From: Candidatus Pacearchaeota archaeon
GTDB taxonomy: Archaea; Nanobdellota; Nanobdellia; Pacearchaeales; GW2011-AR1
Reading direction: 5' to 3'
Assembly (NCBI GenBank): GCA_016866955.1
Contig: VGKT01000002.1
Coordinates: forward strand, 16,072 to 80,071
DNA length: 64,000 nucleotides
Below the pieces are notes generated by a model that made no database searches, was not told the origin of the DNA, and saw nothing but the letters and a program-made list of their open reading frames with translations. This document shows, one piece after another, positions 1-64,000 of the stretch. Numbering within the stretch: the first letter of the stretch is position 1; the number at the start of each line of letters is the position of its first letter. The position numbers were made by a program, and so were the translations under genes.

Positions 1-58
1 CTGTACTTTGGTAACTAATGCGCCCATCTTATTTTTAGAAATAACAATCTCTTAAACC

Positions 59-637
59 TTATGGCAATACACCAGTACCTAACGAAGGAGTAGTTGTTCC
101 TGCAGGAGCTTCATAATAGTCCTTTCCTTCAAAGCCAAATATACCTGCAAGTATATTTGCAGGGAAACGCTTGATGGCAGTGTTGTATGTTTTAATGAGT
201 TTGATCCATTCTCCTCGAGCAACAGTAATGCGATTAGCAGTACCTGCAAGTTCATCCATCAGTTGTGTATATTGTTTATTTGCTTGTAAGGTCGGATAAT
301 TTTCAGAAGTAGAAATAGCACGTACCAGAGCAACCACATCTGCATTCATTTGTACTCCTGCAACATCCTTGCCCGTTGCATCAGCTTCTAACCAACGAGT
401 ACGAGAAGCAGTTACTTTCTCCACAAAACTTGTTTCAACACGCGCAGCCGAAGCAACCGTACTTACCAAATTAGGAATGAGTTCTGCTTGACGAGTATAT
501 TGATTGTTAACTTCACTCCATGCTCCATTAATACCTTGATCAAGCCCCACAAAGCGATTATATCCTCCAATACCCCACATAATTACTAAAAGTGCAACAA
601 CTCCCACTCCAATCCAGACCATCGAACTCGTTTTCAT
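59..637 (-). CDS. lemA: LemA family membrane protein
   Basis: N-terminal TM helix followed by a conserved LemA-like region (GAWSEVNNQYTRQAELIPNLV...). Sits next to a TPM-domain gene, the usual LemA partner. Confidence 0.75.
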   Translation of the reverse strand: MKTSSMVWIGVGVVALLVIMWGIGGYNRFVGLDQGINGAWSEVNNQYTRQAELIPNLVSTVASAARVETSFVEKVTASRTRWLEADATGKDVAGVQMNADVVALVRAISTSENYPTLQANKQYTQLMDELAGTANRITVARGEWIKLIKTYNTAIKRFPANILAGIFGFEGKDYYEAPAGTTTPSLGTGVLP

Positions 638-677
638 ATACTAAGTATCTTTTCCCTCTTTATAAAACTAAGGGACA

Positions 678-1406
678 TCATCTTCCTGCCCCTCCCCCTC
701 CACTCATTCCTCCCCCAAAGCCACTAAATCCTCCTCCTCCGAATGAAGAATGTCCTCCCCGTCCTCCGAAAAAAACAGGGAACAAACCAAAACGTTTCTT
801 TCCCGGTCCATGTACTACATACCACCAGAACCAAATAAATAATCCTAGAATCACCAACAATACAAGCACTTCTCCAAATGTATCGATTGTCTCCTCGTTT
901 CTCTGTCCCGAACGAATTTCCTCAGTATTCAATACTAATTCATCAGCAATCGCTTCAGCAAAAGCAACAATTCCTTCTGAAATATTCCCCCCATCACGAG
1001 CAGGCACATAATAGTTATCAAGATACCTTCCCACTTTTCCATCAGGTAAAATACCTTCCAAGCCATAACCAACTTCAACTTCAATTCGTTTTTCAGTAAC
1101 ACTATACAAAATCAACAATCCATTGTTCTTATCTTTCTTACCAATTCCCCATTCGCGAAATAACTTCGTACGATACGCAGAGGGAACATCGGGAGCAGTC
1201 GTATTCACCGAAACAAACACCACTTCTGCAGTCGTATTCTGCTCGACAAGCGTAAAAAGCGCTTCCAAAGAAGCACGATCCCCTTGAGTAAGCACATCCC
1301 CATAATCATTCACCCACCCTGAATACGAAGGAGAGAGTGCGGATACAAAAATACATGACAAGAAGAAAAGAAAAACAAAAGTAACAAAGCGTTGCATACT
1401 GCACAA
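678..1406 (-). CDS. TPM (TLP18.3/Psb32/MOLO-1) domain protein with Gly-rich C-terminal tail
   Basis: Signal/TM N-terminus, TPM-like core (GWVNDYGDVL...LLILYSVTEKRIEVEVGYGLEG), C-terminal TM helix and GGGFSGFGGG tail. Typical LemA neighbour. Confidence 0.7.
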   Translation of the reverse strand: MCSMQRFVTFVFLFFLSCIFVSALSPSYSGWVNDYGDVLTQGDRASLEALFTLVEQNTTAEVVFVSVNTTAPDVPSAYRTKLFREWGIGKKDKNNGLLILYSVTEKRIEVEVGYGLEGILPDGKVGRYLDNYYVPARDGGNISEGIVAFAEAIADELVLNTEEIRSGQRNEETIDTFGEVLVLLVILGLFIWFWWYVVHGPGKKRFGLFPVFFGGRGGHSSFGGGGFSGFGGGMSGGGGAGR

Positions 1407-1429
1407 GAAAAAAGCTCAGTTAATAAGTA

Positions 1430-1930
1430 TTACCACACGATTGTTTTCAAGGGTAACTTCACATAAATAATTTCACGTAGTTCATATAATTCAAGTGTTG
1501 CTTCAACCTGATCAGCAAAATAACGCAATTGGTAATCCTTATCAGTCTTAGGATCAAATGCATCGATAGCCATTTCCTTAGTACTTCCATGATCCATCAA
1601 CACGGCATGAGCATCAATTTCAAGCTTCATCCCATTGACTATGAAGGTATTTCCTTTCTTCAATTGTGCAATAGGTTTACTCCCCTTAACTTCAACAGGT
1701 CCAGATTCAACTGATAAATCTCCCACTCCTCGCTCGATTTCATCAAGTTCATCATCAAGTTCTTCTACAATTTCTTCAGCCTTTTGTTTCTTCTTAGCTT
1801 TTACAGGTTTAGCAGGAGCATAATCCACCCCATCATCATCAGCAAAAGCATCATCTAACGAAGCACCCCCGGCATGTTTCTCACTTTCAGCAGAAGTTTT
1901 CGATTTCTTCACAGTTTTTCTGCTAGCCAT
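1430..1930 (-). CDS. hypothetical acidic protein
   Basis: 166-aa ORF with a highly acidic/Lys-rich N-terminal half and a structured C-terminal half. I recognise no family. Confidence 0.45.
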   Translation of the reverse strand: MASRKTVKKSKTSAESEKHAGGASLDDAFADDDGVDYAPAKPVKAKKKQKAEEIVEELDDELDEIERGVGDLSVESGPVEVKGSKPIAQLKKGNTFIVNGMKLEIDAHAVLMDHGSTKEMAIDAFDPKTDKDYQLRYFADQVEATLELYELREIIYVKLPLKTIVW

Positions 1931-1964
1931 ACCGAAGTATTAGAAAAGTGCTTTTTAAGGATTC

Positions 1965-2225
1965 CTACCATTCTTTCTTTTCAACTAACAGATACTCATC
2001 ATCATGCTTGGGAGCATTCTGAAACATTCTTTGACGAAACACTTCATCTGCTTTTTTCCCCATTCCTTCCTTTCGGACTCCAGAAGTCTGTGTTACGTTC
2101 CCCTCTTTTACTTTCGGAAGCTTCACCTTTGCCAATTGCTTTCCAAATGAAGTGAGTATCTTCTTCGCATCTTCTTGTGCTTGTGCTTGTAAGGTAACCA
2201 TCTCCATTCTAAAGAAAGCGAGCAT
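1965..2225 (-). CDS. hypothetical small protein
   Basis: 86-aa ORF upstream of the TrmB regulator. No recognisable motif. Confidence 0.3.
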   Translation of the reverse strand: MLAFFRMEMVTLQAQAQEDAKKILTSFGKQLAKVKLPKVKEGNVTQTSGVRKEGMGKKADEVFRQRMFQNAPKHDDEYLLVEKKEW

Positions 2226-2233
2226 AAAAAGGT

Positions 2234-2956
2234 TTAGTTTTTTAGAATAGGGGTGGCTTCCTTGTACGTAGCAAGAAAAAGCTTCTTCATAAGTTTTGCA
2301 AACGGTTTATCACGAATAAGTAAAGTAGCATCAGATTTAATCAATCCAATCATAACTTCTTTATCATCAATAATGGAAAGAGCGATTCCTTCATTTTCAA
2401 TTTGACGATAATTTTTTTCAACTGTAATCCATTTATCAACATTCTGTTTTGTTTCAACATCATAACGCGTTAATGTTTTCAAATCAACATTTCGTTTAAC
2501 ATCAGCATCATGTATTCGCACCCATTCAGGTTTAAAGTCTGCTTTCCATTTAACATAATAGGAATACTTTTTTGCAACAGGAAGCAGTTTAACCAGTGTA
2601 TGAAATCCTTTATCTCCAAATTCAACAATCACAGGATCAACAGCTCTTTCAGTATATAGTTTTTGCAAACGTTTAACACTTCCACGAAGTTGATTGAGAG
2701 AAGTAGTACGTTTTTCAATAAGCTCGGAAAGTTGTTGAGGAGAAGTAGGAGCATACTGTTTAGTAGGGGCAGGTATAACACTTACCAGCGTCTTATGAAC
2801 TAAACTCTCTAAGATATCATAAATGCGACTATACGAAACACCACTCTTCGCGCTCAATACACTCGCAGGTAAAGTTCCCTGCATCAATAACGTATGATAT
2901 ACCTTAGCTTCATTTTTTGTCAATCCTAATTCTTGCAAATCTTCAATATCAGTCAT
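2234..2956 (-). CDS. TrmB-family transcriptional regulator
   Basis: N-terminal wHTH (LGLTKNEAKVYHTLLMQGTLPASVLSAKSGVSYSRIYDILESL) and a C-terminal TrmB-like domain. Confidence 0.75.
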   Translation of the reverse strand: MTDIEDLQELGLTKNEAKVYHTLLMQGTLPASVLSAKSGVSYSRIYDILESLVHKTLVSVIPAPTKQYAPTSPQQLSELIEKRTTSLNQLRGSVKRLQKLYTERAVDPVIVEFGDKGFHTLVKLLPVAKKYSYYVKWKADFKPEWVRIHDADVKRNVDLKTLTRYDVETKQNVDKWITVEKNYRQIENEGIALSIIDDKEVMIGLIKSDATLLIRDKPFAKLMKKLFLATYKEATPILKN

Positions 2957-3049
2957 ATCTTGTGCTATTTTCTGTTCTTTTTATATCTTACTAATACCAC
3001 CCCAAATAGGGTGGCATAAGTTGAAATATCTATTTTTTACCAGAAGAAA

Positions 3050-3241
3050 ATGGAAAACGTACCTTATGAAGAAAGAATAAACCATGCAGAAAGAAGAGAA
3101 CTGCAAGATGCAGCAACAGCTATCCTTAGAGAAGCAGGATTAGAGTGGGATGGAAGACCAAGAAGCCCTAATCATAGCATGCAATATAGAGAACATCTTC
3201 TTACGCAAACAGGGGCATATTGTAGTTGGAGGAGAAAATAA
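3050..3241 (+). CDS. hypothetical small protein, first gene of the nucleotidyltransferase cassette
   Basis: 63-aa ORF ending immediately before the GGAGG ribosome-binding site of the NTase gene. No family recognised. Confidence 0.3.
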   Translation: MENVPYEERINHAERRELQDAATAILREAGLEWDGRPRSPNHSMQYREHLLTQTGAYCSWRRK

Positions 3242-3242
3242 A

Positions 3243-3953
3243 ATGAGTTATTCAGGGAATCCATTTGATTTTTTAGATAAAGAAAGCTTAGCTCTAACAA
3301 GAAAAGCAAACGAAGAATGGCAAAGAGAAGAATATGAAAAAGATAGAAGATCATTAAATGAAGGATGTAAAAGAAAGTTTATAAGAAATTTAAGGACTAA
3401 CGAAAGAAAAACGATAGAAGAAATAGTAAAGTACAGTGGAAAAATATACCCGAGAGGAGAAATATATGTTTTCGGCAGTGCAGTAAGAAAATATAATCAA
3501 CATCAAGATATAGATCTTCTCTTTAAAAATGAGTTTCTGAAAGAGTTACAAAAAAATAAGATAGAAGAATATGTAAATACAAAGCTCAAATTTAAAAGAA
3601 AGCCGCAAATGCTTTTTGAAACAATCGAGATAGATGTAAGTGATATGGAACCTCTGGCGCAAAAGTTAATGCCTTGGTACAATATTGATGGAAAAAATAA
3701 ACAAAAAAGAAGAGCAAGAATAGCTTCTCAAGGAAATAAAGAAACAGATAAACCCTATGTTCATGCAGGCTTTCGAGAAATTGGTTTCAAATTATGTATT
3801 GAAGGGGCCGAAGTACCAATTCATTGTATATTTACTGGAAGCTATTATACTTTAAGAAATATAGTTAGAACATCAAAAATACAACTAGAAAAAGGAATAA
3901 TTTCTGAAGGTCCATTTGGAATAGAATTAACAAATAGGGAAAAAATAAAATGA
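3243..3953 (+). CDS. minimal polymerase-beta-type nucleotidyltransferase
   Basis: GS...DxD signature (IYVFGSAVRKYNQHQDIDLLF) with downstream acidic EIDVSD. GGAGG 8 nt upstream of the ATG at 3243. The ORF-track start at 3150 is probably too far upstream. AT-rich. Confidence 0.6.
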   Translation: MSYSGNPFDFLDKESLALTRKANEEWQREEYEKDRRSLNEGCKRKFIRNLRTNERKTIEEIVKYSGKIYPRGEIYVFGSAVRKYNQHQDIDLLFKNEFLKELQKNKIEEYVNTKLKFKRKPQMLFETIEIDVSDMEPLAQKLMPWYNIDGKNKQKRRARIASQGNKETDKPYVHAGFREIGFKLCIEGAEVPIHCIFTGSYYTLRNIVRTSKIQLEKGIISEGPFGIELTNREKIK

Positions 3954-4693
3954 AAATTGCAGTCATTGGAGATCCGCATGGAGAAATTGAAAGAGTAAGA
4001 GAAATGCAATTGAAAGATATAAAAGCAATTATCATTAATGGAGATTTGGGAAAGTGCGATATTGCACGTAAACAAAAGTTTAGCAACTTAGAGAGAACAG
4101 CAAAAGGATTACCTGAAAGAATATATTCTGCTGAAGAAAGAGAAAGAGCATTTTTAGAGTCATATGAAACGGCCCTATCTTTAAGCAGATACTTGGCATC
4201 AATTGCTCAAACGTACACTATTTATGGAAATGTCGAAAATGTACATTCAAAAGAAAAAACAGAAGAACTTTCAAGCGAAATAGGGAAAAGGCTACCCTTA
4301 CTTGAAGAAGGATTATACAAAGAGGGATGCAAGGTCTTCAACAATGAAATACTTGAAGTAGCAGGCAAAAAGATAGGAGGATTAGAATATTTTACAGATA
4401 CTCTAGAAAACGAAAAAAGAGCACAAAAAATACTTGAACGTATGGAGAGAGTAGATCTATTAATCACGCATCAGCCCCCATATGGTTCATTAGATAAGCT
4501 GAGTAATCCAAATTTACCTGCCGAATTAAAAGGAAAAAGAGTAGGAAGTAGAGCAATACGAACATATATCGAAACTATGCAACCTGCCCAAGTCTTCTGT
4601 GGACACGTACACGAGGGTGAAGGAAAAGAAAAAATAGGAAAAACAGAGGTATATAATTTAGGATTCTGTGGATACAAAATTGTTGAAATATAA
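3950..4693 (+). CDS. calcineurin-like metallophosphoesterase
   Basis: Phosphoesterase motifs GDPHG, INGDLG, GNVEN, THQPP and GHVHEG. Start overlaps the NTase stop (ATGA), suggesting an operon. Confidence 0.8.
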   Translation: MKIAVIGDPHGEIERVREMQLKDIKAIIINGDLGKCDIARKQKFSNLERTAKGLPERIYSAEERERAFLESYETALSLSRYLASIAQTYTIYGNVENVHSKEKTEELSSEIGKRLPLLEEGLYKEGCKVFNNEILEVAGKKIGGLEYFTDTLENEKRAQKILERMERVDLLITHQPPYGSLDKLSNPNLPAELKGKRVGSRAIRTYIETMQPAQVFCGHVHEGEGKEKIGKTEVYNLGFCGYKIVEI

Positions 4694-4694
4694 A

Positions 4695-5522
4695 TCAGTA
4701 AAATTTCGTAGTGATTTTCTTTCCCTCTAGTTCCACAATCGCATACTGCCCTTCATGTATTGAACCAGGATTGATGCAGAGCGTTCTTCCGAGCAAAGTT
4801 TTCCCTCTTCCTTCATGAATATGTCCCCCGATATGCATCAACGGACGATAACGTTGAATAACCCGACGTATCAACTTTGAACCATAATGCTTTCCTCGTA
4901 CCGCAGGATGTGCTTTCATACTGATTTTGTCAAGAGCAGTGTTGAAAGGCACGTTATGACTCACAAAAATAAGGTGCTTGCCAGTAAAGCGAGCAAACAA
5001 ACGTTGCAACTTCATCCACGAAGCACGAAATGTCTTGCTGAGAGGTTTGCCTGGGTTTGTCCCTCCATAAGCCCCAATAAATACATACTTTCCAAACACA
5101 AAAGAACGATAATCAATTCGATGCACATTCTTTAATGAACGCATCCACAGTCCCACTATATCCCTCCATTCCCAGGCCCAATAGCGCTTCCCTTTTGGCT
5201 TTGCTATATCTTGGCTATCAGACGTAATATGATCAACATTTCCAAACACCGTCACAACAGGAACAGGCAACGCATCAAGCGCTTGTAATGCTCGTTCACC
5301 TTGAGCAACATCTCGCGTCACTAATTGCTTATATTTCTGCTTTCCAAGTACTTCCCATAATTCCCTGTCCTGCCCATAACAATAGTTAAACCACAATGTT
5401 CGATAAGCAAACGAACAATAATCCCCATTAGATACCACAAGAGCAATCTTTTGTTCATTGATAATACGTTTTAATTTCGCGGGAAACGTTCCATGAAAAT
5501 CCCCCAGGACAAGCAGTTTCAT
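4695..5522 (-). CDS. calcineurin-like metallophosphoesterase
   Basis: Motifs GDFHG, SNGDY, GNVDH and GHIHEG. Convergent with the preceding phosphoesterase. Confidence 0.8.
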   Translation of the reverse strand: MKLLVLGDFHGTFPAKLKRIINEQKIALVVSNGDYCSFAYRTLWFNYCYGQDRELWEVLGKQKYKQLVTRDVAQGERALQALDALPVPVVTVFGNVDHITSDSQDIAKPKGKRYWAWEWRDIVGLWMRSLKNVHRIDYRSFVFGKYVFIGAYGGTNPGKPLSKTFRASWMKLQRLFARFTGKHLIFVSHNVPFNTALDKISMKAHPAVRGKHYGSKLIRRVIQRYRPLMHIGGHIHEGRGKTLLGRTLCINPGSIHEGQYAIVELEGKKITTKFY

Positions 5523-5546
5523 AAAGAAAAAAAGAAGTATCTCCTT

Positions 5547-5789
5547 TTAACCCTTCTCTTCTCGATAATGCCAATACAAAGCCATCACTTCTTGATACTC
5601 TTGTTCTAATAATGCCAAAGCAGGGGTTCCCCCTGCTCGCACAATTTCTTGACTATAATATCGTCCCAAAGCCCGTTGCAAACGTAAAAAAGAAGAATCA
5701 GTCGGACAACGAACGCGTTCTCCTTCATCCTGAAGGGTGATTGCTAATATAAATGCTGCACGATCACGTGGTTCAGGAAAAAGACGCAA
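5547..5789 (-). CDS. hypothetical protein, possibly the C-terminal fragment of a disrupted gene
   Basis: 80-aa ORF with a TTG start and an in-frame stop just upstream. It lies 85 nt (a frame-breaking distance) downstream of the 174-aa ORF. Confidence 0.25.
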   Translation of the reverse strand: MRLFPEPRDRAAFILAITLQDEGERVRCPTDSSFLRLQRALGRYYSQEIVRAGGTPALALLEQEYQEVMALYWHYREEKG

Positions 5790-5874
5790 TACCTCTGCAA
5801 ATCCCTGACCACGTATGCTTCAATAAGATTCAGCTGACATTGTAATGAAAAACATAAAAAAGAACTTTATAAAA

Positions 5875-6399
5875 CTATATGGAAAAATCTTCAGGTAAAT
5901 CTTTGAATGCAGATTCCAATCGCACTCGTTTAAAATGATGACGATAACAAATTCCTCCAATAAATTCAGCAAGTCCTAAAAAATCATCAACAAGTCGCGC
6001 TTCATAAGGTCTAATGTCTTCACGCAAGGCAACTTTCTCAGGAAATTGAAGCAAATACGCTAAACGATACTGTTGAGGTACTGCAGTTTTCACAAAATCA
6101 GCGGCAAGTTCAGATTCAGTTGGTTCATGTCCTAATCGTTGTCCTAAAAAGAATTTTTCACGTTGTACCCAGGTAATTTGAAATTGATTATAATGTGTAA
6201 ATGCAAGCATAGTAACTCCTGAACCAATACGTTTTTGATGAAAATTGGCCACATTCATAATCAGTCCTATTTGCCAAAGTTCATGAGGAGAAGTAATAAT
6301 ACGTCGATGAGCCTCTGTCAATGCTTCACCAGACCGATACGCTTCAAAAGATAAATCAGGATTAACTAAATGTAAATGAGCAGGACGAGGAACTTCCAT
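5875..6399 (-). CDS. hypothetical protein
   Basis: 174-aa ORF. No family recognised. May have been contiguous with 5547-5789. Confidence 0.45.
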   Translation of the reverse strand: MEVPRPAHLHLVNPDLSFEAYRSGEALTEAHRRIITSPHELWQIGLIMNVANFHQKRIGSGVTMLAFTHYNQFQITWVQREKFFLGQRLGHEPTESELAADFVKTAVPQQYRLAYLLQFPEKVALREDIRPYEARLVDDFLGLAEFIGGICYRHHFKRVRLESAFKDLPEDFSI

Positions 6400-6430
6400 A
6401 AAATAAAAATTAAATCTTACCTTAAAAGAA

Positions 6431-7741
6431 TTACGGTGTTAATCGATCTCGATCTCGAGGAAACATCGTTGCTTCTCGAATATTATCCAATCCGCATACT
6501 AATTGCGTCATACGTTCAAGTCCGATACTCCATCCTGCATGTGGTGGTGCTCCATATTTGAAACTTTCAATATAATCAGTAAAATCTTTTGGATTCAGTT
6601 TCTTTACTTTCAAACGTGTCAGCAATAAAGTGGGCAAATGAATACGCTGTCCTCCAGAGGTAATTTCAAGTCCTTTGTAAATACAATCAAATCCTTCACT
6701 TAATTCAGCCTTAGCATCTTCTCCCTTGGGCATTAAATAAAAAGCACGAAGAGATAATGGCCACGAATGTACAAATACCATATCATCAGGATAGAGTTCT
6801 CCCAATTTCTTTTCAGCTTCAGGAGATAAATCTTCTCCATAAGCAATTTTTATCTTATGTTTCTTCAAAAGAGCAATTGTTTCTTCATAGGAAAAGTAAT
6901 GCGCCTGAGGAACCTTGAGTGTTACTCCAAGTAAAGCAAGATCGGCCGCATTCTGTTTCAACACTTCCTCAATCATATGTTTCAAAACTTCTTCTTCATG
7001 TTTCATAATACTCATTTGATTTTCAAATGCAGCTTCAATATCCATTTGACGAATTTCATTGATATGCCGTACCGTATTATGTTTCTCAGCACGCCAAACT
7101 GGAGTCACCATAAACACTTTTTCAACACTACAAGCAAGCATTTGTTTATACAACTGAGGACTTTGTGCTAAACAACCTTGTTTCTCAAAATACTGTACTT
7201 TAAACAAATCGGCTCCCCCTTCAGAAGCGGCAGAGATAACGCAAGGAGGTTGCATCTCCAGGAATCCTTTTCCTGCAAAATGTGCACGGAATGCTTGTAA
7301 TAAGGTATGTTGAATCTTAAAGATCGCTTGAGTTTTTCTTCGATGAAAATCAAGAAATCGAGTATCAAGACGTTTAGGTAATTCAGTTTTAGAAAAATCA
7401 CTGACATCAATAGGCAAAGGATTCTCCGCTCCATGTACCACAACAAGAGAGGTGGGGGCAAGTTCTCTTCCACCAGGAGCTTTCGGAGCTTTTTTTACAA
7501 TCCCTTTCAACAAAACAACACTCTCTCGATTAACTTTGCCCATCGTATCAAATACACTCGCATCAGTTTCTCCTTTAAACCCAGTCACTTGAATTTCTCC
7601 GGAAATATCACGTACAACAGCAAACCGTAATTTACCTAATTCTCTACTATCATACCACCATCCTGCAAGCGTTACTTCTTTCCCTTCATCTTTAGAACTA
7701 ACATCTGCAATCAATACGCGCTTCTCAAATGAAACTGCCAT
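6431..7741 (-). CDS. aspS: aspartyl-tRNA synthetase (archaeal type)
   Basis: N-terminal OB-fold anticodon-binding domain, class II core and terminal motif 3 GLERMTQLVCGLDNIREATMFPRDRDRLTP. Confidence 0.9.
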   Translation of the reverse strand: MAVSFEKRVLIADVSSKDEGKEVTLAGWWYDSRELGKLRFAVVRDISGEIQVTGFKGETDASVFDTMGKVNRESVVLLKGIVKKAPKAPGGRELAPTSLVVVHGAENPLPIDVSDFSKTELPKRLDTRFLDFHRRKTQAIFKIQHTLLQAFRAHFAGKGFLEMQPPCVISAASEGGADLFKVQYFEKQGCLAQSPQLYKQMLACSVEKVFMVTPVWRAEKHNTVRHINEIRQMDIEAAFENQMSIMKHEEEVLKHMIEEVLKQNAADLALLGVTLKVPQAHYFSYEETIALLKKHKIKIAYGEDLSPEAEKKLGELYPDDMVFVHSWPLSLRAFYLMPKGEDAKAELSEGFDCIYKGLEITSGGQRIHLPTLLLTRLKVKKLNPKDFTDYIESFKYGAPPHAGWSIGLERMTQLVCGLDNIREATMFPRDRDRLTP

Positions 7742-7775
7742 AACTCTTCTTAGAACAACCCCGTTTTAAGCATTC

Positions 7776-8066
7776 CTATTCGCATAAAACAATGTTCTCT
7801 GCACGAGGATCATTCCAAATTTCAGAGAATTGGGTAAGATTCGAAACAGGTACCAAAGAAACAACTTTTCCTTGTTCACAATGCACCAGCACATCAATAC
7901 ACTGGTGCTGGTCATTACAAATAGCAGTTGTCCAGGTATATGTTTTTTCAGACTCAATAGTACCAACTACTTGACCCGTCACACTTCCCTGACCTAAAAA
8001 ATACCCTCCACCAAAGGCCCCCACTATAAGTAAAAGTGCTCCCCAGATAAATAATTTCATCATCAT
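7776..8066 (-). CDS. small secreted/membrane-anchored hypothetical protein
   Basis: N-terminal TM/signal (MMMKLFIWGALLLIVGAF) and 4 Cys. Overlaps the gatE stop by 4 nt. Confidence 0.4.
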   Translation of the reverse strand: MMMKLFIWGALLLIVGAFGGGYFLGQGSVTGQVVGTIESEKTYTWTTAICNDQHQCIDVLVHCEQGKVVSLVPVSNLTQFSEIWNDPRAENIVLCE

Positions 8067-9493
8067 CCAACCACCTTCTGCAAAATATCCATTGTTTTTT
8101 TCTTATCAATACCAGTACCAAGTTTTCCAATCACCAATCCCATATAGGCATTCGCTCGTAATCCCGGTTTTTCAGCAACAAGAGCACGGATAGTTTGTTC
8201 AAGTGCATTCTCATCAAGTCCAGGAGCAGGTAAAGAAGATGAAACACTCTTTCCCTCAACAACACTCTTCAATACTCCTTTAACGTGCCCTTCTGCAAGG
8301 CGTCCTGAAGCAACATATTCCAAAATCTCATCATAAATCGCTTCAGTCAACACTGAAGCACGTTCATCAGCAGTCATATGTGCTTTTGTTCCCACTTCTT
8401 GTGTCCACAACGTAATTAATTTAGCAGTTAATACAGGAGATACCGCATGTCGTTTTACAAGTGTAGTATACAATGGCACATACCCATCCAACACCAGAGT
8501 AACAAGATCCGAAGAGAGCCCTTGTTTCAAAAGATCTTGTCGAATATCGTGTTGTAAACGAGGAAGGGATTTCTTAAGTCCATCAAGTCGTTCTTTAGAA
8601 ATATACAACAAAGGGAGATCAGTTTCAGGATACATGCGTGCTTTCCCGGGCATTGGACGAAGAAACTTTGTTGTCCCATCAGGTAACGCCTGACGAACTT
8701 GACTAGCCCCTTGTTTCTCACTTTGCTGTCGAGCAATTTCAGTCAGAATCGTCTGTTCCATCATCGCCACATCTTGAAATCCTTTTACTTCGACACGAGG
8801 ATGTCCCGGACTACTGATGTTCACATCCTGACGAATCGTTCCAATTCCTCGTTTCACCTTACATGCACGAAGAATCTCCCCCAATTTCAATGCAGTTTCC
8901 TTTACCTGTACAGGAGTTGTCAAAGTAGGAGCAGTAGCAATTTCAACCAAAGGAATTCCTAAACGATCAAGACGATACACTACTTCTTTTCCTGATTTTT
9001 CTGAAACTAAGCGCGCAGAATCCTCTTCCAAACATACTGTGTCAATAGGTACCTTTCCAAACGAAGTTTCAATATAACCATTACGCGCCAATACAACCGT
9101 ACGCTGAAAACCAGAAGTATTCGAACCATCAATCACCAACTTTCGCATAATCTGTGTATGCTGATACACTTCACAATTGAGCAATAACGCCACACGTAAC
9201 GCCTCATCCAAAGCAGCAGGAGAAATAAGATGCGGAGGTTCTTCATCTAATTCAACTAAACAAGTCGAATCATGATATCCCTCGTACACAAACGTCTTCT
9301 CTTTCCCCGCTTCATGCTGCACAGCAACATCAACCTCCCCCGTCTCTCCAGCAATAGCATGCAACTTTCGTGTCACCCGCACGTCACCAGCATCTTGCCG
9401 TAAATAGCCCGGACACGCACAAAACAGTTTCCCTGTGTCTAATTGCTGATGTATCTCAAGTCCTGCCTTAAAACCGAGTGTTGGGGAGCGCAT
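8063..9493 (-). CDS. gatE: Glu-tRNA(Gln) amidotransferase subunit E (GatE-like, short form)
   Basis: GatB/GatE-family N-terminus (GLEIHQQLDTGKLFCACPGY...) with the GatE-characteristic YEGYHDSTCLVELDEEPP segment. At 476 aa it is shorter than typical GatE. Confidence 0.75.
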   Translation of the reverse strand: MRSPTLGFKAGLEIHQQLDTGKLFCACPGYLRQDAGDVRVTRKLHAIAGETGEVDVAVQHEAGKEKTFVYEGYHDSTCLVELDEEPPHLISPAALDEALRVALLLNCEVYQHTQIMRKLVIDGSNTSGFQRTVVLARNGYIETSFGKVPIDTVCLEEDSARLVSEKSGKEVVYRLDRLGIPLVEIATAPTLTTPVQVKETALKLGEILRACKVKRGIGTIRQDVNISSPGHPRVEVKGFQDVAMMEQTILTEIARQQSEKQGASQVRQALPDGTTKFLRPMPGKARMYPETDLPLLYISKERLDGLKKSLPRLQHDIRQDLLKQGLSSDLVTLVLDGYVPLYTTLVKRHAVSPVLTAKLITLWTQEVGTKAHMTADERASVLTEAIYDEILEYVASGRLAEGHVKGVLKSVVEGKSVSSSLPAPGLDENALEQTIRALVAEKPGLRANAYMGLVIGKLGTGIDKKKTMDILQKVVG

Positions 9494-9510
9494 ATAAAAG
9501 AAGATAAAAA

Positions 9511-9528
9511 GAGATTATAAAAAACTAC
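9511..9528 (-). promoter_or_regulatory. conserved gat promoter element (BRE/TATA) upstream of gatE
   Basis: GAGATTATAAAAAACTAC. The TATA box ends 23 nt before the ATG. Near-identical copies lie upstream of gatD and gatB. Confidence 0.6.
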
Positions 9529-9553
9529 TGGCTAGAAAGTAAAGAAAGGAAAT

Positions 9554-10531
9554 TTAGCCTTTAGGAGTAACAGTATACTTGAATCCGTAACGTTTAGTAT
9601 AGCGATTTAATTGCGCTTTGATCTCTTCACTCCCGATGTTACCTCGTAAAGAGTAGCGAGCAAAGCGACTATTTGCAGAATCTAAATGAACATGTGTTTC
9701 ATGATCTTTGTATCCATTTGTCATACTTTGAAATCCACTCAAAATACCTTTCATAGTATATGAAAGACCTTTCCCTCGTAAACCAGAAAGCTCAATTTCA
9801 AAAACACGATTAGAACGAAGCATTGTCTCAAGATGCTCTGCAGAGTTCAGGACTTGAGAAGCAATAAATTCATGAAAAAGATTTTCAGTAAATGACGGTT
9901 TCTCTAGTTGACTCTCCCGTGATGCTCGATCTTTAAGAGTTTTATTAAGTAATCCAAGATACAGTTCTCGATGACCTTGAGTAATAATTGCAGGAGTATA
10001 TCCTCGTTGTTCTAAAGCGAAATTTTGTACAAGACGAGCAGTTCTTCCATTTCCATCTCCATACGGGTGAATACGAATCAGTTCAATATGTGCTTGAGAA
10101 GCTCGAATAACAGGATGAATGTCCGTACGTTCATTTAAAAAATAACAAAGATTATCAATAGCAGAGAGAATACGTTCAGGAGGAATACCTGATAAATCTC
10201 CAAAAGTAACTTCCCCGCTTCTAAAATAACGAGCAATATTAGGACGAGGCTCAACGATACTTCCTAAAACAGCAAAAGTAGTTTTATCAAACCCATGTTC
10301 TGCAAGATATGCACGTGCTGAACTTAAATTTTTAATGTACTCTGAGCGTTTTTGCGCAACTTGCTTATTAGTAGGGCTATCCTCATTTTCAATTTCTAAA
10401 TTAGAAGAATGTTTATCAGAATCACGAATGAGGCCTGTAAATACTTCTCGAGCAAGACTACGAGAATATTCAGGATGCGTATTAATTCTCCCTATAGCTT
10501 CATCGATTTTTTTCAGAGTTTTATAAATCAT
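9554..10531 (-). CDS. Fic/DOC family protein (putative AMPylase)
   Basis: Canonical Fic motif HPYGDGNGRTARL. Has its own TATA-like element (GGTTTAAATAGGG) upstream. Confidence 0.85.
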   Translation of the reverse strand: MIYKTLKKIDEAIGRINTHPEYSRSLAREVFTGLIRDSDKHSSNLEIENEDSPTNKQVAQKRSEYIKNLSSARAYLAEHGFDKTTFAVLGSIVEPRPNIARYFRSGEVTFGDLSGIPPERILSAIDNLCYFLNERTDIHPVIRASQAHIELIRIHPYGDGNGRTARLVQNFALEQRGYTPAIITQGHRELYLGLLNKTLKDRASRESQLEKPSFTENLFHEFIASQVLNSAEHLETMLRSNRVFEIELSGLRGKGLSYTMKGILSGFQSMTNGYKDHETHVHLDSANSRFARYSLRGNIGSEEIKAQLNRYTKRYGFKYTVTPKG

Positions 10532-10594
10532 AAAGATTTGACCTAAAAACCCTATTTAAACCTTCCTATTTGTAACCTTTTAATAGTAACAACA

Positions 10595-11857
10595 CTAGCA
10601 AACCAATCGTTCACTGAACTCCCCCGCAACGTTTTCAAGCATTTTCTTTTCCAAATCTTTCTTCCATCCATAATGCCCGAGTATCCAACCCAACTTAACT
10701 AACGCCGTTTCAGCCAAGAGGTCTCCTAAAAATACCACCCCTGCATCAATAAGCTCTCGCCCGTTACTATACACGTACGGATCAACGCGCCCATTGATGG
10801 TTTGCGTCACACACCCGACAAAAAATCCTGCACGAATATGTTTTTTCAAGAGAGGAATCCAACTATTCCCTGATTCACTTACAGGTAAATGACCGAATCC
10901 GCTTGCTTCTACAATAATCCCTTTATATTTCAAAGCATAATAATCAAGAATATCAGGAGATTGCCCAGGATAAAATTTCACTAACGCAATCTTATCACTA
11001 CACACTGCATCAACCACACAAGGTTTGGTATGTCGAGGAGTAAATGAGCCAGTATACGTAACTCTATCGGGCCAGACCTTCGCAACAGGAACAGTATTCA
11101 CTGGTTGAAACGCATCTCTGCGAGAAGAATGTAATTTTCGCACTTTTGTCCCGAGCAATGCTTGACAATAGTCATCAGATTCGGTTGCGTGCCCCACCAC
11201 AAACACTCCAGCCGCTTTATCAATCACCATCCGAGCAGCACACTGGAGATTCAGATGTGCATCACTACTCGGGCGATCAATACTCCGCTGTGAATACGTT
11301 AACACCACTGGCTTCCCCAGATCTCGAAGCATAAATGAGAGAGCTGCAGCCGTATAATGCAAAAAGTCAGTACCATGTGTCACCACCACTCCCTGAATTG
11401 CAGGATCATTCACCAGGTTTCCTACTTCCTGCGCAATTAATTTCCAATGCTCGCTATCCATACTTTCACTCGCAATCTTAAACGGAATACGAATCACTTT
11501 CACCTCAACCATTTGAAATAATGCTGGATAATACTGTACGAAATCTTCGACAGAAGCCAAGGGTTTCACTCCCCCTGTCTTTGGATCCAGCACAGAAGCA
11601 ATCGTTCCCCCGGTAATCACCATCCCAATAACCGGTTTCCCAGAAGAGCGGCGAACAACAGAAGGAAGTTGAGAAACAGGAGCAGAACCAAGTACTTCTC
11701 CTCCTAAAATGTGATCAGCAGAAATACCAATATTATAGCCGCTTCCCAATTTCAATAAACAAATGCCCGGCTCATGACTTTCCAATACAGTACCTTCCAC
11801 TTCCTCTTGTGCAAGACGTAAGCGTACGCGATCTCCTGGTTTTCCTATAAAAGCCAT
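10595..11857 (-). CDS. gatD: Glu-tRNA(Gln) amidotransferase subunit D
   Basis: Asparaginase-like motifs (VITGGTIAS, VVTHGTDFL) following an N-terminal GatD-type domain. Confidence 0.9.
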   Translation of the reverse strand: MAFIGKPGDRVRLRLAQEEVEGTVLESHEPGICLLKLGSGYNIGISADHILGGEVLGSAPVSQLPSVVRRSSGKPVIGMVITGGTIASVLDPKTGGVKPLASVEDFVQYYPALFQMVEVKVIRIPFKIASESMDSEHWKLIAQEVGNLVNDPAIQGVVVTHGTDFLHYTAAALSFMLRDLGKPVVLTYSQRSIDRPSSDAHLNLQCAARMVIDKAAGVFVVGHATESDDYCQALLGTKVRKLHSSRRDAFQPVNTVPVAKVWPDRVTYTGSFTPRHTKPCVVDAVCSDKIALVKFYPGQSPDILDYYALKYKGIIVEASGFGHLPVSESGNSWIPLLKKHIRAGFFVGCVTQTINGRVDPYVYSNGRELIDAGVVFLGDLLAETALVKLGWILGHYGWKKDLEKKMLENVAGEFSERLVC

Positions 11858-11873
11858 ATCTTCCTACTATTGA

Positions 11874-11892
11874 GAAGGTTATAAAAAACTAC
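11874..11892 (-). promoter_or_regulatory. conserved gat promoter element upstream of gatD
   Basis: GAAGGTTATAAAAAACTAC. The TATA box ends 21 nt before the ATG. Confidence 0.6.
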
Positions 11893-11907
11893 GTATATAA
11901 AAGTAAG

Positions 11908-12321
11908 TTAATCCTTCTTACACCAAATCACATTGAGATAAGGGGGCCAGCTCGAACTTGGCAAAACAGTTACATGGGTAATCGGGGTTCTCCAACTTTT
12001 ATCTGAATTAGTCGTTTGAACCGACACATCATGCGCATGCACATCAGATCCACCCGTTCCCCCATAAGTAGCTGCACCTCGCGTAGTCTTGCCATCTAAA
12101 GCAGAAAATCGTGTCCAACCTGAAGGGCACGTCATATTAAACATAATAATTGCTCCAGAAGGAATACCTCCCAACGCACTCAATCCTTCTATTTCATTCG
12201 CACTATGTCCAAACACCGCAGGGTTAGCAGGGTTAGAATTATACGCCACTACTCCAACTACTAATAATAACAAAGCGAGTACAAAGAATCGTGTCTTTGT
12301 AATCATCACCTCCACTTTCAT
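11908..12321 (-). CDS. secreted/membrane-anchored protein, paralog of 15521-16780
   Basis: N-terminal FFVLALLLLVVGVVAYNSNPANPAVFGHSANEIEGL is nearly identical to the 419-aa protein. The DNA is about 90% identical over about 115 nt. Cys-containing C-terminus. Confidence 0.55.
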   Translation of the reverse strand: MKVEVMITKTRFFVLALLLLVVGVVAYNSNPANPAVFGHSANEIEGLSALGGIPSGAIIMFNMTCPSGWTRFSALDGKTTRGAATYGGTGGSDVHAHDVSVQTTNSDKSWRTPITHVTVLPSSSWPPYLNVIWCKKD

Positions 12322-12354
12322 AATTCAAAGGAGTAAAAGAACTATTTAAATGTT

Positions 12355-13860
12355 TTAATAGCTCTTAGCCCAATAGGCAAGAGTATATGTTTTTTCACCT
12401 GTTTGCACACATACTCCTTCTTTCGTTACTTCTTCAATTAAACGGGTTGTCGCTCCGTCAGTTGCATCCTTCAATTTCTTTTCAACACGAGGATCATCAA
12501 CCATATACACTTTGACTAATTTCCGTTCCTTAATCCCTTTTTGTAATTCTTTAAGAGAAGAAGCAGTTACAATTTGACTATCAAGGAAATGCTTCGCCTT
12601 AGCATATAAATCATGCTGAATAGTTTCCAATAATGTTTCAATATACGTTTTCACATTTCCTAAAGGTACTATTTCTTTCACACCTGTATCTCGGCGTATG
12701 ACCACTACCTGTTGTTTTGCTAAATCTTTTGGCCCTAATTCAACACGAACTGGAACCCCTTTCATTTCCCATTCATTAAATTTCCAACCAGGAGAATATC
12801 CTTCTCGATCATCAATTACAACAGAAAAGGGATGTAACGAATCACGTAATGCACGAGCTTGTGTAAGCACTTGCACTTTACTTTCATCAAATAAAATAGG
12901 AACAATAACGATTTGCTGTTTTGCCATTCGTGGAGGAATAACCAATCCTTTATCATCTCCGTGTACCATTACCAAACCCCCTAACAGACGTGTAGAAATA
13001 CCCCAGGAAGTCGGCCAAATTCCTTGTTGAACTCCTTGTTGATCTAAGAAAGAAATATTAAACGAGCGCGCAAATTCTTGTTTCAAAGAATGACTTGTTC
13101 CCATTTGCAATGCCTTTCCATCAGGCATAAGCGCTTCTACAGTCATACTCATATCCGCACCAGGGAACTTTTCAGCCGTACTCTTACGACCAGCTAATAC
13201 AGGAATTGCTAATTCTTGTTCGATCAATTTTTTATACGCTTGAAGCATTTCACGCATATTCGCTCGCGCTTCTTGTTGAGTCGCAAATGCACAATGTCCT
13301 TCTTGCCACAAAAACTCACGAGTACGCAAAAGAGGTTTCGTTTGTTTTACTTCCCATCGTATCACATTACACCATTGATTCAGTTTCATCGGTAAATCTC
13401 TCCAACTTCGTATCCATTTCGCAAATGAATCATAAATGATCGTCTCCGAGGTAGGGCGCAAAGCCAGTAATTGTCCCTGCTCTGTTCCTTTAATATAAGC
13501 AAGTTCAGGAGCAAATCCTTTTGCATGTTCCGCTTCCTTTTTGAAAAAAGAATCAGGAATTAAAAGTGGAAAATAAGCATTGTGCACTCCTTTTTCTGCC
13601 AAAACTGCATTGAAAGTAGTTTGAATGCGTTCCCATAAGGCATAGCCATTAGGTCTCAAAATCATAAATCCCTGAATAGGAGGATAATCAATCAATTCTG
13701 CCTTTTGAATAACTTGAGTATACCATTCAGAAAGGTCCTTAGATTTAGAAACCGAAAGCCCTTTTGTATCAACAGGGGTTTTGACAATCGATTCTGAAGG
13801 TTTCGATACTGTCGAAGATTTGATAGTACGTGCAGGTTTTCCACCCATGCTCCTTATCAA
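12355..13860 (-). CDS. proS: prolyl-tRNA synthetase (archaeal/eukaryotic type)
   Basis: Class II core, with the C-terminal zinc-binding domain ending in Tyr (...LAYWAKSY) characteristic of archaeal ProRS. Confidence 0.9.
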   Translation of the reverse strand: MIRSMGGKPARTIKSSTVSKPSESIVKTPVDTKGLSVSKSKDLSEWYTQVIQKAELIDYPPIQGFMILRPNGYALWERIQTTFNAVLAEKGVHNAYFPLLIPDSFFKKEAEHAKGFAPELAYIKGTEQGQLLALRPTSETIIYDSFAKWIRSWRDLPMKLNQWCNVIRWEVKQTKPLLRTREFLWQEGHCAFATQQEARANMREMLQAYKKLIEQELAIPVLAGRKSTAEKFPGADMSMTVEALMPDGKALQMGTSHSLKQEFARSFNISFLDQQGVQQGIWPTSWGISTRLLGGLVMVHGDDKGLVIPPRMAKQQIVIVPILFDESKVQVLTQARALRDSLHPFSVVIDDREGYSPGWKFNEWEMKGVPVRVELGPKDLAKQQVVVIRRDTGVKEIVPLGNVKTYIETLLETIQHDLYAKAKHFLDSQIVTASSLKELQKGIKERKLVKVYMVDDPRVEKKLKDATDGATTRLIEEVTKEGVCVQTGEKTYTLAYWAKSY

Positions 13861-13891
13861 GAAGGCCTACTTTATAAATCGTACCGAAAAA

Positions 13892-14046
13892 CGGCCCCAG
13901 GAAGAATCGAACTCCCGTTCTCAGGTTGCTTCGTATCGCACCACCGGGGTGATACGTCCTCCAAAAGGAGGATGATGCGTCAAGGAACCGTGGTTCCTTA
14001 CGCTACGCTCCGAAGCCTGATGTTCTATCCACTAAACTATGGGGCC
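13892..14046 (-). tRNA. tRNA-Arg (anticodon TCG) with a roughly 82-nt intron in the anticodon loop
   Basis: Hand-folded. Acceptor GGCCCCA/TGGGGCC, D-arm GTTT-AGTGGATA-GAAC, anticodon stem TCAGG/CCTGA, loop CTTCGG^intron^A, T-arm GGGAG-TTCGATT-CTTCC. Intron placed at the canonical 37/38 position. Confidence 0.55.
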
Positions 14047-14072
14047 TCACAAAACTACCTCATGCTCCCTTT

Positions 14073-15443
14073 TTAAACTTTGGACAAAGCTTGAAGAAGA
14101 AGCTTTCGAGCAAGAGTATAGTCTGCTCGCTTAGCACTCGCCTTCATAACCGCACCCATCAAAAAGTCAAGTGCTTTCACTTCTCCGGCTTTATAATCGC
14201 TTACTGCTTTCGGATGTGCATGCAATACAGAAGTGATAAAGCTCAAGAGCTGTTTTTCATCACGAATAGTGCTTTCAGCAACAGAAGGCATGCTACTCTG
14301 AGGATACCATGAGTTCAGAATTTCTTTCGCTTTCAAAGGAGTAAGTTTTCCACGTTGCACAAACTGTAAAAGTGCACTAAAATGAGCAGGTTGTATGTTC
14401 ACCTTTTCTAAAGAAACCTTATGATAGTTAAGAAAACGCAATAATTCAACCGTCACCCACGGAGCAGCGAACGCTCCATCAACTTCTTGTGCAACCTGCT
14501 CAAAAAAAGTAACCAAATCAATATCTGAAGCCAAGAGCTGTGCATCGCTCGAAGAAAGTTTATATTGCTTGACAAGTTTTGCACGTGTAGCATCAGGAGA
14601 TGCAGGTAATGCCGTACGAATATCGTGCACAAAAGATGAAACAAGTTCTAACACAGGTATATCAGGATCTGCAATAAATCGATAATCTGCAGCAGTTTCT
14701 TTCGAACGCATTACACTCGTTTTTCCTTTTACTGCATCCCATCGTCGAGTTTCTTCAACGTTCCCCCCTTCACGAGCTTGTCGTTCAAATTCAAACGCAA
14801 TAGCTTTTCCAATTTCATCAATACTATTAACATTCTTAATTTCAACACGTTTGCTAACACCAGGAATATTGATATTAACATCAACTTTGATACCAGCATT
14901 TGCATCAATTGCTTTCAAATAAGTAAGATGATGCACCAATTTTCCTAACCAGGCTTGCACTTCTTCTCCCGTTGAAAAATCAGGAGCAGTTACAATTTCA
15001 ACCAAGGGCAATCCTGAACGATTGTAATCTACGTTCCCGGTAGTCGGTTCCCAACTCGCAGGATCTTCTTCAAGATGCATCTCACTAATCTCAATCCCTT
15101 GAAAGGTGCCCTTAACACCCAAAGGAGTCGCGCCAGTCCCACTTAACGTCATCTGATATCCTTTTGGTAAATCAGGCCAGGCATAATGTTTTCGTATCCA
15201 AGGCATACGTGCATTCACCGTACATCCCAAGACCAAAGCAATTTGTACCGCTTTACGCACTGCTTCAAGATTCGGAGCACGAGGTTTTGCTCCTGGCTGT
15301 CCCGTACAGGTTGGACAAATCAACGTATTCGGAGCAAGCCCACGTTCACGTGAAGCAATACACGTACAAAACAATTTCTCACGTGTATTCAAATAACAAT
15401 GAATTTCAAGGCCAATCATTCCTTGAACCAGTTTCTGTTTCAT
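14073..15443 (-). CDS. gatB: aspartyl/glutamyl-tRNA amidotransferase subunit B
   Basis: GLEIHCYLNT..KLFC.C, ICPTCTGQPGAKP, RKHYAWPDLPKGYQ and a C-terminal GatB/YqeY domain (KAVSDYKAGEVKALDFLMGAVMK). Confidence 0.85.
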   Translation of the reverse strand: MKQKLVQGMIGLEIHCYLNTREKLFCTCIASRERGLAPNTLICPTCTGQPGAKPRAPNLEAVRKAVQIALVLGCTVNARMPWIRKHYAWPDLPKGYQMTLSGTGATPLGVKGTFQGIEISEMHLEEDPASWEPTTGNVDYNRSGLPLVEIVTAPDFSTGEEVQAWLGKLVHHLTYLKAIDANAGIKVDVNINIPGVSKRVEIKNVNSIDEIGKAIAFEFERQAREGGNVEETRRWDAVKGKTSVMRSKETAADYRFIADPDIPVLELVSSFVHDIRTALPASPDATRAKLVKQYKLSSSDAQLLASDIDLVTFFEQVAQEVDGAFAAPWVTVELLRFLNYHKVSLEKVNIQPAHFSALLQFVQRGKLTPLKAKEILNSWYPQSSMPSVAESTIRDEKQLLSFITSVLHAHPKAVSDYKAGEVKALDFLMGAVMKASAKRADYTLARKLLLQALSKV

Positions 15444-15460
15444 AAGTGTATACTAGTAAA

Positions 15461-15478
15461 GAGGTTATAAAAAACTAT
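15461..15478 (-). promoter_or_regulatory. conserved gat promoter element upstream of gatB
   Basis: GAGGTTATAAAAAACTAT. The TATA box ends 21 nt before the ATG. Confidence 0.6.
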
Positions 15479-15520
15479 CCAGCACAACAGCGCCAATTCA
15501 ATTCATCTAAACCAAAAAAT

Positions 15521-16780
15521 TTAATTCTTCACACAAGTATACATGTTACTATATGCATTAGACGTTTTGTCTGAAGGTGTAGCATACGAAACACTATACA
15601 CAAGTTGAGTATAGCCGCTTGGACAACTAGTTGCTGGATTGACATCTTGGCACGCAGTTATAAGGAAAGTACCTGCAGTAGCTGCTGCATTACCCTGTCT
15701 ATAATACCCCATACCACACCATGTTCCGGCTGGGATTGATGCGCTTGATCCTGATCCACTTCCGCCACCTGCTGAACAAGAATAATATTCGAAATTGGTA
15801 TATGAAGGACTTGTATAGCTTGCGGTATAACAGTATGCACTATTTGAAGCAGTGACATCAACATTACCGTACACAGTTGTCCCACTTACTGTATGTCGAC
15901 AAAGTCCAGTTGCACCAGATGCATAAACTTGAGCACCGGTCATAGCGGTAGGACCAGTTGATTTCCAAGTACAAGCGCTTGATCCTGATCCACTTCCTCC
16001 ACTCACGCATCGGTATTTACTTGTTACAGCGTAGCCTCTATTCCCACTGCGGTCGGTGTTGCTTGATGCACCTGTTTGGCCTCCATGAGTAAGTTGGATA
16101 ACGACAAAAGAATCTCTTGCATCATCAGTACTCGTAGTCCACAAGAAATCTGAGTCAGCATTTTGAGCCGTTCCTGAAAAACTAAAATGGATTAGTTCAT
16201 CATCAGTAGGTAATCTCTTACCAGCATTCCGACAAGCACCAAAAGCTGCTGGAAAAGTCGCAGGACCAGAATCAACAGCATCCAGAATAAGTTCTGAAGA
16301 TGCGCTTGATCCTGAACCGCCTGAAATAATTGGTAAATACCATATTTTTGCAGGAGGAAGAACGGCTCCGCTAATTCTTTGTGCTTTCCAATACATATTT
16401 TTCTTAATAGGCATCGTAATAGAACTTTGAGAGTATGTTGAATCTCCAGAGGGAAATGCATCCGTGGGTGTAGCAGTAGTTCCTGTGAATAAATTCACTT
16501 GTCCAATTTGAACAGAATAAACAATAACAAATCCGTCATTTGGTGCTTGATACACAGTGTCATAAGCAAAATTTTTTTGATAATCACCAAATTGCAATGA
16601 TGAACCACTCGTTGATCCACTTCCCCCTGCAGCAATCAACGCACGCAATCCTTCAATTTCATCAATACTATGTCCAAACACCGCAGGATTCGCAGGGTTA
16701 GAATTATACGCCACTACTCCAACTACTAATAATAACAGAGCACATACAAAAAACCAACGTTTATTCACCCCTCGTTGCAT
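15521..16780 (-). CDS. secreted modular Cys-rich protein, paralog of 11908-12321
   Basis: Same N-terminal signal-anchor and NPANPAVFGHS..EIEGL segment. Four domains separated by GGSGSGSSA-type linkers. Many Cys. Confidence 0.6.
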   Translation of the reverse strand: MQRGVNKRWFFVCALLLLVVGVVAYNSNPANPAVFGHSIDEIEGLRALIAAGGSGSTSGSSLQFGDYQKNFAYDTVYQAPNDGFVIVYSVQIGQVNLFTGTTATPTDAFPSGDSTYSQSSITMPIKKNMYWKAQRISGAVLPPAKIWYLPIISGGSGSSASSELILDAVDSGPATFPAAFGACRNAGKRLPTDDELIHFSFSGTAQNADSDFLWTTSTDDARDSFVVIQLTHGGQTGASSNTDRSGNRGYAVTSKYRCVSGGSGSGSSACTWKSTGPTAMTGAQVYASGATGLCRHTVSGTTVYGNVDVTASNSAYCYTASYTSPSYTNFEYYSCSAGGGSGSGSSASIPAGTWCGMGYYRQGNAAATAGTFLITACQDVNPATSCPSGYTQLVYSVSYATPSDKTSNAYSNMYTCVKN

Positions 16781-16800
16781 CAGTATCTTATCAAAAGGAA

Positions 16801-17802
16801 CTATTTAAAAGCTTTTGAAGCAAATGTCTGAGCCATTAATAAGGGAAATAAAAGGGTTGCATCCCCAAACACTTTCACATGCTTTCCTGGTTTCAATTTA
16901 CCCCAACTAATGGCCTCTTCAGGTAATGCTCCCGCATCACTCCCATCAAATTCTTGGGCCGTATTGATATATACTGCATATTCCGCCCCATTACGCAACA
17001 TTGCTGCATTCAACAATGCATGTTTAATCACTCCTGCACCCAAGATAACCAAACCTAAGTTTTGAAGCCCAATCGTCGCATCATTCAATCGTTGCGTATC
17101 CTTCGCAATATCAATCACTAGCTTCGGATGTTTGAACATACTAAAATACACATTATCTCCTAATGCCCCATCAGTCAATGCCGGACAGAATAATCGAATC
17201 CCCTGCTTCCACGCCCAGTAACAAATACTTCGTGTATCATTAATCTTCTTTCCCATCGCCCAGACAATATCACTAGGAGAAAGAGGAACTCCTGTTTTCA
17301 CACTTTCGGCATACAATTCATCCAATAACGGTTGAAACCATTTCTCAAATGCAACATATCGATTATTCGGTGCAAACACGTTACCAATACGATTAATACC
17401 CTTTGCACGAAGTTCTTTCCCCGAAGCATGAAAATCGCCGATATAAAAATCACCCAGACATTTGATAATATCTTCTTCAATCGCTCCTGCCGTACATACT
17501 CCCAAAGTAATATGCTGATGTTCAAACAAATAGCGAATACTCTCACGCACACCACTTGAGACCATATTACTCGTAAATCCAATAAAAATAGAAGCCTGTT
17601 CACTTCGCATCGTTTGCACAACCCCCACCGCATCAGCAAAAGCACTGGCCTGAAACCCGGTAGAGGCAAAACTAGCTAAAAGTTTCTCATAGTGCACACC
17701 CTCATTAAATTCATATCCTTTCACAGGAGTGCCCCCTACATCTGCACTTCTTCGCAATAAGTTTTTTCGAGCAATCTGTTCACGTTTCATCCAAAAAAGC
17801 AT
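16801..17802 (-). CDS. dys: deoxyhypusine synthase
   Basis: DHS-family motifs (GFTSNMVSSGVRE, TDGALGDN, LGAGVIKH). Confidence 0.85.
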   Translation of the reverse strand: MLFWMKREQIARKNLLRRSADVGGTPVKGYEFNEGVHYEKLLASFASTGFQASAFADAVGVVQTMRSEQASIFIGFTSNMVSSGVRESIRYLFEHQHITLGVCTAGAIEEDIIKCLGDFYIGDFHASGKELRAKGINRIGNVFAPNNRYVAFEKWFQPLLDELYAESVKTGVPLSPSDIVWAMGKKINDTRSICYWAWKQGIRLFCPALTDGALGDNVYFSMFKHPKLVIDIAKDTQRLNDATIGLQNLGLVILGAGVIKHALLNAAMLRNGAEYAVYINTAQEFDGSDAGALPEEAISWGKLKPGKHVKVFGDATLLFPLLMAQTFASKAFK

Positions 17803-17938
17803 ATACTACAGTATATAAATCCATATCGTAAGGAACAAGAATAGAACTCCCCCTCCTCTTCTGCTTACTCGCCAAATATGCTTCTTAACTCACTTGCTGT
17901 ACAATAAATTAAAAAAAAAGAAAATAGAGTATTGTAGT

Positions 17939-18424
17939 TTATCGGAAAGTATTTATCCCAATCATGACGCTTCTTTCTTCATCTCTTGCTTTTGATAGTT
18001 TTCTACTTGCTTCAATCAAAACAGGATACATATTTTTAGCCATTCCTTCAGAATATCCCATACTCTTAAGAACCATAGAATAATCATCTTCAGTAAGTCT
18101 CTTTCCTTCATTCATTCCAAAATAAAGATGAGTTTCACTGACCTTTCTCTGTTCAGCTATATATCCAGATAAAATTTTACCTTCAGTTGGATAGTTCTCA
18201 CAGAATTTTTCTATCCCTTCAGCCATTCCTCTTGCTTTCTGTTCATTTTTTGTTTCAACTCTAGCATAAACTCTTTCTCCATTATATTCTCCATTTTCAA
18301 GACCTAAAGCTTTTCCAAGCTTTGGCTTTCCTCTTTTGAGCTTTCCACTCAAGCTAGAGATTGGAATATCTATTCTATCCCAAGCAATCAATTCGAGAAT
18401 TCCGCGTTCCATTTTTTCATCCAT
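17939..18424 (-). CDS. hypothetical protein (AT-rich island)
   Basis: 161-aa ORF divergent from a TrmB-like regulator. No family recognised. Confidence 0.4.
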   Translation of the reverse strand: MDEKMERGILELIAWDRIDIPISSLSGKLKRGKPKLGKALGLENGEYNGERVYARVETKNEQKARGMAEGIEKFCENYPTEGKILSGYIAEQRKVSETHLYFGMNEGKRLTEDDYSMVLKSMGYSEGMAKNMYPVLIEASRKLSKARDEERSVMIGINTFR

Positions 18425-18560
18425 TATAACTCCCCTCCTTTCATTTCTTTATCTTCGTTTTTCATATGTGAGAAAACAAAAAAAGCTATATAATTTTATG
18501 AGGTGAAATTTATCACCTCATAAAGATAATAATTATAAACTCAAAATATCTAATTATAAC

Positions 18561-19259
18561 ATGTATGAACAACTAAAAGAATCTGGACTTACAGAAAATG
18601 AAATAAAAGTCTATTTAGCATTAATAAATAACGGTTCTAATTTAGCAGGAAAAATATCACGATTAACAGGTCTACATAGAAGAACGATATACGACACGAC
18701 AGAAATGCTTATACAAAAAGGACTAATAGGTTATATCTTAAAGAATAATAGAAGAATATTCTCAGCTACAAATCCTAATAAACTTTTAGAAAACTTAGAA
18801 GAAAAACAAGCAATGTTACTTCCACTGGTTCAACAGCTAAAAAGCAAATTAGATGAAAAAAAGGAAAAAGAAGAAACATTATTCTATAAAGGCAAACAAG
18901 CTTTAAAAAATATATTTGAAGATCAATTGAATGCAAAGGAAATTTTAATTTTAGGTGCAAACAGCGAAGCATACAAAATTTTGCAATTTTATTTTAAATG
19001 GTATGATCAAAAAAGAAAAGCAAGAAAGATACAAACAAGGATTATAACACATGATAGGAATATAAAACGCATTCCACTTGCAGAAATAAGATATATACAC
19101 GAGAAATACAATAATCCCTTAGCAATTAATATTTACAAAGACAAAGTAGCTATTATCCTCTGGGCAAAAGAACCAATAGCTATTTTAATAAAGAACAAGG
19201 AAATCTCAGATTCCTATAAGTTATACTTTGAATTAATGTGGAAAACAGCAAGTAAATAA
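18561..19259 (+). CDS. TrmB-like transcriptional regulator (second copy, AT-rich)
   Basis: N-terminal LTENEIKVYLALINNGSNLAGKISRLTGLHRRTIYDTTEMLIQKGLI wHTH typical of TrmB. Confidence 0.6.
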   Translation: MYEQLKESGLTENEIKVYLALINNGSNLAGKISRLTGLHRRTIYDTTEMLIQKGLIGYILKNNRRIFSATNPNKLLENLEEKQAMLLPLVQQLKSKLDEKKEKEETLFYKGKQALKNIFEDQLNAKEILILGANSEAYKILQFYFKWYDQKRKARKIQTRIITHDRNIKRIPLAEIRYIHEKYNNPLAINIYKDKVAIILWAKEPIAILIKNKEISDSYKLYFELMWKTASK

Positions 19260-19411
19260 GAGATAAGTGAACGATTCTAAAAAAATTTAATAAAATTAAA
19301 TTATGCAGTTAAAATAATTTTAACTTTGCCACTAATGATTTAAAAAATAGAACTAAGAAAGTAAAAAATAATTATATCTCCATAAAAGTTAATACTCGTT
19401 ATATTTTCAAA

Positions 19412-20431
19412 TTACTTCCCAAATCGTCGTTGTCGCTTCCCATATTCACGCAAAGCATCTTCAAAATCTCTGGCAGAAAAATCAGGAAAATACTTCTCGC
19501 TAAAATATAATTCTGCATACGCAGCTTGCAAAGGCATAAACCCAGAAGTACGTTGCTCGCCAGAAGTACGAATTACCAAATCAACCTTCGGTAATCCTGC
19601 CGTATCCAATGCTTCAAACAAGGAAGATTCAGTAATCTGTTTCTTCCCTTTCTGCAATAATCGAGCAGCACGAACAAGTTCATCAATCCCCCCATAATCT
19701 AAACATAACACCACCGTAAAATCAGTATAGGTTTTAGTTGCCTCTGCAATATGATATAATCCCTTTACCAATGAACGTGGAAGTCTATCTTTTCGTCCCA
19801 CATGTATAAATCGAATACGATACTGATGGGCATCTTGTTCTAAAGCAGATAAGGATTTCTCAATCAATGAAAAAATTGCCTTTCGTTCAATCTCTGGTCT
19901 CGTCCAATTTTCAGTAGAAAATCCCCAGAGCGAAAGGCACTTCACTCCTGCTCGTTGTGCTCCACGTAATAAGGATTGCATATGAGCATAACTTCCCGCA
20001 TGATAATGACCAAAGTGTACTTCTTTTCCCTGACGTTTTGCCCATCGTCTATTGCCATCAGGGATAATCGCGACATGAGTAGGAACAGGAAGAGAACGTG
20101 AAAATAATCGTTTTCCTAATGAACGAAAACTAGCAAGTTGATCTGCAAAAAAATGCGTTTTTCGAATAATTTCAAACGAAGAATAGGTTTTTCCTGATGA
20201 TTTCCAATGATACTGCATACTTTCAACTTTACTTAATCCAGGACTTCCTTGTAACCATGAAACAAGTGCATGTAATGTTGTAACGGTTCCTTGTGCACAT
20301 ACAAACACACCTCCATCATCTCGATTCACTACATAGCCAGTAATCTTCTGCTTCCGGCAATACTTAGCAACAAGTGCTCGAAAACGTATACCTTGAACAC
20401 GCCCTATAAGTTCTATTTGTATTTCATTCAT
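19412..20431 (-). CDS. uppS: fusion of acylphosphatase domain and cis-prenyltransferase (undecaprenyl-diphosphate synthase family)
   Basis: N-terminal acylphosphatase signature (IELIGRVQGIRFRALV...GYVVNRDDGGV), then UppS motifs IIPDGNRRWA and RTSGEQRTSGF. Confidence 0.8.
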   Translation of the reverse strand: MNEIQIELIGRVQGIRFRALVAKYCRKQKITGYVVNRDDGGVFVCAQGTVTTLHALVSWLQGSPGLSKVESMQYHWKSSGKTYSSFEIIRKTHFFADQLASFRSLGKRLFSRSLPVPTHVAIIPDGNRRWAKRQGKEVHFGHYHAGSYAHMQSLLRGAQRAGVKCLSLWGFSTENWTRPEIERKAIFSLIEKSLSALEQDAHQYRIRFIHVGRKDRLPRSLVKGLYHIAEATKTYTDFTVVLCLDYGGIDELVRAARLLQKGKKQITESSLFEALDTAGLPKVDLVIRTSGEQRTSGFMPLQAAYAELYFSEKYFPDFSARDFEDALREYGKRQRRFGK

Positions 20432-21471
20432 GCCACTTCCTCCACCAAAGCAGTTATAAAACGTTCAACTTCCGACGTAGTAATACGTCCCCCAATAGCA
20501 TCATCATGCCCTCCCCCCATAATCCCTGGAAAACCCTGCGCAATTCGTTCAAACACCAGCTTTACTCCTTTACCTCGTAATGAAATATTTGTTAATCCAC
20601 CTTTCCGATACGCAACAAACACAAACATGCCTGGATAGAGATATGAAAGTTTATTCGCAACGTCAGCACTCATACTTGTTGCTCCCCCATATTGCACAAC
20701 TAATACTTTTCCTCTAACTTCTCGTTCGCCGAGAATACGTTCTAACTCTACCTGGAGAAAAGCAGTTTTTTCTTGAAAAGAAGAAGGAGCATTATCTGAA
20801 AGAACTTGAGCAGGATCAGAACACTCAATTAAAAATCGAATCAAACTCCGCACATGTGAAAGAGAATCTTTTAAGCCAAAATTAAGTGATTGAGCTAAAG
20901 TTCCAATTCTTGTTGCATAATAAGCATCAAATGGTCCCTGAACAGTTCCCCCAAGTGCAGGAAAAGAAGTAGTAAATGAATTCCATTCTTGAGGAAGATA
21001 ATGATCTGCAATACACCCTGTAATGAGCAACCAAAGATCTTCAGTTCGTCCCAATGCGCGATACATTAAATACGAAACCGGCTCAGCACTTCGTGCCTTT
21101 CCAGATAACAAAGCTGGATTATATTCAATATATAATGGAAAATCAACACTAAAATCGGGTTTTGTAACAGCATGATGATCAAGTACAATCAATGGCAAAG
21201 AACGTTCTTTCGCAAACTGCACACTTTCAGGAGATAAAAAAGGTTTATCCAATACAACCAAAAGATCAGCCCCTTGTAACACTGCTTGTTCACAATAACC
21301 CACATCAAGTGCAGGATAGCTCCGTACAGGAATACCTATTCCTTTTCCTAATGTTCGACGAGCAATCAAAAAACTACATAACCCATCTGCATCATTATCA
21401 AACAAAAAAGCAGGACAGGAAGCTCCTTCTAAGCGAGAACGAAGATCATCCAAGGAAGCCTGAGAAAGCAT
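20428..21471 (-). CDS. DHH-family phosphoesterase (RecJ-like/nanoRNase-like)
   Basis: DNDADG, LDHH and GGGHDDAIGG (DHHA1) motifs. Confidence 0.75.
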   Translation of the reverse strand: MLSQASLDDLRSRLEGASCPAFLFDNDADGLCSFLIARRTLGKGIGIPVRSYPALDVGYCEQAVLQGADLLVVLDKPFLSPESVQFAKERSLPLIVLDHHAVTKPDFSVDFPLYIEYNPALLSGKARSAEPVSYLMYRALGRTEDLWLLITGCIADHYLPQEWNSFTTSFPALGGTVQGPFDAYYATRIGTLAQSLNFGLKDSLSHVRSLIRFLIECSDPAQVLSDNAPSSFQEKTAFLQVELERILGEREVRGKVLVVQYGGATSMSADVANKLSYLYPGMFVFVAYRKGGLTNISLRGKGVKLVFERIAQGFPGIMGGGHDDAIGGRITTSEVERFITALVEEVA

Positions 21472-21781
21472 CCCTCAACGAGAAAGAAACGGCTTTTAAG
21501 CCTTATGGAAAAAAGACAATAAAAAAGAATTATCGAGTCATAGATGCAGCTCTTCCAGCAGCTTCATAAGCGGCTTTTTCATCCTCAGGACTATACTACA
21601 TAGCACCTGTCGCATACAAAGCAATACCTATTCCAAGAGCTACAATCAAAAGAACAAATAACGCAGTTTTCCAATGAAAGTTACGTCGCACACTCTTCTT
21701 TACCATAACAAAAATAGGTACAAGCCCTATTTAAACATTACTCAAAAAAAATAAAAAATAAAAAATAAAAAAAGGCTTTTC

Positions 21782-22507
21782 TTAGTACCAGCGAGAAATG
21801 CGATAGGTTACTGCAACACGTGCAGAAACATCGAGTTCACGAGGAGTAAGAGAGGCAGCAGCAAATTTTGCATCTTCAGCAGAAGCAACACCTTCTCCAC
21901 GAGCATAATACACAACAGGAGCATAAGAATAGTCCTCATTTTGTATTGAAACAAGTGAACCAAGGCTTTTACCAACACCTAAAGCGAGAGCGGTTGCTTT
22001 TCGTTCAGCATCTTTTCCAGCAGCAGTCAATGCTTCAGCTTTCAAGGAAGCAGCATGTTCATCAGAAAGTTCAAAGTTAATACCTTGTACTAATCCTCCT
22101 GCTTCAACAACTGCATCAACGATACCGGCAACTGAACGCACATCACTCGTACGAATATGTATTGACTGACTTGCAACAAAACCTTTGAGAACTTGTTTTC
22201 CCGTTTCCCAAGAATAGTCCTGATATAATTGTTCAGTTTGCATTTGAATCGCAGAATCGGGAACTCCACGTGCACGAACAGCAGTTGCAACAGCATCACT
22301 TACAGTACGCATATTTGTTTGAGCTGTTTGTGCCGATTGATGACGTTGTTCAATTGCTACATACACCACCACTTCATCAGCAGGAGCATGTAACGTAACT
22401 TCTCCAATAGCTGAAACAGTAGGAACTGTTCCAGGAGCCATCACTAAATATCCCCCCAATGCAATAATGACCACTACCAATCCAATAAGTCCATAGGTAG
22501 AATTCAT
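21782..22507 (-). CDS. SIMPL-domain (DUF541) secreted protein
   Basis: N-terminal TM helix. Overall SIMPL-like composition and length. Confidence 0.6.
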   Translation of the reverse strand: MNSTYGLIGLVVVIIALGGYLVMAPGTVPTVSAIGEVTLHAPADEVVVYVAIEQRHQSAQTAQTNMRTVSDAVATAVRARGVPDSAIQMQTEQLYQDYSWETGKQVLKGFVASQSIHIRTSDVRSVAGIVDAVVEAGGLVQGINFELSDEHAASLKAEALTAAGKDAERKATALALGVGKSLGSLVSIQNEDYSYAPVVYYARGEGVASAEDAKFAAASLTPRELDVSARVAVTYRISRWY

Positions 22508-23091
22508 GATACACTACCTCCTTTCACTAAAGAAACGTAATAATTCCAAACAAGAAAAATTCCTATACCCACACAAGAACCAAGTAAAAACCACAAGGCA
22601 ATATCAGGTAAAATCACATTTGCACCAGGTTGAATCAAATCAGAAGGCATACGTTCCATAAGTGCACTACTTGCCGAAGCATCAGAAGCAACTTTCATAC
22701 TCGTATCAGATAGAACCGAAGTACCCACGCCACTTATTTTTATTAAAACAGCAAAGAGTCCTGAACCAAGCAATGCAGGAAGCACACCTTTGAGTAAAGG
22801 ACGAGGAGAAATAATAAATTGTGTATGTGCCAATTCATATTTCACTACCTTCTTACCTTTTACACTCCACCAAGAAGAAGCAGGCACCACCAATCCAGCA
22901 TCTACTAATTTCTTAATCGTATAATCAACGGTACTAAAGGGAAGAGACAAAGCCGAAACAAGTTCACCACTAGATGCAGGCCCAGCACTTAAACGATCAA
23001 GTAACACACGAGCAGTTTTGTTACGTAATGCTTCTGTAATCAACGATAAACGTGGATCATGTACATCGAGTTGAATAGATGTTCGCTTCAT
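22504..23091 (-). CDS. membrane-tethered wHTH transcriptional regulator
   Basis: N-terminal ArsR/TrmB-like wHTH (LSAGPASSGELVSALSLPFSTVDYTIKKLVDAGLV) and two C-terminal TM helices. Lies directly downstream of the giant gene. Confidence 0.5.
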   Translation of the reverse strand: MKRTSIQLDVHDPRLSLITEALRNKTARVLLDRLSAGPASSGELVSALSLPFSTVDYTIKKLVDAGLVVPASSWWSVKGKKVVKYELAHTQFIISPRPLLKGVLPALLGSGLFAVLIKISGVGTSVLSDTSMKVASDASASSALMERMPSDLIQPGANVILPDIALWFLLGSCVGIGIFLVWNYYVSLVKGGSVS

Positions 23092-23171
23092 AATATAAAT
23101 ACAAATAAGAACTATATAAAGCTCCCGAAGATTCCCATTCTAACGGGAATGTTCTTACTGCAATACTACAA

Positions 23172-26100
23172 TCAGCTTTGTAAAAATCGAGGAAGATAAA
23201 CACACTTGAACCAATTCAAGATACGTGAAATATCGGTCAAACGATCATCAAAACATCCTCGCGTTACAAACAGAGATCCTCGAGATTTATCACGACTTGT
23301 TTTAGAGTTCTTTCCAAGAATAACTCCTGCTTCTTCCAATTCTTCATCAGTACCTGGCACATCATCACGTACAGCAGAAGCAGTTCCTGAAGTTCTTCCA
23401 ATCAATGCTTGCACAGCAGCTTGATTCTTTTGTTTCTTCAAACTATCAAGGCTATCTGATTGAGAAGCATCAAGTCGTACATTTTCAGGATTAGATGGAA
23501 TAATTTTTTTACCAACAACACAAACAAGTTTTTTACTATCAAATTCCCCCTTACGCTTAGTACACATTTCCTCAGCAAGACTCTTACAATCAGCAGGACA
23601 CAACGCACGAGTTTCTCCTGCTTTAGTATCACAGATCTTATCTCCACATGCACTAGGAAGCGTAGTATTAGTAACAATTCCAATAGTACATCCCAAAGGA
23701 TTAGTACAAGTAATCGGAGGTACAAGGATATCTCCCGAACAAGGACAACTACCTGCACAAGCAACAGAAGTAGTCGCTTGACCTGCAAAACAAGGATTCA
23801 TATAAGAAAGTCCGTTTGCCCCACACACAGGAGACGCAGGTTGGCTTGCACAAGAAGGAACACAAGGGCCATAATAAGCAACAGCTACTTGCGCTTGTGC
23901 AGCTTTACAGGGGCTAGAATACGAAATACCATCCTCTCCACATACTAATGGACCAGCAGATATTGAACCAAATAGTGTAGGGCAAGTGGTTGAAATCGTA
24001 GAACACACTCCTTGATATGCAATCGTTATTCCTACTTGAGTAGCTAAACAAGCTTTATCATACGTTACTTCATTTGTACCACACACAGGAGCAGAAGGTT
24101 CGCTTGCGCACGCATATTCAGATCCCCCAGTACATTCATAGAATTCAAGAGACTGCATAACAACCAAAGTATTCTGAGGATTACCTGGCGTTTGTACTTC
24201 CAACTTCGTAAACGTAATACGATAATAGCGTGCAGAAACAGGGGAAGCAAGCATCCGTTTATTCACAGTGCGTGCATCACTCAAAGAAGCACTATCTCGT
24301 ATCGCCCAAGTAACACCGTCATCAGAAGACTCCAGAACAAACTGAGCAACTAATGGATTCCCTCCAAGAAGTTTAAATTGATACGCACCAATAGTACGAG
24401 GAGCAATAAATGAATACTGAATCCATTTTGGTGCACTAGCTGAAACAACCTGCGATTGCCAGAAGTTTGTCCCACCTGAGAAAGCACCCCAGGCCTGTCC
24501 TTGCGGACCACCAACCGTTGGATAATTCAATGCTTCACTATTACTTGATACGGTACCAACTGAAGAAGTATAACTTGACATCGTAGGAACAATAGTACCA
24601 CTCAACGATGTACACCCTGCCTGATTTGTATTCCCCGCACCATCGCTCACACACGTACAGCTACCTTCAAAGCAAGTATGAGTAAATCCAGGCAAACAAA
24701 GTATACCCACTGGAGGAGTCGTACATGCACCAGTAGAAACAATACTCACTCCAAGTGTTTCTGCTTCACATGAATTACCATACGTTACTCCATCATCCCC
24801 ACATACTGGTTTATACACTGCAGAACAAGTAACTGGTTCAGGAATTTTAACACAATGCAACTTTCCACAACCACTCAAACAGCCATTCGCGTCATAAGAA
24901 TTATCTTCAAGTGTACACTTTCCCCCAATTGGAATAAACACTTGAGGACAGGTAACTACATCGGCACAAAGGACAACATCATCTGATACTATATTTCCAC
25001 AAGTAATTGGACATCCCTTTTCATTGAGAACAGGGGCACCATAATGATATCCTTTAGGAGCACGAGGACAAGTCAAAGGCCCACATGCATCTCTGCCATT
25101 ACCTTCACAAGATAACGTACCGCAATCAATTTGACAACCAAAGTGATCAATACCTGGATTGGAATAAGAACAATCCGCAGGGGCAATACAAATCGGAGCA
25201 ACAGGACATACAAACGACTCTTCTCTGAATGCTGCACATTCTCCATCAGAACACGAAGTACAAGGTACAAAATCTCCTCCACGTTCAGGTGAAACACCAG
25301 GAGCAACACAATATAACTTGCTCACATAACACTTCTCTCCTTCACATGAATCAACCTTTTGCCCAAATTCACCAAAGGGATGTTCACTAATATAACATTC
25401 TTCATATAAGTTTTCAGAAACAAAAGATCCTTTACTATCGGTAAAACGTAACGCATGACGAGAATCTCTTCCAAAAGGATAATAGGCAAATTGTTTTGCA
25501 CGTTCACGTCCCTGACAAATACCAATAAAATTACGACTATATTTGCACTCCCAATAGAAAGCAACTCCCCCTCCTAAAGTATCAGCCCAACAAGCATTTC
25601 TATAATCTTTGCCATCTGCACCACACACAGGAGTATAATCGCTCGTACAATGATTTCCACCATCTCCTCCACCTTCTCCTCCACCTTTTCCTCCACCTTC
25701 TCCTCCACCTTTTCCTCCACCAACAATAGTAATGATAGGAGTACACAAAACAGAATCAATAGGTGCATGCGTTAAAGAATCAACACACACTCTTCCAACC
25801 CAAATAGGATCTCCACGAACAGTTTTTTCTCCACATAAATCAACATACCAATTATCAGGTTCGCTCGTCACATCATTACATCCGGCAGGACCGGGAAGAA
25901 TATACGAAAATGATGCTTGAGAGGTTCCCAAAGGATATACGCCTGAATAAAGTACCATCTCTCCGCTCATACCGTAAGCTCCAAAGAAGCTAGGCAACGG
26001 TCCAACTTTGCCATCTGTTCCTCCACCCGTCCCCTTATGAACAAGTCCTCCACGAGAATCAACCAAGTACCATGCTCCATCACCCACGTCTAATTGAAAA

Positions 26101-29100
26101 TAAACCGCAGCTAGATCTTTCTTAGTATCACAAGAGAGTCCAGTCTTTTGAATGCCCCATACTGCAGCAGGAGGTTGCACCTTACAGTCTTGTGGACAAC
26201 TACCCACCGATACCGTTTGAGTACATACCTCTGGCACTTTAGGGACATTGGGAGTAGTCGTAGGAGTAGTTGGTGGAGCAATCACCGTACAACGTTCAGC
26301 ATAAAGTGCCTTATATTCAACACTTTTTAAGAAGCCCTCTACAACTTGTGCACGAGTAGAAATTCCCTGTGTAAGTAAACCAGTCCAGTATGCTTTTCCT
26401 TGAGGATCTGAAGATCGTAAGAACAAACGTTCATACAATGTTTCAACAAACGCATCAGTACTCAACGTAACCAACCCATTAGCAAACGTTGTTGCATCAG
26501 GAGTACTACAACTAAAGGTACCTGAAGTAGAAGTTGCCTTGATAACTGGTAAGGCAAGACAGAAATGCACGTAGTGTGTTCCTCCCGAAAAGTAAGAAGG
26601 AGAATAGGGCACAACGCTACCCGAAGGATACATCGTACCCACCAAAGGAGCAACACTTGCTGCAGTTGTTTGACTCAATTTCCATTGTCCTCCAACATTT
26701 TCATACGTAAAGACAAGATTTCCACCCAAATGAGTCACAAATGAAGTCGTACTCATACCATCTCCACTCGAAGGTTGATAAACCGGACCACCATTCGAAC
26801 ACACACTCGAACCAATCGGAACAAAATCAACTACAATTTTACTTCCAGAACCAGTTCCACTCACTGGAATAGTAATAACCTGTGAAGAGCCATCTGCAAA
26901 ATAAAGTGTCAAAGTTCCTCCACTCCAAGGTTGCACTTTTGCAGCAAATACATCTAATTGATAAGTTCCAGCAGGATAGATTCCCAAAGACTGACCATAT
27001 TCATAATTCAATTGCTGACCATTTCCAATAAATACAAGAGGGTATGCATTGGTAGAAGAAGTCGACCAATATTCTCCTTGAAATGCATGTTGTAGATAGG
27101 CTGAAGTAATAGTCTTTGCAACAGGAAGAGACAATTGCACTATGAAATGATGATCAACTCCCCCGTACGCTGAAAAGGTTCCCCACGGACCAACGCGATC
27201 TTGATCAGCACCAAGATAAGTAGCAGTAATTTTTTGCTCTTGTTGTGTAGAAACAGGAACAACACCGCCAGGAAGACGAACACAGAACGTTGTTTGCTCA
27301 CCTGATTGAGCAGTATACCTTCCTCGTACAATTTGTCCTGAAGCATATTTAATCGAATTAAATGAGCCATGAGGAGGCAATGAAATAGACTGACCATCTA
27401 ACGTTAATGAACCATACGCTGGTCCTCCTTGCGAACCGATCTGCCAAACAGAAGGAGCAGTAAGAGAGAAACCAAGAGGAATCGTACCAATAGAAGATTT
27501 ACTCACAAATCCTGAAACAGGAACTTGCCAAGATGAACGAGAATATCCTTGGAAAGTACCTGCTTGATATCCTGCACTTGTTTCATCATACAAAACAGGG
27601 CAACCTGCAATACCCGTACCTTGTGTCGTAGGCGTTTGAGTAAGTGGAGTAACAAAAGAGGTAGAACTTCCTGGCAATTGCAAACACGTTAGTCCCGCAA
27701 TTCCATTGATACGTACCTGTGTTCCTGGAGGATACGAGCCGCGCCCATCAGGGAAGGATACAACTCCTCCTGGATAACCACCGACGAAATAGGTCCCATC
27801 TCCTTGAATATTGAAAAAGGAATAATAAGCTCCTGTTTGATAGACTACCGTCGTAGCATCATAACCTGCAGGGCGAGGATTCAAAGGTTGCGCACAACTT
27901 GTGGTTGTGGTTGTTGGAGTTGTAGTTGCAGGAGTAGCAGAAGAAGATGAAGAAGAACTTCCAATATACGTACCAGAACGACATTGAGCAGAAACAGTAA
28001 CAGGAGAACAGATATAAGCCGTTGCACTACCAGTAGAAGTTCGACAGGCACATCCTTGATAACCATCAGTTTTTTGCCAAGTAACTAATCGATTACTATC
28101 AGTTGATTCAAAAAATACCCCAATACCTGATAAGGTACATTGTCGTTCATTATTCGCAATCGCATACGTACCTCCACGCTGTGCACACATTGCTTGATTC
28201 TGAATATCAGTCATATCAAAAACATACCAAGGATAATAACAAGTATTTCCTCGCTTTTCACCCTGAAGACCTAGATACGAACAAGCAGAAGAAGCAGCCA
28301 AAGCTTCAAATCGAGGTTCATCGAAATAAGAATGACCAATTGTTTGGAGAGAGGTAGAAGAAACAGTGCACGCATTTCCTGTTGCTTCTCCTGTTTCACA
28401 AATGTTATTTCCACAAACTGCTTTATCTAATTGAGTAATACACGTATCTTTCTGAGGAATTACAAATGGACCAACAGAAGCTCGCTGAACACCATCACCA
28501 AATAATTTCAAAGTAACTTCTTCTCCAAATTTATAGATGAAATACGAATCAATTGTTTCCTGAGCTTTCATATTTCCTGTTGTTCCTTGTTGAATTAATT
28601 GATCCCATCCTCCACGAGAGTTGTAAAGCATGTATGAAGAAGCAAGAACCTTATTAACGCCAAAACTAAAGTCTTGACGTACCCCACTCCCATCAGGTAA
28701 ACATTCTTGTTTTCCTAATTGAATTGTCCATTCATCAATTTTCGGAGAAAGTAATGGAACAAATCCTGGGGCACTAGTTAATTGAGTAACAATTGGAGAA
28801 GAGAAACTGAGAGGAATAAGATCCGATGAAGGAGTAACGGTTTCACAAGGTTTCGCAACAATCTTCCCATTCGGACATTGATACGTTTCTCCACCGGTTG
28901 TACACGTATCAAAATTAATATCCAAGTTACAGGTTGGATCCCATCCAAAAGCTCCACACGTATCAGGGTCAGGACCAGTTGTTTCTCCATCAGTTCCTGA
29001 ACAAGGTCCAGACGTACAGGAAGGACTATCACACGGAACTTGTTGAGCAGGAGCTAAACAAGCATACGGCCCAGTACAAAGAGGAATACTATAACAGGTT

Positions 29101-30767
29101 TCAGCAGGGAGAGTAATAATAGCCTGGCTCCCAATAACTTCAGAAGAAATAATCGTAACCGCTACCCCTCCCACGTCTATCGATGGACCTGGTTGCCCGG
29201 AGGGACGATTAGGATCCCCAACAACCTCATCATGAGGAAAAAGTTTTTCAATAGGCTCAATCTTAACTCCCTCAGGAACAGGACCACAAGAAGGATCCCA
29301 TCTTTCAGTAGATTTAATTTTTGGAAGAGGATAATTCTCTGCTCCAGACCACACCCGGCTAGGAGCAGGTGTTTCACAGGCACCATATCGACTGGCAGTC
29401 AATTGTAGATTTGGGTTTTGGCAAGCAGCAACACGAAGAGTACACGAGTTTGAATAGGTTTTACCATCAGAGCCACAAACTGGAGTATAGTCCGCAAGGC
29501 ACCAGGTAGGGCATACAGTTGGGTTAGGAGTAGGAGTAGGAGTAGGAGCAGATTCAGTACTACATTCTTTTGTCACACGCACCCCTTCAGCAGAACAGAA
29601 CGAATCCCCTTCTTGTGCAAGTAATTCTTCACAACTTGGACGAGGACATAACATCTTACAATCTCCTGCTGCCACATCACCTGCAATCGTACATCCTTGC
29701 GCTTCCGCTTGATCAGAAAGTTCTGGACAGGTTCTCTTCGCAATCGTTTCATACACACTTTCAGGAGCAGGTTCCCAATTACTTGTATCCTTAACATAAT
29801 ACACGGGGAGAATTTTAAAATCACCGTCAACAGTACCATCTCCATTCAAATCACCTTCTATTCGTTGCCCATCAGGTACGCTTTCCCCTCCTTTTTCGCT
29901 CTCAACATCCGTACCAGTACAACCCTGACAAGTAACAAGCACTGGTTCACCTGGACCAGTTTTTTTAACCAAACCAATAACAGATAAACCTTCAGGAAGA
30001 GTATGCCCTTCTCCTTCTTCTTGAGGATACTTATATACATCTGCAAAATAATACTTATCATAACCATCTCCACCATCATCTCCACCATCACCATCTCCAC
30101 CATCATCTCCCCCTTCACTTCCGCCATCTCCCCCATCTCCTCCATCTCCCCCATCTCCTCCATCTCCTCCATCTCCCCCATCTCCTCCATCTCCCCCATC
30201 TCCTCCATCTCCCCCATCTCCTCCATCTCCTCCATCTCCTCCATCTCCACCATCATCTCCACCATCTCCTCCATCTCCACCATCATCATCATCATCACCA
30301 TCTCCCCCACTTCCGCCATCACCATCATCACTCAAATATTCAAACGTTACATGTCCCGTCGGAGAAAGTAAATCTGCAAAAGGAGCAAAAAAAGCAGCAA
30401 GGGGAGTTCGAGCAGGTTCAGCAGAAGGAACATCACTAAATCCAAACGCACGCAACACAAATAACGTACCCTGTCGAGTTGCTGCCACATCAGTTGTATA
30501 CAAAGGAACGGTAAAACAATCCCCAAGATTATCAGAGATACATTTCAAAGTACCTGAGCGAGGAACACTATCGGCAATATACAAAAGCGTTTCAGGTTTA
30601 ATCAATCCGTAAGTATATCCTGCAACCCAATATTGAATATCTTGTTCTCCAGCAAACGCACCATCTCGATTTCTATCAAAATTAAATGTTTTTAACGAAG
30701 CACCCGAAACAAAACTAACCAATAAACAAAGTCCAATTAAAAAGAAAACAAAACGCATTAAGCGCAT
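23172..30767 (-). CDS. giant secreted multidomain surface protein (2531 aa)
   Basis: Signal peptide, (GD)n/(GGDG)n low-complexity tract, PTPT linker, six Kazal-like modules (C..YxPVCG(S/A/D)DGxTYxNxC), F5/8 type C discoidin-like domain, DUF4214-like module, dockerin-like [11 protein letters not shown] motif, and GGGK/GGGE repeats. Confidence 0.85.
30060..30300. repeat. short-period coding repeat (ccatctcc[t/c])n encoding the Gly/Asp tract of the giant protein
   Basis: Seen directly in the sequence. Confidence 0.85.
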
Positions 30768-31273
30768 ATGGTTTCACTCCCCAAAGGAATACGAAGATAT
30801 TCTTTTTCAGTTGACATATTACGTATCACCACTGTTCCCGTAACTGCATCAACGGAGTGTGCACGCACGCGATACGAAAGAACACCATCACGAATAGGCA
30901 ATAATCCTTCTCCTCGCCAGAAAAACCAAGAATACGTTCGCTCTTTCACCGTCGTAGGTTGGGCAGAAGAATCAATAAACGTCCATCCAAGAGGAAGTTG
31001 TTCTTCGAGTAAAAAAGAAGAAGGAGGATTAAAGGCATTCACATTCACTTTAACTTGTACCGTTAGAACATTCCCTTCATCTTCAATAATCGCACGTTGT
31101 AAACAAATATGTTCGTCAGAAAAAAATCGAGCGGCACCCATTCCCCCTAAACTCAAAACCACTAAACAAATACCTATCAAAAGTCCGATACTAATCGCAC
31201 CGAGTCCTCGCTGAGAAGCAATCACCTGCATCATATACTGGGCATGTACGCATTTATAAATACTCCTCGACAA
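30758..31273 (-). CDS. hypothetical membrane-anchored protein, co-transcribed with the giant gene
   Basis: One TM helix. Overlaps the giant gene start by 10 nt. The real start may be the internal Met-Met at about 31232, preceded by ATTTATAAA. Confidence 0.45.
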
Positions 31274-31296
31274 AAAAGTACCCTCTAAAAATAAGA

Positions 31297-31317
31297 TTGT
31301 TGAATGACAACAATCTT
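31297..31317. promoter_or_regulatory. perfect 8-bp inverted repeat GATTGTTG-N5-CAACAATC adjacent to the TATA box of the giant-protein operon region
   Basis: gattgttgaatgacaacaatc is immediately followed by tttatatagg. Candidate operator. Confidence 0.4.
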
Positions 31318-31530
31318 TATATAGGAAAAAAGAAAATAAAAGATATGAATAAATGGCTTGAAATTCTTCTTGGACTTATCCTTATTATAGTACCAGTAGG
31401 ACTTGCATTAAGCACCTGGCCACTCTGGTGGACAAATGCACTTATTGTTCTCACAGGTGGACTCTTCTGGGGACTCATTGGTCTTGGCCTCTTATTTCTC
31501 CTCCTAGGTATTTCTGATTTGAAAGGATAA
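31297..31530 (+). CDS. small hypothetical membrane protein
   Basis: Two TM helices. The start is more likely MNKW at 31346, 18 nt after the TTTATATAGG box. Confidence 0.35.
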   Translation: MLNDNNLYIGKKKIKDMNKWLEILLGLILIIVPVGLALSTWPLWWTNALIVLTGGLFWGLIGLGLLFLLLGISDLKG

Positions 31531-31531
31531 T

Positions 31532-31723
31532 ATGAACACGGGCCCTCAGAAGCTTTTTATATACCTCACAAATGCAAAATATGCTCTTGATAACTTTACC
31601 TCAAATAAAAGAAAAAAGAATAAGAAAAAAATCTTGAAACAAGGGGGTATTCCAATAAAAAAGATACTAAAGCAGCGCTTATGCGTGGATAATATGTTCA
31701 GAAAAATTCGAAGGAAAAGTTAA
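31532..31723 (+). CDS. hypothetical basic small protein
   Basis: 63-aa Lys-rich ORF. Weak support. Confidence 0.2.
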   Translation: MNTGPQKLFIYLTNAKYALDNFTSNKRKKNKKKILKQGGIPIKKILKQRLCVDNMFRKIRRKS

Positions 31724-31915
31724 CAAAAGTGAGGAGAGCCTATCTGTTGATGTCCTGGAGAACAGGTTGTAGTGCCGCAACTTGTCTGATATGCAGGTGA
31801 AGAAACCATACGACAGAAACCCCAACGAAACGTTCGTTTTGCGGAACCTTAACAAGAAACGACTATTTAATTGTTATTTATGTTGGGTTGATAGGATAGA
31901 CTAATGTTCCGAGCG

Positions 31916-34060
31916 CTAAACTCTTTTTGCACAAGTAACGCTTGTTAAATATCCGCAACGATCTCCGGTACAAGCAGGGGCTGCAACCCAAGAAGTGCCA
32001 TCCCATGATACCTTCACGTTTCCTTTACGTCTACATCCGTGCGTCCAGCATTGTGTTGTATGATTTGTAGAATAAGCATGTCCTGCTTCAACACAAAGTC
32101 GATCTAAAGATTGTTTAACTTGAGCAGCAGAACGAGCGGGAGAGATAGTAACAGTTTGAACAGTCGCACAAGTAACGCTTGTTAAATATCCGCAACGATC
32201 TCCGTCACAAGCAGGGGCTGCAACCCAAGAAGTGCCATCCCATGATACCTTCACGTTTCCTTTACGTCTACATCCGTGCGTCCAGCATTGTGTTGTATGA
32301 TTTGTAGAATAAGCATGTCCTGCTTCAACACAAAGTCGATCTAAAGATGGTTTAACTTGAGCAGCAGAACGAGCGGGAGAGATAGTAACAGTTTGAACAG
32401 CATTCACAGGTTTAGGAATCGCAACAGTAAATGTTTGCACAGGTTTAGGAATCGCAACAGTAAATGTTTGTCCAGAACTCAAGGTCACCACTAACGTTGC
32501 CCCTTCAAAGGGCGTATGAGCTGGTTGCATATACAGAACAAAGGGAGTCGTCCCAATACCAAAGGGAATCTCTTGCTTATACGCTTTGTTCACAAGGGTC
32601 CTTGATGAATCATTATACACTACAATCGGCCAAGCTCGGGTATTTGTAGTTGACCAATATTCTCCTGCCCAAGCATGAGTAAGATCTAATCCACGAATAA
32701 CACCACCAGTAGTAGAAGTAAGATTAAAACGAACAGCGAAATCAGTTCCTCCTGCTTGGACAAATTGATTCCATTGTCCTGCACGATCTTCACTCTGATC
32801 ACGATACGAAGCGGTACCTGAAGCTACCTGTGTGCATGCTCCATTACTACATCCTCCCGGACAAGTAAAGGGAGTAAGCGCCATTCCACCAGAAGCACAA
32901 TAGTTTTCTTGCACCATATTACCATTGCATGAATCAGTTTGAGGAGTTCCTCCCTGAGTAGTGCTTCCCTGCACAAAGATGTTTTTACCATCAGGAGCAT
33001 AGGAAGTAACATCGCTATCAGTGCATTCCGAAGTCCCACATTCAGGATTCCAAACTTTTTCTCCAGTAAAACCACTACATGCAATAAAATAGGCTCTTCC
33101 ATTTTGCAGTCTGAAATCTTCGTTTGTTCCAGAAGGTGAAGGTTGATAAGTTCGATTAGTGCTGAACCATTTTGCATTACCATTTTCAAGTGTAGGCTCT
33201 GTAATGGTATTACAACTTATTCCTTTCCGCTGTAACTCTCCCAATACGTTAGACGCCTTGTAATTAAATCTATTACTACATCTTGGCTCAGAAACAAGAT
33301 TATAACCGGATACAAGACTTATGTTTAAGGTTCCATCAATAAAATAACCAGTAAATGTAACTGGGCCTGTTGTTCTAACAAGAATTCCTTCATTTGTTTT
33401 TAAAGCAGGATTAAAATCATTGGACCATTTACCAAAGAGATAAGATGATGATTCATATTTGTTATTCCTTAATAAATAAATACTTGCCCCATTTGAACCA
33501 GTAACCCATTTGCTTAAATTGCCATCAGGCATTTGGACAGGAGCACCATAATACCCTGAAGAAAGATTAACAGAAATATAATTGCTTGGAGAGATACAAG
33601 CCCCATTTGAACAGCCATTAGGACACTCCAAAGGTTTAGAGTAAAGTAATCCGCCATCGCAATAAAATTCAACCAAGGTATTTTTTGTTTTATTCATTCC
33701 GATATTGTCATAGGGTCTTTCTTGTGCACAATAATCAGTTATTGTATATGGCGTACAGGCTGATTGATTTAAACATTTTGTTGCTCCGGTTGTAGTTCCA
33801 AGAACCTCATAGTTCTTTCCACCGTCGCTATCCGTACACGTAGCAGGAGGAACAGAAGGCACTGAAGTATTCACTGAAGTATTCACTGAAGTATTCACTG
33901 AAGTATTCACTGAAGTATTCACTGAAGTATCAGGACTAAATCGAACATCCGGGGATTTTGCAAACCAACTAAACGGATTCCACCACACCGCACTCACCAA
34001 CGAAACAGACAAAAGCGCCACTAACAAGAAAATAAAAACAACACGGGCCCCTTTATGCAT
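31916..34060 (-). CDS. secreted repeat-containing protein sharing a domain with the giant protein
   Basis: Signal peptide, (NTSV)6 repeat, and a Cys-rich region. The HAWAGEYWSTTNTRAWPIVVY segment is homologous to [20 protein letters not shown] in the giant protein. Two tandem 80-aa C-terminal repeats. Confidence 0.75.
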   Translation of the reverse strand: MHKGARVVFIFLLVALLSVSLVSAVWWNPFSWFAKSPDVRFSPDTSVNTSVNTSVNTSVNTSVNTSVPSVPPATCTDSDGGKNYEVLGTTTGATKCLNQSACTPYTITDYCAQERPYDNIGMNKTKNTLVEFYCDGGLLYSKPLECPNGCSNGACISPSNYISVNLSSGYYGAPVQMPDGNLSKWVTGSNGASIYLLRNNKYESSSYLFGKWSNDFNPALKTNEGILVRTTGPVTFTGYFIDGTLNISLVSGYNLVSEPRCSNRFNYKASNVLGELQRKGISCNTITEPTLENGNAKWFSTNRTYQPSPSGTNEDFRLQNGRAYFIACSGFTGEKVWNPECGTSECTDSDVTSYAPDGKNIFVQGSTTQGGTPQTDSCNGNMVQENYCASGGMALTPFTCPGGCSNGACTQVASGTASYRDQSEDRAGQWNQFVQAGGTDFAVRFNLTSTTGGVIRGLDLTHAWAGEYWSTTNTRAWPIVVYNDSSRTLVNKAYKQEIPFGIGTTPFVLYMQPAHTPFEGATLVVTLSSGQTFTVAIPKPVQTFTVAIPKPVNAVQTVTISPARSAAQVKPSLDRLCVEAGHAYSTNHTTQCWTHGCRRKGNVKVSWDGTSWVAAPACDGDRCGYLTSVTCATVQTVTISPARSAAQVKQSLDRLCVEAGHAYSTNHTTQCWTHGCRRKGNVKVSWDGTSWVAAPACTGDRCGYLTSVTCAKRV
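31927..32406. repeat. 2 x 240-bp near-identical tandem duplication inside the 714-aa gene
   Basis: Direct comparison. The sequence from gcacaagtaacgcttgttaaatatccgcaacg to agtttgaacag recurs with only a few mismatches. Confidence 0.85.
32418..32483. repeat. 2 x 33-bp direct repeat (TFTVAIPKPVQ twice)
   Basis: cacaggtttaggaatcgcaacagtaaatgtttg occurs twice in tandem. Confidence 0.8.
33858..33930. repeat. 12-nt tandem repeat (tcactgaagtat)x6 encoding (NTSV)n
   Basis: Seen directly in the sequence. Confidence 0.85.
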
Positions 34061-34062
34061 AC

Positions 34063-34082
34063 GAGAGAGAGAGAGAGAGAGA
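34063..34082. repeat. (GA)10 dinucleotide microsatellite between the TATA box and start codon of the 714-aa gene
   Basis: gagagagagagagagagaga sits between the ATG (34058-34060, minus strand) and CTATATAAA (34085-34093). Confidence 0.95.
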
Positions 34083-34084
34083 CG

Positions 34085-34093
34085 CTATATAAA
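34085..34093 (-). promoter_or_regulatory. TATA box of the 714-aa secreted-protein gene
   Basis: CTATATAAA lies 24 nt from the leaderless ATG. The spacer is entirely (GA)10. Confidence 0.55.
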
Positions 34094-34424
34094 CATTTCG
34101 CCAAAAACGGCTCAGTAGAAGAGGAGATAAAACGTAAAGAAAACCAGTAGGTTAGAAGACTCTACTCGCAACAAAATGCAATTATAAAAGTACAAAAACA
34201 TGAGGAAGTGCAAGCGTGGTGTGAAGAACCTGAAGCGCATCAAAAAAAGAGTCCCAAGCTCAAGATAAAGAGATCTGCATATATTCATACCGAGTAAGAA
34301 AAAGAAGGAAGGGGAACTATTATTTTCTTATGGGGTAAGAAAATACCTGAATACCTGCTCTCGCACTTCATCAAAACATACATTCAGAACCTCACAAAAA
34401 GGTAAGTAAACAATAAACCTATCT

Positions 34425-34979
34425 TTACTTCTCACTCAACTTAACTGCTGCACGAATATTTTTATTCAATTGTTCCATAGAATCATCTAATTGTTGTTTA
34501 TTCTTAGTTCCAGTACATACCAACTTCCCGTTACTAAACAATAAGAACGTAGCCGTAGGCTCAACTAATTTATACACCAACCCTGGAAATTGTTCAGGTT
34601 CATATTCTGTATTTTCAAGTTGTAATGCAAGTACATTCAAATTCAATTGTAAATCGATGCTTCCAGAAGCAACAATATTCTGCACGGTAATCTTTGGAAC
34701 AGTGGTGATACGTACTCCAATTTTACCAATTTGTTTCATCACTGCTTTAATGACTTCTTTTACTTGTGCCACCGATTTAGTACCCGTACACACCAGATTT
34801 CCAGAACTAAACACTAACACTGCAGATTTTGGTTTCTCGATACGCAACACCAAACCAGGAAATTGCTCAGGATTATATTCAGTATTACTTTGAGAACGTG
34901 CAAGTTTAGTCAAAGAAACTTCCTTACCTAAAGAAGCGGTAGCAACAATATTTTGGACCTTCAAATCCGATGTACCCAT
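34425..34979 (-). CDS. tbp: TATA-box binding protein
   Basis: Two direct repeats, each with a QNIVA..NTEYxPEQFPGLV..LxFSxGxLVCTGTK signature. Confidence 0.9.
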   Translation of the reverse strand: MGTSDLKVQNIVATASLGKEVSLTKLARSQSNTEYNPEQFPGLVLRIEKPKSAVLVFSSGNLVCTGTKSVAQVKEVIKAVMKQIGKIGVRITTVPKITVQNIVASGSIDLQLNLNVLALQLENTEYEPEQFPGLVYKLVEPTATFLLFSNGKLVCTGTKNKQQLDDSMEQLNKNIRAAVKLSEK

Positions 34980-35053
34980 ATCGGTGTTTATATAGTACTT
35001 CCTTTATAAAGGTGCCGTTTATAAAGGGATAGAGAAGAAGAAAAAAGGGCCTC

Positions 35054-36766
35054 TCACTGTAATCCAAAACCACCAGAGGCGTGTTGTTTCTTCACCAACG
35101 CCTTAATCTCATCCAAGGTAGCTATATCATGCGGTTTCCGATCAGGACGATAATGTAAAATACGTGGAAAACGTAATCCAAATCCTGAAGTATACCGTGG
35201 ACTTGGTTGAATATTTTGATACGTAATACTCACCACAAGTTGGGGTTTCACTCGGACCATATTTCCTTCAGTATGCGTAATCAACGGTTTCAAAAGTTTT
35301 GTCATTGCTTCATAGGTCATCCCTTCTTCCTCTTTCTCTTTCAATCCACTACTCACCATTCCCAATTCTTTGTAATGTGCCCCTTCTTTACATGCAACCA
35401 CATAACTCGTCAACCAGCCCCCTCGTTTACCAGTTCCTGTCTCTGCACCCACAATAACCACATCTAAATCAGCTACAAGAGGTTTTAGTTTAACCATGTA
35501 CCCTACTCGCCTCCCTGGGCGATAAGGAGCATCTAACTTCTTAATCATAATACCCTCTTCACCTAAAGCAAGCGCTTTTTTGTAAAATCGTTCAGCAACA
35601 GCCAGGTCATCAGTAACTATCTGTTCAGAAGGATGAATCTCTTTATGAACAGGAATAATCTTCTCAAGTAATTTCCTTCGCTCGACAAAAGGCAATTCAG
35701 TCACCCCTTCTCCTTTATAATACAACACATCAAACACATTGACGACCACTGGCAATTGTTTCACTAATTCTTCAATATGATGCTTTCGTCTAATACGTTG
35801 GCTAATTGCTTCGAATGGTTTTGTCTTGCCTGTTTTCGGGTCATGCCCCACTACCTCAGCATCTAAAATATAAGTAGTATTTCCCAACGTTTTCTGCATC
35901 ACTTGTACTACATCAGGAAATTGATGTGTAACTGATTCCAATTTTCGAGTAAACAAACGAATTTCTCCTTTTTCATCACGCATCAGCACCATCCGAAACC
36001 CATCATACTTATGTTCCAAAGCAGCAGGTTTCCCACAAATCTCAAATGCTTCAGCTAAATCCGTCACTTTCACCGGCAACATAACTTGCAAAGGTTTATT
36101 CGGATGTAACACCATTTTCCGCAACGCAGCTTTCCCTCGCGCAGCAGCATGTAGCACGCCCGCAAAGTCAGTAGTCAAATCATAACTCTCTTGCACCAAT
36201 GCAATGACTTCACTTTCATCAGGATACCAGGCTTGTGCAATCGCATCAACCAACACCGCCCCTTGGACACCAATACGCAAATCGCCCAATAAAGTCCGTA
36301 CAATATATTTTGCTTCCAAAGCTGAAGCCTGTCCTAACAATCCTTCAACCACTCCAAGCTTTCGTTCCACACTTCCTTTCCCACTCAATCCCAAAATACT
36401 TTCTAATTGGGTAAAAAGATAAGCAGTAGTCAAAGATTTTGAAAACAATCCTTTTTGTGTTCGTTTTTCAACAAGTTTCTCCGTAATCTCTCCCAAATCT
36501 CCTTGTGTTGCAAACAAAGCCTCAATCTTTTCAAAGGTCTTTCCAAATGTTTGTGCAAGTCCTTTCATCACTAATTGCTTCGAAATACCAAATTCTCGAT
36601 TATCATAATCAGCAGTTACTTTTCCATGAAGCAAATACACAAATCGTGCATCTTCTTTTAACAAAAGAGGTAAAAACTTCGCAAGAATATCGCGTTTCTC
36701 CAAACGCTTGGTTGTTCCTCCAAGCTTCTCATACACTTCAACTAATTCCTTATACTGCATCACCAT
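35054..36766 (-). CDS. lig: ATP-dependent DNA ligase
   Basis: Adenylation motif I KYDGFR, OB domain and conserved C-terminal ligase motifs. Confidence 0.9.
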   Translation of the reverse strand: MVMQYKELVEVYEKLGGTTKRLEKRDILAKFLPLLLKEDARFVYLLHGKVTADYDNREFGISKQLVMKGLAQTFGKTFEKIEALFATQGDLGEITEKLVEKRTQKGLFSKSLTTAYLFTQLESILGLSGKGSVERKLGVVEGLLGQASALEAKYIVRTLLGDLRIGVQGAVLVDAIAQAWYPDESEVIALVQESYDLTTDFAGVLHAAARGKAALRKMVLHPNKPLQVMLPVKVTDLAEAFEICGKPAALEHKYDGFRMVLMRDEKGEIRLFTRKLESVTHQFPDVVQVMQKTLGNTTYILDAEVVGHDPKTGKTKPFEAISQRIRRKHHIEELVKQLPVVVNVFDVLYYKGEGVTELPFVERRKLLEKIIPVHKEIHPSEQIVTDDLAVAERFYKKALALGEEGIMIKKLDAPYRPGRRVGYMVKLKPLVADLDVVIVGAETGTGKRGGWLTSYVVACKEGAHYKELGMVSSGLKEKEEEGMTYEAMTKLLKPLITHTEGNMVRVKPQLVVSITYQNIQPSPRYTSGFGLRFPRILHYRPDRKPHDIATLDEIKALVKKQHASGGFGLQ

Positions 36767-36983
36767 ACTCTGATTGACAAAGACGAGTATAAAAGCATAT
36801 CTTTCAAAAGAAAATTCCTACCGACGATAAAAACTACTTACCGTCGATACAAAAAGAAGTGCAAACACTAACGAAAGAATCATCACTCTCTTGTACGTCG
36901 TTTCTCCAACAATTACTCATATATAAACATTTATTTTTTCCTCAAAACAACAACTATATAAAAACAAAAAAGAGAAGAATGAT

Positions 36984-37685
36984 ATGAAAAAAGAAACAAG
37001 ATATCAACTCTTCTTACTCACTCTTTTCCTGGCCGTCTGGATCTGGGCAGCAAGTGACCCGGTATATCCACATGATTGGCTCCTTGAAAATTATCTCACT
37101 TTCATCACTGTCCCCTTAATACTTATCACTGCACGCTATTTCCGTCTTTCTAATCTTTCATATACGCTCATCACGCTATTTATGATACTCCATACAATTG
37201 GTAGTCATTATACGTATGCAGAAGTTCCCTTTGGTTATACCCTCCAAGACTGGTTTGGTTCAAGTAGAAACATGTACGATCGCTTAGTACACTTTTGTTT
37301 CGGTTTTCTCATTGCTTACCCCATGCGTGAAATCTTTATGCGTATTGGAAAACAGCGTGGATTCTGGAGTTATTGGATTCCAATTGAACTCACGCTAGCA
37401 ACATCTTGTATATATGAACTCATTGAATGGGGTGTTGCAGCAATAGTAAATCCTGAAGCAGGACTCGCTTTCCTCGGAAGTCAAGGAGATATTTGGGATG
37501 CACAAAAAGATATGGCTCTTGCAGGAGTGGGCGCACTTATCGCCTTAGGTATTGTCTTTTTCATTAACCTCAAATATAATAAAAACGTCTGGTCAGATTT
37601 CAAAGCCTCATTACGCATCCCAAAAGATGACAAACCATTGGGAGAAGTTAAACTCAGAGAATTAGTAAAGAGAAATAACTACTAA
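36984..37685 (+). CDS. DUF2238 (YjdF-like) membrane protein
   Basis: Multi-TM protein with HTIGSHYTYAEVPFG, characteristic of the family. Confidence 0.6.
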   Translation: MKKETRYQLFLLTLFLAVWIWAASDPVYPHDWLLENYLTFITVPLILITARYFRLSNLSYTLITLFMILHTIGSHYTYAEVPFGYTLQDWFGSSRNMYDRLVHFCFGFLIAYPMREIFMRIGKQRGFWSYWIPIELTLATSCIYELIEWGVAAIVNPEAGLAFLGSQGDIWDAQKDMALAGVGALIALGIVFFINLKYNKNVWSDFKASLRIPKDDKPLGEVKLRELVKRNNY

Positions 37686-37732
37686 TATTCTAAGCACTCA
37701 TAATCTTATAAAGAAGGAAAAAATAAAAAGAT

Positions 37733-38410
37733 ATGGAAAAAATATCTGCAGGAAATTATGATCTCAACGTATTACTTCATGGAGGGTATGAGTCAGACAT
37801 TATTTCAATGATTTACGGACCTTCAGGTGCAGGAAAAACTAATTATTGCTTACTCGTTGCAATTTCACAAGCGAAAAAAGGAAACAAAGTAGTGTTTATC
37901 GATACTGAAGGGGGATTCAGCATTGAACGCATTACTCAACTTGCAGGGGAAGAAACAGAAAAAATACTTCCCAACATCAGTGTACTTCAACCAACCTCAT
38001 TTGGAGAACAACAACAGGCATTTCAACAACTCAATAAATATCTCAAACAAGGCATCAGTGTCCTCATTATTGATGGCATGACCATTCTGTATCGCCTTGA
38101 AAACGTAGGAGTGTCCGAAGAACAAATGCGAAATACAAATAGACAACTTGCAAAACAAATGCAACAACTTGCAGAAATTGCACGTAAACGACATATTCCA
38201 GTCATTATCACCAACCAAGTCTATCGCTGGGAAGAAACAACCAAAATGGTTGGAGGTGATGTCATGCAATATTGGAGTAAATGCCATATAGAACTTACCA
38301 AAGAAAATGGCATGAGAAAAGCAGTCATACGGAAACATCGCTCATTACCTGAACGAGAACTTAACTTTGAAATAACGGAAAAAGGAATTAAAAAGAAAGG
38401 GCTTTTTTAA
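37733..38410 (+). CDS. radB: RadB-like recombinase paralog (RecA/RadA superfamily)
   Basis: Walker A GPSGAGKT and Walker B VLIIDG in a roughly 225-aa RecA-fold protein lacking the RadA N-terminal domain. Confidence 0.75.
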   Translation: MEKISAGNYDLNVLLHGGYESDIISMIYGPSGAGKTNYCLLVAISQAKKGNKVVFIDTEGGFSIERITQLAGEETEKILPNISVLQPTSFGEQQQAFQQLNKYLKQGISVLIIDGMTILYRLENVGVSEEQMRNTNRQLAKQMQQLAEIARKRHIPVIITNQVYRWEETTKMVGGDVMQYWSKCHIELTKENGMRKAVIRKHRSLPERELNFEITEKGIKKKGLF

Positions 38411-38450
38411 GCTCTTAAAATAAAAATAAAAAATAGAAAGAAAAAGAGAA

Positions 38451-38630
38451 TTATCTCTTCTTTTTCTGAGATACGTCACAGCATTCTTTGCACGCAAATT
38501 GATGTACAAGCAAGAGAACTGCTGCAATACCTATGATCAAACTACTCGAACCGAGAAGCGCTGGCCAAAATGCAAGGACTGCGATCACAAGATACAACAC
38601 AGTTTGAACAAGAGAACAATTACATTTCAT
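38451..38630 (-). CDS. small Cys-containing membrane protein (59 aa, not in the ORF track)
   Basis: MKCNCSLVQTVLYLVIAVLAFWPALLGSSSLIIGIAAVLLLVHQFACKECCDVSQKKKR. GAGGTGA 4 nt upstream of the ATG. Confidence 0.4.
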   Translation of the reverse strand: MKCNCSLVQTVLYLVIAVLAFWPALLGSSSLIIGIAAVLLLVHQFACKECCDVSQKKKR

Positions 38631-38691
38631 GTCTTCACCTCAAAAATACTAAGAAAAAGGGCTTAATAAAGGTTACTCAAGAAAAAAAGAG

Positions 38692-38952
38692 TTACAAGCC
38701 TTTAGCCATGGCTTCAGTATCTTTTTGCACAGCAACAACCGCTTGTTTTACTACCTTTTCAACGCCCGCGGCATGGCGAATAGTCATGATAACAGGTTTT
38801 GAATAATGCTCTTTTTTCCAAGCAGCGAAATCAACCCCTTGTTCATAAAGGTACGCGCGAAGAGCCTCAGCAACAGTAACATTGTCTAAAGACAGAGTAG
38901 CTTCAGATTTAGAAGACAAAGTAAGTGTAATATGCATACAAAGCTGAGACAA
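38692..38952 (-). CDS. rpoL: DNA-directed RNA polymerase subunit L (Rpo11)
   Basis: Size and pattern (LDNVTVAEALRAYL...VDFAAWKKEHY.KPVIMTIRHAAG) match the RpoL/Rpb11 fold. Confidence 0.6.
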   Translation of the reverse strand: MSQLCMHITLTLSSKSEATLSLDNVTVAEALRAYLYEQGVDFAAWKKEHYSKPVIMTIRHAAGVEKVVKQAVVAVQKDTEAMAKGL

Positions 38953-38975
38953 AAAGCGATTTATAAAGCTTGCCC

Positions 38976-39536
38976 TTACTCTTCATCAACCAAGGAAATA
39001 TCCTTCCCCATCAAATCCTGAGCCGTAGCATCAGCAATCGCTTGTACTGAAGAGGCCGCAACAATGCTTTTGGTCGTAGAAGCATGAGGGGTATGAGGTA
39101 AGTAACTTCCCCCTCTTCGTACATTCACCCCATAATATCGTTCTAAAGTACTTAACGCCACATAATCTCGTCCCACCACTCCATTTTCAAGCAATTTAAT
39201 ATCTTCTTTTTTCACACCCGTTGCATCACTCACTTGTTTTCGAGTCATATTACGCACTTTACGTTGCTTCTGCAATTCCCAATGAAAATGATCTGCTAAT
39301 CCTGCCCGTAATTCATCATCACGCAAAGGCTTGCGATACTCCTCAAATTTCAATAATCCCCGTTTAGTATGACTTGGGGCTCCTGGAACAGCACGAGATA
39401 AAGGAGTCATCGTTCCTTCAGTCACCACATCAGGCACTTTCTTCACAATTAACAACCCTTCACGCCGTGCATAGGATTCAGGGACTTTGACAATCTTACC
39501 ATCTGCAATTGCCTCTACATAGGATACTAAAGCCAT
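38976..39536 (-). CDS. hypothetical HTH-containing protein
   Basis: XRE-like HTH (MTRKQVSDATGVKKEDIKLLENG) in the middle of a 186-aa protein. Confidence 0.45.
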   Translation of the reverse strand: MALVSYVEAIADGKIVKVPESYARREGLLIVKKVPDVVTEGTMTPLSRAVPGAPSHTKRGLLKFEEYRKPLRDDELRAGLADHFHWELQKQRKVRNMTRKQVSDATGVKKEDIKLLENGVVGRDYVALSTLERYYGVNVRRGGSYLPHTPHASTTKSIVAASSVQAIADATAQDLMGKDISLVDEE

Positions 39537-39576
39537 ACTACAATAAGGAGAAATCTACTTTAAAGGGATTATGGTG

Positions 39577-41445
39577 TTAGGAATGTATATCTTTAGTGCT
39601 ATGAAAAACAATATATAACAATAGAACTAATCCGATTAAACTTAGTATCCGACCAATATAATTAAAGATATTATATGACTGATAAAATTCTATGCCTTTA
39701 GAATAATAATCTGGAGTAGCGGACATCATTCCAGGACCTATTATTTCAATAGGAATCTCTTTTTTAGATATAATATCTCTAGCTTTCCAAGAAGAATGAT
39801 AAAATTCTTTAAATATTACTTTTCCTTTTTCAGAACCATTTAGATAAACAATAACCAAATCTGGATTTTCTCTCTCAAACAAATAATTTAACTCTGCAAT
39901 GTTATTTGAATAAGAAATTATAGATTTTTTATTTAAATATTCATAAATATTCTTTGTAGAATCAAAAAAATCAATTGAGTTGACCTTCTTAAATAATAAA
40001 TTAGCACTTTCGAATTTCTTATCTGCTAAACTATCATTATTTACTTCTATATGACTTACACCAAACCAATCAAGATAATATAATGTTGAATTTAAATCCG
40101 AAGAACCCCATATCGAATCAATAAAATAAAAAGTATAATTTTGAAAAACTATTCCTTGATCATAATATCCTGAAATTTGACTCTGTCCAGGATAAAAGAA
40201 ATTCATCGCTTTTGCACTATAACCTACTGCTGCAAATCTATAATTATTAAAATTATTATTCATGGATAAATTATTATTTTCAAAATTATCCCAGAATACT
40301 CCAAAATTACTATCCCAATATTCATGACTATAATTATTGTTATTATCTCTTATAGCCTGATAACTCCAAATTAGCCCTAATATCAATATTAATATAACAA
40401 TTATTTTTAGATATTTTATATGATTAAATTTATTTAACATAATACCTAAAGAAATACAAATAATAACTGCTAAAAGAAAAATAAATCTTGCAGATTCTAT
40501 TCCAGCAGGATAAAACTTTCCAAGACCTCCCGATAATAAAAATAAAGAGATAATTCCAGCAGCAATTAAAAAGTTTAATATTTTATCTTTTCTTAAAAGT
40601 TTAAATCTATAAGCATAAACAAAAATAATACATAAGAATAAAGAAAATAATACCCCTATAGAACCGCCGTAATGACCCCATCTGAAAGTCTCATTGACTC
40701 CTAAAAAAGATATAAAACTAGGAATATAATTCATCTCTTTTGCTATATAACTTGAAGATTTTAATAAGAAAGGAATTAGCCAACATGAAGAAATAAGAAT
40801 ACCTGGAATTACAAACTTTATTATATATATAAGTTTATTATAAATATTTGAATTAACAAATAAGATTCTAAGAGATAAAATAAAAATAACACATAGGCCT
40901 GTGAATATATGACTTAATATAGAAATTGCAATAATAGGTGCAAGCAATAAAGAATATTTAGGTTTTGAAAAAGAATATTCTAATAATAACATAGAAATAG
41001 GAATAGTCCATAGAGAAAACATAAATGGATAATTTCCAACGGCTATAAAATAATAAGAATTTGCCAATACAGTTAAAAAAAAGAGTGAAGAAATAAGAGA
41101 ATTAAGTATATTTTTAATATAATAATTTAACAAAAAGAAAATACCCGATGTAGTTATAACTATACTTAAAAAACACAAAATAACACTACCAAAAAATAGA
41201 TCATTAAACATATTTAATAAATAATAAAATAAAGGAGGATAATATTGTAATAATGGGCCTCCAGAATACCATGCATAATTCCAACTAGCTCCTGGAAAAG
41301 ACTGCATATATTTAACTTTACTCAAGTGTCCTAATGAATCTAGTCCGATAGGATGATTTGTGTTCAAAACAGGATAAAATAATATAAAACTTACTAAGAT
41401 TATTATTAAAGCAGAATAAAAATTGTTTAATTTGAAAAAGTCCAT
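39577..41445 (-). CDS. polytopic membrane protein, putative GT-C-fold glycosyltransferase
   Basis: About 14 TM helices followed by a C-terminal soluble domain. AT-rich. Architecture resembles PMT/ArnT/AglB-type GT-C enzymes. No catalytic motif verified. Confidence 0.5.
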   Translation of the reverse strand: MDFFKLNNFYSALIIILVSFILFYPVLNTNHPIGLDSLGHLSKVKYMQSFPGASWNYAWYSGGPLLQYYPPLFYYLLNMFNDLFFGSVILCFLSIVITTSGIFFLLNYYIKNILNSLISSLFFLTVLANSYYFIAVGNYPFMFSLWTIPISMLLLEYSFSKPKYSLLLAPIIAISILSHIFTGLCVIFILSLRILFVNSNIYNKLIYIIKFVIPGILISSCWLIPFLLKSSSYIAKEMNYIPSFISFLGVNETFRWGHYGGSIGVLFSLFLCIIFVYAYRFKLLRKDKILNFLIAAGIISLFLLSGGLGKFYPAGIESARFIFLLAVIICISLGIMLNKFNHIKYLKIIVILILILGLIWSYQAIRDNNNNYSHEYWDSNFGVFWDNFENNNLSMNNNFNNYRFAAVGYSAKAMNFFYPGQSQISGYYDQGIVFQNYTFYFIDSIWGSSDLNSTLYYLDWFGVSHIEVNNDSLADKKFESANLLFKKVNSIDFFDSTKNIYEYLNKKSIISYSNNIAELNYLFERENPDLVIVYLNGSEKGKVIFKEFYHSSWKARDIISKKEIPIEIIGPGMMSATPDYYSKGIEFYQSYNIFNYIGRILSLIGLVLLLYIVFHSTKDIHS

Positions 41446-42494
41446 ATCTTATTACCTATAAAATTTAATATGAATGAAAACCCAATAGCTATAATCTGTG
41501 AAATTAGGTAATAAACTCCTAAAAGTTCGGTAAATGAATATAATACTGCTAAATTAATAATAAGAGCACAAATACTCACAATCAAAAATTTATAATATTT
41601 CGATAAAATCTTATATTTAATGCTTTCATTGAAAGTTAATACCTTATTTAAAATAAAATTACTTGAAGCCGCTAAAAAGAAAGAAAGAATAGCTGAAAAT
41701 ATATAATAAACTCCTAAAAGTTCAGTAAATGAATATAATACTGCTAAATTAATAAATGTGCCAATTAATCCGACTAAAGAAAATTTAATGAATTTACCGG
41801 ATAGATTTCTATGAGAAAAAATATAACTTGATAGGTTTCTAAGATAATAAATAATCTCTTTTATTCCTGCCTTACTCTTTCCATGAACGCGATTAGTGAA
41901 AATTATAGGTACTTCTTTAATTTTAGAATACTTGGCTTTAACAATAATCTCCAATAAAATCTTAAATCCCTTTGGATTAATTTTTATCCCATTTAAACAT
42001 TCTTTTTTTATCATAAAAAATCCAGACATTGGATCTTTAATGTTAGTAAATACTCTGGCCAAAAAAGTTGCTCCCTTAGAAAGAATTTTTCTATAATTTC
42101 CCCAACCAACTATATTTCCTCCTTTGACATACCTACTACCTATAACAATATCAACATCTTCATCTTTTATTAAAGAGTACATTTTATTTATGCTATCAGA
42201 AGGATGACTCAAATCCGCATCCATAACTGCAAGCACTTTGCTTTTTGATATTTTAAAACCTGCTAATACTGCTGAAGAAAGCCCCAATTTTCCAGTTCTA
42301 TGTATAACTCTAACTTTCTTATCTTTCTTTGATATATAATCTAATAAATCGCCAGTACCATCAGGAGAGTTATCATCAACTATAATGATTTCCCCATTTA
42401 TTCTATTTTTATTGAACTTTTTTTTTAAATTATTTATTAGAATAACAATATTCTCTTTCTCATTATATGTGGGAATTACGACTGATAAATCCAT
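41427..42494 (-). CDS. GT2 polyprenol-phosphate glycosyltransferase (DPM1-like) fused to a GtrA-like domain
   Basis: VVIPTYNE, DDNSPDGT and DADLSH motifs. The C-terminal 4-TM GtrA-like module has an internal repeat (NLAVLYSFTELLGVYY twice). Confidence 0.8.
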   Translation of the reverse strand: MDLSVVIPTYNEKENIVILINNLKKKFNKNRINGEIIIVDDNSPDGTGDLLDYISKKDKKVRVIHRTGKLGLSSAVLAGFKISKSKVLAVMDADLSHPSDSINKMYSLIKDEDVDIVIGSRYVKGGNIVGWGNYRKILSKGATFLARVFTNIKDPMSGFFMIKKECLNGIKINPKGFKILLEIIVKAKYSKIKEVPIIFTNRVHGKSKAGIKEIIYYLRNLSSYIFSHRNLSGKFIKFSLVGLIGTFINLAVLYSFTELLGVYYIFSAILSFFLAASSNFILNKVLTFNESIKYKILSKYYKFLIVSICALIINLAVLYSFTELLGVYYLISQIIAIGFSFILNFIGNKIWTFSN

Positions 42495-42527
42495 AAGAAA
42501 GATAATAAAAAAAATAGCTTTTAATAC

Positions 42528-43208
42528 TTAACTATTCAATTCATTATTTAATACAAGATATTGTTCAGAATTTTTTAGCTCATCAATTCCTTTCAAAACT
42601 GCTTTTTCATTGATTATTACTGAAGGATAATCTGTAATATTGTAAAATTCCATTAACAAATCTAATGACTTTATATCTAAATCTGCAGCAATAGGAATTA
42701 AAACAATATCATCAGGATATTTATTATCTAAGTCCACTAAATAATTACTTATTCCGCCTTGAATACCTTTAGTTACAATTGAAGGATTTCTATATTTATA
42801 CAAATAAACTATTGTATTAATTTTTAGCCCACAATTTTTCTTCTGATTGATATAATTTTCCCAAAGTAGAATTCTCAATAAATCATACCTTTTATGAAGA
42901 TTTATTAAATCAGGAGTTATCTTATTAGAATTATCATATTTTTCCAATTTAACTGCAGTCTTATAAACTTCTTCATTTAAATCATAAACAACCTTAGACT
43001 TCTCCTTGCAACTTAAATTATGGTTGTTTAATATATCAAAAGAATATCCAATATCAGATACCGATATTTCATAGTCATAATACAAGTCAGAAATAGCACT
43101 AACCCTATTATTTTCATAATATGTTCCAAACAAAAGACCTACTCCAAGTAAAAATACTGCAATCAATATTGCTTCTAAAAATACTAGCTTATTGAATAAA
43201 GTTACCAT
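42528..43208 (-). CDS. hypothetical membrane-anchored protein (glycosylation island)
   Basis: N-terminal TM. AT-rich. Overlaps the upstream GT2 gene. Confidence 0.4.
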   Translation of the reverse strand: MVTLFNKLVFLEAILIAVFLLGVGLLFGTYYENNRVSAISDLYYDYEISVSDIGYSFDILNNHNLSCKEKSKVVYDLNEEVYKTAVKLEKYDNSNKITPDLINLHKRYDLLRILLWENYINQKKNCGLKINTIVYLYKYRNPSIVTKGIQGGISNYLVDLDNKYPDDIVLIPIAADLDIKSLDLLMEFYNITDYPSVIINEKAVLKGIDELKNSEQYLVLNNELNS

Positions 43209-44434
43209 TTTTGATCCTTTACAACATACCTATAGATAGATACGACCCATACAATAGGATATATCATAAGATAAATAAGGGTATAAAAAACTATCCTTGA
43301 AAATACTTTAAAAGATAACTTTTTCATATAGCCTGTTTTTATCAGAATAAATCTATAATATATCATTGAAGAGATAAACAATAAAATCAAATAAAATATA
43401 ATTACTGAAGGATAATAATTGAAGAGATTGAAATGAAATAAACTAGCACCTAAAGATGAAGAATAAATTAAAGTTAAAATTGATGAAAATAATTGTTTCA
43501 TTAATAAGTATAATGAAAAAAAGAATCCAAATAAGCTTAAGAAAATACTAAGAGAGACAAAAGGCAAAACAAACACTCCAAACATTCCTTTTTTGAAGAA
43601 TATTGAACGATATTTGAAGAGTGCTTGCAAACCTCCTAATCCCCATCTAGTTCTCTGTCTAAACCATTGTTTGAAAGTAGTAGGAACGATAGTAGATACT
43701 CTAGCATCCAAGCACATACCGGTTTTATAATTATGACTCAATAAATTCCAAGTTATATCTATATCTTCAGTTATACTAGTTGGATCAAATCCACCCACTT
43801 TTTTAACATAAGTTTTTCTATAAACACTTAAAGGCCCATTAGTTACATAAACAGAATCTATAAAATCTAATAATTTTCTTGTCCAGCCCATTAGTAAGTA
43901 CTCAACTGCTTGAATCTTTGATAAATAATTATTATCAGAATTTCTAGCGCTTACAAAAGAAGTAACTGCAGACATTCTAAAATCTTCAAAATATCCCACT
44001 ATTTTTTTCAATGAATCTTTTGAAGGAAAACTATCTGAATCTACCACTGCAATTAATTCTCCATTTGCTAATTTTATTCCCTTGTTTAAAGAATCAGCTT
44101 TTCCTGAGTTTGGTTTATCTAATAATATAACCTTCTTATATTTAGAAACATATTTTTGAATAACTTTCTTTGTCCCATCTTTACTGCCATCATTAATTAC
44201 TATAATTTGTATTTTATCTTTAGGATAATCTAAATCCAATAAATGATCAATTGTATTTGCAATACTATCTTCTTCGTTATATGCAGGAACTAAAAAACTA
44301 ACAGAAGGATAATTTTTAACTGGAGGAGAATAAAATAATAATTTTCTATTCTTGATAAACAATATGACAAAAAAAGCAAACATTATGATTGCAATAAACA
44401 TTAAACCAAAATAAATCCTTATTATTAACTCCAT
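43202..44434 (-). CDS. processive GT2 glycosyltransferase (chitin/cellulose/hyaluronan-synthase-like)
   Basis: VPAYNEE, DSDS (DxD), TEDID and QRTRW (QxxRW) motifs with C-terminal TM helices. Confidence 0.75.
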   Translation of the reverse strand: MELIIRIYFGLMFIAIIMFAFFVILFIKNRKLLFYSPPVKNYPSVSFLVPAYNEEDSIANTIDHLLDLDYPKDKIQIIVINDGSKDGTKKVIQKYVSKYKKVILLDKPNSGKADSLNKGIKLANGELIAVVDSDSFPSKDSLKKIVGYFEDFRMSAVTSFVSARNSDNNYLSKIQAVEYLLMGWTRKLLDFIDSVYVTNGPLSVYRKTYVKKVGGFDPTSITEDIDITWNLLSHNYKTGMCLDARVSTIVPTTFKQWFRQRTRWGLGGLQALFKYRSIFFKKGMFGVFVLPFVSLSIFLSLFGFFFSLYLLMKQLFSSILTLIYSSSLGASLFHFNLFNYYPSVIIFYLILLFISSMIYYRFILIKTGYMKKLSFKVFSRIVFYTLIYLMIYPIVWVVSIYRYVVKDQKW

Positions 44435-44439
44435 ATTTA

Positions 44440-45027
44440 TTACTTAACTCCTTCTGAAATATTTTCTTTATTTTCCTCTATTACCTCTTCTTGATCGTCA
44501 TCTCTGCCTTCTCCTTCATTGACTTCTTTTCCGGAGTCTGCATGGAAATATTCATGAAATTGCGCACTCAAACTTAATTCATTCGTATGCCCCATTTTCT
44601 TTTTTACTAATAAACCCATAGCAACAAATCGCTTAATATGATCATAGGCCTTATTTCCCCTGATTTTAACAAGAACCGATTGTTTCATCGGTTGTTTATA
44701 GGCAATAATAGCCAAGGTTTCTTGTTCAGCTTTACTAAATTCACTGTTTCCGGTAGCTAAAGTATTAACCAAAGTCGCATATTCTGGAGCAACATCCATT
44801 TTCCATAAATCCCCCTGTCGCACTACACGAATACCTGAACTAGCATACGCATCAGTTAAATCATTCAAAATTTTCTTTAACAGCAAAGGATTCACATCAG
44901 TTAAAGCAACCAATTCAGTAATGGTCATATATTTACCCGCAATAAACAAAGCAGCTTCGACTTTACGCTCTGCTTCATGTGCATGGGCATCATCAACTTC
45001 TTCTACACTCATACGAGAAAGGTCCAT
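44440..45027 (-). CDS. scpB: segregation and condensation protein B
   Basis: Tandem wHTH ScpB pattern (KVEAALFIAGKYMTITELVALT...) and an acidic C-terminal tail. Confidence 0.65.
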   Translation of the reverse strand: MDLSRMSVEEVDDAHAHEAERKVEAALFIAGKYMTITELVALTDVNPLLLKKILNDLTDAYASSGIRVVRQGDLWKMDVAPEYATLVNTLATGNSEFSKAEQETLAIIAYKQPMKQSVLVKIRGNKAYDHIKRFVAMGLLVKKKMGHTNELSLSAQFHEYFHADSGKEVNEGEGRDDDQEEVIEENKENISEGVK

Positions 45028-45056
45028 AAAAAAGAGAAGGGAAACCGCTTTTAAAA

Positions 45057-45626
45057 CTATACGCCTGAGTCAATCAATAAAGTCTCAATAATTCCTGCAA
45101 TCAAAAGAAGAGGCAAGATGACGCATACAAAAGTAATCAAAGAAGTGCGTAACATTAAACTAAAGGTCTCTTTCCTACGAACGCCACTTAAAGAAAGCAA
45201 TACTGAGATACTTTCTACTCCTAATCGCAGACCCAAAGCCAAAGCTATAAACAAAGCAGGTAATTCAAAAACACCATGAGGTAATAAACGCCACATTGCT
45301 CCGAATCCTTCTTTCGCACTAACCAAAGCTGCAACATATCCCAGAATACTTCCATTCAAAAATACAATACCTAACGGTAACAAACCAAAAAGAATACCCC
45401 CGATCATCCCAATGAAAGCAGCTTGAAAATTATTAAGAAAAATAAAATAAAACAAATCAAAGCCCTCTAACGTGCTCGCTTGAGTAAATAATTTTTCTAA
45501 ATAAGGATCAAATCCAGTAAAGAGAGAAGGAACAAAAAAAGCAATCAAAGCAGAACAGAAGAAAAGAGCAATAACAATACCTACGTAAAGTTGTAATGAA
45601 AGAAGAGACGAACGAAGAGAAATCAT
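45057..45626 (-). CDS. SpoIIM/DUF95-family membrane protein
   Basis: Multi-TM protein with a LLPHGVFELPALFIALALG segment typical of the family. Confidence 0.55.
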   Translation of the reverse strand: MISLRSSLLSLQLYVGIVIALFFCSALIAFFVPSLFTGFDPYLEKLFTQASTLEGFDLFYFIFLNNFQAAFIGMIGGILFGLLPLGIVFLNGSILGYVAALVSAKEGFGAMWRLLPHGVFELPALFIALALGLRLGVESISVLLSLSGVRRKETFSLMLRTSLITFVCVILPLLLIAGIIETLLIDSGV

Positions 45627-46441
45627 TTGAAAAACTTCCTTAACAACGCAATTTTATTAGGGTAGTATAATCGCAAAATAAACCCATAAAGTAACCCTAC
45701 CACAAGTCCCCCAAAATGTGCCGTATTCCCAATTGGTAAGGGAAAAAAGAAGCTAATGATTACCAGTGGAACGATTGCCACAACTGGGGCCCATGCCAAA
45801 GGTAATGCAAGAGGAAGGGCATATCTCTGCCAACGTGCATTAAACGTAAACATACTTACCAACATGCCAAGAAGAAGTATATTCAAAAGAAATTGCACAA
45901 AAGGAACAGGATATAATTCATCAACCAAAACCTGTGCAATAAAAACTAATAATGGCCCCGCAACCAAATAAATCTTATGTCGTGGAATAAGCACCGCCAT
46001 AACACCCAACAAACCAAATAACGCCCCTGATGCTCCTGCCGCATACGTATCAAGTCCTCCAAAAATCCAATCACCACGAGGAAGAGAAGAACCAATACCC
46101 GCACCAATAGCAAAAAAGGCAACGGCAACAACACCAGAAATAAAGTATAAGCTCAGAAAACGTCGTTTACCAATAATTCGTTCACAAAAAGCTCCTAAAA
46201 AGAACAACGTAAACATATTAACAAATAAATGAAAGAAACTTTGATGCATAAACATACTAGTAATAATCGTCCAAAGATGTTCTCCCCCCAATAATGCTCG
46301 AGGTTGTGCTTCGATCATTCCAATATCCAAAATACCTAATCGAATGAGAAAAGAAAAAAGAAAAAAGAAAAAGACGTTTGCACAAATTAACCAAAACGTA
46401 GCTCCAATATGCTTAAACAAAGAAAAAGGAAATTGAGACAT
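45623..46441 (-). CDS. rhomboid-family intramembrane serine protease
   Basis: TSMFMHQSFFHLFVNM, catalytic GASGALFGL (GxSG) and downstream AHFGGL histidine. Confidence 0.7.
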   Translation of the reverse strand: MSQFPFSLFKHIGATFWLICANVFFFFLFSFLIRLGILDIGMIEAQPRALLGGEHLWTIITSMFMHQSFFHLFVNMFTLFFLGAFCERIIGKRRFLSLYFISGVVAVAFFAIGAGIGSSLPRGDWIFGGLDTYAAGASGALFGLLGVMAVLIPRHKIYLVAGPLLVFIAQVLVDELYPVPFVQFLLNILLLGMLVSMFTFNARWQRYALPLALPLAWAPVVAIVPLVIISFFFPLPIGNTAHFGGLVVGLLYGFILRLYYPNKIALLRKFFK

Positions 46442-47154
46442 TAGCGTTTCTTTTTAGATTTAGATGAACCAAATAATTTTTTGACATTACCTTTCATACG
46501 TTTCAATAATCCCTTTTCCTTCAAACGTTCTTTTGCTCGTATAGCACGTTTCACTGCACGTTCTTTAGCCTTCTTACGCACGTCTGCTTTAATTTTACGT
46601 TGGCGTACTTTCTCATCAGCAACTTGTACAGTATCCAAATGTGCACTCACTTTATTCAATGTTGCTTGTACCTTAGCCAATTCTTTTTCAAGTTCAGCAA
46701 TCACCGGAGTAGTGTCACGTAATGTCAATACTTCACCACATTCAGCACATACATAATCTTGCAATAGTGCTTGATCTTCAGTTAAATGCACTGCACAATG
46801 AGCACAAGTATAGAATCGACCAGTCTTTTGTGAATGTATTTGTTCTTGTAACGAAGTTTGTTGTGTTATCAATGAAGTTTGATAGGATGCAATACTCTTA
46901 GAAAGACTGAGGGTCCAGAAATAAGTATACCATCCTCCCTTTTTTGCATCTTTTTTACGAATAAAACTAACCAATCCTGCATCGGCAAGACGATACAAGA
47001 TATTACGTGTTTGATTAATAGTTAGTTTCAATTTCTTTGCAATAAGAAATTCATTTACATTTTTCTTTTCATAAAGAGAATCAACTACTCCGAGAGCTGG
47101 AGGACCAACCAATGCAGAAAGAATCGTTTTAAGAAGGGGACGTAAATCGGTCAT
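46441..47154 (-). CDS. tfe: transcription factor E alpha (TFIIE-alpha homolog)
   Basis: N-terminal wH, zinc ribbon CAHC...CAEC and a basic C-terminal extension. Confidence 0.7.
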   Translation of the reverse strand: MTDLRPLLKTILSALVGPPALGVVDSLYEKKNVNEFLIAKKLKLTINQTRNILYRLADAGLVSFIRKKDAKKGGWYTYFWTLSLSKSIASYQTSLITQQTSLQEQIHSQKTGRFYTCAHCAVHLTEDQALLQDYVCAECGEVLTLRDTTPVIAELEKELAKVQATLNKVSAHLDTVQVADEKVRQRKIKADVRKKAKERAVKRAIRAKERLKEKGLLKRMKGNVKKLFGSSKSKKKR

Positions 47155-47253
47155 CGAGGAGCGTGTAAAAGTCTGTTAAAAAAGCTTTCGTGAAATTGTA
47201 ACCATTCTATAATGAATATAAACCTATATAAATGAATTTAGAAAATTGACATA

Positions 47254-47751
47254 ATGTTCTGGAATAAAAAAGAAGAAGAAAAGAAAGCCCTTCCAGATTT
47301 ACCTCAAACTCCTAGTTTTAGCGTTCCGAATGATATCCCAACACGCGCACTCCCTCAATTCCCCGAACATCCCCAACTCCAACCTACTTCTTCTTTCCAC
47401 GATGATCTTGAAACAGTACAAATCCATCCCTCCACACAACCGCGCACCACAGAATTTGGAGGTTCTTCATTTCAAGCACCTACCCTCACTCAACAAGCAA
47501 CACCAGAATATAAACCAAGTGCAATAAAAACAAAACAAGAAGAAGTCTTCGTAAAATTAGATAAGTTTCAATCAGCACGTAAAGCGTTATCGAGTGCGCA
47601 ACATCAAATAGAAGACATTGCAGGAACACTCAAACGCATACGCGAAACAAAATTGCGCGAAGAACAAGAACTTGCGTCCTGGGAAAAAGAAGTGACAACT
47701 GCAAAAACAAAGATAGATGAAATAAACGCCATGTTATTTGAGAAACTCTAA
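47254..47751 (+). CDS. hypothetical Pro/Gln-rich coiled-coil protein
   Basis: Leaderless start 21 nt after the TATATAAA box. No family recognised. Confidence 0.4.
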   Translation: MFWNKKEEEKKALPDLPQTPSFSVPNDIPTRALPQFPEHPQLQPTSSFHDDLETVQIHPSTQPRTTEFGGSSFQAPTLTQQATPEYKPSAIKTKQEEVFVKLDKFQSARKALSSAQHQIEDIAGTLKRIRETKLREEQELASWEKEVTTAKTKIDEINAMLFEKL

Positions 47752-48095
47752 TGACTGCTGAATATATACGTTTTGCTCAGCAGGAGGCAGTACAAGGACA
47801 AAAGAATTTACTTGAATCACAAGTACATCTGCTTCAAGGATTAAAAAAATTCAAAGCTTATCGTCTCCTTCGTGCAGAAGAACTTCGTCTCAAAATTCAA
47901 TTAAAACAACAATATGATGCACTTATTGAACAGCTTGACATTCTAAATCGTATTCTCCCTCAAACTGAATTCAAACCAACTCCTCAACCAAAACAAATAA
48001 CAAAACAAGAACGAGAAGTATCTCCAACAATACAAGAACACTCTCTCGAAGATGAACTTGCAGCAATTCAACGTAAACTACAATCGCTCAAATAA
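47751..48095 (+). CDS. hypothetical coiled-coil protein
   Basis: ATGA overlap with the previous gene. Predicted coiled coil. Confidence 0.4.
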   Translation: MTAEYIRFAQQEAVQGQKNLLESQVHLLQGLKKFKAYRLLRAEELRLKIQLKQQYDALIEQLDILNRILPQTEFKPTPQPKQITKQEREVSPTIQEHSLEDELAAIQRKLQSLK

Positions 48096-48140
48096 GTAAG
48101 CTAACAAAAACTTCTTATACCACTTCCGCTCAAAAGCAGT

Positions 48141-50291
48141 ATGATAGCCACTCGTCAAGACCTCATTAAGAAATACTTAGACTATTTCAAAATTAAAAAG
48201 CACCATCACCTTCCTTCAGCCTCTCTTATTCCCGAAAACGATCCAACCGTTCTTTTTACCACGGCAGGTATGCACCCTCTTGTCCCTTATTTGCTCGGTC
48301 AAAAACACCCTTTGGGAAAACGATTGGTAAGTGTCCAAAAATGCATTCGTACAGGAGATATTGATGAAGTAGGGGATACTACGCACCACACCTTCTTTGA
48401 AATGTTAGGAAATTGGTCATTAGGAGATTATTTTAAAAAAGAAGCAATTGAATTCAGCTTTGAGTTCTTAACACACGTTCTTGCAATTCCAAAAGAAAAA
48501 ATCGCAATTTCTTGTTTTATTGGTGACCAAGATGCCCCACGAGATAAAGAATCAGAACAATATTGGAAAGAGAAAGGAATCCCTTCAGAACGTATTGCCT
48601 TTCTCCCAAAAAAGAACAATTGGTGGGGTCCTGCTGGAGAAACAGGCCCTTGTGGACCAGATACTGAAATGTTTTACTGGAAACCTGCAAGCCCTGCCCC
48701 CAAGACTTTCAATCCGCATGATGAAAACTGGGTAGAAATCTGGAATGATGTATTCATGCAATATGAAAAAACAAAGATAAAGGCGATATTAGCAGATGCA
48801 GTTAACGCCCTTATAGATAAAGAAAAAGGGCTTAATAAAGAGCTGGCAGAAATAATATTAAATACAAACAAAAGAATAATAGTAGTTACAAATGCAAACC
48901 CTCAAGAGATTAAATCAAAACTGCAAAATTATAATTTCGAAGTCTTTAGTCTGTTAAAAGAGCCCGATAAATCAAATCCAAAGTACTTCAAAGAGCTTTT
49001 AGAAAAATATAATCTATCTCCACATGAAGTTATCTATTTTGATCATAAAGAAGAAAATGTCAAATCAGCAAGCCAAAATAATATTAATTCAATGCTGTAT
49101 AAAAGCAATGCTCAAGTTAAAGAATTTATTGATAATACTTCGGGAAATTATATTTCCTTAAAACAACAAAATGTAGATACCGGAATGGGAGTAGAACGTA
49201 CCCTTGCCGTTCTCCAAGGATATGAAGACAATTACCTCACAAGCATATTCCAACCACTTATCAAAGAAATAGAAAAGCTCAGCACTAAAACATATGGAAA
49301 AAACAAAGAAGAAACCAGAGGAATGCGAATCATAGCCGACCATATTCGTGCGGCAACATTCATCATAGGAGATAATCGAGGAGTAAAACCAAGCAACATT
49401 GGACAAGGATATGTTGTTCGAAGACTCATTCGTCGAGCAATACGATATATGAAACAACTAGGCATCTCTCCAGGAAATATACCTGCATTAGTAAAAAAAA
49501 TCATCCCTCTTTATTCTGATTATCAAGAACTCCACACCAATAAGGCATTTATTCTCCAACAACTTGAAGAAGAAGAAACAAAATTCAACAAAACCCTCGA
49601 ATCAGGTATCAAAAAGTTTAACGAATTAGCAAAAATGCACAAACAGATCATTCCAGGAAACGATGCTTTCCTCCTCTTCCAATCATATGGCTTCCCTATT
49701 GAAATGACTCAAGAACTTGCCCAAGAACAAGGAATAAAGATAGATCTTGAAGGATATAACACAGAATTTCAAAAACATCAAGATCTCTCACGTACCTCTT
49801 CAGCAGGTATGTTCAAATCAGGACTTGCAGATGATAGTCAAGCAACACGCAAACTCCATACTGCAACGCACTTACTCAATGAAGCACTACGTCAAGTACT
49901 TGATAAAGAGATTAAACAAAGAGGAAGCAACATTACTCCTGAACGTTTACGATTTGATTTTAATTTCCCACGTAAACTTACCGAAGAGGAAGTAAAAAAA
50001 ATAGAACAATGGGTTAATCTAAAAATACAAGCTTCGCTTTCCATCCATCGAGAAGAAGTCCCACTTGCAGATGCAGTAAGTTCAGGAGCCCAACATGAAT
50101 TCGGAGGAAAATACCCTGAAATGGTTTCCGTATATACTGTAATTGATCCTTCAGAATCACGAGGATGGAGCTCAAAAGAATTTTGTACAGGACCTCATGT
50201 TGCAAATACAAAGGAACTCGGTTCATTTAAGATTCTTAAAGAAGAAGCAGTAGCAGCAGGCATTCGAAGAATTAAAGCAATTGTTGCTTAA
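48141..50291 (+). CDS. alaS: alanyl-tRNA synthetase, compact form with a roughly 140-aa inserted domain
   Basis: FTTAGMHPLVPY, HHTFFEMLGNWSLGDYFK, DTGMGVERT and editing-domain HTATHLL / CTGPHV motifs. Carries an AT-rich insertion between WNDVFMQY and DTGMGVER. Confidence 0.85.
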   Translation: MIATRQDLIKKYLDYFKIKKHHHLPSASLIPENDPTVLFTTAGMHPLVPYLLGQKHPLGKRLVSVQKCIRTGDIDEVGDTTHHTFFEMLGNWSLGDYFKKEAIEFSFEFLTHVLAIPKEKIAISCFIGDQDAPRDKESEQYWKEKGIPSERIAFLPKKNNWWGPAGETGPCGPDTEMFYWKPASPAPKTFNPHDENWVEIWNDVFMQYEKTKIKAILADAVNALIDKEKGLNKELAEIILNTNKRIIVVTNANPQEIKSKLQNYNFEVFSLLKEPDKSNPKYFKELLEKYNLSPHEVIYFDHKEENVKSASQNNINSMLYKSNAQVKEFIDNTSGNYISLKQQNVDTGMGVERTLAVLQGYEDNYLTSIFQPLIKEIEKLSTKTYGKNKEETRGMRIIADHIRAATFIIGDNRGVKPSNIGQGYVVRRLIRRAIRYMKQLGISPGNIPALVKKIIPLYSDYQELHTNKAFILQQLEEEETKFNKTLESGIKKFNELAKMHKQIIPGNDAFLLFQSYGFPIEMTQELAQEQGIKIDLEGYNTEFQKHQDLSRTSSAGMFKSGLADDSQATRKLHTATHLLNEALRQVLDKEIKQRGSNITPERLRFDFNFPRKLTEEEVKKIEQWVNLKIQASLSIHREEVPLADAVSSGAQHEFGGKYPEMVSVYTVIDPSESRGWSSKEFCTGPHVANTKELGSFKILKEEAVAAGIRRIKAIVA

Positions 50292-51061
50292 ACAAGTACT
50301 TCCCATAGAAGCACCACCATTCCTAATATCCCCGTATATACTGCAAACCATCGTAAATAGACCCGTCGTATCAATAAACGAGTGAACGCGAAATGTACTC
50401 CACATATTCCTACTCCAAATGCAACCATCGTTCCCCAAAAATAAGAAAGAGGTAATGAAGCTGAACCGAGATGTAACACTTGTGCTCCAAACACAACAGG
50501 AAGGGATAATAAAAATGAAAAACGCACTGCCTCACGTTCAGATAAACCAACCCAAAGGCCCATACTAATCGTGCTTCCTGAACGAGAAATCCCTCGCATT
50601 AAGGACAATAATTGCGCACACCCTATCAAAAAAGCACTTCTGAAGGTAAAGGAGCATGTTCGTCCTGGAGCATAACTACCAATGCTCAAGATCAAACTCG
50701 TTACTAACCATCCCCCACTCAATAAAATCCAAGAAGAGGTTTCTAAAAGCCTAAAAGTATGAAGAACGCCTCCCACAACCGCTAACGGAATAAACGCCAC
50801 TCCTAACAACAACCCCTCTCGTCCCGGCCCTTCTTTCCATGAACCTGAAAGTAAGGCCCGAACAATAGAAACAAGGTCTTCTCCAAAATAAACAAACAAG
50901 GCCATCAAAGTACCAAAATGCAATGCAGATAAGAAAGCAACATCAGGAGTATATCCAACTAATCGTCCAACAAGCAACATATGTCCTGAACTAGAAATAG
51001 GCAACCATTCAGTAATTCCCTGAACAACGGCTAAAAGAAGAGTAATCCAAAGATCTTGCAT
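50288..51061 (-). CDS. uppP: undecaprenyl-diphosphatase
   Basis: GITEWLPISSSGHMLL signature, 8 TM helices. Confidence 0.85.
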   Translation of the reverse strand: MQDLWITLLLAVVQGITEWLPISSSGHMLLVGRLVGYTPDVAFLSALHFGTLMALFVYFGEDLVSIVRALLSGSWKEGPGREGLLLGVAFIPLAVVGGVLHTFRLLETSSWILLSGGWLVTSLILSIGSYAPGRTCSFTFRSAFLIGCAQLLSLMRGISRSGSTISMGLWVGLSEREAVRFSFLLSLPVVFGAQVLHLGSASLPLSYFWGTMVAFGVGICGVHFAFTRLLIRRVYLRWFAVYTGILGMVVLLWEVLV

Positions 51062-51110
51062 CGTTGCACAGGAAAAAAAGAGTTAATAAAGAATTTGTTT
51101 TATTCCGATC

Positions 51111-51266
51111 TTAATAACACTCGGTACACATTAATGGCAATTGTAACTGTTTCGCACGAATCGCACGTAATACCAGAAACTCATTGCCATAGAAGGTATC
51201 ATATTCCACATCAAATGCTTCGCCACACAAGCTACACATTGCCGGGATCAATACTGTTTGTTCCAT
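51111..51266 (-). CDS. small zinc-ribbon protein (51 aa, not in the ORF track)
   Basis: MEQTVLIPAMCSLCGEAFDVEYDTFYGNEFLVLRAIRAKQLQLPLMCTECY, with CxxC...CxxC. GGAGGTGA 7 nt upstream of the ATG. Confidence 0.45.
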   Translation of the reverse strand: MEQTVLIPAMCSLCGEAFDVEYDTFYGNEFLVLRAIRAKQLQLPLMCTECY

Positions 51267-51527
51267 ACCTCGTCACCTCCTTAGAACAAGGCGTATAAAA
51301 TCTATATAACCACACTACAAAAACAAAACAACTATTACGCAAAACAAAAACATAAATACCTAGTCACTCTCAAAAGACAATCTACTGTAAAAAAGAAAAG
51401 TAACAAAAACAAATCAAAAAATCAACGAATACCCCTCTTGTCACTTTCCCCCCTTTAAATACAAAAATACTATTTAAATCAAAAAAGAAAAAAGAAATGT
51501 ATCGATTTGTAACTTAAAAGAGAGTAT

Positions 51528-52205
51528 CTAAGAAAAACGAGCAGAAAGCGATGAAAGAGTTTGAGTAGCATCTCGTGTATAATCAAATCGTTTACGAAAA
51601 AGATATGCGATTTGAGGAGCAGAAATATGATTACAAGAATATGCACAAAAAAGAGCATCTCCCAAAGCATATCCTCGTTGATGAATAACAAAGTCTTGAA
51701 GTGAAAGAGCGCCTCGAGAAAAGCGAGTAATAAAAGAAACAAGTCTGCTCTGTTGAGAAAGAGTCATTGATGAAAAATCAGGGAGATTGACAAAATCACT
51801 CTGACGTTGAGGATAAATAAGTTTTGATCCAAAGTAAGCTAGTGCTTCAGAAAGTATCTGAAATGAAACCGCTTCATCTTCCGAAAGAGAGCCAGTTTTA
51901 ATAGGAGAAAGAGAGGAATGAAGAAAATGAGTTGCTTCTTCAGCAATGTCTCCTACATCATAACGTCCAATGCAAATAACAGGTTGTGAGTCACAGGTAA
52001 AACTATCACCACATACACGATTTCTTTCAAAAAAAGAACGGAAAGAAGCAGGCAAACAAACATCTGAAAAAGAGAATCCGTTTCGCCCTATCCAATAAAC
52101 CTCAGGATAACGATGCACAGGCAAACCAAGTTCTTGAGAGATATCTTCAAGCGCAGAAAAAACCATTTCTTCAACTTGTTCTCGACGAGTTGGCATGACA
52201 ATCAA
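51528..52205 (-). CDS. hypothetical protein (downstream of leuS)
   Basis: 225-aa ORF. No family recognised. Confidence 0.4.
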   Translation of the reverse strand: MIVMPTRREQVEEMVFSALEDISQELGLPVHRYPEVYWIGRNGFSFSDVCLPASFRSFFERNRVCGDSFTCDSQPVICIGRYDVGDIAEEATHFLHSSLSPIKTGSLSEDEAVSFQILSEALAYFGSKLIYPQRQSDFVNLPDFSSMTLSQQSRLVSFITRFSRGALSLQDFVIHQRGYALGDALFCAYSCNHISAPQIAYLFRKRFDYTRDATQTLSSLSARFS

Positions 52206-52234
52206 AAGGAAAAAAGAGGTATTAAAGAATATCG

Positions 52235-54700
52235 TTACTCAACAAATAACGCAGGTTTCCCCGGCTTTGCCTTCCCCGCTTTACCTTGCGGATCATATTT
52301 CTTCGGATCATTCACTGCAAAAACTCTGATAGGCTTTCCTACTCGCTTGGTCAAAGAGTCAGGAGCATAATTTCCTACTTCTTTCGGCAATACATACACA
52401 TACACCTGCGTTCCTTCTTCCCCAGTCTTTTCCTTCACCAATCGCAACACATTCATAATATCGCTTACCGTCTTCTCCACCGCTTGTTCCACAACATCAA
52501 ACGCAGGATTTATTTTAGAAGTATCTACCTTCGGCCACGATTCTGTAGCAATCAAAGTCTTATTACCAAGTCGCGACCATAATTCTTCACAAACATGAGG
52601 AATAATTGGTGACATACCTAGTAAAAGAGATTCATAAGCTGCTCGTGAAATACTTTCTTTCTCTGAGAGAGACGAAACAAGTTCCATAAAAGAAACAATG
52701 CCTTTATTGAATTCAATAGATTCGTAATTTTTTTCTAATTGTGTTAAAAATGAAGCAATTTTATGATCTACAATAGGATCAGACACTTTTCCAACTTTAT
52801 CAGCAAGTGCAATAAATCGTTTAATAACTTTAAAGGCCCCTTCAATTCCTTTATCGTCCCATTCAATAGCTTTATCTGGACTTGCAACAAACATAATGAA
52901 TAAACGTGCAGTATCAATACCATATTTTGCAGAAATTTCTTCAGCAGTGACCGTATTTCCGTGACTCTTACTCATACGTTCTCCACCTTTATGCACAATA
53001 CCTTGATTAAACAATTTTTGAAATGGTTCATCAAAAGTTACAAGTCCACAATCTCGTAAAAATTTGGTAAAGAAACGAGCATATAAAAGATGTAAAACGG
53101 CATGTTCCATTCCTCCAATATATTGATCTGCAGGCATCCAATAAGCAACTTTCTTAGAATCAAAGAGGGCTTTTTTATTGTCAGGATCACAATATCGTAA
53201 ATAATACCAACTCGAGTCAATAAAAGTAGCCATCGTATCAGTTTCACGCTTTGCTTTTCCTTTACAAGTAGGACAAGAAGTTTCAACAAACGCTTTACAA
53301 GTAACTAAGGGGTTGCCTTTACCAGTAAAAGTAACATCAACTGGAAGCTGTACTGGAAGTTGTTTCTCAGGAACGGGCACAATTCCACATTTCGAACAAT
53401 ATACTATCGGAATAGGAGTGCCCCAGTAGCGCTGACGAGAAACAAGCCAATCGCGCAAACGATATTCAGTGGTAATCGCTCCTTTTTTGAGTTTGACAAG
53501 ATGAGCAGAGATAACTTTTTTGGCTTTTTCATTTTCTAAACCATCAAAAGTATCTGAATCAATCAAAATTCCTCTACCAATATAAGCTTCTTTCATTTTT
53601 TTATCAATTTTTCCATTTACTTGACAAATAACTTGTTTGATAGGCAAGGCATATTTTTGTGCAAAATCAAAATCTCGTTGATCATGCGCAGGAACACCCA
53701 TAACAAAGCCCGTACCATAATCTGCAACAACAAAATTAGAAGCAAAGATAGGTAAACGCTCACCAGTAAGCGGATGAAGTGCAAAAAGACCCGTATTAAA
53801 CCCTTCTTTCTCTTTAGTAACATCTAATTTTTCAGAAGCAGAAACAGTTTGTAAAAAAGAACGATATGCTTTCTCTTGAGGAGTCCCTTTCAATAAATCA
53901 CCTAAAAGAGGATGACGAGCAGCACATGTTAAAAAAGTAACCCCATAAAGAGTATCGGGACGAGTAGTGAACACTTCGAAGGATTGTTTTGTTCCTTCTA
54001 AGATAAACGTAACTTTTGTTCCTTCACTCTTTCCAATCCAATTGCGTTGCATTTCTTTAACTCGCTCATTCCATTGTAAAGTATCTAAACCTGAAAGTAA
54101 TTCATCAGCATAAGCGGTAATTTTGAAAAACCATTGTTCCAATTGTTCGAGAGAGACAGGTTGATCACAACGCCAACAGTTTCCATCAATAACTTCTTCA
54201 TTCGCCAAAGTAGTAGCGCAGGTTTTACAATAATTAACTGGTGCTTTCTTACGGTAGGCAATACCTTTTTCAAGCATTTTTAAGAAAATCCATTGATTCC
54301 AACGATAGTAATCAGGAAGATGTGTAGAAACTTCACGATCCCAATCATAACTTAAGCCTAATTCTTTCATAAGTTTTCGAATAGTAGCGATAGCATCATT
54401 AGTATAGGTTGCAGGATGACTCTTGGCTTTAATTGCCGCATTTTCAGCAGGTAATCCAAATGCGTCAAAACCCATAGGATACAAGACATTCTTACCTTGC
54501 ATACGTTTAAAGCGAGCAATAATATCCCCAATAGAATAACACTTAACATGCCCCATATGCAAGTAGCTTGCGGAAGGATAAGGAAACATTTCTAAACAAT
54601 AAAATTTATCCTTTTTCCCTTCTTTTGCTTTAAAGGCTCCTTGTTTTTCCCATTCCTTTTGCCACTTTTGCTCTATTTTCTTAAAATCAAAATCAGCCAT
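52235..54700 (-). CDS. leuS: leucyl-tRNA synthetase
   Basis: HMGH motif (PYPSASYLHMGHVKCY), KMSKS as RMSKSHGN, and zinc-knuckle cysteines. Confidence 0.9.
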   Translation of the reverse strand: MADFDFKKIEQKWQKEWEKQGAFKAKEGKKDKFYCLEMFPYPSASYLHMGHVKCYSIGDIIARFKRMQGKNVLYPMGFDAFGLPAENAAIKAKSHPATYTNDAIATIRKLMKELGLSYDWDREVSTHLPDYYRWNQWIFLKMLEKGIAYRKKAPVNYCKTCATTLANEEVIDGNCWRCDQPVSLEQLEQWFFKITAYADELLSGLDTLQWNERVKEMQRNWIGKSEGTKVTFILEGTKQSFEVFTTRPDTLYGVTFLTCAARHPLLGDLLKGTPQEKAYRSFLQTVSASEKLDVTKEKEGFNTGLFALHPLTGERLPIFASNFVVADYGTGFVMGVPAHDQRDFDFAQKYALPIKQVICQVNGKIDKKMKEAYIGRGILIDSDTFDGLENEKAKKVISAHLVKLKKGAITTEYRLRDWLVSRQRYWGTPIPIVYCSKCGIVPVPEKQLPVQLPVDVTFTGKGNPLVTCKAFVETSCPTCKGKAKRETDTMATFIDSSWYYLRYCDPDNKKALFDSKKVAYWMPADQYIGGMEHAVLHLLYARFFTKFLRDCGLVTFDEPFQKLFNQGIVHKGGERMSKSHGNTVTAEEISAKYGIDTARLFIMFVASPDKAIEWDDKGIEGAFKVIKRFIALADKVGKVSDPIVDHKIASFLTQLEKNYESIEFNKGIVSFMELVSSLSEKESISRAAYESLLLGMSPIIPHVCEELWSRLGNKTLIATESWPKVDTSKINPAFDVVEQAVEKTVSDIMNVLRLVKEKTGEEGTQVYVYVLPKEVGNYAPDSLTKRVGKPIRVFAVNDPKKYDPQGKAGKAKPGKPALFVE

Positions 54701-54732
54701 GACACACCCTCAAAAACGAATAATATAAACCT

Positions 54733-55110
54733 TTAGAACCCAGTATCCAAACCAGCAAGAAGACCTTTCTTTCGTAATTGTGTCAACATAGATCCTTGAT
54801 ATTTGAAGATCAAATCGCCCTTTTCAGGATCATCAGGCCAAACAGCAATCAATACGTAATCCCCTGGTCGTAACCATAATCCTCGGCGATACCGACCAGG
54901 TACTCGACAATTACGACTCTTTCCATCAGTACTTTTTACTTCCATTCTATTACCCCCATAGCGCTGTACAATTACTCCAATTAATTCATCTTTCTTAGGA
55001 AGACGCGCCCGAACAACAACTTCTCCCCCTTCAACAACAGGTTCTTCACTCTCTTCTTTTACTTCTTCAAAATCTCCATATGCATCATCAGCCATACTGC
55101 ACGTCCGCAA
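54733..55110 (-). CDS. eif1a: translation initiation factor 1A
   Basis: S1/OB pattern (GVIVQRYGGNRMEVKSTDGKSRNCRVPGRYRRGLWLRPGDYVLI). N-terminal acidic extension. Confidence 0.85.
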   Translation of the reverse strand: MRTCSMADDAYGDFEEVKEESEEPVVEGGEVVVRARLPKKDELIGVIVQRYGGNRMEVKSTDGKSRNCRVPGRYRRGLWLRPGDYVLIAVWPDDPEKGDLIFKYQGSMLTQLRKKGLLAGLDTGF

Positions 55111-55127
55111 TCTCCATTTAAAAACGT

Positions 55128-56081
55128 TTACAACTGTTTATACAAGAAACCGTAAAAGAAATAAAGAAGAGGGATAACAATAAAGATATAAGCAAAAGAA
55201 AGCAACAATTCAATTCCTTCTCCAAGAAAAGCATACGTACCAAATGAAAAAGTCAGTCTTAGTAAGAAAAAGGGAAGAGCACAAACAAAAATAGTCAAAG
55301 CCAAAAGAAGTGAATAGCCAAACACGTTCCATCGTTTTCCACGCATTCGTGCCCAAACTGCACGAATTGCCGCAAATCCAGTCGTTTTACGAGCAACCAC
55401 TTCATATAAGGTAAATGAAACGCCCAACAACCAATACCCTCCCAGAAAACATAAACCAATCATACCGACAATTCCCACTAAAGAACCAAATGAAAGAATA
55501 TCGGGATTGTCAAAAGAAAGAATCTGAGAAAGTGTCAAAACAAGTACTGTACCAAAAAAGAGTAATAGTCCCCCTAAAACAAGCACCAATAACAAAGCAA
55601 GAACACTCACAAAGAAAGAACCAAATCGTGCACGAGCATCGCGCAATAATACTCTTGCAGGTTTAAAGGTCCCAAAGAAACCAATCAATAACGCCAACAT
55701 ACCAAGTAAACCAAAAATACTAGTAATAATGCCAAGGAGGGTTTGTATTCCAAAGAAAGGCAATAATTCTTGTTGTAATTCTGTCAATATAACTTCTTGT
55801 GCCTTAAGAGCACTTACCAAAGATTCAGAAGCACCCTCTAAAAAAATTGAAGAAAGTAATGATTGATAGTGTGCTTGTGCTGCTTCATATTGTACTAATG
55901 CACCCTGTACACCCATAAGGTGAGCAACACCTTCTGAAACAAGCAACAGTACAAGAAGAGGAAGAAACATACAAATGAAAAGAATACTCGCAATCGTTTT
56001 CAAATGCAATTGGTATAGTTTCCAAGAAGAAGTAAGTAACGAGCGAAACGTCATTGTACTTTCACCATAAAGAGCATACAA
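55128..56081 (-). CDS. hypothetical polytopic membrane protein
   Basis: About 8 TM helices. No family recognised. Confidence 0.5.
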   Translation of the reverse strand: MYALYGESTMTFRSLLTSSWKLYQLHLKTIASILFICMFLPLLVLLLVSEGVAHLMGVQGALVQYEAAQAHYQSLLSSIFLEGASESLVSALKAQEVILTELQQELLPFFGIQTLLGIITSIFGLLGMLALLIGFFGTFKPARVLLRDARARFGSFFVSVLALLLVLVLGGLLLFFGTVLVLTLSQILSFDNPDILSFGSLVGIVGMIGLCFLGGYWLLGVSFTLYEVVARKTTGFAAIRAVWARMRGKRWNVFGYSLLLALTIFVCALPFFLLRLTFSFGTYAFLGEGIELLLSFAYIFIVIPLLYFFYGFLYKQL

Positions 56082-56119
56082 AGAACACCTATTTAAACCC
56101 CTCGCCTATAGAATGAAAG

Positions 56120-56626
56120 ATGATCATCATCCATAGTACCCCCACGCTTTCTTCAACCAGTCCCGAAGCATTTACGCTCCATGAAAAGTCTTGGATAGGT
56201 GAAAAAGTACAAAATCGCATCGAATATATGCCAGTAGAAGCACTTTTTCTTCTAGAGAGAAGAAAAGCAAAGATAGAAAGTACAAAATCTCTCTCTCACA
56301 CGCAACTTATTACTAAACTCAAGAAACAAGATAAACATATTCTCACCACCTACGCAACTTATCAGGATCTTCGTACCAAAGGATATATTGTAAAGTCCGC
56401 TCTCAAATTCGGAGGAGATTTTAGAGTCTACGAGAAAGGCACCACACCTGAAACAACGCACGCAAAATGGATTGTGCATACATTTCAAAGTACGCAAAAA
56501 ACAGACTGGCATAACATCGCAGCAAAGCTCCGTGTCACCCACGCCACTAAGAAAGCATTCCTCATCGCCCTTACTGACCGAGACAATTCTGTTTCTTATT
56601 ACGAAATGAACTGGCAACGTACCTAA
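56120..56626 (+). CDS. endA: tRNA-splicing endonuclease (homotetrameric type)
   Basis: Catalytic-domain pattern YQDLRTKGYIVKSALKFGGDFRVYEKG...H.KW.VH. Confidence 0.8.
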   Translation: MIIIHSTPTLSSTSPEAFTLHEKSWIGEKVQNRIEYMPVEALFLLERRKAKIESTKSLSHTQLITKLKKQDKHILTTYATYQDLRTKGYIVKSALKFGGDFRVYEKGTTPETTHAKWIVHTFQSTQKTDWHNIAAKLRVTHATKKAFLIALTDRDNSVSYYEMNWQRT

Positions 56627-56700
56627 CCCTTTATTTCACAATATACACAATATCAGGGAAGAATATAACATCTTTTATACTCTCAAACTTAATTAAGAAG

Positions 56701-57675
56701 ATGATTAACGCAGAGAAAGTAACTGAAATAAAATCCCTGATCATGGCTTTTGTTCAAGCTCGCGGTCCAAGCCTTCCCGTTCATATTGCTCGAGATGTCA
56801 CAATCGATCCACTTTTCGCCTCAGCTTTTCTCTCTGAACTCTTTCGCGAACATAAACTTCGCATGTCTCATCTCAAGGTAGGAAGTACTGCCCTCTATTT
56901 GCTTCCCGGACAAGAGCAACAATTAGAAAATTTCACGCACTATCTTAATCAACGTGAACAAGAAGCTTATCATCTCATCAAAAAAGCGGGGCTTATTGCA
57001 CATCACCAACTCAACCCCATTATGCAAGTTGCCATCACCCATATTCCTGATTTTGTTCAATCACTTGAACAACAAGGAGTCAAATATTGGCATTATGCAT
57101 TTCTTCCAGCCGAAGAACTCAACACAAGACTCAATCAACTCACCAAACCGACCATTAAAGAATCGTATCTTGAAGAACCTGAACAAAAAAAGGAACTTCT
57201 TCCTTCACCCAGTAGTTCACTTGCCGATATCAAACAAGCAATTGTAGAACAAGAAACTGCCTTCAAAGCAATACAACAAAAACCCCGAAAAGTAAAACAA
57301 CCAAAACAAAAAGCTCCCCCTCAGTCACTCCCCACCTCTCTCTCATTCTCTCCTCAACCAGAGCAACTGAAACCCCTCTTACCATTTACTCAAATAAGTA
57401 AAACATTCCTCGAAAGCAAGCACTTTCAATCAATCAACATACAAAAAGAAGAGAAAAAAGAATGCCAAATACAAGCAACAAAGGAAACAATTACCTATAC
57501 AATTCTAGCTAAAAACCGTAAAAAACTCCAAGAAACCGATCTCCAAGAAGCAATCACCCTTCTCCAATCAAATCGCACCCCCCTTATCCTTATCTTCCAA
57601 GCGCCGTTAGATAAAAAAGGCCTTGCTCTCCTCGAGCCCTGGAAGAACCTCATTCAGACTCTTTCTTTGACATAA
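56701..57675 (+). CDS. hypothetical protein (possible winged-helix N-terminus)
   Basis: 324-aa ORF. No confident family. Confidence 0.45.
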   Translation: MINAEKVTEIKSLIMAFVQARGPSLPVHIARDVTIDPLFASAFLSELFREHKLRMSHLKVGSTALYLLPGQEQQLENFTHYLNQREQEAYHLIKKAGLIAHHQLNPIMQVAITHIPDFVQSLEQQGVKYWHYAFLPAEELNTRLNQLTKPTIKESYLEEPEQKKELLPSPSSSLADIKQAIVEQETAFKAIQQKPRKVKQPKQKAPPQSLPTSLSFSPQPEQLKPLLPFTQISKTFLESKHFQSINIQKEEKKECQIQATKETITYTILAKNRKKLQETDLQEAITLLQSNRTPLILIFQAPLDKKGLALLEPWKNLIQTLSLT

Positions 57676-57706
57676 CCTTTAAATACCATTTTTCCACCAC
57701 CTAGAC

Positions 57707-57994
57707 ATGGGAAGAATCAAATCATTGATGGTAAAGCGTGCAGCTAAGCAAATCAATGCACAAACCACCACGTTTACTGAAGGATATGAACATAATAAGA
57801 AACTCTTAGGAAAAGGCCTCCTTCCAAGTAAATCAATACGAAACAAAATTGCAGGATACATTGCTCGTATGAATAAAATGAAACGCCTTTTCTCTGAACG
57901 TGAAGCTCGTAGACTTGCTCGTGAAGAAGAAAAGAAAGCAAAATTAGCTGAAATTGCAGCAAAAATGCAATCCCAAGATATCCAAGCTGCCTAA
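57707..57994 (+). CDS. rps17e: 30S ribosomal protein S17e
   Basis: MGRIKSLMVKRAAKQI...SKSIRNKIAGYI matches S17e conservation. Confidence 0.8.
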   Translation: MGRIKSLMVKRAAKQINAQTTTFTEGYEHNKKLLGKGLLPSKSIRNKIAGYIARMNKMKRLFSEREARRLAREEEKKAKLAEIAAKMQSQDIQAA

Positions 57995-58038
57995 GAACCT
58001 AACAAATAATTTTTCTCTAGCATATTTCTTTTTTTTAA

Positions 58039-58110
58039 TGGCTGTAGAGAGAATCGAACTCTCGACCCCTGCCTTATGAGAGCAGTGCTCTACCACTGAG
58101 CTACACAGCC
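58039..58110 (-). tRNA. tRNA-Met (anticodon CAT), elongator type
   Basis: Hand-folded. GGCTGTG-TA-GCTC-AGTGGT-AGAGC-A-CTGCT-CTCATAA-GGCAG-GGGTC-GAGAG-TTCGATT-CTCTC-TACAGCC-A. Confidence 0.85.
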
Positions 58111-58160
58111 GTAGCAAGCAACGGGGAAGCGTTTATAAGGTTTTCAGCCCATCCCTTTTT

Positions 58161-58358
58161 ATGGCACTTGAAACAGTAGTGAGTGAAGTCACGGGAATTG
58201 TCCGTTGGCTCCAAGCACTAGGTATTTTACTCGTAGGATATGTCGTCTTTGAAATCATCACTTTTTATATCAACATTCGCAGATATCGTGAACTTCTCAA
58301 AATCAAAGAGGATATGATACGTATTGAAAAGAAGATTGACAAATTAGGAAGAAAGTAA
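58161..58358 (+). CDS. small hypothetical membrane protein
   Basis: 65-aa ORF with one TM helix and a basic tail. Confidence 0.3.
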   Translation: MALETVVSEVTGIVRWLQALGILLVGYVVFEIITFYINIRRYRELLKIKEDMIRIEKKIDKLGRK

Positions 58359-58361
58359 AAT

Positions 58362-58715
58362 CTAAACTTTCGTGAAAAATCGTATCCCGTCTCCATCCTT
58401 TCGCGGAATCAAATGTAAATGTGCATGCGGTACCACTTGCCCCGCAGGTTCTAAATTATTCATTATCACGTTAAACCCATCTCCAAGTTTCTTATCAAGC
58501 AACGAAGAAGCAACTGCTTTCGTAAAGGTCAAAAGTTCAGAACCCCAATTGTCAGGCAAATCAAATAATGTAACAAAATGTTGTTTAGGAATAATCAACA
58601 CATGTCCTGGAGCAACAGGATGTGCATCTTTCAAAGCAATAAATCGATCACTCACTCGTATAACCTCTCCTTTTACTTCCCCAGCAATAATCTTACAAAA
58701 AATACACGAATTCAT
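58362..58715 (-). CDS. HIT-family (histidine triad) hydrolase
   Basis: CIFCKI and HAHLHLIP (HxHxHxx) motifs. Confidence 0.85.
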   Translation of the reverse strand: MNSCIFCKIIAGEVKGEVIRVSDRFIALKDAHPVAPGHVLIIPKQHFVTLFDLPDNWGSELLTFTKAVASSLLDKKLGDGFNVIMNNLEPAGQVVPHAHLHLIPRKDGDGIRFFTKV

Positions 58716-59524
58716 TATTTCTCATCACTTAATGCACTATAAAAAGATTCACGCAATACCTGACGATTTGTCTCTGCACGTGAATTTCCTGCAAATACTC
58801 CTTCCCACCATCCTTTTTCTTCAGGTTGTCCAACCAATGACGCAGCCAATTTAGCAATTTCCTTACTAAAACTACTTCTCGAAGCATATACACTCATAGG
58901 AATACGTGTAAAAGTTGCACCTACATGTTTCTTATCATCAGGTAATTGAGCAACCACTGGAATATCGGTTGCAAGTTCAATATCGCTTAAACTCAACTCA
59001 TATTTTGAATCTCGCAATTTATTTAACACAATGCCTGCAATCGGCTTTCCTCGCTGTTTCGCCACTTGTGCTGCACGCAACGTACTCGACAAGGTGGGAT
59101 AATCAGGGGTTGAAACTACAAACAAGGCATCACTTGCAATAATCGCAGATAACGTCTCATCATTCAAATGAGGTGAAGAATCTAATACAACAAAATCATA
59201 TTCTTCCTTAATTCCTGCAAGTCGATCTTTCAATTTAAACGCAGGAATTGCTCGACCATAACTTTGATGCCCAGGAATAACATCAACTCCATATCTCGTA
59301 TGAACCGCACTAATTGGTCTAGCCTTTCCATCTAACACTTCATGTATCGTTTTATGTGGTTCAAGAATATCCATATGGTGTCCTACATGCGGAGTCGTAT
59401 AATTCGCATCCACTAACAACACTTTTTTTCCATATTCTTGCGCAAGTGTTGTTGCAAGTGAAGCAGCAACAGTAGTTTTACCCACCCCTCCTTTAATTGA
59501 AATCACCCCTATGGTTGTACCCAT
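58715..59524 (-). CDS. ParA/MinD-family ATPase
   Basis: Deviant Walker A ISIKGGVGKTT. Overlaps the HIT gene start by 1 nt. Confidence 0.85.
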   Translation of the reverse strand: MGTTIGVISIKGGVGKTTVAASLATTLAQEYGKKVLLVDANYTTPHVGHHMDILEPHKTIHEVLDGKARPISAVHTRYGVDVIPGHQSYGRAIPAFKLKDRLAGIKEEYDFVVLDSSPHLNDETLSAIIASDALFVVSTPDYPTLSSTLRAAQVAKQRGKPIAGIVLNKLRDSKYELSLSDIELATDIPVVAQLPDDKKHVGATFTRIPMSVYASRSSFSKEIAKLAASLVGQPEEKGWWEGVFAGNSRAETNRQVLRESFYSALSDEK

Positions 59525-59606
59525 AGACTGCAGTATCTATGTTTGTTTATAAATATAAGTAAAAAAATAGGTATCTTTATAACACGACCAAAGAACAAAG
59601 TAGCAA

Positions 59607-59677
59607 GGGCCCATAGTTCAGTGGTAGAACGCCTGGCTGGCAGTCAGGAGGTGTGAGTTCGATTCTCGCTGGGTCCA
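59607..59677 (+). tRNA. tRNA-Ala (anticodon GGC)
   Basis: Hand-folded. G3:U70 pair in the acceptor stem (GGGCCCA / TGGGTCC). Anticodon loop CTGGCAG. Confidence 0.85.
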
Positions 59678-59680
59678 GAT

Positions 59681-60460
59681 TTATTCCACAAACAACAAAC
59701 TCGCCATCACTGCAATACCTAAGATAAAGGCAAGCACTTGTCCTAAGGAACGGCGAGTAGTAGCATCTTTATGTAATTCAGGAATTAAATCAGCAGTCGC
59801 AATGTAAATAAATCCACCTGCAGCAAGAGGAAGCAACCAATGTACCAATCCTTCAATACGTCCTGCAACCAAAAGGGTGACAATCGCGCCCACCACTGCA
59901 GCCAATGCAGTCAAGAAATTCAACCACAACGCTCGTTTACGCGTAAATCCTCCATGAAGTAATACCCCGAAGTCTCCAATTTCTTGCGGAATCTCGTGAA
60001 GCATCACGGCAAGCGCGGTTGCAATACCGGTATGCCAATTTACTAAGAATGCTCCTGCAATCAATACTCCATCCAAGAAATTATGTAAAGCATCTCCAAT
60101 CAAATTAGTATAGGCAAAAGCGTGTACATGTTCTTTCTCATCAATGGGCATATGACAATGTCGCCAATGAATTACTTTTTCCAATAAAAAGAACAACACC
60201 ATTCCTCCCAATACGCCCAAACTAATGCGCATAACAAATCCTCCTGCTTCTTCAACGGCTTCAGGTAACAAATGTAAGAATACGTCTCCCAACAGTGCTC
60301 CAGCAGCGAAACTAATCAAATAAATAACCACGGTCTTCAATTTCTTTAATTGTACTCCAAAAGTAGCAAGGCCTACAAATGAGAGTAAACTCACAACAAA
60401 CACAGACAACAACGACCAAAACCAAATATCGTACATAGGAGAATATACCAGAAGTAACAC
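59681..60460 (-). CDS. zupT: ZIP-family divalent metal transporter
   Basis: HEIPQEIGDFGVLL and His-rich TM motifs. Confidence 0.85.
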   Translation of the reverse strand: MLLLVYSPMYDIWFWSLLSVFVVSLLSFVGLATFGVQLKKLKTVVIYLISFAAGALLGDVFLHLLPEAVEEAGGFVMRISLGVLGGMVLFFLLEKVIHWRHCHMPIDEKEHVHAFAYTNLIGDALHNFLDGVLIAGAFLVNWHTGIATALAVMLHEIPQEIGDFGVLLHGGFTRKRALWLNFLTALAAVVGAIVTLLVAGRIEGLVHWLLPLAAGGFIYIATADLIPELHKDATTRRSLGQVLAFILGIAVMASLLFVE

Positions 60461-60637
60461 TTAAATCTTACTTCACTCGCAATCCCCGAGGATTACTCAT
60501 ACGCACCACTTACATATAGACAAGCACCATCACCAGAGCCATAATACCTACAAAGGCAAAGCCAAACGGCCAGAACAACCACCCCCTTCCTCCATCCCAC
60601 ATCATGAGAACAAATAATAAAAAGAGTGTATATATAA

Positions 60638-62110
60638 CTACTTCACGCGTGTTTCAACGTTCTTTCCCAGCGTAACAAGTTTTTCTCCCCGTATCACCTT
60701 TCGTACTACTTCAACTACTCCTCCCAATTCTACAACCACTTGCTTGGTACTATCTCTATCACGAATCGTAACGTTGTCTGTTTTCTCACTCTCAGGATCA
60801 ATCGTGATACACAAAGGGGTACCACTTTCATCCTGTCGCGCATAGCGTTTCCCAATACTTCCCGATTCATCATACACAACCCCCCATCCTTCTGCACGTA
60901 ATTCCTTAACTAAGGCACGAGCAATCTTCTCTTCTTTCCCTTTACCAGTTAAAGGAAATACTGCAACCTGAGCAGGAGCAAGATAAGCAGGAAGATGTAA
61001 AATAACGTTATCGCGTTTCACATCATGTTCATACGCATTGCATAACAAAGCCATCACAATTCTATCCATACCGAACGTTGGTTCAATAACACGGGGCACC
61101 ACTTTCTGTTTTGTCTTTTCATCAAATACTTCTAATTTTTGCTTTGAGAACTGCACATGTTGTCCTAAATCATACTGTCCTCTATTTGCATTCCCTCCGA
61201 CTTCGTTACTCCCAAACGGATATTCAAAGTCTAAATCAAACGTAGCAGAAGAATAATGACTTAATTCTGTTTTCATATGTTCTCGAATCTTGATCTTCTC
61301 AGCAAGCCCTAACGAATCAAACCAAAGCAGTTGCTCAGCTAACCAATACGCATGCCACTCATCCAATCTTCCTTCTTTCACCATTGCACCAATTGTAGTT
61401 TCTTTCAAGGTTTCCTTCCCCTTTACTTGAGTCTCAGCATCCAATAAACGTACCTTCACTTTCTTATGTCCAGCATCAAGCAACGCACAGGTCTTCTCAT
61501 CAGGATGTATAAAGAATTCAAATTCTCCAATTGTAAATTCACGGCATCTAAAAATAAAATCACGCGGAGCAATTTCATTCCGGAAACACCGCCCCACTTG
61601 TGCAATACCAAAGGGCAATTGCTTTCGAGCAGTTTCTTGCACCAACTTGAAATCCATAAACATCGCTTGTGCCGTTTCTCCACGTAAATAAGCTTCCGTA
61701 GGTTTCAACGCCCCCACATTCGTTTTAAACATAAGGCTAAACTCTCCTTGTACCTCATACTTCCCACCACAGGCAGAACAGTTCACTTTCCCCACTTCAC
61801 TCTTATCCAACTTAGTTGCTTGCTTACATTTAGTACATACAACCGCCACATCTGAAAAAGAGGCAACATGTCCTGAAGCTTGCCAAGTAGTAGGATGACT
61901 AATCACACTTGCTTCAATACCAGCCATATCATCCCGAGCAACAAACCATTTCCAAAAGTCTCGCTTTACGTTTTGAAATAATTCAACCCCTAATGGTCCA
62001 TAATCCCAAAAGCCTGAGAATCCTCCATAGATATCACTTGAGCGAAAGATAAATCCCTTCCGCTTGCAAAACTGTGCAAGCTCATCAATCGTCAAAGCAG
62101 AACTAACCAT
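60638..62110 (-). CDS. glyS: glycyl-tRNA synthetase (archaeal/eukaryotic alpha2 type)
   Basis: FRSSDIYGGFSGFWDYGPLG N-terminal signature. Class II motifs. Confidence 0.9.
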   Translation of the reverse strand: MVSSALTIDELAQFCKRKGFIFRSSDIYGGFSGFWDYGPLGVELFQNVKRDFWKWFVARDDMAGIEASVISHPTTWQASGHVASFSDVAVVCTKCKQATKLDKSEVGKVNCSACGGKYEVQGEFSLMFKTNVGALKPTEAYLRGETAQAMFMDFKLVQETARKQLPFGIAQVGRCFRNEIAPRDFIFRCREFTIGEFEFFIHPDEKTCALLDAGHKKVKVRLLDAETQVKGKETLKETTIGAMVKEGRLDEWHAYWLAEQLLWFDSLGLAEKIKIREHMKTELSHYSSATFDLDFEYPFGSNEVGGNANRGQYDLGQHVQFSKQKLEVFDEKTKQKVVPRVIEPTFGMDRIVMALLCNAYEHDVKRDNVILHLPAYLAPAQVAVFPLTGKGKEEKIARALVKELRAEGWGVVYDESGSIGKRYARQDESGTPLCITIDPESEKTDNVTIRDRDSTKQVVVELGGVVEVVRKVIRGEKLVTLGKNVETRVK

Positions 62111-62160
62111 AGCAAGCTATGTTATTACAAGGTATATAAAGGATACTAAATAAGAAGACA

Positions 62161-62289
62161 TTATTTCAAACCGCCCATTCTACAGACCGTAGTACTGCAG
62201 CTTAGACATTTACCTTTTGCAATTTTAGTGCCTTTTGAAGTCTTAGATTCAACAGGATTCTTTATGTCAACCTTCTTCTTACACTTCAC
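62161..62289 (-). CDS. small zinc-ribbon-like protein, tandem paralog of 62371-62565 (42 aa, GTG start, not in the ORF track)
   Basis: VKCKKKVDIKNPVESKTSKGTKIAKGKCLSCSTTVCRMGGLK aligns with KAKKKVKIKDPVIEKTARGGFIAKGKCPETGITVCAMMS of the neighbour. Confidence 0.35.
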   Translation of the reverse strand: MKCKKKVDIKNPVESKTSKGTKIAKGKCLSCSTTVCRMGGLK

Positions 62290-62370
62290 TAAATATCAAT
62301 CTAAAAAATAAAAAATGATTCCTCCCCCACTCCCTAGGGTAGAGGATCATTTGAGTATAATTAATTAAAA

Positions 62371-62565
62371 TTAAAATCCTTTTTTAGCTTCGCCAGCCTT
62401 TATAGCAGCGTTTGCTTTATCTTCAGACATCATCGCACAAACGGTGATTCCAGTTTCAGGGCACTTTCCTTTAGCGATAAATCCGCCTCTGGCAGTTTTT
62501 TCTATAACTGGGTCTTTGATCTTTACTTTCTTTTTTGCTTTGACGCTATATCCTTCAATTGCCAT
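62371..62565 (-). CDS. small basic protein, degenerate zinc-ribbon-like
   Basis: MAIEGYSVKAKKKVKIKDPV... GGAGGT 6 nt upstream of this ATG. The ORF-track start at 62583 is probably too long. Confidence 0.5.
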   Translation of the reverse strand: MAIEGYSVKAKKKVKIKDPVIEKTARGGFIAKGKCPETGITVCAMMSEDKANAAIKAGEAKKGF

Positions 62566-62655
62566 TTTAACCTCCATAAACAAAAAGGGGAAATGCTCCT
62601 TTTAAACCCTTCCAAGAACAAACAAGCTTAAAAACCAAGTCAAAGATCAAAGTCT

Positions 62656-63339
62656 ATGTCTTCCTATCACTTCTGGAAATATCAGGTAATTACTCATAAT
62701 CCTCGTCATTTTTTAGATGTACGCAAACCAACTTCAAGTGAAAGGGACGAAATCGCAGAGGTCTTTAAAAAACTTCCCTTCTTACTAGGCACCAATAAAT
62801 GGTCATTAACCGGAGGACTAACAATCCCCGCTTCAACAGGAAACATACTTCGATGCCATGGAGATATTGATATCGGAGTCAAGGTAGAAGATATGGAAGA
62901 AGTAAGTGGGCGAATACTCTCGAAAGGATATGGATTATACACTCGAGTATTTATGGGTCACAGTTCAAGAAAAGAAAAAGTAGATATTTATGAAGCAATT
63001 GATCCAAAACAAGCAAGAATAAAAAAGAACGTACGATTTGTACGAATAGATGATCGGCACAAAATAGTTCGTCATGGGTACCTTTTAGATTATATGGATG
63101 TCTATTTATGCGAAGAACAAGGAGAAATGATACGTTGTCTTGAAGATGGATTTACAGCACCCAAAGAATGGCACGTCGGAGGAATGTATCAAGGTCAATG
63201 CCCCGAACAATCGTTCCCTCTGAGAGATTTACAATACATTAAAGCAATAAAAGAAAGAATAATAGCGCGAGGAAAGGAGCGAAGAAGAGAAAAAGACGTG
63301 TTTGACGACGAAACGCTAAAAAGCCTACTCGGAAGATAA
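62656..63339 (+). CDS. hypothetical protein with possible nucleotidyltransferase-fold signature
   Basis: TGGLTIPASTGNILRCHGDIDIGV resembles a G[GS]...DxD NTase motif. Otherwise unassigned. Confidence 0.4.
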   Translation: MSSYHFWKYQVITHNPRHFLDVRKPTSSERDEIAEVFKKLPFLLGTNKWSLTGGLTIPASTGNILRCHGDIDIGVKVEDMEEVSGRILSKGYGLYTRVFMGHSSRKEKVDIYEAIDPKQARIKKNVRFVRIDDRHKIVRHGYLLDYMDVYLCEEQGEMIRCLEDGFTAPKEWHVGGMYQGQCPEQSFPLRDLQYIKAIKERIIARGKERRREKDVFDDETLKSLLGR

Positions 63340-63359
63340 GGATATCCCTGCTAGTAAGA

Positions 63360-63432
63360 AAGCGCACGCCCGGATTTGAACCGGGGAAAAGTCGCTCTGC
63401 AGGCGACCGCAGTAACCGCTGTGCCACGTGCG
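63360..63432 (-). tRNA. tRNA-Cys (anticodon GCA)
   Basis: Hand-folded. GCGCACG acceptor, anticodon stem-loop GTCGC-CTGCAGA-GCGAC, T-arm CCCGG-TTCAAAT-CCGGG, U73 discriminator. Confidence 0.75.
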
Positions 63433-63488
63433 CATCTCTGTTTGGTGTTTCTGAGTTCTTTTAAAGATATGGTTAAAGAAGATACATA

Positions 63489-63563
63489 CGCTCCCGACAG
63501 GATTTGAACCTGCGACCTGCGGATTAGAAGTCCGCTGCTCTATCCAAGCTGAGCTACGGGAGC
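63489..63563 (-). tRNA. tRNA-Arg (anticodon TCT)
   Basis: Hand-folded. GCTCCCG-TA-GCTC-AGCTTGGATA-GAGC-A-GCGGA-CTTCTAA-TCCGC-AGGTC-GCAGG-TTCAAAT-CCTGT-CGGGAGC-G. Confidence 0.85.
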
Positions 63564-63681
63564 TTAACAAGAGGACAAAGAGACGAGCTTTAAACGTTTC
63601 GAAAAAAGAATATCTTATACGATCTATAAAAATGCACTGTTTTTTAAAAAGATAATTAAAGGAAGAAAATAATACTTCTAA

Positions 63682-64000
63682 ATGAAAATAACGCTGGGTG
63701 CAAATCTTATTGGAGTAAAAGACATTCTTAAAGCAAAAAAATGGTACGCACAAGTATTCGGTATGAAAACAGTTGAATGTCGTCCTCCTGAATTTTTAGA
63801 AATGACGTTGGGCAAAAATACCTTTTATATTGAAACAAAAAATCCAAAACGAGCAAAAGGATTTGAAGAAGAATTTAGAGTAGGGGAACGCTCCTCAGCG
63901 ATCATTGTAGTTTCAGATATGCACGCATTCATAAAAAAGTGCAAAAAATTAAAAGTGACAATCATTGTTCAACCAGTTCAACAGTTTTGGGGAGGATGGA
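63682..64000 (+). CDS. VOC/glyoxalase-family protein (3' partial at window edge)
   Basis: MKITLGANLIGVKDILKAKKWYAQVFGMKTVECRPPEFLEMTLGKNTFYIETKNPKRAKG... has glyoxalase-like beta-alpha-beta-beta-beta composition. Runs off the window. Confidence 0.5.
   Translation, partial: MKITLGANLIGVKDILKAKKWYAQVFGMKTVECRPPEFLEMTLGKNTFYIETKNPKRAKGFEEEFRVGERSSAIIVVSDMHAFIKKCKKLKVTIIVQPVQQFWGGW

Follow-up and report, generated by a model that had tools for sequence, protein, structure and literature searches.

By comparison with its relatives, the segment at 2234-5522 of the window (the whole 64-kb stretch of DNA analysed here) is a dispensable, strain-variable part of a Pacearchaeota (DPANN) genome, set within a conserved GatD/GatE-AspRS...GatC neighbourhood; the relatives of its AspRS come from Pacearchaeota and Nanoarchaeota. 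As annotated from sequence, it consists of three parts: a TrmB regulator, a divergent orf63 -> NTase -> MPE1 operon, and a resident, AspRS-linked MPE2. The four open reading frames listed in an earlier note on this DNA, from orf63 to MPE2, are all present. The features are:

2234..2956, minus strand: TrmB-family transcriptional regulator, 240 aa, divergent from the orf63-NTase-MPE1 unit
2957..3049, unstranded: control region of 93 bp common to trmB and orf63, with two TATA-like elements and a central dyad
3050..3241, plus strand: orf63, 63-aa protein (ORF list, codon-position GC)
3228..3232, plus strand: GGAGG Shine-Dalgarno site of the NTase, read from the sequence, inside the last orf63 codons
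3231..3246, plus strand: left copy of a 16-nt direct repeat, GGAGAAAATAAAATGA, taking in the NTase start codon
3243..3953, plus strand: NTase, pol-beta-type with an MNT-like core, 236 aa (sub-threshold NTase clan matches)
3938..3953, plus strand: right copy of the direct repeat, GGAAAAAATAAAATGA, taking in the MPE1 start and the NTase stop (ATGA)
3950..4693, plus strand: MPE1, predicted metallophosphodiesterase, 247 aa (PF14582, COG2129 'Icc-related')
4695..5522, minus strand: MPE2, paralogue of MPE1, 275 aa (PF14582, counterpart of the AspRS-linked MPE)

The product of 2234..2956, named by NCBI as a TrmB family regulator, belongs to that family through its N-terminal TrmB winged-helix domain (PF01978 in Pfam, 65.2 bits; cut-off 25.6). 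In the control region, TATA-like elements at ~2979-2988 (for trmB) and ~3024-3032 (for orf63) lie on either side of the dyad CCACCC-N6-GGGTGG at 2997-3014 (inverted repeat I24). The divergent TrmB/MPE1 layout is preserved in two related loci, L080 (TrmB 85 % identical in amino acids) and L077. The dyad arms are identical in L080, and in L077 both arms are altered together (CAACCTC-TAAA-GAGGTTG) between conserved flanks. The dyad, conserved or co-varying across three lineages, is probably the TrmB operator.

The three co-directional genes look like a single transcription unit, in line with the operon proposed by the earlier note. A genome-typical TATA-like element precedes orf63 at -25, which fits a leaderless first gene, and this is probably what orf63 is; the -25 AATAT element is the pattern upstream of most window genes, and Shine-Dalgarno-like motifs are found upstream of only nine of the 54 other window genes. 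As the note had stated, orf63 ends at the GGAGG of the NTase, and the NTase stop overlaps the MPE1 start as ATGA, which lies at 3950-3953. The GGAGG falls in the last orf63 codons, 10 nt upstream of the NTase ATG (3243), and a spacer of 1 nt separates the two genes. Four-base overlaps between unrelated genes are common in this same compact genome, judging by gene coordinates. The database call uses an alternative ATG at 3150, for a protein of 267 aa. The strains differ by three substitutions in 3150-3242; each of these is non-synonymous when read as part of the 267-aa protein, but two of them are synonymous when read as orf63, and this pattern favours the 236-aa start at 3243.

The 16-nt direct repeat (D5) lies on both sides of the NTase ORF and spans the NTase and MPE1 start codons. 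With up to one mismatch, the 16-mer occurs at two sites only in the 64 kb, both at the ends of this ORF, and the initiation regions of the NTase and MPE1 are the most alike of 1711 gene pairs (12 of 13 positions identical, vs a mean of 3.7, sd 1.7). A near-identical initiation motif stands at the MPE1 start in L080, where it is in single copy, and at the first Shine-Dalgarno-led operon gene in L077. The MPE1 initiation region is now duplicated as the repeat, so that the NTase and MPE1 would be translationally coupled.

The base composition of the segment is mixed around the window mean of 38.2 % GC. The NTase has 29.5 % (z -1.8; GC3 z -1.5; n=58 genes), MPE1 34.8 % (z -0.7), the TrmB gene 34.4 % (z -0.8), orf63 40 % and MPE2 42.3 % (z +0.9, above the window average). 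The description of the whole block as more AT-rich than its TrmB and aminoacyl-tRNA synthetase neighbours therefore holds for the NTase but not for MPE1, orf63 or MPE2, and the TrmB gene is itself as AT-rich as MPE1. orf63 shows the genome-typical coding pattern in its codon-position GC (0.52/0.47/0.22) and differs from strain L001 by two synonymous and three non-synonymous changes. Its homologues among 126 fetched loci are confined to the strain contigs L001-L003. Neither the antitoxin-like role suggested earlier nor a HEPN identity found backing in Pfam, NCBIfam or PADLOC, where it matches no family, and its only PHROGs match is negligible (E 0.08).

The two metallophosphoesterases

Both MPEs carry all five metal-binding motifs, a full set of which the earlier note had already seen in MPE1: GDPHG, NGDLG, GNVEN, THQPP and GHVHEG in MPE1, and GDFHG, NGDYC, GNVDH, SHNVP and GHIHEG in MPE2. 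Together with scores against Pfam Metallophos (PF00149) of 45.8 bits for MPE1 and 45.1 for MPE2 (cut-off 21.5), these motifs place both proteins in the superfamily. Residues D8, H10, D32, N94, H174 and H221 are invariant in 49 family members, and H219 nearly so. MPE2 does lie on the opposite strand, but it is not unrelated to MPE1, as had been thought: the two align over their full length (26 % identity, E 5e-15), match one set of subfamily models (PF14582 and PADLOC PDLC04908) and are, on this sequence similarity, paralogues. Their PF14582 scores (30.7 bits for MPE1, 55.1 for MPE2; cut-off 28.2) assign them to the MPPED2/aq_1956/TT1561 subfamily.

The AF2 model of MPE1 (pLDDT 94) agrees with this assignment. 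Its top Foldseek matches in the PDB are 3rl4, 3rl3, 2yvt and 1uf3 (MPPED2, aq_1956, TT1561), followed by Dbr1, Mre11 and Rv0805, and it superposes best on MPPED2 and aq_1956 (TM 0.64, E 1e-10). MPE1 and MPE2 are thus predicted binuclear-metal phosphodiesterases of the MPPED2/aq_1956 type. They share with the solved members every metal ligand, including both GHxH histidines, but their identity to those members is only 13-18 %, and here the gene is duplicated and embedded in an archaeal AspRS/Gat cluster. MPE1 is 100 % identical to Pacearchaeota FJZ22_01475 and has 345 homologues, mostly of 264 aa, from Pacearchaeota and Nanoarchaeota, which JGI names 'Icc-related predicted phosphoesterase'. In many of these archaea the family usually stands alone, without an NTase, in a GatE-AspRS-MPE-GatC-GatA cluster.

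The nucleotidyltransferase

The signature VFGS-AVRKYNQHQ-DIDLL at residues 76-93 conforms to the hG[GS]-x9-13-Dh[DE]h pattern, with G78-S79 (3474-3479) and D89-I-D91 (3507-3515) forming GS-x9-DID, followed by IEIDV at residues 128-132 (3624-3638), in which D131 is, from the sequence, the candidate third carboxylate; the AF2 single-sequence model reaches a pLDDT of only 32 and gives no confident fold. The pol-beta assignment proposed earlier has an intact motif in its favour but is not confirmed by profile scores, every Pfam match being sub-threshold. The 91-aa core scores 20.7 bits against NTP_transf_2 (narrowly under the cut-off of 21.0), 21.6 against MTPAP-like (cut-off 27) and 19.8 against Polbeta (cut-off 26.9), with E values of 2.5e-4 to 9e-4, and no Pfam match, PF01909 and PF18765 included, reaches its curated gathering threshold. 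The same 60-80 residues are matched by four NTase-clan models (E 2.5e-4 to 3e-2). The best PDB sequence match, 2rff ('putative nucleotidyltransferase', E 0.022), runs across the GS...DID region, and the NCBI name is 'nucleotidyltransferase domain-containing protein'.

Searches of 5.8 billion clusters, and phmmer run exhaustively against 1.84 billion representatives, found no homologue of the NTase in 15 billion proteins except 97 % strain variants. On these searches the protein is an orphan, confined to one species-level lineage. Against the 97 % strain it shows nine synonymous and seven non-synonymous differences (pN/pS 0.185, similar to the 0.14-0.21 of AspRS, orf174 and MPE1), and none of the four strain contigs interrupts its 236-codon frame; by these substitution counts it is under purifying selection. 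The earlier note had asked whether it might be a housekeeping enzyme such as a CCA-adding fragment, and it matches no housekeeping family.

Among known systems, MNT proteins (PF01909/PF18765; 2rff), whose genes are abundant and mobile in archaeal genomes, share the helix-strand-GS-helix-strand-DxD core, which aligns to 2rff over residues 56-103 of the NTase. Unlike them, it has a charged, helical N-terminal extension of ~55 aa and a C-terminal region of ~100 aa that matches nothing, its scores lie under the curated thresholds, and a metallophosphoesterase gene follows it in place of a HEPN partner. We tried and rejected assignment to HEPN-MNT (type VII) toxin-antitoxin systems (the neighbours are orf63, which matches no family, and the metallophosphoesterase, with no HEPN partner carrying Rx4-6H), to AbiEii/MenT (DUF1814; no PF08843 at E <= 0.1 in Pfam or PADLOC, and orf63 without a family match) and to the CD-NTases of CBASS (no cyclase profile match and no adjacent nucleotide-sensing effector).

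AbiEii/MenT loci do share the layout of a small upstream ORF followed by a 200-300-aa NTase with GS...DxD. MenT toxins target tRNA acceptor ends, and the window locus likewise lies among tRNA-dependent enzymes, but it lacks both an AbiEi/MenA-like partner and a promoter of its own. CBASS resembles it in having a pol-beta NTase and then a hydrolase in one operon at a strain-variable locus; here, however, the NTase lacks the C-terminal domain of CD-NTases, and the hydrolase, a lineage-core gene, is probably older at the locus than the NTase. In the class II CCA-adding enzymes of bacteria, a pol-beta NTase and an HD-domain phosphoesterase are parts of one protein. These enzymes offer a functional analogy only, of nucleotidyl transfer to RNA 3' ends with a phosphoesterase clearing 2',3'-cyclic or 3'-phosphate ends, both putative here; the genes are separate in the window, the fold is calcineurin-like and not HD, and no sequence relationship was found.

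The locus in relatives

In strain contigs L001 and L002 (97 %) MPE2 is deleted down to its first nine codons, and the nearest species (L004) is without the entire 3.3-kb block. In L080, where MPE1 is 73 % identical, TrmB and MPE1 face each other directly across 104 nt, with neither orf63 nor NTase; the difference would reflect either an insertion in the window or a deletion in L080. The more distant L077 carries an unrelated NTase (NTase280) in the same slot, also overlapping MPE1 (hhalign probability 0.3 % between the two NTases), and a further ORF with an NTase-like motif after MPE2. L084 has the order MPE -> AdoMet_dc-like gene -> NTase279 -> NTP_transf_2 gene. An MPE2-like gene follows AspRS in each of L005, L011, L024 and L084, and the family occurs without an NTase in at least 11 further contexts (L005, L008, L011, L024, L028, L032, L078, L117, L118, L121 and L123).

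The AspRS/Gat neighbourhood of the relatives also holds mobile or selfish genes: PIN-domain/VapB-antitoxin pairs, restriction-modification genes and transposases. Some small gene pairs there look toxin-antitoxin-like by eye only. Since this neighbourhood gathers unrelated mobile genes, the adjacency of NTase and MPE could reflect an insertion hot spot and not a shared function.

The cassette that the earlier note envisaged, a foreign NTase-MPE module for signalling or defence, is not supported. The MPEs are lineage-core genes of ordinary GC, conserved beside AspRS/GatC without an NTase in many Pacearchaeota and Nanoarchaeota, and L080 keeps the TrmB-MPE1 pair alone. On sequence grounds these are genuine genes, but none of the results shows them to make up a defence or signalling cassette.

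A proposed partnership of NTase and MPE1

In light of these comparisons, we propose, with a probability of roughly 0.45, that the locus is a TrmB-controlled accessory operon in which an orphan MNT-like NTase has been inserted exactly at the MPE1 initiation site, and that the NTase may work with MPE1 on a nucleotidylated or RNA-end substrate. In this scheme the NTase would attach an NMP to a hydroxyl, the likeliest acceptor being an RNA/tRNA 3' end or a protein. MPE1 would make that end ready, either opening a 2',3'-cyclic phosphate or stripping a 3'-phosphate; alternatively, it would take off the nucleotidyl adduct. The two enzymes would then form a writer/eraser pair or an end-healing/tailing pair. 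We put forward tentatively, at something short of even odds, that TrmB regulates the operon through binding to the dyad and, jointly, that the NTase and MPE1 share one substrate. The ATGA overlap, the L077 NTase at the same slot and the L084 gene order count as hints of NTase-MPE1 coupling; the L080 MPE1, which exists without the NTase, and the 11 or more other contexts of the family without one count against a shared function.

A rather unlikely alternative is that orf63 and the NTase form an independent selfish module of the toxin-antitoxin kind in a permissive expressed slot, with no functional tie to the phosphodiesterase. The two-gene layout with its 1-nt spacer would suit such a module, as would the gain or loss of both genes as a unit relative to L080 and the orphan, AT-rich character of the NTase. 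Similar pairs stand at DPANN AspRS/MPE loci (NTP_transf_2 with a 139-aa gene in L084; PIN-domain/VapB-antitoxin in L082 and L125), and NTase280, an unrelated family, likewise moves between contexts together with its AdoMet_dc-like partner. However, neither gene matches AbiEii/DUF1814, HEPN or an antitoxin family in Pfam, NCBIfam, PADLOC or PHROGs, orf63 is below the length needed for a HEPN domain, and its composition is native-like where that of the NTase is not. The pair uses the TrmB-side promoter and preserves translational coupling to MPE1, an arrangement atypical of an autoregulated toxin-antitoxin system.

We regard as decidedly improbable that the NTase modifies a small molecule (KNTase/ANT type) or activates a metabolite, with MPE1 cleaving a related phosphodiester under a TrmB-type metabolic regulator. 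Sugar metabolism is the classical control target of TrmB regulators, as known for the family; the NTase280 family weakly matches streptomycin adenylyltransferase (PF04439, E 0.003), and in L082 a gene of that family lies upstream of an APH-fold kinase and a HAD phosphatase. The window NTase, however, is unrelated to NTase280, its best matches are RNA-type (MTPAP-like) and MNT models, and it has no recognisable helical substrate-binding domain.

Very improbable, too, is a nucleotide-second-messenger or defence module in which a CD-NTase/OAS-like NTase makes a signal and the MPEs act as effectors or signal degraders. The locus does vary between strains, and the NTase adjoins phosphodiesterases whose closest solved relative is MPPED2, a cyclic-nucleotide phosphodiesterase, as reported for the fly orthologue (PMC10547211). 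Both MPEs also match the PADLOC candidate PDC-S10 (E 1.2e-19 for MPE1, 2.2e-10 for MPE2), and the sole PADLOC matches of the NTase are weak ones to PDC-S09, a small NTase (E 0.008-0.017). However, these are two separate, single-gene, guilt-by-embedding candidates, not a pair, and the matches fall on generic domain cores; that of MPE1 is partial and covers positions 84-201 of 223, the generic C-terminal half of the MPE domain, in an AspRS/Gat context of aminoacyl-tRNA metabolism with no defence system. CD-NTases are larger than this 236-aa protein with its MNT-like core, which matches no CBASS, cyclase or other named defence model (PADLOC, 5027 models, E <= 0.1). By Pfam, no effector- or sensor-type gene lies in 2234-6399, and many genomes keep the MPE family in a housekeeping tRNA-aminoacylation cluster that has no NTase.

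Lastly, it is scarcely credible that the NTase gene is spurious or in decay, a functionless AT-rich stretch separating orf63 from MPE1, as its orphan status, low GC, sub-threshold matches and unconfident structure prediction might suggest, since its pN/pS equals that of neighbouring housekeeping genes, its frame is open in every strain contig, its GS...DxD motif is intact and it has its own Shine-Dalgarno site.

A wider extension of the proposed partnership is speculative and, on balance, doubtful: that DPANN archaea repeatedly build a two-enzyme module from non-homologous pol-beta NTases and one MPPED2-like phosphodiesterase family, the NTases being inserted at a fixed slot on the phosphodiesterase start codon under TrmB and next to AspRS/Gat, as a hitherto unrecognised system for RNA/tRNA 3'-end repair or reversible nucleotidylation (writer/eraser). 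The instances cited for such a module are NTase236->MPE1 in the window, NTase280->MPE1 and MPE2->NTase-like228 in L077, and MPE->...->NTase279 in L084.

At present the value of the locus is mainly cautionary, in that an apparent 'NTase + phosphoesterase defence cassette' appears to resolve into two lineage-core genes and an inserted orphan. It also offers a clean, small case of a cassette-like insertion at a start codon in a reduced genome, where duplication of the 16-nt initiation region marks the site. Should the NTase and the phosphodiesterase indeed act together, they would constitute a new nucleotidylation/de-nucleotidylation or RNA-end-healing pair in the little-understood DPANN archaea and, if true, this would open a first way into the function of a phosphodiesterase family conserved beside AspRS and GatCA in hundreds of these genomes.

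Gene layout and initiation signals

The 63-aa orf63, a nucleotidyltransferase-like ORF (NTase) and the metallophosphoesterase MPE1 constitute an operon-like unit beside a TrmB-family regulator, in archaeal sequence whose window GC is 38.2 %. The ORFs lie exactly where an earlier note had placed them, and both junctions that it described, a GGAGG before the NTase and an ATGA in which the NTase stop overlaps the MPE1 start, are borne out in the sequence.

Features of the locus and its flanks (window coordinates)
2234-2956, minus strand: TrmB-family regulator, divergent, upstream of orf63
3050-3241, plus strand: orf63
3228-3232, plus strand: GGAGG
3231-3246: direct repeat, left copy, GGAGAAAATAAAATGA
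3243-3953, plus strand: NTase-like ORF (databases carry a 267-aa version that begins at an ATG further upstream, 3150)
3938-3953: direct repeat, right copy, GGAAAAAATAAAATGA
3950-4693, plus strand: MPE1
4695-5522, minus strand: MPE2, the second metallophosphoesterase
Outer neighbours, one side: GatC-like gene
Outer neighbours, other side: orf80, orf174, AspRS, orf96, GatE, Fic-domain gene, GatD

MPE1 matches 'hypothetical protein FJZ22_01475 [Candidatus Pacearchaeota archaeon]' at 100 % identity, and the closest relatives of the adjoining AspRS come from Pacearchaeota, Nanoarchaeota and Woesearchaeota MAGs. The Fic/DOC-domain protein (9554-10531, minus strand), another type of nucleotidyl-transferring enzyme, is wedged between GatE and GatD and is kept in the strain contig L001. 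Elsewhere in the window we observed a 155-nt tRNA match reported by Rfam (13892-14046, minus strand; 49 bits) but not by ARAGORN, probably an intron-containing archaeal tRNA, a giant ORF of 2531 aa (23172-30767, minus strand), and a (CT)n run (about 34061-34085) directly upstream of a 714-aa gene (31916-34060).

Because the majority of window genes have a TATA-like element ~25 nt before the ATG and no Shine-Dalgarno motif (SD-like motifs precede just 9 of 54), the sequence suggests leaderless mRNAs for most of them. orf63 shows the -25 element (AATAT...); the NTase is preceded by a complete GGAGG. Over the overlap at 3150-3242, L001 (97 % identical) shows three differences. Read in the orf63 frame, two of them are synonymous and one is non-synonymous; read in the 267-aa frame, all are non-synonymous. 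The codon-position GC of orf63 (0.52/0.47/0.22) follows the pattern of the genome's genes. On the strength of the promoter and Shine-Dalgarno pattern, these strain substitutions and the codon-position GC, we favour the 236-aa NTase start and a genuine orf63.

Between the trmB ATG (2956) and the orf63 ATG (3050) lies a dyad, CCACCC-CAAATA-GGGTGG (2997-3014), flanked by two TATA-like elements. A 6-bp dyad within 93 bp is, taken alone, not significant. Its arms are identical in L080, a comparison locus, and both are altered together in the nanoarchaeal locus L077 (CAACCTC-TAAA-GAGGTTG) with conserved flanks; this conservation and co-variation mark out the dyad as a good candidate for the operator that the TrmB protein would bind. 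A scan of 2900-3300 against Rfam returned no riboswitch or leader RNA family, only a chance-level U6 match (E 0.16), and a sigma-70 promoter and intrinsic-terminator scan did not rise above background, in keeping with an archaeal sequence. A second TrmB-family regulator (18561-19259, plus strand; PF01978, 49.5 bits; GC 27.6 %, z -2.2) occurs in the window on the strand opposite to its neighbours.

Paralogous phosphodiesterases and an orphan nucleotidyltransferase-like protein

MPE1 and MPE2, which the earlier note took to be unrelated, are paralogues (26 % identical along their entire length, E 5e-15), and both exceed the PF00149 and PF14582 thresholds. At E <= 1e-5, MPE1 matches 345 homologues, almost all of them 260-270 aa long and from Pacearchaeota and Nanoarchaeota, which JGI labels 'Icc-related predicted phosphoesterase'; PHROGs matches were to generic metallophosphoesterases only. 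An AF2 model of MPE1 built with a 49-sequence alignment (pLDDT 94) has as its best Foldseek match in the PDB rat MPPED2 (3rl4/3rl3, TM 0.64), followed by aq_1956 (2yvt) and TT1561 (1uf3), then Dbr1, Mre11 and Rv0805. The proteins ranked here are phosphodiesterases whose substrates are nucleotides or nucleic acids; they are not protein phosphatases. The fly orthologue of MPPED cleaves cAMP and cGMP as well as other diesters (PMC10547211). MPE1 and MPE2 are MPPED2-like phosphodiesterases of a lineage-wide family.

The NTase carries the pol-beta motif attributed to it, with an intact VFGS-x9-DIDLL signature, and IEIDV is a plausible third carboxylate. One stretch, its 91-aa core, is matched by four NTase-clan models, all below curated thresholds (NTP_transf_2 20.7 bits against a gathering value of 21.0, MTPAP-like palm 21.6, Polbeta 19.8, DNA_pol_B_palm 15.0). 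By sequence, its top match in the PDB is 2rff (E 0.022), a 111-aa 'putative nucleotidyltransferase' whose alignment runs through GS...DID, and NCBI names the 267-aa version 'nucleotidyltransferase domain-containing protein'. Taken together, signature, clan matches, alignment and name make a pol-beta/MNT-like core probable. Strain variants at 97 % identity were the only homologues recovered, whether 5.8 billion clusters were searched by word index or 1.84 billion representatives exhaustively by phmmer; likewise, phmmer --max with orf63 and the NTase against the 14,309 ORFs of 126 fetched loci found the strain contigs only. The strain variants gave no alignment, and AF2 on the lone sequence was unusable (pLDDT 32). 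PHROGs returned nothing for the NTase. The ORF is nonetheless under purifying selection: it differs from L001 by 9 synonymous and 7 non-synonymous changes (pN/pS 0.185), against 0.21 for MPE1, 0.19 for orf174 and 0.14 for AspRS. The genes of this locus are new within superfamilies already known.

Of the block that the earlier note described as AT-rich, only the NTase is clearly so (GC 29.5 %, z -1.8; GC3 z -1.5, among 58 genes): MPE1 (34.8 %) lies inside one sd, as does the neighbouring TrmB (34.4 %), and MPE2 (42.3 %) exceeds the mean. A strongly AT-rich island is found at 39577-44434 (24-26 % GC, z about -2.5 to -2.9). Of its four co-directional genes, two code for family-2 glycosyltransferases, one of which includes a GtrA/DPMS membrane domain, and the other two have no Pfam match; its resemblance to foreign or variable surface-glycan genes is far stronger than that of the orf63-NTase-MPE locus.

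Gene content at the MPE1 start

A 16-nt direct repeat flanks the NTase ORF on both sides, and each copy contains a start codon and terminates in ATGA; the 16-mer was not found elsewhere in the 64 kb at one mismatch or fewer. Among 1711 gene pairs, the NTase and MPE1 initiation regions are the most alike, agreeing at 12 of 13 non-ATG positions (mean 3.7, sd 1.7; next-best 10). The motif also heads MPE1 in L080 (GGAAAATAAAATGA), and in L077 it heads the operon's first SD-led gene, the AdoMet_dc-like one (GGAGTAAATAAAATGA). In L080 (TrmB 85 %, MPE1 73 %), TrmB faces MPE1 over 104 nt, orf63 and the NTase are absent, and the leader ...ATGGAAAATAAAATGAAA... corresponds to the orf63 start codon fused to the tail preceding the window MPE1. 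The simplest reading is that genes have been gained or lost precisely at the MPE1 initiation region, which would thereby have been duplicated, and that in the window a constrained orphan NTase was inserted at the MPE1 start. The L080 arrangement could reflect either loss by recombination between GGAAAA-containing copies or gain of orf63 and the NTase in the window lineage. A scan of metagenome contigs with MPE1, for intermediate TrmB-slot-MPE1 loci, yielded nothing informative (best match 41 % identity).

In L077 (MPE1 58 %) the order is TrmB, then divergently an AdoMet_dc-like gene, another nucleotidyltransferase (NTase280) and MPE1; next comes a 103-aa ORF, followed on the strand opposite to MPE1 by a 228-aa ORF with an NTase-like motif, MPE2, a 110-aa ORF and an orf174 homologue. 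NTase280 overlaps MPE1 by 4 nt but bears no relation to the NTase of the window: the BLASTP match (E 0.44) is confined to the DID motif, and hhalign against the 22-member family gave a probability of 0.3 %, so that we rejected diverged orthology. We likewise rejected orf63 as the counterpart of the equivalently placed AdoMet_dc-like gene, with which it shares no similarity. The NTase280 family (23 proteins) usually follows an AdoMet_dc-like gene. Its sites are unrelated to each other: one is flanked by SecY and ribosomal-protein genes, one lies behind an IS66 transposase together with APH and HAD genes, one behind an MPE close to AspRS, and one beside an aaRS, where a PIN/VapB pair and restriction-modification genes also lie. 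The pair forms a recurrent DPANN two-gene module of overlapping ORFs (AdoMet_dc-like, ~120 aa, PF02675; NTase, 275-280 aa) in unrelated genomic contexts. In the L077 AdoMet_dc-like copy the usual self-cleavage serine seems, by eye, to be replaced (TSG).

AdoMet_dc-like + NTase module in comparison loci
L077, 4798-6004
L081, 4643-5831
L084, 4645-5840

The strain contigs L001-L003 are 97-98 % identical to the window in nucleotides and all carry TrmB, orf63, NTase and MPE1. Apart from its first nine codons, MPE2 is deleted from L001 and L002 (L003 ends inside MPE1), where orf80 is also replaced by a 33 %-identical allele. This gene (5547-5789, minus strand; L001 2635-2886) is hypervariable, with 33 % amino-acid identity despite 97 % nucleotide-identical flanks, and the window allele more closely resembles the one in L004, the next species (44 %), which suggests that the allele was swapped by recombination along with the MPE2 deletion. 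L004 (Baikal-deep-G141, AspRS 89 %), the nearest species, is collinear on both sides and lacks the whole ~3.3-kb TrmB-MPE2 block. Between orf96 and AspRS it has a further class-II aaRS paralogue (5043-6320; 36 % identical to AspRS), absent from the window. Wider relatives have one family MPE between AspRS and a GatC-like gene, frequently arranged as GatE-AspRS-MPE-GatC-like-x-GatA and lacking an adjacent NTase; the AspRS-linked MPE is of MPE2 type in L005, L011, L024 and L084 and of MPE1 type in L008, L028, L032, L117, L118 and L121. Since relatives keep an MPE here without an NTase, the MPEs are lineage-core genes, though dispensable. The observations of the earlier note are confirmed in part. 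Its reading is supported in part, for operon structure and enzyme classes, and finds no support as regards a foreign defence cassette.

A possible shared substrate

We tentatively propose, at a probability of about 40 %, that the NTase and MPE1 share a substrate. The NTase would transfer an NMP either to the 3' end of an RNA or tRNA or to a hydroxyl group on a protein, and the phosphodiesterase would make that end ready or take the adduct off. In favour of this coupling, the translational coupling of the two genes is preserved, an unrelated NTase independently fills the same slot in L077, more NTase or NTase-like genes adjoin MPEs in L077 and L084, and the MPE family constantly accompanies tRNA-dependent enzymes. 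Against it, MPE1 works without an NTase in L080 and at least 11 other contexts. The relatives' neighbourhood also gathers PIN/VapB pairs, restriction-modification genes and transposases, and such an insertion hot spot could yield the same adjacency. The main rival, that orf63 and the NTase form an independent toxin-antitoxin-like module, is rather unlikely. The earlier suggestion of a HEPN or antitoxin component found no family match for orf63 in Pfam, NCBIfam or PADLOC (PHROGs gave one negligible match, E 0.08), and the NTase has no AbiEii or HEPN match in Pfam. The nucleotide-signalling or defence module first envisaged is improbable: PADLOC gave the NTase no CBASS or other cyclase match, and the sole positive evidence is matches to the untested candidates PDC-S09 and PDC-S10. 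A literature search on NTase and metallophosphoesterase in DPANN found no papers.

A Pacearchaeota-wide conserved gene order (L117, L118, L121, L028, L084; window 1965-9493) runs GatE/GatB_N, AspRS, MPE (264 aa), GatC-like (77 aa), an ORF of 95-123 aa, and GatA (Amidase). A phosphodiesterase inside a tRNA-dependent amidation cluster may merit study of its own.

Follow-up and report, generated by a model that had tools for sequence, protein, structure and literature searches.

A probable core-promoter variant common to the dispersed gatE, gatD and gatB genes of a Pacearchaeota archaeon

Upstream of gatE, gatD and gatB, three genes dispersed on the minus strand of the 64,000-nucleotide stretch of Pacearchaeota DNA that we analysed (the window), lies an invariant block of 13 nt, TAGTTTTTTATAA in gene sense, which extends to (G/A)TAGTTTTTTATAA(C/T)CT at all three genes. 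When the three upstream regions are aligned, the block stands out as 13 contiguous invariant bases between unrelated flanks, and the last A of its TATAA is placed exactly 21 nt before the ATG in each case, as is the end of the 8-mer TTTTATAA that all three genes carry. This element is a distinct variant, and not the generic TTTAWAWA box with an A-rich BRE that is used elsewhere in the genome. Judging from the sequences, it probably represents a core promoter selected in this particular set of genes, so that all three would initiate under one setting; a dedicated regulator may exist but lacks support. The features concerned are:

1..56, minus strand: start of gatA, with its ATG at 27; the gene runs past the edge of the window
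1965..2225, minus strand: gatC-like ORF that encodes 86 aa and follows a TrmB-family gene at a distance of 8 nt, without a gat element of its own
2234-2956: TrmB-family regulator gene, directly upstream of the gatC-like gene
2235..2247, plus strand: inverted near-copy of the block (12/13 match), TAGTTTTTTAGAA, at the junction of the TrmB-like and gatC-like genes
8063..9493, minus strand: gatE (NCBIfam), 476 aa, short form, with GatB_N only in Pfam
9511..9528, minus strand: putative gatE core promoter element, GTAGTTTTTTATAATCTC in sense and GAGATTATAAAAAACTAC on the plus strand; the ATG at 9493 lies 21 nt past the end of TATAA
9554-10531: Fic gene, between gat genes and preceding gatE
10595..11857, minus strand: gatD (NCBIfam), 420 aa
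11874..11892, minus strand: putative gatD core promoter element, GTAGTTTTTTATAACCTTC in sense and GAAGGTTATAAAAAACTAC on the plus strand; the ATG at 11857 lies 21 nt past the end of TATAA
13892-14046: intron-containing tRNA (Rfam only; no match with ARAGORN)
14073..15443, minus strand: gatB (NCBIfam), 456 aa
15461..15478, minus strand: putative gatB core promoter element, ATAGTTTTTTATAACCTC in sense and GAGGTTATAAAAAACTAT on the plus strand; the ATG at 15443 lies 21 nt past the end of TATAA
43279..43296, minus strand: orphan fourth copy, ATAGTTTTTTATACCCTT, within the 3'-terminal part of a glycosyltransferase gene that belongs to an island of 25% GC

An initial annotation of this DNA had described a near-identical element upstream of the three genes, and all three strings were indeed located in the window. 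The genes lying between the gat genes are unrelated to them, as it had stated (Fic, a 137-aa hypothetical protein, ProRS and the tRNA), and orf96, downstream of gatE, had no match in Pfam, NCBIfam or PDB. The spacing is that expected of leaderless promoters, the 21 nt found at the gat genes being also the distance of the generic TATA boxes in 42 other promoters. Two of its labels need to be exchanged, because plus-strand text had been quoted for minus-strand genes: GAGGTT, called the BRE side, lies downstream of the TATA box, and CTAC, called the downstream side, belongs to the BRE side.

The distinctness of the element emerges from comparison with the other promoters of the window. A profile of the 42 ordinary ones holds information only at -34/-33 (A) and at -29..-22 (TTTWWAAA), and the gat promoters match it only moderately (ranks 24, 33 and 34 of 58). 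They are invariant where this profile is free, at G-32, T-31, T-30, C-20 and T-19. The BRE position is likewise atypical, with T-34, A-33 and G-32 at the gat genes as opposed to the A found at -34/-33 in 56-62% of generic window promoters. The three pairs of gat promoters agree at 17, 16 and 16 of 18 positions, a score of 16 being attained by only 2 of 1650 other promoter pairs. For three promoters drawn from the generic position profile, agreement at all 13 positions has a probability of 8e-10, or of 2.6e-5 once all 30,856 triples are allowed for.

Within the window, the element was absent from all 55 other genes, including those for ProRS, AspRS, GlyRS and LeuRS. Our search of the organism's own genome extended over about 71 kb, made up of the 64-kb window plus some 7 kb to its left (L209), and these extra 7 kb contained no copy; L213 represents about 2 kb beyond the right end. 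The contig from which the window derives is 89.9 kb long. Contigs of this and sister species, 141 kb in all, had copies nowhere except upstream of gat genes, and in 79 related genomes the 12-mer occupied the promoter position of only 2 of 943 non-gat genes. Searches with mismatches returned more than expected by chance, both with at most one mismatch (5 matches against 0.64 expected, 3 of the 5 being the gat sites) and for a 15-mer with at most two (4 against 0.46). The orphan copy has no ATG at +21, and the next long ORF begins about 70 nt downstream (43208); the inverted near-copy may be a chance match. A search of metagenomes with TAGTTTTTTATAAYCTY gave at least 120 loci, and among the matches listed none adjoins a gat gene; they are apparently random A/T-rich matches in unrelated DNA and are uninformative on specificity.

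The initial annotation had envisaged that the element might mark the gat set including gatA and gatC, and this did not hold. The gatA gene has a generic-type TATA box (ggTTTAAGAG at 49-56) and neither it nor the gatC-like gene carries the element, nor do the ND-AspRS and ProRS genes of the same cluster; gatA and the gatC-like gene serve as negative controls from inside the pathway. The sharing of the element hints at matched expression of gatE, gatD and gatB.

GatB needs the products of gatA and gatC stoichiometrically, and both genes are without the element; the matching of subunits therefore cannot be the whole story.

Relatives preserve the element to different degrees at the three genes. 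In sister species, gatB keeps GTAGTTTTTTATA although its flanks and upstream neighbours have diverged: GTAGTTTTTTATAG precedes gatB (72-74% identity) in L215, L216 and L218, that is, in 3 of 4 sister loci, as well as the gatB fragment of L001, and in L215 the gene upstream of the block is a different one, dhs. For gatD, the sequences are GTAGTTTTTTTATAC in L206 and GAGTTTTTTTATAG in L207, and the exact 12-mer TAGTTTTTTATA is found 5' of gatD in four lineages whose GatD proteins are at most 61% identical. Among Pacearchaeota, TTTTTATA occupies the promoter position of 46 of 78 gatD genes versus 34 of 916 other genes (p = 2e-36). The gatE box of sister species is different, TACTTTTAATAACCTC, and the three-way identity is limited to the species of the window. 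Relative to this sister and outgroup state, gatE of the window differs at 5 of 17 positions, and comparison position by position reveals that 4 of the 5 changes create identity with the gatD/gatB box. In most relatives the gatD box TTTTTATA and the gatE box TTTAATAAACTC are unlike, even though GatD and GatE form one enzyme. The gatE and gatB promoters of L046 match at 45 of 52 nt, over the whole promoter, which is an independent parallel. In a permutation test over 80 genomes, the gat promoters of a genome showed no general tendency to match one another (p = 0.07-0.45). The promoter comparison across relatives proposed at the outset is favourable for the core at gatB and gatD, and unfavourable as regards the differing gatE box and the null permutation test.

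Individual gene families in these genomes keep a TATA flavour of their own, such as GTTAGGTTTTTATATGTTA at an HtrA-like protease or TTAATAAA at the orthologues of gatE, proS and aspS; some of the conservation may thus come from the ordinary inertia of promoters. We rejected the TTAATAAA box as the mark of a translation regulon in relatives. It precedes gatE, proS, aspS, gatB, gatA and RtcB, and also ion-channel, protease, nucleotidyltransferase and DUF genes; as translation genes are not its sole carriers, it is not exclusive.

Taken together, the identity of the three sequences, their promoter-like position, their non-generic character and their conservation or convergence lead us to propose that the element would serve three leaderless genes, each transcribed on its own, as their core promoter, made up of a BRE-proximal RTAG, the T-rich TATA box TTTTTTATAA and the first downstream bases. 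In this lineage of Pacearchaeota the variant would be an ancestral trait of gatD and gatB, kept by selection, and a few recent substitutions would have given it to gatE in this species. TBP and TFB are expected to read exactly these bases, with transcription presumably starting at the ATG; the same 13-18 nt should therefore confer equal initiation strength on the three genes and a like response to anything acting on that DNA. GatD, GatE and GatB would then be produced in matched amounts with no operon joining their genes, and this is presumably the selected trait.

A stronger reading is that a dedicated factor (a small-genome regulator, or a TFB/TBP specificity) recognises RTAG-T6-ATAA, for instance a repressor or activator bound over the BRE and TATA box, so that gatB, gatD and gatE (the last in this species only) would form a true regulon coupled to a common signal, e.g. 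amide-donor or charged-tRNA status. We regard this as unlikely, despite several observations that would suit it: the invariant block spans bases that are unconstrained in the generic promoter, it is limited to functionally linked genes, it has outlasted its flanks at gatB and gatD of sister species, gatE has converged on it, and candidate regulators are close by, namely the TrmB-family gene, with the 12/13 inverted copy at its junction with gatC, and a double Lrp/AsnC-type gene at 16389-17360 in L209. Against it, the block is short, A/T-rich and non-palindromic compared with typical dimeric archaeal operators, inspection of the three sites disclosing no dyad symmetry beyond the quasi-palindromic character of a TATA box; the identity stops at the edges of the BRE and TATA; gatA and gatC lack the element; the adjacency of TrmB and gatC is not kept in L001; and the 80 genomes give no signal of within-genome co-evolution. 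The dedicated regulon first suggested for the amidotransferase subunits survives in so far as the element is specific and its core conserved at gatD and gatB, and fails for gatA and gatC. At the other extreme, the likeness could reflect no functional coupling at all, only slowly evolving TATA variants inherited by descent, plus chance. The family-specific flavours of clade orthologues (gatE, proS and aspS with their common box, HtrA with its own), the restriction of the three-way identity to one species and the negative permutation test all fit this reading, which we nevertheless hold to be distinctly improbable in view of how rarely such a triple identity would arise, of the fact that exactly the functionally related genes make up the three, of the direction of the gatE changes and of the parallel in L046.

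The remaining alternatives concern the origin or nature of the sequence itself. Archaeal RNA polymerase terminates at short poly-U stretches (PMC7289017), and between each element and the stop codon of the co-directional gene that precedes it there are 14-40 nt; in L206 that stop codon is the element's own TAG. The T6 run could accordingly have been selected as an oligo-T terminator of the upstream gene, for which a run of at least five T shortly after the stop codon is expected, with the TATA box incidental. We rejected this terminator reading as highly unlikely: across the 80 genomes the T-rich box of gatD occurs regardless of how the upstream gene is oriented, TTTTTATA being as frequent with a divergent neighbour (14/18) as with a co-directional and close one (16/28), at other genes a co-directional neighbour brings no enrichment of it (15/540 vs 8/176), and it is the spacing to the ATG that is fixed at 21 nt, the distance to the upstream stop being variable. 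Also rejected, and scarcely credible, is a footprint of duplication or of a small mobile element, or the 3' end of secreted-protein paralogues. The upstream neighbours of gatD and gatB (h137 and h419) are indeed paralogues with a common promoter of their own, but the block has unrelated flanks, the gene in front of gatE is Fic, h137 and h419 are the sole members of their family in the window, and gatB retains the motif when its upstream neighbour varies, as in L215. Least probable of all, to the point of being negligible, is that the element is merely the consensus promoter of the organism, the possibility that the initial annotation had set against its own proposal: the composition is TATA-like and the spacing standard, but within the 71 kb available the element is missing from the 55 other genes of the window, the gat promoters rank mid-table against the generic profile, and the promoters of tRNA, ribosomal-protein and aaRS genes differ from it.

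Like the general archaeal BRE/TATA architecture, in which TFB and TBP read an A-rich BRE and a TATA box of 7-8 bp (PMC7289017), the selected core-promoter variant that we favour has an A/T-rich 8-mer, placed relative to the start codon as at every other gene of the window, and lies directly 5' of separately transcribed genes. Transcription would be expected to start about 22-27 nt downstream of such a box. The variant departs from this architecture in having RTAG(T) instead of A-rich bases at the BRE position, a T6 run in the box, and a sequence that is fixed at otherwise free positions and confined to three related genes. Archaeal operators are known to overlap promoters, as for the TrmB/TGM motif of Thermococcales, the NrpR operators and the sites of the Lrp family. 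The gat element resembles them as a short motif that precedes dispersed but linked genes and overlaps the basal promoter, and differs in that it lacks dyad symmetry, extends over the BRE and TATA only and leaves out gatA and gatC, the TrmB-like and Lrp-like genes being mere candidates. In bacteria, transamidation is controlled through operons of the aspS-gatCAB type and T-box leaders of aaRS genes, that is, by operon or RNA leader. The goal, coordination of genes for indirect-pathway aminoacylation, would be the same, whereas here the mRNAs would be leaderless, the units are separate and the signal lies in the DNA upstream of the start. Haloarchaea possess gene-class-specific promoters read by alternative TBP/TFB paralogues, and the gat genes are similar as a subset with a distinct BRE/TATA flavour, but the set comprises only three genes. 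In the literature we found no description of a gat-specific archaeal promoter element.

To our knowledge, almost nothing is known of gene regulation in DPANN archaea or of the archaeal control of the indirect Gln/Asn-tRNA pathway, and in uncultured organisms conserved promoter signatures are among the few handles. Here, gatD and gatB are marked over long evolutionary distances by a core-promoter variant unlike the generic one, on which a third gat gene has converged. Were a dedicated factor involved, DPANN archaea would have their first described regulon for the synthesis of aminoacyl-tRNAs, one that could be read from sequence across Pacearchaeota. More generally, gene families of Pacearchaeota each keep their own TATA flavours. 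Should these encode no classes of strength or regulation, the pattern would be tidy but ordinary promoter conservation; if they do, the expression classes of genes in uncultured archaea could be predicted from their promoters.

The window derives from a DPANN archaeon of Pacearchaeota/Woesearchaeota type: its GatD is closest to those of Pacearchaeota MAGs, and NCBI assigns an identical protein to Candidatus Pacearchaeota. Source lake samples with identical contigs are SRR7990526, SRR7052762, SRR7053297 and JGI 3300020200. Almost all genes of the window are on the minus strand, where three dispersed gat genes are each preceded by the same short promoter element. With gene identities based on NCBIfam, and on Rfam only for the tRNA, the gene order is as follows.

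Genes and elements around gatB, gatD and gatE
16801-17802, minus strand, deoxyhypusine synthase (NCBIfam)
15521-16780, minus strand, hypothetical protein of 419 aa
15461-15478, minus strand, gatB element, gene sense ATAGTTTTTTATAACCTC
14073-15443, minus strand, gatB (NCBIfam)
13892-14046, minus strand, intron-containing tRNA (Rfam only)
12355-13860, minus strand, ProRS (NCBIfam)
11908-12321, minus strand, hypothetical protein of 137 aa
11874-11892, minus strand, gatD element, gene sense GTAGTTTTTTATAACCTTC
10595-11857, minus strand, gatD (NCBIfam)
9554-10531, minus strand, Fic (NCBIfam)
9511-9528, minus strand, gatE element, gene sense GTAGTTTTTTATAATCTC
8063-9493, minus strand, gatE (NCBIfam)
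7776-8066, minus strand, 96-aa ORF overlapping gatE
6431-7741, minus strand, non-discriminating AspRS (NCBIfam)

The Fic gene, proS and tRNA that the initial annotation had placed between the gat genes are all present, as is the hypothetical protein of 137 aa, and the gatB-proS-gatD-(fic)-gatE-aspS neighbourhood is widely kept among 80 gatD-centred loci from GTDB species representatives (L001-L080). GatE is short (476 aa versus NCBIfam model lengths of 622-630) and matches GatB_N alone in Pfam, where the GatB_Yqey tail was not found. The stop codon of gatE lies in a 4-nt overlap with the 96-aa ORF, which is conserved in four related loci (L001, L002, L206, L207) and had no match in Pfam, NCBIfam or PDB; it could encode a novel accessory part of GatDE or one that has split off. 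The tRNA, missed by ARAGORN and matched by Rfam at 49 bits, has an intron of ~83 nt, which manual folding places after position 37, with anticodon TCG (Arg); a T5 run lies directly 3' of it, ahead of the proS TATA.

The three strings initially reported were recovered at the element positions listed. Because they had been read as plus-strand text while the genes lie on the minus strand, the labels 'BRE side' and 'downstream side' attached to them are reversed. The box, described as ending 21-23 nt before the ATG, does have this spacing, with exactly 21 nt between the last A of TATAA and the ATG of each gene. The three upstream regions, once aligned, share an invariant stretch of 13 contiguous bases (TAGTTTTTTATAA; as a search motif, RTAGTTTTTTATAAYCT) and two more just downstream, with no similarity in the flanks outside this block. 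Allowing at most one mismatch, the 13-mer has two further matches in the window besides the gat sites: an inverted copy at 2235-2247 and an orphan copy at 43281-43293 (18-nt site 43279-43296), in a glycosyltransferase island of 25% GC, for which no suitably spaced ATG is present. This fourth copy belongs to a low-GC island (40001-44000; 25.5% GC versus 36-43% elsewhere) whose products are hypothetical proteins and GT2-family glycosyltransferases.

Promoters were compared over the 60 nt preceding each of 58 ORFs. Most of them contain a TTTAWAWA-type box (e.g. TTTAAATA, with an A-rich BRE) ending ~21-22 nt before the ATG, with A/G-rich bases ahead, a type and spacing that fit standard archaeal BRE/TATA promoters (architecture reviewed in PMC7289017) and leaderless mRNAs. 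A profile of 42 generic promoters holds information at -34/-33 (A) and -29 to -22 only (relative to the ATG); the gat promoters rank 24, 33 and 34 of 58 against it, and are invariant where it leaves positions free. The block is found in 0/55 other genes of the window, including those for ProRS, ND-AspRS, GlyRS (60638-62110) and LeuRS (52235-54700), nor do the window's tRNA promoters carry it. Pairs of gat promoters score 17, 16 and 16 of 18, and a score of 16 is reached by just two others among 1653 pairs. Three draws from the generic profile would agree at the 13 positions with a probability of 8e-10, or of 2.6e-5 once every possible triple is allowed for. The absence from other genes and the middling ranks support the initial view that this is more than a generic TATA box, and within the ~71 kb of genome examined the block is not the organism's consensus promoter.

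Elsewhere on the minus strand, the LeuRS is of bacterial type (TIGR00396, 942 bits, versus 215 bits for archaeal TIGR00395), which suggests horizontal acquisition. An ORF at 31916-34060 (714 aa, no family match) has a (TC)n microsatellite, ctctctctctctctctctc, at 34061-34090 that occupies the entire distance from a TATA-like box to the ATG and could vary in length, and a giant ORF of 2531 aa occupies 23172-30767.

gatA starts at window position 27 (with DNA past the left edge, locus L209 of the same genome), encodes 430 aa (TIGR00132, 463 bits), and has an ordinary-looking ggTTTAAGAG box 21 nt before its ATG. A gatC-like ORF (1965-2225, minus strand; 86 aa; NF000681, E = 2e-10) has no box of its own and lies 8 nt downstream of a TrmB-family regulator gene (2234-2956, minus strand), with which it apparently forms one transcription unit. 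In an 83% relative (L001) this adjacency was not seen, and gatC there has a generic-type promoter to itself. It follows that within this pathway the element is confined to gatB, gatD and gatE; gatA and gatC do not have it, and it is no signal for the amidotransferase subunits as a whole.

Over the 1.2 Mb of the 80 loci, the exact 12-mer TAGTTTTTTATA occurs 22 times: upstream of gatD (11), gatB (3), gatE (1, the window itself), AsnRS (1) and other genes (2), and without a downstream ORF (4). The gatD cases fall into four lineages with mutual GatD identity of at most 61%. Counted at promoter position only, TTTTTATA is present at 46/78 gatD genes versus 34/916 other genes (Fisher's test, p = 2e-36), and at 5/26 gatB, 4/53 gatE, 0/45 proS and 0/29 aspS genes. 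Orthologues of gatE, proS, aspS and gatB mostly have another box, TT(T)AATAAA(C), also written TT(T)AATAAA(C)TC, which is likewise rare elsewhere; an HtrA-like protease has its own, GTTAGGTTTTTATATGTTA, in a dozen genomes, and the TTAATAAA box also stands ahead of unrelated genes. Conservation of a TATA flavour is thus a general property of the clade and no proof of a regulon. Across these loci such family-specific flavours are kept by orthologues over deep divergence, each being rare (1-4%) among other genes. In L052, L053 and L076, 8-10 nt separate the end of a tRNA gene from the T-rich gatD box (…GGTTCGAATCC…).

Among closer relatives, contigs at 94% GatD identity have identical promoters and are hence uninformative. 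At 82-84% GatD identity, the gatD box reads GTAGTTTTTTTATACTCTC in L206, GAGTTTTTTTATAGTCTG in L207 and AACTTATTTATAGCGTTC in L001. At sister-species gatB loci (72-74% identity), the box reads GTAGTTTTTTATAGCAC in L215 (same sample as L206), GTAGTTTTTTATAGCGT in L216 and GTAGTTTTTTATAGTTC in L218, and L217 has no such box upstream of gatB; since neither the flanks nor the upstream gene are constant among these loci (L215 has dhs there and L218 a paralogue of the 137-aa protein), the block travels with gatB. Over 141 kb of these close-relative contigs, it was found upstream of gat genes only. The gatE box is TACTTTTAATAACCTCTTCTC in L206, L207 and L001 alike, and likewise TTTAATAAC in more distant outgroups; the window's gatE differs from its relatives' state at 5/17 positions, and four of the five changes create identity with the gatD/gatB box. 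The comparison across relatives suggested in the initial annotation thus recovers the core at gatD and gatB but another box at gatE. Two sister-species loci have a gene fragment immediately ahead of a full gat gene: a 79-aa N-terminal gatB fragment with the full motif precedes gatD in L001 (76-390), and at the start of the L217 contig gatB follows the 3' end of a gatD-like (asparaginase) gene (15-380). Either rearrangement around the gat genes or assembly joins account for them.

The genes immediately ahead of gatD and gatB encode proteins (137 aa and 419 aa, respectively) that are paralogous in their N-terminal part, at 82% over 44 aa: both have a hydrophobic N-terminus and AYNSNPANPAVFGHS, and the two genes have a common promoter of their own, TTTAAATAGTTC. 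An origin of the gat block as part of this duplication was rejected, the gat flanks being dissimilar. In the sister-species loci L203, L207 and L218, gatD or gatB is likewise preceded by a member of this family, and the promoter/5' region of the L203 copy looks like a chimera of both window copies. The T6 run could also have been selected as a terminator of upstream genes; however, in the 80 genomes the T-rich gatD box is equally common behind divergent neighbours (14/18 versus 16/28 behind close co-directional ones), which argues against such selection.

The dedicated regulon signal initially proposed would imply a factor binding the gat block. This is possible given the fixed positions outside the generic constraints and the candidate regulators nearby, TrmB-like (2234-2956) and Lrp-like (double Lrp/AsnC type; L209, 16389-17360), but the block has no dyad symmetry and is absent from gatA and gatC, and a co-evolution test was negative; no test made here requires such a factor, and we found no gat-specific archaeal promoter element in the literature. 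In that co-evolution test, the similarity of gat promoters within versus between genomes did not differ significantly (permutation test, p = 0.07-0.45), so that their matching within a genome is no clade-wide rule. The exceptions are the window and L046 (Nanoarchaeota MAG CSMAG_2465), where gatE and gatB, dispersed and on opposite strands, share 45/52 nt from -49 to the ATG (ACATTTTTCT..AAAAATATTATAAACCTTGTTTCTTTTT); judged from sequence, promoter copying or convergence between gat genes occurred here independently.

Most economically, the gat block would be a selected core-promoter variant, ancestral at gatD and gatB and recently taken up by gatE, that would give gatB, gatD and gatE equal basal initiation properties.

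Follow-up and report, generated by a model that had tools for sequence, protein, structure and literature searches.

A predicted self-inhibited Fic-type AMP-transferase of DPANN archaea recurs upstream of gatE behind a conserved sequence element

Fic enzymes have been studied extensively in bacteria and animals and hardly at all in archaea. In the 2012 scheme of Engel and colleagues, class II Fic proteins reportedly carry an intramolecular N-terminal inhibitory helix. FICD (HYPE), the metazoan Fic enzyme that AMPylates and deAMPylates BiP, has an inhibitory (S/T)xxxE(G/N) motif; the Glu of this motif both pairs with the second Arg in the catalytic loop and enables de-AMPylation (PMC8097203). 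Self-inhibited Fic proteins such as SoFic act as abortive-infection toxins, and the C-terminal domain of Sofic regulates its activity (PMC12249575). SoFic, from Shewanella, constitutes a single-gene anti-phage system. Nucleotidyl-transferases also act in metabolic control: GlnE and GlnD reversibly nucleotidylylate their targets to control a glutamine-dependent enzyme via ACT/PII-type sensor domains (PMC8097203, Box 1). The literature that we searched contained no paper linking Fic proteins with DPANN archaea or with GatDE.

We characterized a fic gene within 64,000 nucleotides of DNA from a Candidatus Pacearchaeota archaeon (the whole stretch is called the window). As the initial annotation stated, fic lies between gatD and gatE. 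All three genes are on the minus strand. The order on this strand is gatB (14073..15443), a probable intron-containing tRNA, ProRS, a 137-aa ORF, gatD, fic, gatE, a 96-aa ORF and AspRS. The features of the locus are:

8063..9493, minus strand: gatE, short form, 476 aa (TIGR00134, 409.5 bits against a cutoff of 319.6)
9515..9528, minus strand: TATA-type promoter motif GTAGTTTTTTATAA of gatE, ending 21 nt before the ATG
9554..10531, minus strand: fic, an ORF of 325 aa with its stop codon, encoding a Fic-family AMP-transferase from an archaeal family of DPANN type
9557..9811, minus strand: C-terminal ferredoxin-like domain, codons 241-325 (beta-alpha-beta-beta-alpha-beta, residues 242-323, in AF2 models)
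9812..9892, minus strand: linker helix 214-240 (AF2 model)
10034..10069, minus strand: catalytic Fic loop HPYGDGNGRTAR, codons H155-R166 (H155-PYGDGNGRTA-R166)
10187..10213, minus strand: predicted beta-hairpin flap EVTFGDLSG, codons 107-115 (short strands at about 109-114 in the AF2 model)
10391..10411, minus strand: inhibitory-helix motif HSSNLEI, codons H41-I47 (S42xxxE46 at the end of helix 24-46 in the AF2 model)
10550..10597, minus strand: upstream element of about 48 nt, starting at the gatD stop codon, with two GTWAC boxes followed by a BRE/TATA (GGAAGGTTTAAATAGGG)
10595..11857, minus strand: gatD, 420 aa (NCBIfam GatD equivalog, 8.9e-121)

The fic ORF matched the Pfam Fic family PF02661 (E 1.3e-13, 52.1 bits against a cutoff of 24). 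The complete Fic motif claimed for the protein is present (HPYGDGNGRTARL), with H155 at 10067..10069 and R166 at 10034..10036. Comparison with HxFx(D/E)GN(G/K)RxxR revealed Tyr instead of Phe as the sole deviation; most family members likewise have Tyr here (69 of 89, with Phe in 17). In the alignment of these 89 proteins, H155 was conserved in 86, G160 and N161 in all, and R163 and R166 in 88 each. The window ORF is full length with every catalytic and inhibitory residue intact, and other samples yielded an identical protein. The gene is real and intact, and its assignment to the Fic-type AMP-transferases of the self-inhibited class is well supported.

Gaps of 63 nt and 60 nt separate fic from gatD and gatE, respectively. 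Neither contains a small ORF and both are too short for an antitoxin gene, so that an adjacent antitoxin, one of the possibilities raised initially, is absent. The class I systems VbhT/VbhA and FicT/FicA, as well as Doc/Phd, have the Fido fold, toxin-like potential and translation-related neighbors in common with the window Fic, but the latter has its inhibitory motif within the same polypeptide, and the gaps leave no space for the adjacent small ORF with an inhibitory helix that characterizes class I toxin-antitoxin pairs. Assignment to the Doc kinase type, whose loop reads HxFx(D/N)(A/G)NKR, was also rejected, since the window loop carries the AMPylase-type GNGR rather than GNKR.

The initial annotation had found no obvious inhibitory helix. 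This was correct for the strict (S/T)xxxE(G/N) motif, which occurs nowhere in the window Fic protein, but a helix does exist, and its S42-S-N-L-E46-I sequence is conserved and aligns with FICD. Across the 89-member alignment, S42 was retained in 88 proteins, E46 in 87 and the pattern HSxx[LIM]E in 87-88; H41, S42 and E46 were invariant in a first, smaller alignment. When the family profile was compared with the PDB, HSxxxE paired with the FICD sequence 'HTVAIEGN', an instance of its N-terminal inhibitory motif (T/S)V(A/G)IE(G/N). As in class II proteins, (S/T)xxxE is on a helix N-terminal to the core of the same chain, 109 residues before His155. The G/N that should directly follow the Glu is missing, as the window Fic has Ile47. 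The residue at this position was Leu in 27 family members, Ile in 11, Phe and Ala in 5 each, and Asn and Gly in 4 each, with others in the remainder, such that G/N accounts for 8 of 89. Because the motif is N-terminal to the core and on the same chain, we predict that this Fic works like a class II, self-inhibited protein; with Ile in place of G/N, the helix could behave differently. A class III assignment, which involves a C-terminal inhibitory helix, was rejected, as there is no (S/T)xxxE(G/N) beyond residue 47.

An AF2 model of Fic, made from nine homologues, had a pLDDT of 89 and a pTM of 0.86. Residues 1-240 are all helical apart from the short beta-hairpin at about 109-114; by analogy with Fic structures, this flap would position the target residue (PMC8097203). 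Foldseek comparison of the model identified human FICD as the top match (E 8e-10, TM 0.55-0.57), and FICD was also first when the family profile was searched against the PDB (E 9e-27), with the bacterial class II proteins BtFic (3CUC) and SoFic ranking after it in both searches. FICD is therefore the best match in both sequence and structure, with the same catalytic loop, at an identity of about 21-22% over the aligned fold. Unlike FICD, the window Fic is archaeal, lacks a TM segment and TPR domains, has Tyr for Phe in the loop and Ile (or Leu, in relatives) for G/N after the inhibitory Glu, and ends in a different, ferredoxin-like domain.

The C-terminal extension described in the initial annotation is real, consisting in the structure prediction of helix 214-240 and a beta-alpha-beta-beta-alpha-beta domain at residues 242-323. 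No Pfam family matched this domain. Searches of PDB and BFVD with the isolated domain in Foldseek returned generic ferredoxin/ACT/PII-like matches only (best E 4e-3 and 1.6e-3); among the weak fold matches were the NikR C-terminal domain and LANA. We considered whether it might correspond to the AspRS-like insertion domain that is absent from the short GatE and rejected this, as neither a GatE/GAD match in Foldseek nor a Pfam match was found. In the model the domain is packed on the core, where it probably serves regulation, oligomerisation or target choice.

SoFic likewise is a single-polypeptide, self-inhibited Fic with an accessory, patchy distribution. The PADLOC SoFic model matched the core of the window Fic (E 9.8e-17), covering only model positions 90-218 of 361, and the NCBIfam SoFic equivalog NF046030 scored 33.5 bits against a cutoff of 550; the likeness thus falls short of a full-length SoFic match. 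The C-terminal domains of the two proteins are unrelated. Moreover, whereas SoFic has a small downstream anti-Sofic gene, the window fic is followed after 60 nt by gatE. The likeness to GlnE/GlnD control is one of function, in that an ACT/PII-like fold occurs in a Fic protein encoded beside a glutamine-dependent amidotransferase. The catalytic folds are unrelated, and the analogy consists of gene neighborhood and a non-significant fold resemblance only.

When the HMM profile of the C-terminal domain was searched exhaustively against 1.84 billion cluster representatives, 151 were recovered, 96 at E<=1e-10. A word-indexed search gave only nine full-length relatives, and an 89-sequence profile used there also recovered few members. 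Nearly all family proteins are 305-350 aa long, with the C-terminal domain at the same place, and they have in common an N-terminal 'RINTHPEYS', HSxxxE and the Fic loop. All contexts examined carry archaeal genes, and some members derive from NCBI assemblies. We conclude that these proteins form a coherent, previously undescribed family of DPANN archaea, comprising about 150 clusters at 50% identity. No member was found on viral contigs in a search of IMG/VR, and a viral origin of fic was rejected on this basis. In three of the 89 full-length members (P0169, P0181 and one more) the catalytic His is replaced by Gln, and in some members GNS or GNK replaces GNG. Judging from their sequences, these are possibly pseudo-enzymes that keep the architecture.

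Comparison of ten independent fic contexts revealed that fic is just upstream of gatE, on the same strand, in eight (the window, L001, L005, L007, L009, L094, L096 and L107), down to 32% Fic identity. Thus, the picture of a private insertion between gatE and gatD, implied by the initial annotation, did not hold. In six of these contexts (the window, L001, L007, L009, L094 and L096) the two genes are immediate neighbors, 34-69 nt apart. A 132-aa ORF separates them in L107, and in L005 (1825..3180) a 49-codon gatE 5′ remnant and a LAGLIDADG ORF lie between fic and the intact gatE. The two remaining contexts belong to distant members: in L011 fic is not beside gatE and is followed by an RHH-like ORF, and in L108 it lies between a LAGLIDADG-like ORF, directly upstream, and rpS15. 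In several loci gatD is upstream of fic, with vapBC-like, epimerase or DUF1003 genes sometimes intervening. Where the gatD-gatE interval contains extra genes (L001 and L007), they sit upstream of fic, leaving it beside gatE; L104 has the same upstream layout, on a contig that ends before any gatE. PIN/VapBC, ParE and AbiEii-like genes occur in and around the slot upstream of gatE, and no classic defense-island genes (RM, CRISPR) adjoin fic.

The closest relatives of the window locus lack fic. L098, L101 and L102 encode GatD, GatE and AspRS that are 78-84%, 77-80% and 78-90% identical to those of the window, in the same surrounding gene order, yet in each a 269/270-aa ORF takes the place just upstream of gatE (L098 2082..2894, L101 3091..3903, L102 5139..5948). 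Of the two observations that would together have marked this as a housekeeping-type Fic, an autoinhibitory helix is present, while ubiquity at the locus is not. Fic and gatE do not move as a unit, since the window GatE shares 78-80% identity with GatEs from loci that lack fic and 52-60% with those linked to it. The slot ORFs of L098 and L101 are 85% identical, and that of L102 is unrelated to both. By eye, a 'VGGxAxQxH ... DxD' motif is present in both types. PDB, NCBIfam and PADLOC gave nothing on the identity of these ORFs; a sub-threshold match of the L102 protein to AbiEii, a nucleotidyl-transferase toxin (E 0.0018), was the sole lead. The approximately 270-aa slot proteins are possibly nucleotidyl-transferase-like.

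Several features of the interval carry signs of exchange. An NAD-dependent epimerase gene (L001 9016..9981, L102 4154..5120) is 89% identical between L001 and L102 at the DNA level over 970 nt and 88% at the protein level, while the flanking gatD and gatE genes are 65-69% identical in DNA. The block of high identity stops just beyond the slot promoter. Because the epimerase so far exceeds its flanks, the comparison indicates that cargo in the gatD-gatE interval has been exchanged horizontally, and recently. The gatE remnant of L005 matches the N-termini of other GatE alleles at 88-91% identity and clearly differs from the N-terminus of the resident intact GatE, and we interpret it as a 5′ piece of a foreign gatE. 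With LAGLIDADG ORFs at L005 and L108, homing endonucleases may help to move the gatE region. The window and L001 fic genes are 67% identical in DNA, matching the 66-67% of their gatD and gatE genes. This fits vertical descent of fic for this pair and its replacement in nearer relatives.

The initial annotation had also described a TATA element belonging to fic. We located it at 10550..10562 on the minus strand (GGTTTAAATAGGG), with the TATA box ending 21 nt before the fic ATG. It is not a sign of foreignness, since gatB, gatD and gatE each have a TATA of their own. Alignment of the sequences upstream of eleven slot genes (eight fic and three non-fic) gave the consensus TTGTTGTAACT-N7-AGTTACAAAT(A/C)GAAAGGTTTAAA(A/T)AGGG, with 18 invariant positions, in which two GTWAC boxes usually form a perfect 8-bp inverted repeat with the BRE/TATA downstream. 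In the window the boxes are at 10586..10590 and 10572..10576; they form an inverted repeat in most relatives. The same element precedes fic and the unrelated 269/270-aa ORFs, and the window copy shares 87.5% identity with the sequence that precedes these ORFs in L102 and L098. The regulatory element of the slot is more strongly conserved than the gene under its control.

The 64-kb window and each related locus contain a single copy of the box pattern, in every case at the slot. An nhmmer model built from 11 loci was searched against the window and 16 loci; the 11 model loci scored E 7e-12 to 1e-6, and a degenerate copy in L005, outside the model, was recovered at 3e-4. Neither search detected a second copy in the window, so no regulon is seen there. 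L011 has a related palindrome with different spacing. The element is probably an operator plus promoter. An RNA hairpin was rejected, because the central W varies without compensation in 3 of 11 sequences and the L007 element is in a divergent intergenic region; the GTWAC palindrome would better fit a protein-binding site.

The amidotransferase genes appear to have a promoter of another kind. GTAGTTTTTTATAA precedes not only gatE but also gatD (11879..11892, no mismatches) and gatB (15465..15478, one mismatch), ending 21 nt before the ATG in each case. No further match with fewer than two mismatches occurs in the 64 kb, and fic lacks the motif. GTAGTTTTTTATAA is not conserved past close relatives and looks like a private promoter common to gatB, gatD and gatE. 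Solved GatE structures contain an AspRS-like (GAD) insertion domain of approximately 120 aa (2D6F residues ~259-377), which the window GatE lacks. A search for GatE gave 7964 matches at E<=1e-60, and nearly all of the best 120 listed were 473-508 aa; GatE forms of about 620 aa carry PF02938. The nearest named homologues are from Nanoarchaeota and Pacearchaeota MAGs, in which, judged from these best 120 of 7964, the short GatE is very common. Since the closest relatives lack fic and the short GatE is so common, GatDE works without fic.

Our data show that fic is not a one-off insertion, and that it is not a core translation factor either. A model to which we give an even chance is that it encodes an accessory AMPylase that is activated conditionally and belongs to an exchangeable cassette under operator control. 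We favor an accessory cassette because fic is dispensable in close relatives, where unrelated ORFs replace it under the same promoter, because toxin-antitoxin-type genes lie nearby amid signs of horizontal exchange, and because SoFic-like toxins provide a precedent. In this model, the layout would be [GTWAC-box operator + TATA] - [variable ORF] - [gatE], with fic as an accessory occupant, and the fixed position of fic on the gatE side would arise mainly from the architecture of the cassette. Fic would be a toxin-like or stress/defense-type AMPylase under a dedicated repressor or activator. At rest, as in FICD and SoFic, Glu46 of the N-terminal helix would form a pair with loop residue Arg166, so that ATP could not bind productively. 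Once a signal had freed this lock, the flap would hold a target protein while His155 activated one of its Ser, Thr or Tyr hydroxyls to receive AMP. De-AMPylation, as the reverse reaction, might also be possible while the Glu is engaged. The most plausible target is GatDE or some other component of translation.

It is doubtful, in our view, that Fic is instead a dedicated regulator that reversibly AMPylates GatE, GatD or a bound factor and so tunes Gln-tRNA(Gln) synthesis, with Glu46 bifunctional as in FICD and the ACT/PII-like C-terminal domain sensing glutamine or a nucleotide. Such a regulator would account for the recurrence of fic upstream of gatE, on the same strand, in divergent lineages, and the similarity of the core to bifunctional FICD and the weak fold matches to ACT and PII-type ligand-binding domains point the same way. 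These fold matches are not significant, however, and the closest relatives function with an unrelated ORF in the slot. The 7964 GatE matches, mostly short among the best 120, contrast with about 150 Fic clusters; fic lacks the promoter motif common to gatB, gatD and gatE; and the distant members in L011 and L108 are not beside gatE. That interval insertions spare the fic-gatE junction has been counted in favor of a tie to gatE, yet it fits a functional tie and the cassette model equally. The toxin-like and GatDE-regulator readings are compatible, as a slot toxin could target GatDE or another translation component. A broader version, in which the DPANN cassette slot by gatE swaps modifying enzymes (Fic or the approximately 270-aa proteins) that act on GatDE/Glu-tRNA(Gln), is distinctly unlikely. 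The conserved two-box element directly upstream of fic might also suggest that Fic is mainly a transcription regulator whose C-terminal domain dimerises on the GTWAC palindrome, controlling its own gene. SoFic-type proteins carry DNA-binding-like C-terminal domains, and NikR and LANA, among the weak matches, are dimeric DNA-binding ferredoxin-like domains. Since these matches are generic and the element also precedes the 269/270-aa ORFs at loci without fic, such that the binder is probably encoded elsewhere, we consider this very unlikely.

Two further explanations concern the status of the gene. Dispensability in close relatives, together with the members that have Gln for the catalytic His or GNS/GNK for GNG, would be expected if fic were a pseudo-enzyme kept for binding or a remnant being lost. 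This is highly improbable for a full-length copy with all catalytic and inhibitory residues intact, whose identical protein recurs in other samples and whose family is under strong purifying conservation. It is scarcely credible that a foreign Doc/Fic toxin gene was inserted recently, and in this lineage only, between gatD and gatE. Its absence from the nearest relatives and a GC content of 0.35-0.37, somewhat below the 0.41-0.47 of gatD and gatE, would be consistent with such an event. Nevertheless, AspRS and ProRS in the window have a GC of 0.36-0.37, so that fic falls inside the window's range and compositional foreignness is ruled out. The same arrangement occurs in many divergent lineages, the divergence of fic from its L001 counterpart equals that of the flanking genes, and the loop is that of a canonical Fic, not Doc.

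The Fic catalytic domain and its control logic were already known. What is new is the archaeal family, its inhibitory motif without G/N, the C-terminal domain, the recurrent position beside gatE and an operator/promoter common to non-homologous genes. In the slot, a promoter/operator of unusual conservation drives genes that are not homologous to one another, and this is a small model of accessory-gene exchange between conserved housekeeping genes in minimal symbiont genomes. The slot also provides a concrete candidate for a connection, open to testing, between AMPylation and the indirect pathway to Gln-tRNA. If modifying enzymes in the slot did act on GatDE/Glu-tRNA(Gln), covalent nucleotidylylation would switch tRNA-dependent glutamine incorporation on and off in response to nitrogen status or infection, a form of control not recognized before. 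Were the target to have nothing to do with GatDE, what would remain is a new Fic subfamily located in a variable region.

Other features of the window were observed in passing. The 96-aa ORF after gatE (7776..8066, minus strand) overlaps the gatE stop by 4 nt, begins with a hydrophobic helix and has no family assignment; it is kept at this place in relatives at 79%, 65%, 50% and 42% identity. Between gatB and ProRS, an Rfam tRNA match of 155 nt (13892..14046, minus strand, 49 bits), not called by ARAGORN, is probably an archaeal tRNA with an intron. By eye, its anticodon loop reads CUUCGGA, which would give UCG (Arg). The ORF scan also revealed a very large ORF of 2531 aa at 23172..30767 on the minus strand.

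Follow-up and report, generated by a model that had tools for sequence, protein, structure and literature searches.

The variable surface lipoproteins of mycoplasmas, such as Vsp of M. bovis and Vlp of M. hyorhinis, are encoded by multigene families in reduced-genome, host-dependent organisms. The 5' regions of these genes, comprising the promoter and the signal peptide, are conserved in DNA, the bodies diverge, and recombination yields chimeras. In pilE/pilS of Neisseria and vlsE of Borrelia, antigenic variation occurs by gene conversion that moves variable segments nonreciprocally beside conserved 5' sequence. The YSIRK-G/S signal peptides of Gram-positive bacteria carry a motif that, within one lineage, recurs on many surface proteins with no other relationship and presumably determines by which route or at which site they are secreted.

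We analyzed a 64-kb stretch of DNA (the window) from a Pacearchaeota archaeon, a tiny organism of the symbiotic type. A preliminary description of this DNA had reported two open reading frames (ORFs) of 137 and 419 amino acids (aa) with nearly identical 5' ends, and both are present, at window positions 11908-12321(-) and 15521-16780(-), respectively, and on one 89.9-kb contig. We think it probable that they represent a variable family of exported DPANN proteins whose heads are swapped by recombination on a fixed module.

Two genes with a shared 5' end

Pfam identifies GatD (10595-11857) and GatB (14073-15443) as the direct downstream neighbors of the 137-aa and 419-aa genes, respectively, as expected from the description of each gene as lying just upstream of a gat gene. 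The C termini, WCKKD and TCVKN, are also as described. A repeat search found one direct repeat (family D4) of 117 nt, 89% identical with 13 mismatches, which covers the 5' ends of both genes at 12172-12288(-), the reference copy, and 16637-16753(-). The shared 5' DNA is thus real, with the correction that the coordinates first given for it, 12181-12300 and 16650-16760, are off by about 10 nt. The motif occurs only twice in the window, in any frame.

The TATA-box-like 12-mer TTTAAATAGTTC lies at 12339-12350(-), 18 to 29 nt upstream of the ATG of the 137-aa gene, and at 16798-16809(-), about 18 nt upstream of the ATG of the 419-aa gene. Pairwise alignment showed it to be identical upstream of both genes and of the orthologs in loci L004 to L009, and its position and fit to the archaeal TATA consensus suggest that it is the promoter. 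Between TTTAAATAGTTC and the repeat, about 55 nt comprising the 5' untranslated region (5'UTR) and the n-region are divergent. A different promoter-like element is shared by the gat genes: the 16-mer TAGTTTTTTATAACCT is found upstream of gatD (11876-11891[-]) and, in identical form, of gatB (15462-15477[-]); the version upstream of gatE (9512-9527) has a single mismatch. With a TATA element for each of the two genes and a common element for the gat genes, these are separate transcription units. The T-run within TAGTTTTTTATAACCT is likely to serve as terminator, at 11876-11891 for the 137-aa gene and at 15462-15477 for the 419-aa gene.

Could the pair reflect an assembly artifact (a collapsed or chimeric repeat), a diversity-generating retroelement (DGR), or a phase-variation switch? 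The repeat lies within a single contig, and DPANN archaea are known for DGRs. Nevertheless, we find this explanation hardly credible. Thirteen of the 117 positions differ, the flanks are unique, and four independent assemblies agree on the gene order; the repeat fits within a read, and records of the 137-aa protein exist for three contigs. Together with the presence of both copies on one contig, these observations speak against the assembly collapse that the preliminary description had raised as a concern. Further, the mismatches are not adenine specific and lie at the 5' end, not in a C-terminal variable region; no further direct repeat of at least 40 nt marks the locus in a direct-repeat scan; and the sole Rfam match across the region is the tRNA between GatB and ProRS.

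A family with a common export segment and divergent heads

Residues 1 to 26 of the 137-aa protein (12244-12321[-]) comprise, according to family statistics, a basic n-region, MKVEVMITKTR, and a hydrophobic segment ending in V-V-A. By family comparison, the counterpart in the 419-aa protein is residues 1 to 24 (16709-16780[-]), with the variant n-region MQRGVNKRW and the same V-V-A end. A conserved neck follows in each protein: YNSNPANPAVFGHSANEIEG at residues 27 to 46 (12184-12243[-]) and YNSNPANPAVFGHSIDEIEG at residues 25 to 44 (16649-16708[-]). The family motif of the neck is NP(A/S)V(F/M)GH(S/T)xxE(I/V)(E/D), in which the G and H are invariant, the E is conserved in 99% of members, and the P in 97%. 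It matches no Pfam or NCBIfam model, in keeping with the earlier remark that the segment after the transmembrane (TM) region is of no nameable type. AF2 predicts a helix at residues 9 to 27 of the 137-aa protein and 7 to 26 of the 419-aa protein, with low confidence for the neck.

We searched with a profile of the first ~55 residues and counted matches as clusters of 50% identity, obtaining 178 clusters at an E value of ≤1e-10 and 1,621 at ≤1e-3, the latter possibly including hydrophobic false positives. The two genes are members of a large family of small DPANN proteins, predicted to be exported, that seems to have escaped description and comprises at least ~180 clusters and possibly ~1,600. 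Of the 150 listed clusters, 144 match from one of their first 7 residues onward, and the other six have longer called N termini. Among the matches listed, the proteins are 48 to 419 aa long, and all labeled members come from DPANN archaea (Pacearchaeota, Woesearchaeota, or Nanoarchaeota). About 10 of 47 family loci sit in a DHS/GatB/ProRS/GatD neighborhood.

In 162 members, the residue at position -3 of the putative cleavage site is V in 76% and that at -1 is always A, G, or S (A in 87%); position -2 is variable, and +1 is Y in 82%. Most often, the n-region is 10 residues long and the uncharged stretch 20. Residues 1 to 26 of the 137-aa protein are accordingly predicted to be either a Sec signal peptide or an N-in anchor. 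We propose that the hydrophobic segment mediates Sec export in an N-in, C-out orientation and that signal peptidase I probably cuts after V-x-A, which would leave a mature N terminus beginning Y-N-S-N-P. Alternatively, the segment might remain uncleaved, giving type II (N-in, C-out) anchored fibers or lectins with the neck as a membrane-proximal stalk or oligomerization motif. The TM-like, length-conserved segment (uncharged stretch of 20 residues in 85/162 members, n-region of 10), the conservation of the n-region MKIEVNIxKK, unusual for a disposable signal, and the fiber-like stalk sequence that follows the neck in many members would fit such an anchor. However, the -3/-1 pattern is the classical signature of signal peptidase I, position -2 tolerates even K, Q, N, or R, and members of ~100 aa would barely project from the membrane; we regard an uncleaved anchor as possible, if somewhat unlikely. 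Type IV pilin-like proteins, whose class III signal is cut by prepilin peptidase, likewise have a short charged leader before a hydrophobic helix of ~20 residues, and K-G precedes the helix in a few members (P0034 and P0036). Yet [KR]-[GA] is absent from the n/h junction of both window proteins and of the consensus (TR-FF, RW-FF, and KKY-FF), and the conserved V-x-A lies at the opposite end of the helix. A pilin-like identity is thus highly improbable, and the initial judgment that this is not a class III pilin signal holds, as no [KR][GA] stands ahead of the hydrophobic stretch.

Beyond the neck, the two proteins have nothing in common that can be aligned (10% identity, different lengths, and different domain types), which bears out the claim that their middle parts are unrelated. 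Calling them paralogs is therefore correct for the 5' module and incorrect beyond it, where the bodies are nonhomologous. Residues 53 to 137 of the smaller protein (11911-12165[-]) form a tail-collar-like head (IPSGxIxMF..CPSGWT...GGTGGS..H.H...WPPYLNVIWCKKD), identified from homologs and weak fold matches. This body has 37 homologs, including proteins of CPR Nealsonbacteria with a different N terminus. Its PHROG match, phrog_1800 (tail collar fiber protein; E = 0.077), is weak, as are its top BFVD fold matches to tail fiber, baseplate, and tail-collar proteins (E = 0.008 to 0.3). Neither the protein nor its 34 homologs reached the Pfam Collar threshold, and the heads of both window proteins lacked significant PDB or Pfam matches.

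The 419-aa protein had been described as four Cys-rich modules separated by linkers. There are indeed four modules and four Gly/Ser-rich spacers (residues 50 to 61, 153 to 162, 260 to 269, and 336 to 348), but module 1 is Cys free. One linker, SAGGGSGSGSSAS, is at 15737-15775(-), and the other spacers are at 15974-16003, 16295-16324, and 16598-16633 (all on the minus strand); the run GGAAGTGGATCAGGATCAAGCGC occurs both in SAGGGSGSGSSAS and in the spacer at 15974-16003. A local search gave no match between any module and another region of the protein. Module 1 (residues 62 to 152; 16325-16597[-]) is a predicted beta-sandwich and the sole confidently modeled part of the protein (AF2 pLDDT, 74 to 93). 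Its fold matches, all weak (E = 0.04 to 0.2), are to C1q/TNF-like jelly rolls, CBMs, and LecB, and it has homologs in family members P0152, P0097, P0085, P0081, and P0136. Module 2 (residues 163 to 259; 16004-16294[-]) contains two Cys and has an AF2 model of low confidence, no Pfam match, and one weak NCBIfam match, to the LIC_10572 family (E = 1.7e-4, far below the curated cutoff). Module 3 (residues 270 to 335; 15776-15973[-]) contains four Cys, and no homolog or family was found for it among family members or in Pfam. Module 4 (residues 349 to 419; 15524-15736[-]), also with four Cys (..TWCGMG..CPSGYT..YTCVKN), recurs behind a tail-collar domain as the C terminus of both P0005 and P0007.

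Across the family, most of 144 members scanned with Pfam lack any domain; the matches are Gly_rich_2 (6), ApeC (2), and H_lectin, Laminin_G_3, Gp53-like_C, and Collar (1 each). The number of Cys is even in 78% of members. The C-terminal resemblance of the two window proteins reflects a trend of the family as a whole: a Cys lies within the last six residues in 93/162, and 14/162 end in C-x-K-[DN]. In our reading, each member has a TATA promoter to itself, then a basic n-region (~10 aa), a hydrophobic segment (~20 aa) with V-x-A at its end, the neck, Gly/Ser linkers, and one or more interchangeable head modules, mostly disulfide bonded and beta-rich, the identifiable ones being lectin-like or tail-fiber-like. 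The proteins are predicted to be located at the surface, where the neck may tether or oligomerize the heads. We infer that the family supplies a variable set of surface proteins (adhesins or lectins) that bind ligands or glycans. The heads might instead be secreted effectors or toxins, small and Cys-rich, directed against hosts or competitors and not retained by the cell. Small size, even Cys counts, and strong variation between strains would suit effectors, as would the dN/dS of 0.44 for the tail-collar body versus 0.09 to 0.29 for neighboring genes. On the other hand, the identifiable domains are of binding types (lectin, tail-collar, ApeC, and C1q-like jelly roll), with no enzymes or pore formers among them, and no recurrent immunity-like partner gene is found next to family loci; effectors seem unlikely to us.

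Reassortment between copies and strains

The two window copies differ synonymously at only 2 of 21 identical-residue codons, compared to ~10 of 20 for the same peptide across genomes (binomial P of ~2e-4), an unusually low synonymous divergence. Over 39 shared codons, dS between the copies is 0.28, against a between-locus median of 1.74. Five other loci contain tandem pairs with a module nucleotide identity of 0.69 to 0.91 (between-locus median, 0.58) and a body amino acid identity of 0.17 to 0.32.

Comparisons between strains reveal mosaics. At L004, from a strain ~95% identical, the ortholog of the 137-aa gene has a 419-type 5' segment inside 137-type flanks: the upstream segment is identical to the 137 type at 42/42 positions, the 5'UTR, n-region, and h-region to the 419 type at 77/79, the linker segment to the 419 type at 45/47, and the body to the 137 type at 234/264. 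In this comparison, dS is ~0.22 for GatD and the body and 0.01 to 0.02 for Fic and GatE; a divergent allele acquired from some other strain could account for part of the mosaic. In the GatB slot, L008 and L005 (strains ~97% identical) are 96.8% identical up to codon 25, after which 703 nt in one and 502 nt in the other are nonhomologous, forming a clean internal cassette; identity resumes at 94.8% from the Gly/Ser linker into GatB. The cassette breakpoint in these relatives thus coincides with a linker of the kind found in the 419-aa protein. The tail-collar body is tied neither to one 5' type nor to one slot: the window, L004, P0054, and L009 have it after ProRS or before GatD, whereas L072 and L089 have it before GatB. 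Conversely, the 419-type N terminus also heads P0051 to P0055, P0039, and, minus the first few residues, P0002, and the bodies all differ.

Plain duplication and divergence, with purifying selection on the signal peptide and neck and no exchange, would be compatible with the strong conservation of the peptide across all lineages and with the nonzero dS of the copies. It leaves the unalignable bodies unaccounted for. Constraint on the protein does not account for the agreement at synonymous sites either, because from genome to genome about half of the codons for this peptide differ. Nor does plain duplication predict one 5' type on several bodies and one body on both 5' types, or clean breakpoints in strains ~97% identical. 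We consider duplication without exchange very unlikely. The near-identical 5' ends result from homologous recombination, and the low within-genome synonymous divergence, the L004 mosaic, the cassette swap, and the body-slot combinations support the proposal that genes with a fixed export module undergo gene conversion or cassette exchange.

In this exchange, the promoter-signal-neck module provides homology on the left; on the right, homology comes from either a Gly/Ser linker or the conserved flank of the gat promoter downstream. Both 5' modules and heads are reassorted, between paralogs and between strains, with two conserved chromosomal slots, between DHS and GatB and between ProRS and GatD, as the exchange sites. 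In the window, ProRS and GatB lie between the two direct copies and would be lost in a crossover, so that presumably only non-crossover conversion survives. A dS of 0.1 to 0.3 for the shared part indicates that homogenization is neither very recent nor ongoing at a high rate. Concerted evolution is episodic, since the two slot genes of the L005/L009 genome are 77% identical to each other and 78 to 80% identical to the 419-aa gene of the window, that is, no closer to each other than to the latter.

Comparison with described systems

Phage tail fibers and receptor-binding proteins also combine a constant N-terminal attachment part with exchangeable binding heads, and the 137-aa body resembles the Phage Tail Collar domain (PF07484) in its IPxGxIxxF..CPxGW.. 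pattern and its PHROG and BFVD matches, weak as these are. Unlike tail fibers, the DPANN proteins carry an export signal and are encoded on the chromosome, between housekeeping genes. Two pattern scans of IMG/VR viral contigs found no family members, and tblastn against phage genomes gave no match. The same tail-collar-like head, 40 to 55% identical and ending in WCKKD/N, is found in CPR proteins (Nealsonbacteria and similar; P0010 and P0016 to P0023), which also belong to ultrasmall episymbionts. There, it sits on a different, lineage-specific N-terminal anchor (a TM segment, then 'AWxEPxxxPPxGN...'), and the organisms are bacteria, not archaea. Some DPANN stalks and CPR proteins also share the element ICxGxDCRxxWP.

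Like YSIRK-G/S peptides, the DPANN signal carries a conserved motif on many otherwise unrelated proteins of one lineage. It is archaeal and has no sequence similarity to them, and its conserved parts are the n-region MKIEVNIxKK and, above all, a postsignal motif that would stay on the mature protein. As in pilE/pilS and vlsE, variable segments are transferred next to conserved 5' sequence. In contrast to those systems, no silent cassette archive was seen, both window copies have a promoter and a full ORF, and exchange is visible only at the timescale of strain divergence (dS of 0.1 to 0.3).

The mycoplasma Vsp and Vlp families likewise join a promoter and signal conserved in DNA to divergent bodies, and their members recombine. 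The DPANN proteins differ in that the signal lacks a lipobox, the bodies lack tandem repeats, and the mature N terminus bears a conserved neck. Their genes are scattered in housekeeping slots instead of forming one locus, and no site-specific recombinase or invertible promoter is evident at them. If our reading is correct, the repertoire plausibly serves host or partner recognition in a reduced-genome organism, and the DPANN family can be likened to the variable surface proteins of mycoplasmas or to the tips of phage tail fibers, with bodies swapped by recombination.

Repeated 5' module and its chromosomal setting

The 137-aa and 419-aa proteins are encoded in a region whose genes all lie on the minus strand, in the order deoxyhypusine synthase (DHS; 16801-17802), 419-aa open reading frame (ORF; 15521-16780), GatB (14073-15443), ProRS (12355-13860), 137-aa ORF (11908-12321), and GatD (10595-11857). 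A repeat scan found one direct repeat joining the two ORFs, 117 nt long and 89% identical (12172-12288 versus 16637-16753), which encodes the peptide FFV(L/C)ALLLLVVGVVAYNSNPANPAVFGHS(AN/ID)EIEGL(S/R)AL; 3' of it, the genes are unrelated in sequence. The near-identical 5' ends on divergent bodies, each upstream of a gat gene, that were reported in the preliminary description are thus confirmed. Alignment of the 5' regions revealed a mosaic: an identical TTTAAATAGTTC is found 18 to 29 nt upstream of each ATG, and between it and the repeat are about 55 nt of divergent 5' untranslated region (5'UTR) and n-region (MKVEVMITKTR versus MQRGVNKRW). This arrangement is not that of a DGR variable protein. 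The repeat lies at the 5' end rather than the C-terminal end, its 13 mismatches are not A-specific, and no other long direct repeat touches either gene.

No third copy of the module motif is present in any frame of the 64-kb window. The two proteins are 100% identical to NCBI entries FJZ22_01520 and FJZ22_01535, on a single 89.9-kb contig of a Pacearchaeota MAG. Scanning GTDB genomes for the motif returned three loci only, one of them a chance match in a noncoding frame of a "Hydrogenophaga" contig.

Upstream of each gene of the family defined by this module lies a TATA-like element of its own. A separate sequence is found before the gat genes: an identical 16-mer, TAGTTTTTTATAACCT, precedes gatD (11876-11891, minus strand) and gatB (15462-15477, minus strand), and a copy with one mismatch precedes gatE (9512-9527, minus strand), in each case about 20 to 35 nt from the start codon. 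This 16-mer suggests a common promoter or regulatory element of the gat genes, and its T-run probably also terminates the family gene upstream. In an unbiased pattern scan, approximately 10 of 47 true family loci adjoined GatB, ProRS, DHS, or GatD. The position upstream of a gat gene, pointed out in the preliminary description, is therefore conserved synteny of the lineage and not coincidence, and no functional tie between the family and the gat genes is indicated. Only housekeeping genes recur near family loci; no recurrent neighbor with a role in secretion or processing, such as a signal peptidase or secretion component, was found there. An S26 peptidase gene lies directly upstream of the family gene encoding P0053 in one relative, L009, an adjacency seen once.

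Rfam detects a single element in the region, a tRNA situated between GatB and ProRS (13892-14046, minus strand); its 155 nt imply an insertion or intron, and ARAGORN misses it. The GatB-ProRS gap of relatives holds a LAGLIDADG-type ORF (239 to 251 aa) beside a normal tRNA-Arg(TCG), for example at 7848-8663 of L005, a related Pacearchaeota contig.

A DPANN protein family with a common predicted export module

We screened all of 1.84 billion cluster representatives with a profile built on the first ~55 residues, which matched 1,621 proteins at E≤1e-3 and, at the stricter E≤1e-10, 178; an ordinary homolog search with the N-terminal profile yielded 12 short proteins only. Among the 150 matches listed, with lengths of 48 to 419 aa, the match begins within the first 7 residues in 144, and the other six have longer called N termini. 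The consensus reads MKIEVNIxKKYFF, ~18 hydrophobic residues, V-x-A, and then Y-N-S-x-P-A-N-P-A-V-F-G-H-S-A-x-E-I-(E/D)-(G/W). In the segment that follows the hydrophobic stretch, which we call the neck, conservation at positions counted from the G of GH is as follows: G and H, 100%; S/T at +2, ~100%; E at +5, 99%; P at -4, 97%; and F/M at -1, 93%. All taxon-labeled members come from Pacearchaeota, Woesearchaeota, or Nanoarchaeota; the majority of the family consists of unlabeled proteins from groundwater or sediment metagenomes. Two pattern scans of viral contigs found no member, no Pfam or NCBIfam model matches the module, and our literature searches turned up no description of the motif or the family.

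Of 79 loci in the metagenome motif scan, about 33 reflect a chance match to one protein and 3 more are chance matches in noncoding frames. The recurring false match, NPAVFGHTLGE after a hydrophobic stretch (...CNPAVFGHTLGE(I/L)S...), has its heptapeptide in common with the family but lies in an unrelated context, in a protein that reads as a bacterial transporter; it was met at L010, L011, L014, and some 30 further metagenome loci, of which several are labeled human gut, and is a trap for motif-based searches of the family.

Both window proteins have the n-region and h-region of a Sec signal. The 137-aa protein carries charges at K2, K9, and R11 followed by 15 uncharged residues, and the 419-aa protein carries charges at R3, K7, and R8 followed by 16; the family mode is an n-region of 10 aa and an uncharged stretch of 20 aa. 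The preliminary description could name no signal type for the conserved segment after the TM stretch and had set aside a class III pilin signal; our analysis agrees on the latter point. The [KR]-[GA] of class III (type IV pilin or archaellin) signals is lacking before the h-region (T-R|F-F and R-W|F-F in the window proteins; K-K-Y|F-F in the family). There is no twin arginine for Tat export (T-K-T-R-F-F, N-K-R-W-F-F, and family K-K-Y-F-F). Nor is there a lipobox: the cysteine of F-F-V-C13 in the 419-aa protein opens rather than closes the h-region, and in the 137-aa protein the corresponding residue is L.

The end of the h-region conforms to the -3/-1 rule of signal peptidase I (SPase I), with V-V-A|Y in both window proteins. 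Across the family, position -3 is V in 76%; position -1 is A in 87%, G in 11%, and S in 1% (A/G/S, 100%); position -2 is highly variable, with at least 10 different residues; and +1 is Y or F. V at -3, A/G/S at -1, and a variable -2 form the classical SPase I pattern, so cleavage after V-x-A appears likely from these residues. A serious alternative is that the segment is an uncleaved N-in anchor, as its hydrophobic length of 20 residues and its conserved n-region would suit.

Downstream of the module, the bodies, or heads, differ. The body of the 137-aa protein (residues 53 to 137) has the signature IPSGxIxMF..CPSGWTRF..LD.R.PRG..YGGTGGS..H.H...WPPYLNVIWCKK(D/N), which bears a weak resemblance to the phage tail-collar domain. 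It has 37 homologs, including proteins of CPR Nealsonbacteria with another N-terminal module. The 137-aa protein matched the tail collar fiber protein phrog_1800 at E=0.077, and the top BFVD fold matches of its body were tail-fiber, baseplate, and tail-collar proteins, all weak (E=0.008 to 0.3). Phage Tail Collar (PF07484) was not matched by the 137-aa protein at E≤10 or by its 34 homologs at E≤0.1; the body had no match in the PDB, sequence profile search included, and none by tblastn against 50,697 phage genomes. Searches of both whole proteins and of single modules against Pfam, NCBIfam, and PHROGs gave nothing above threshold.

The preliminary description had divided the 419-aa protein into four Cys-rich modules. 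Four different modules and four Gly/Ser-rich spacers are indeed present, but module 1 is Cys-free. Module 1 recurs in other family members and is the only one for which AF2 gave a usable model (pLDDT, 74 to 93); the predicted fold is a β-sandwich weakly similar to C1q/TNF-type jelly rolls, CBMs, and LecB. Module 2 has a single weak NCBIfam match (LIC_10572 family), no relatives of module 3 were found, and module 4 recurs at the C terminus of the related proteins P0005 and P0007, after a tail-collar domain. Over 144 members, Pfam gave scattered domains, mostly of binding types (Gly_rich_2, ApeC, H_lectin, Laminin_G_3, Gp53-like_C, and Collar). The number of cysteines is even in 78% of the family proteins scanned, and 57% have a cysteine among the last six residues, which extends to the family the likeness between the C termini WCKKD and TCVKN noticed earlier.

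Other features were observed in the window and its relatives. A 36-aa ORF, MVKKSVRRNFHWKTALFVLLIVALGIGIALYATGAM (21596-21706, minus strand), looks like the N-terminal module, standing alone, of another exported family ("HWKTILFV...YATDD(A/V)RYSPD"); in relatives, complete members of that family are found in the slot between DHS and GatB (L005, 3424-4356 and 4391-5287). A predicted surface protein of 2,531 aa (23172-30767, minus strand) has long 9- and 12-nt periodic repeats (25629-25743 and 30032-30356) and repeated Cys-containing units (23777-24110 and 25589-25633), and its ortholog in the related genome L089 matches DUF4214 and Kazal domains. A 714-aa signal-peptide protein with NTSV repeats (ORF 31916-34060) contains a 235-nt tandem duplication of 99% identity (31929-32400, minus strand). 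At about 40000 to 44000, membrane and glycosyltransferase-like ORFs cluster where the GC content falls to 24 to 27%, compared with about 40% elsewhere, and this stretch may be an acquired glycosylation island. L005 also carries, at 435-1569, the bacterial-type lipoprotein maturation genes for Lgt and signal peptidase II (Peptidase_A8), which are unusual for an archaeon.

Exchange of modules between strains and slots

Protein constraint on ancient paralogs might by itself have kept the two modules alike, and silent sites bear on this reading. Of the 39 aligned codons, 35 encode identical residues, 5 of them with a synonymous difference; two of the four replacements are codons that differ at all three positions. 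In the core of the module, 2 of 21 identical-residue codons differ synonymously between the window copies, versus 7 to 11 of 15 to 21 codons when the same peptide in L001 (Woesearchaeota), L003 (Nanoarchaeota), or L005 is compared with them (binomial P = 2e-4 for ≤2/21 at p=0.48). NG86 estimates over the 39 codons were dS=0.28 and dN=0.075, whereas the median dS between loci, from 45 distinct modules of metagenome loci, was 1.74, with only 0.5% of pairs below 0.35. The window copies are therefore far closer than ancient paralogs under protein constraint alone would be. They are not identical, and the homogenization dates to the timescale of strain divergence. Tandem pairs at five unrelated metagenome loci behave alike: module nucleotide identity is 0.69 to 0.91 with body amino acid identity of 0.17 to 0.32, against a between-locus module identity with a median of 0.58 and a 95th percentile of 0.68.

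An ortholog of the 137-aa gene occupies the same ProRS-GatD slot in L004, a contig 95% identical to window positions 5663-12380, and it is a mosaic. Its upstream 42 nt are of the 137 type (42/42); the 5'UTR, n-region, and h-region are of the 419 type (77/79, versus 48/85 to the 137 type); the AY..GHS segment, with a GTSSPQ variant, is unlike both; the IDEIEGLRALIAAGG segment is again of the 419 type (45/47); and the body is of the 137 type (234/264). For this pattern to be a k-mer chimera, two switches would be needed, one at a shared stretch of ~16 nt or less. Two related proteins from independent assemblies, P0053 and P0054, likewise combine an MQRGVN-type 5' end with tail-collar bodies in the ProRS-GatD slot. 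As a caveat, divergence between the window and L004 is uneven, with dS of 0.01 to 0.02 for Fic and GatE, 0.08 for an AspRS-like gene, 0.23 for GatD, and 0.22 for the 137-aa body. This unevenness indicates a recombination import around the variable gene, so the transfer of divergent alleles from strain to strain is also at work here. About 3.4 kb of the window (roughly 2234-5663) is missing from L004.

Heads are also replaced as cassettes. In the DHS-GatB slot, identity between L008 and L005 is 96.8% as far as codon 25 of the gene. Unrelated stretches of 703 and 502 nt, respectively, follow, and the two then match again, at 94.8%, from a Gly/Ser linker onward, across the last module and into GatB. 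P0051 and P0052 have their first ~195 residues in common and different C-terminal modules, and P0051, P0052, and P0055 share different ends. One type of body is also found in both slots: the tail-collar body with an MK(L/I)(E/V)V-type 5' end lies upstream of GatB in L089 and L072 and upstream of GatD in the window. In the DHS-GatB slot of L089, the tail-collar family gene, which encodes P0003, is directly preceded by an IS200/IS605-type Y1 transposase gene (9615-9959). Gene conversion or cassette-like exchange on a fixed export module, as first proposed from the window alone, is supported by the mosaic ortholog in L004, by the cassette swap between L005 and L008, and by the silent-site homogenization.

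Proposed mechanism and comparison with known systems

The architecture, family size, silent-site homogenization, mosaic orthologs, linker cassette replacement, and slot conservation documented by these comparisons can be joined in one scheme. Family proteins would leave the cell via Sec in an N-in, C-out orientation, probably with cleavage by SPase I; the neck would act as a tether or oligomerization element, and the heads as variable ligand- or glycan-binding proteins. Recombination would find its homology at one end in the 5' module and at the other in either Gly/Ser-linker DNA (two linkers of the 419-aa gene carry a common run, GGAAGTGGATCAGGATCAAGCGC) or the conserved gat-promoter flank. 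We would expect non-crossover conversion only, because the window copies are repeated in the same orientation on either side of ProRS and GatB, both presumably essential.

DPANN archaea of the Pacearchaeota/Woesearchaeota type are uncultivated. For the molecules by which they recognize and hold a host, a family of hundreds to >1,000 clusters, with lectin-like or tail-fiber-like heads swapped between strains, would offer concrete candidates that can be searched for, and its invariant GH(S/T)xxE neck is a simple metagenome marker for members as well as a handle for antibodies or proteomics. That CPR bacteria carry the same head on lineage-specific anchors of their own suggests that both groups of ultrasmall episymbionts share binding modules. 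As a tentative proposal, which we consider possible but on balance doubtful, the N-terminal module (MKIEVNIxKK, a 20-aa helix ending in V-x-A, and NPAVFGHSxxEIE) might be a DPANN-specific sorting or anchoring signal for machinery yet to be found, defining a host-recognition repertoire that the exchange of cassettes in fixed slots of the chromosome would diversify. The module would then be comparable in role to YSIRK or PGF-CTERM signals, and the repertoire would be an archaeal counterpart of bacterial variable-surface-antigen systems.

The closest analogs are the Vsp/Vlp-type families of mycoplasmas and, among phages, the swapping of tail-fiber heads. Like Vsp/Vlp, the family retains promoter and signal-peptide DNA while its bodies diverge, and recombination between members makes chimeras; the lipoprotein anchoring of Vsp/Vlp has no parallel in it. 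In contrast to both analogs, the family is archaeal and without a lipobox, has a distinctive conserved neck at the predicted mature N terminus, and has its genes scattered in housekeeping slots.
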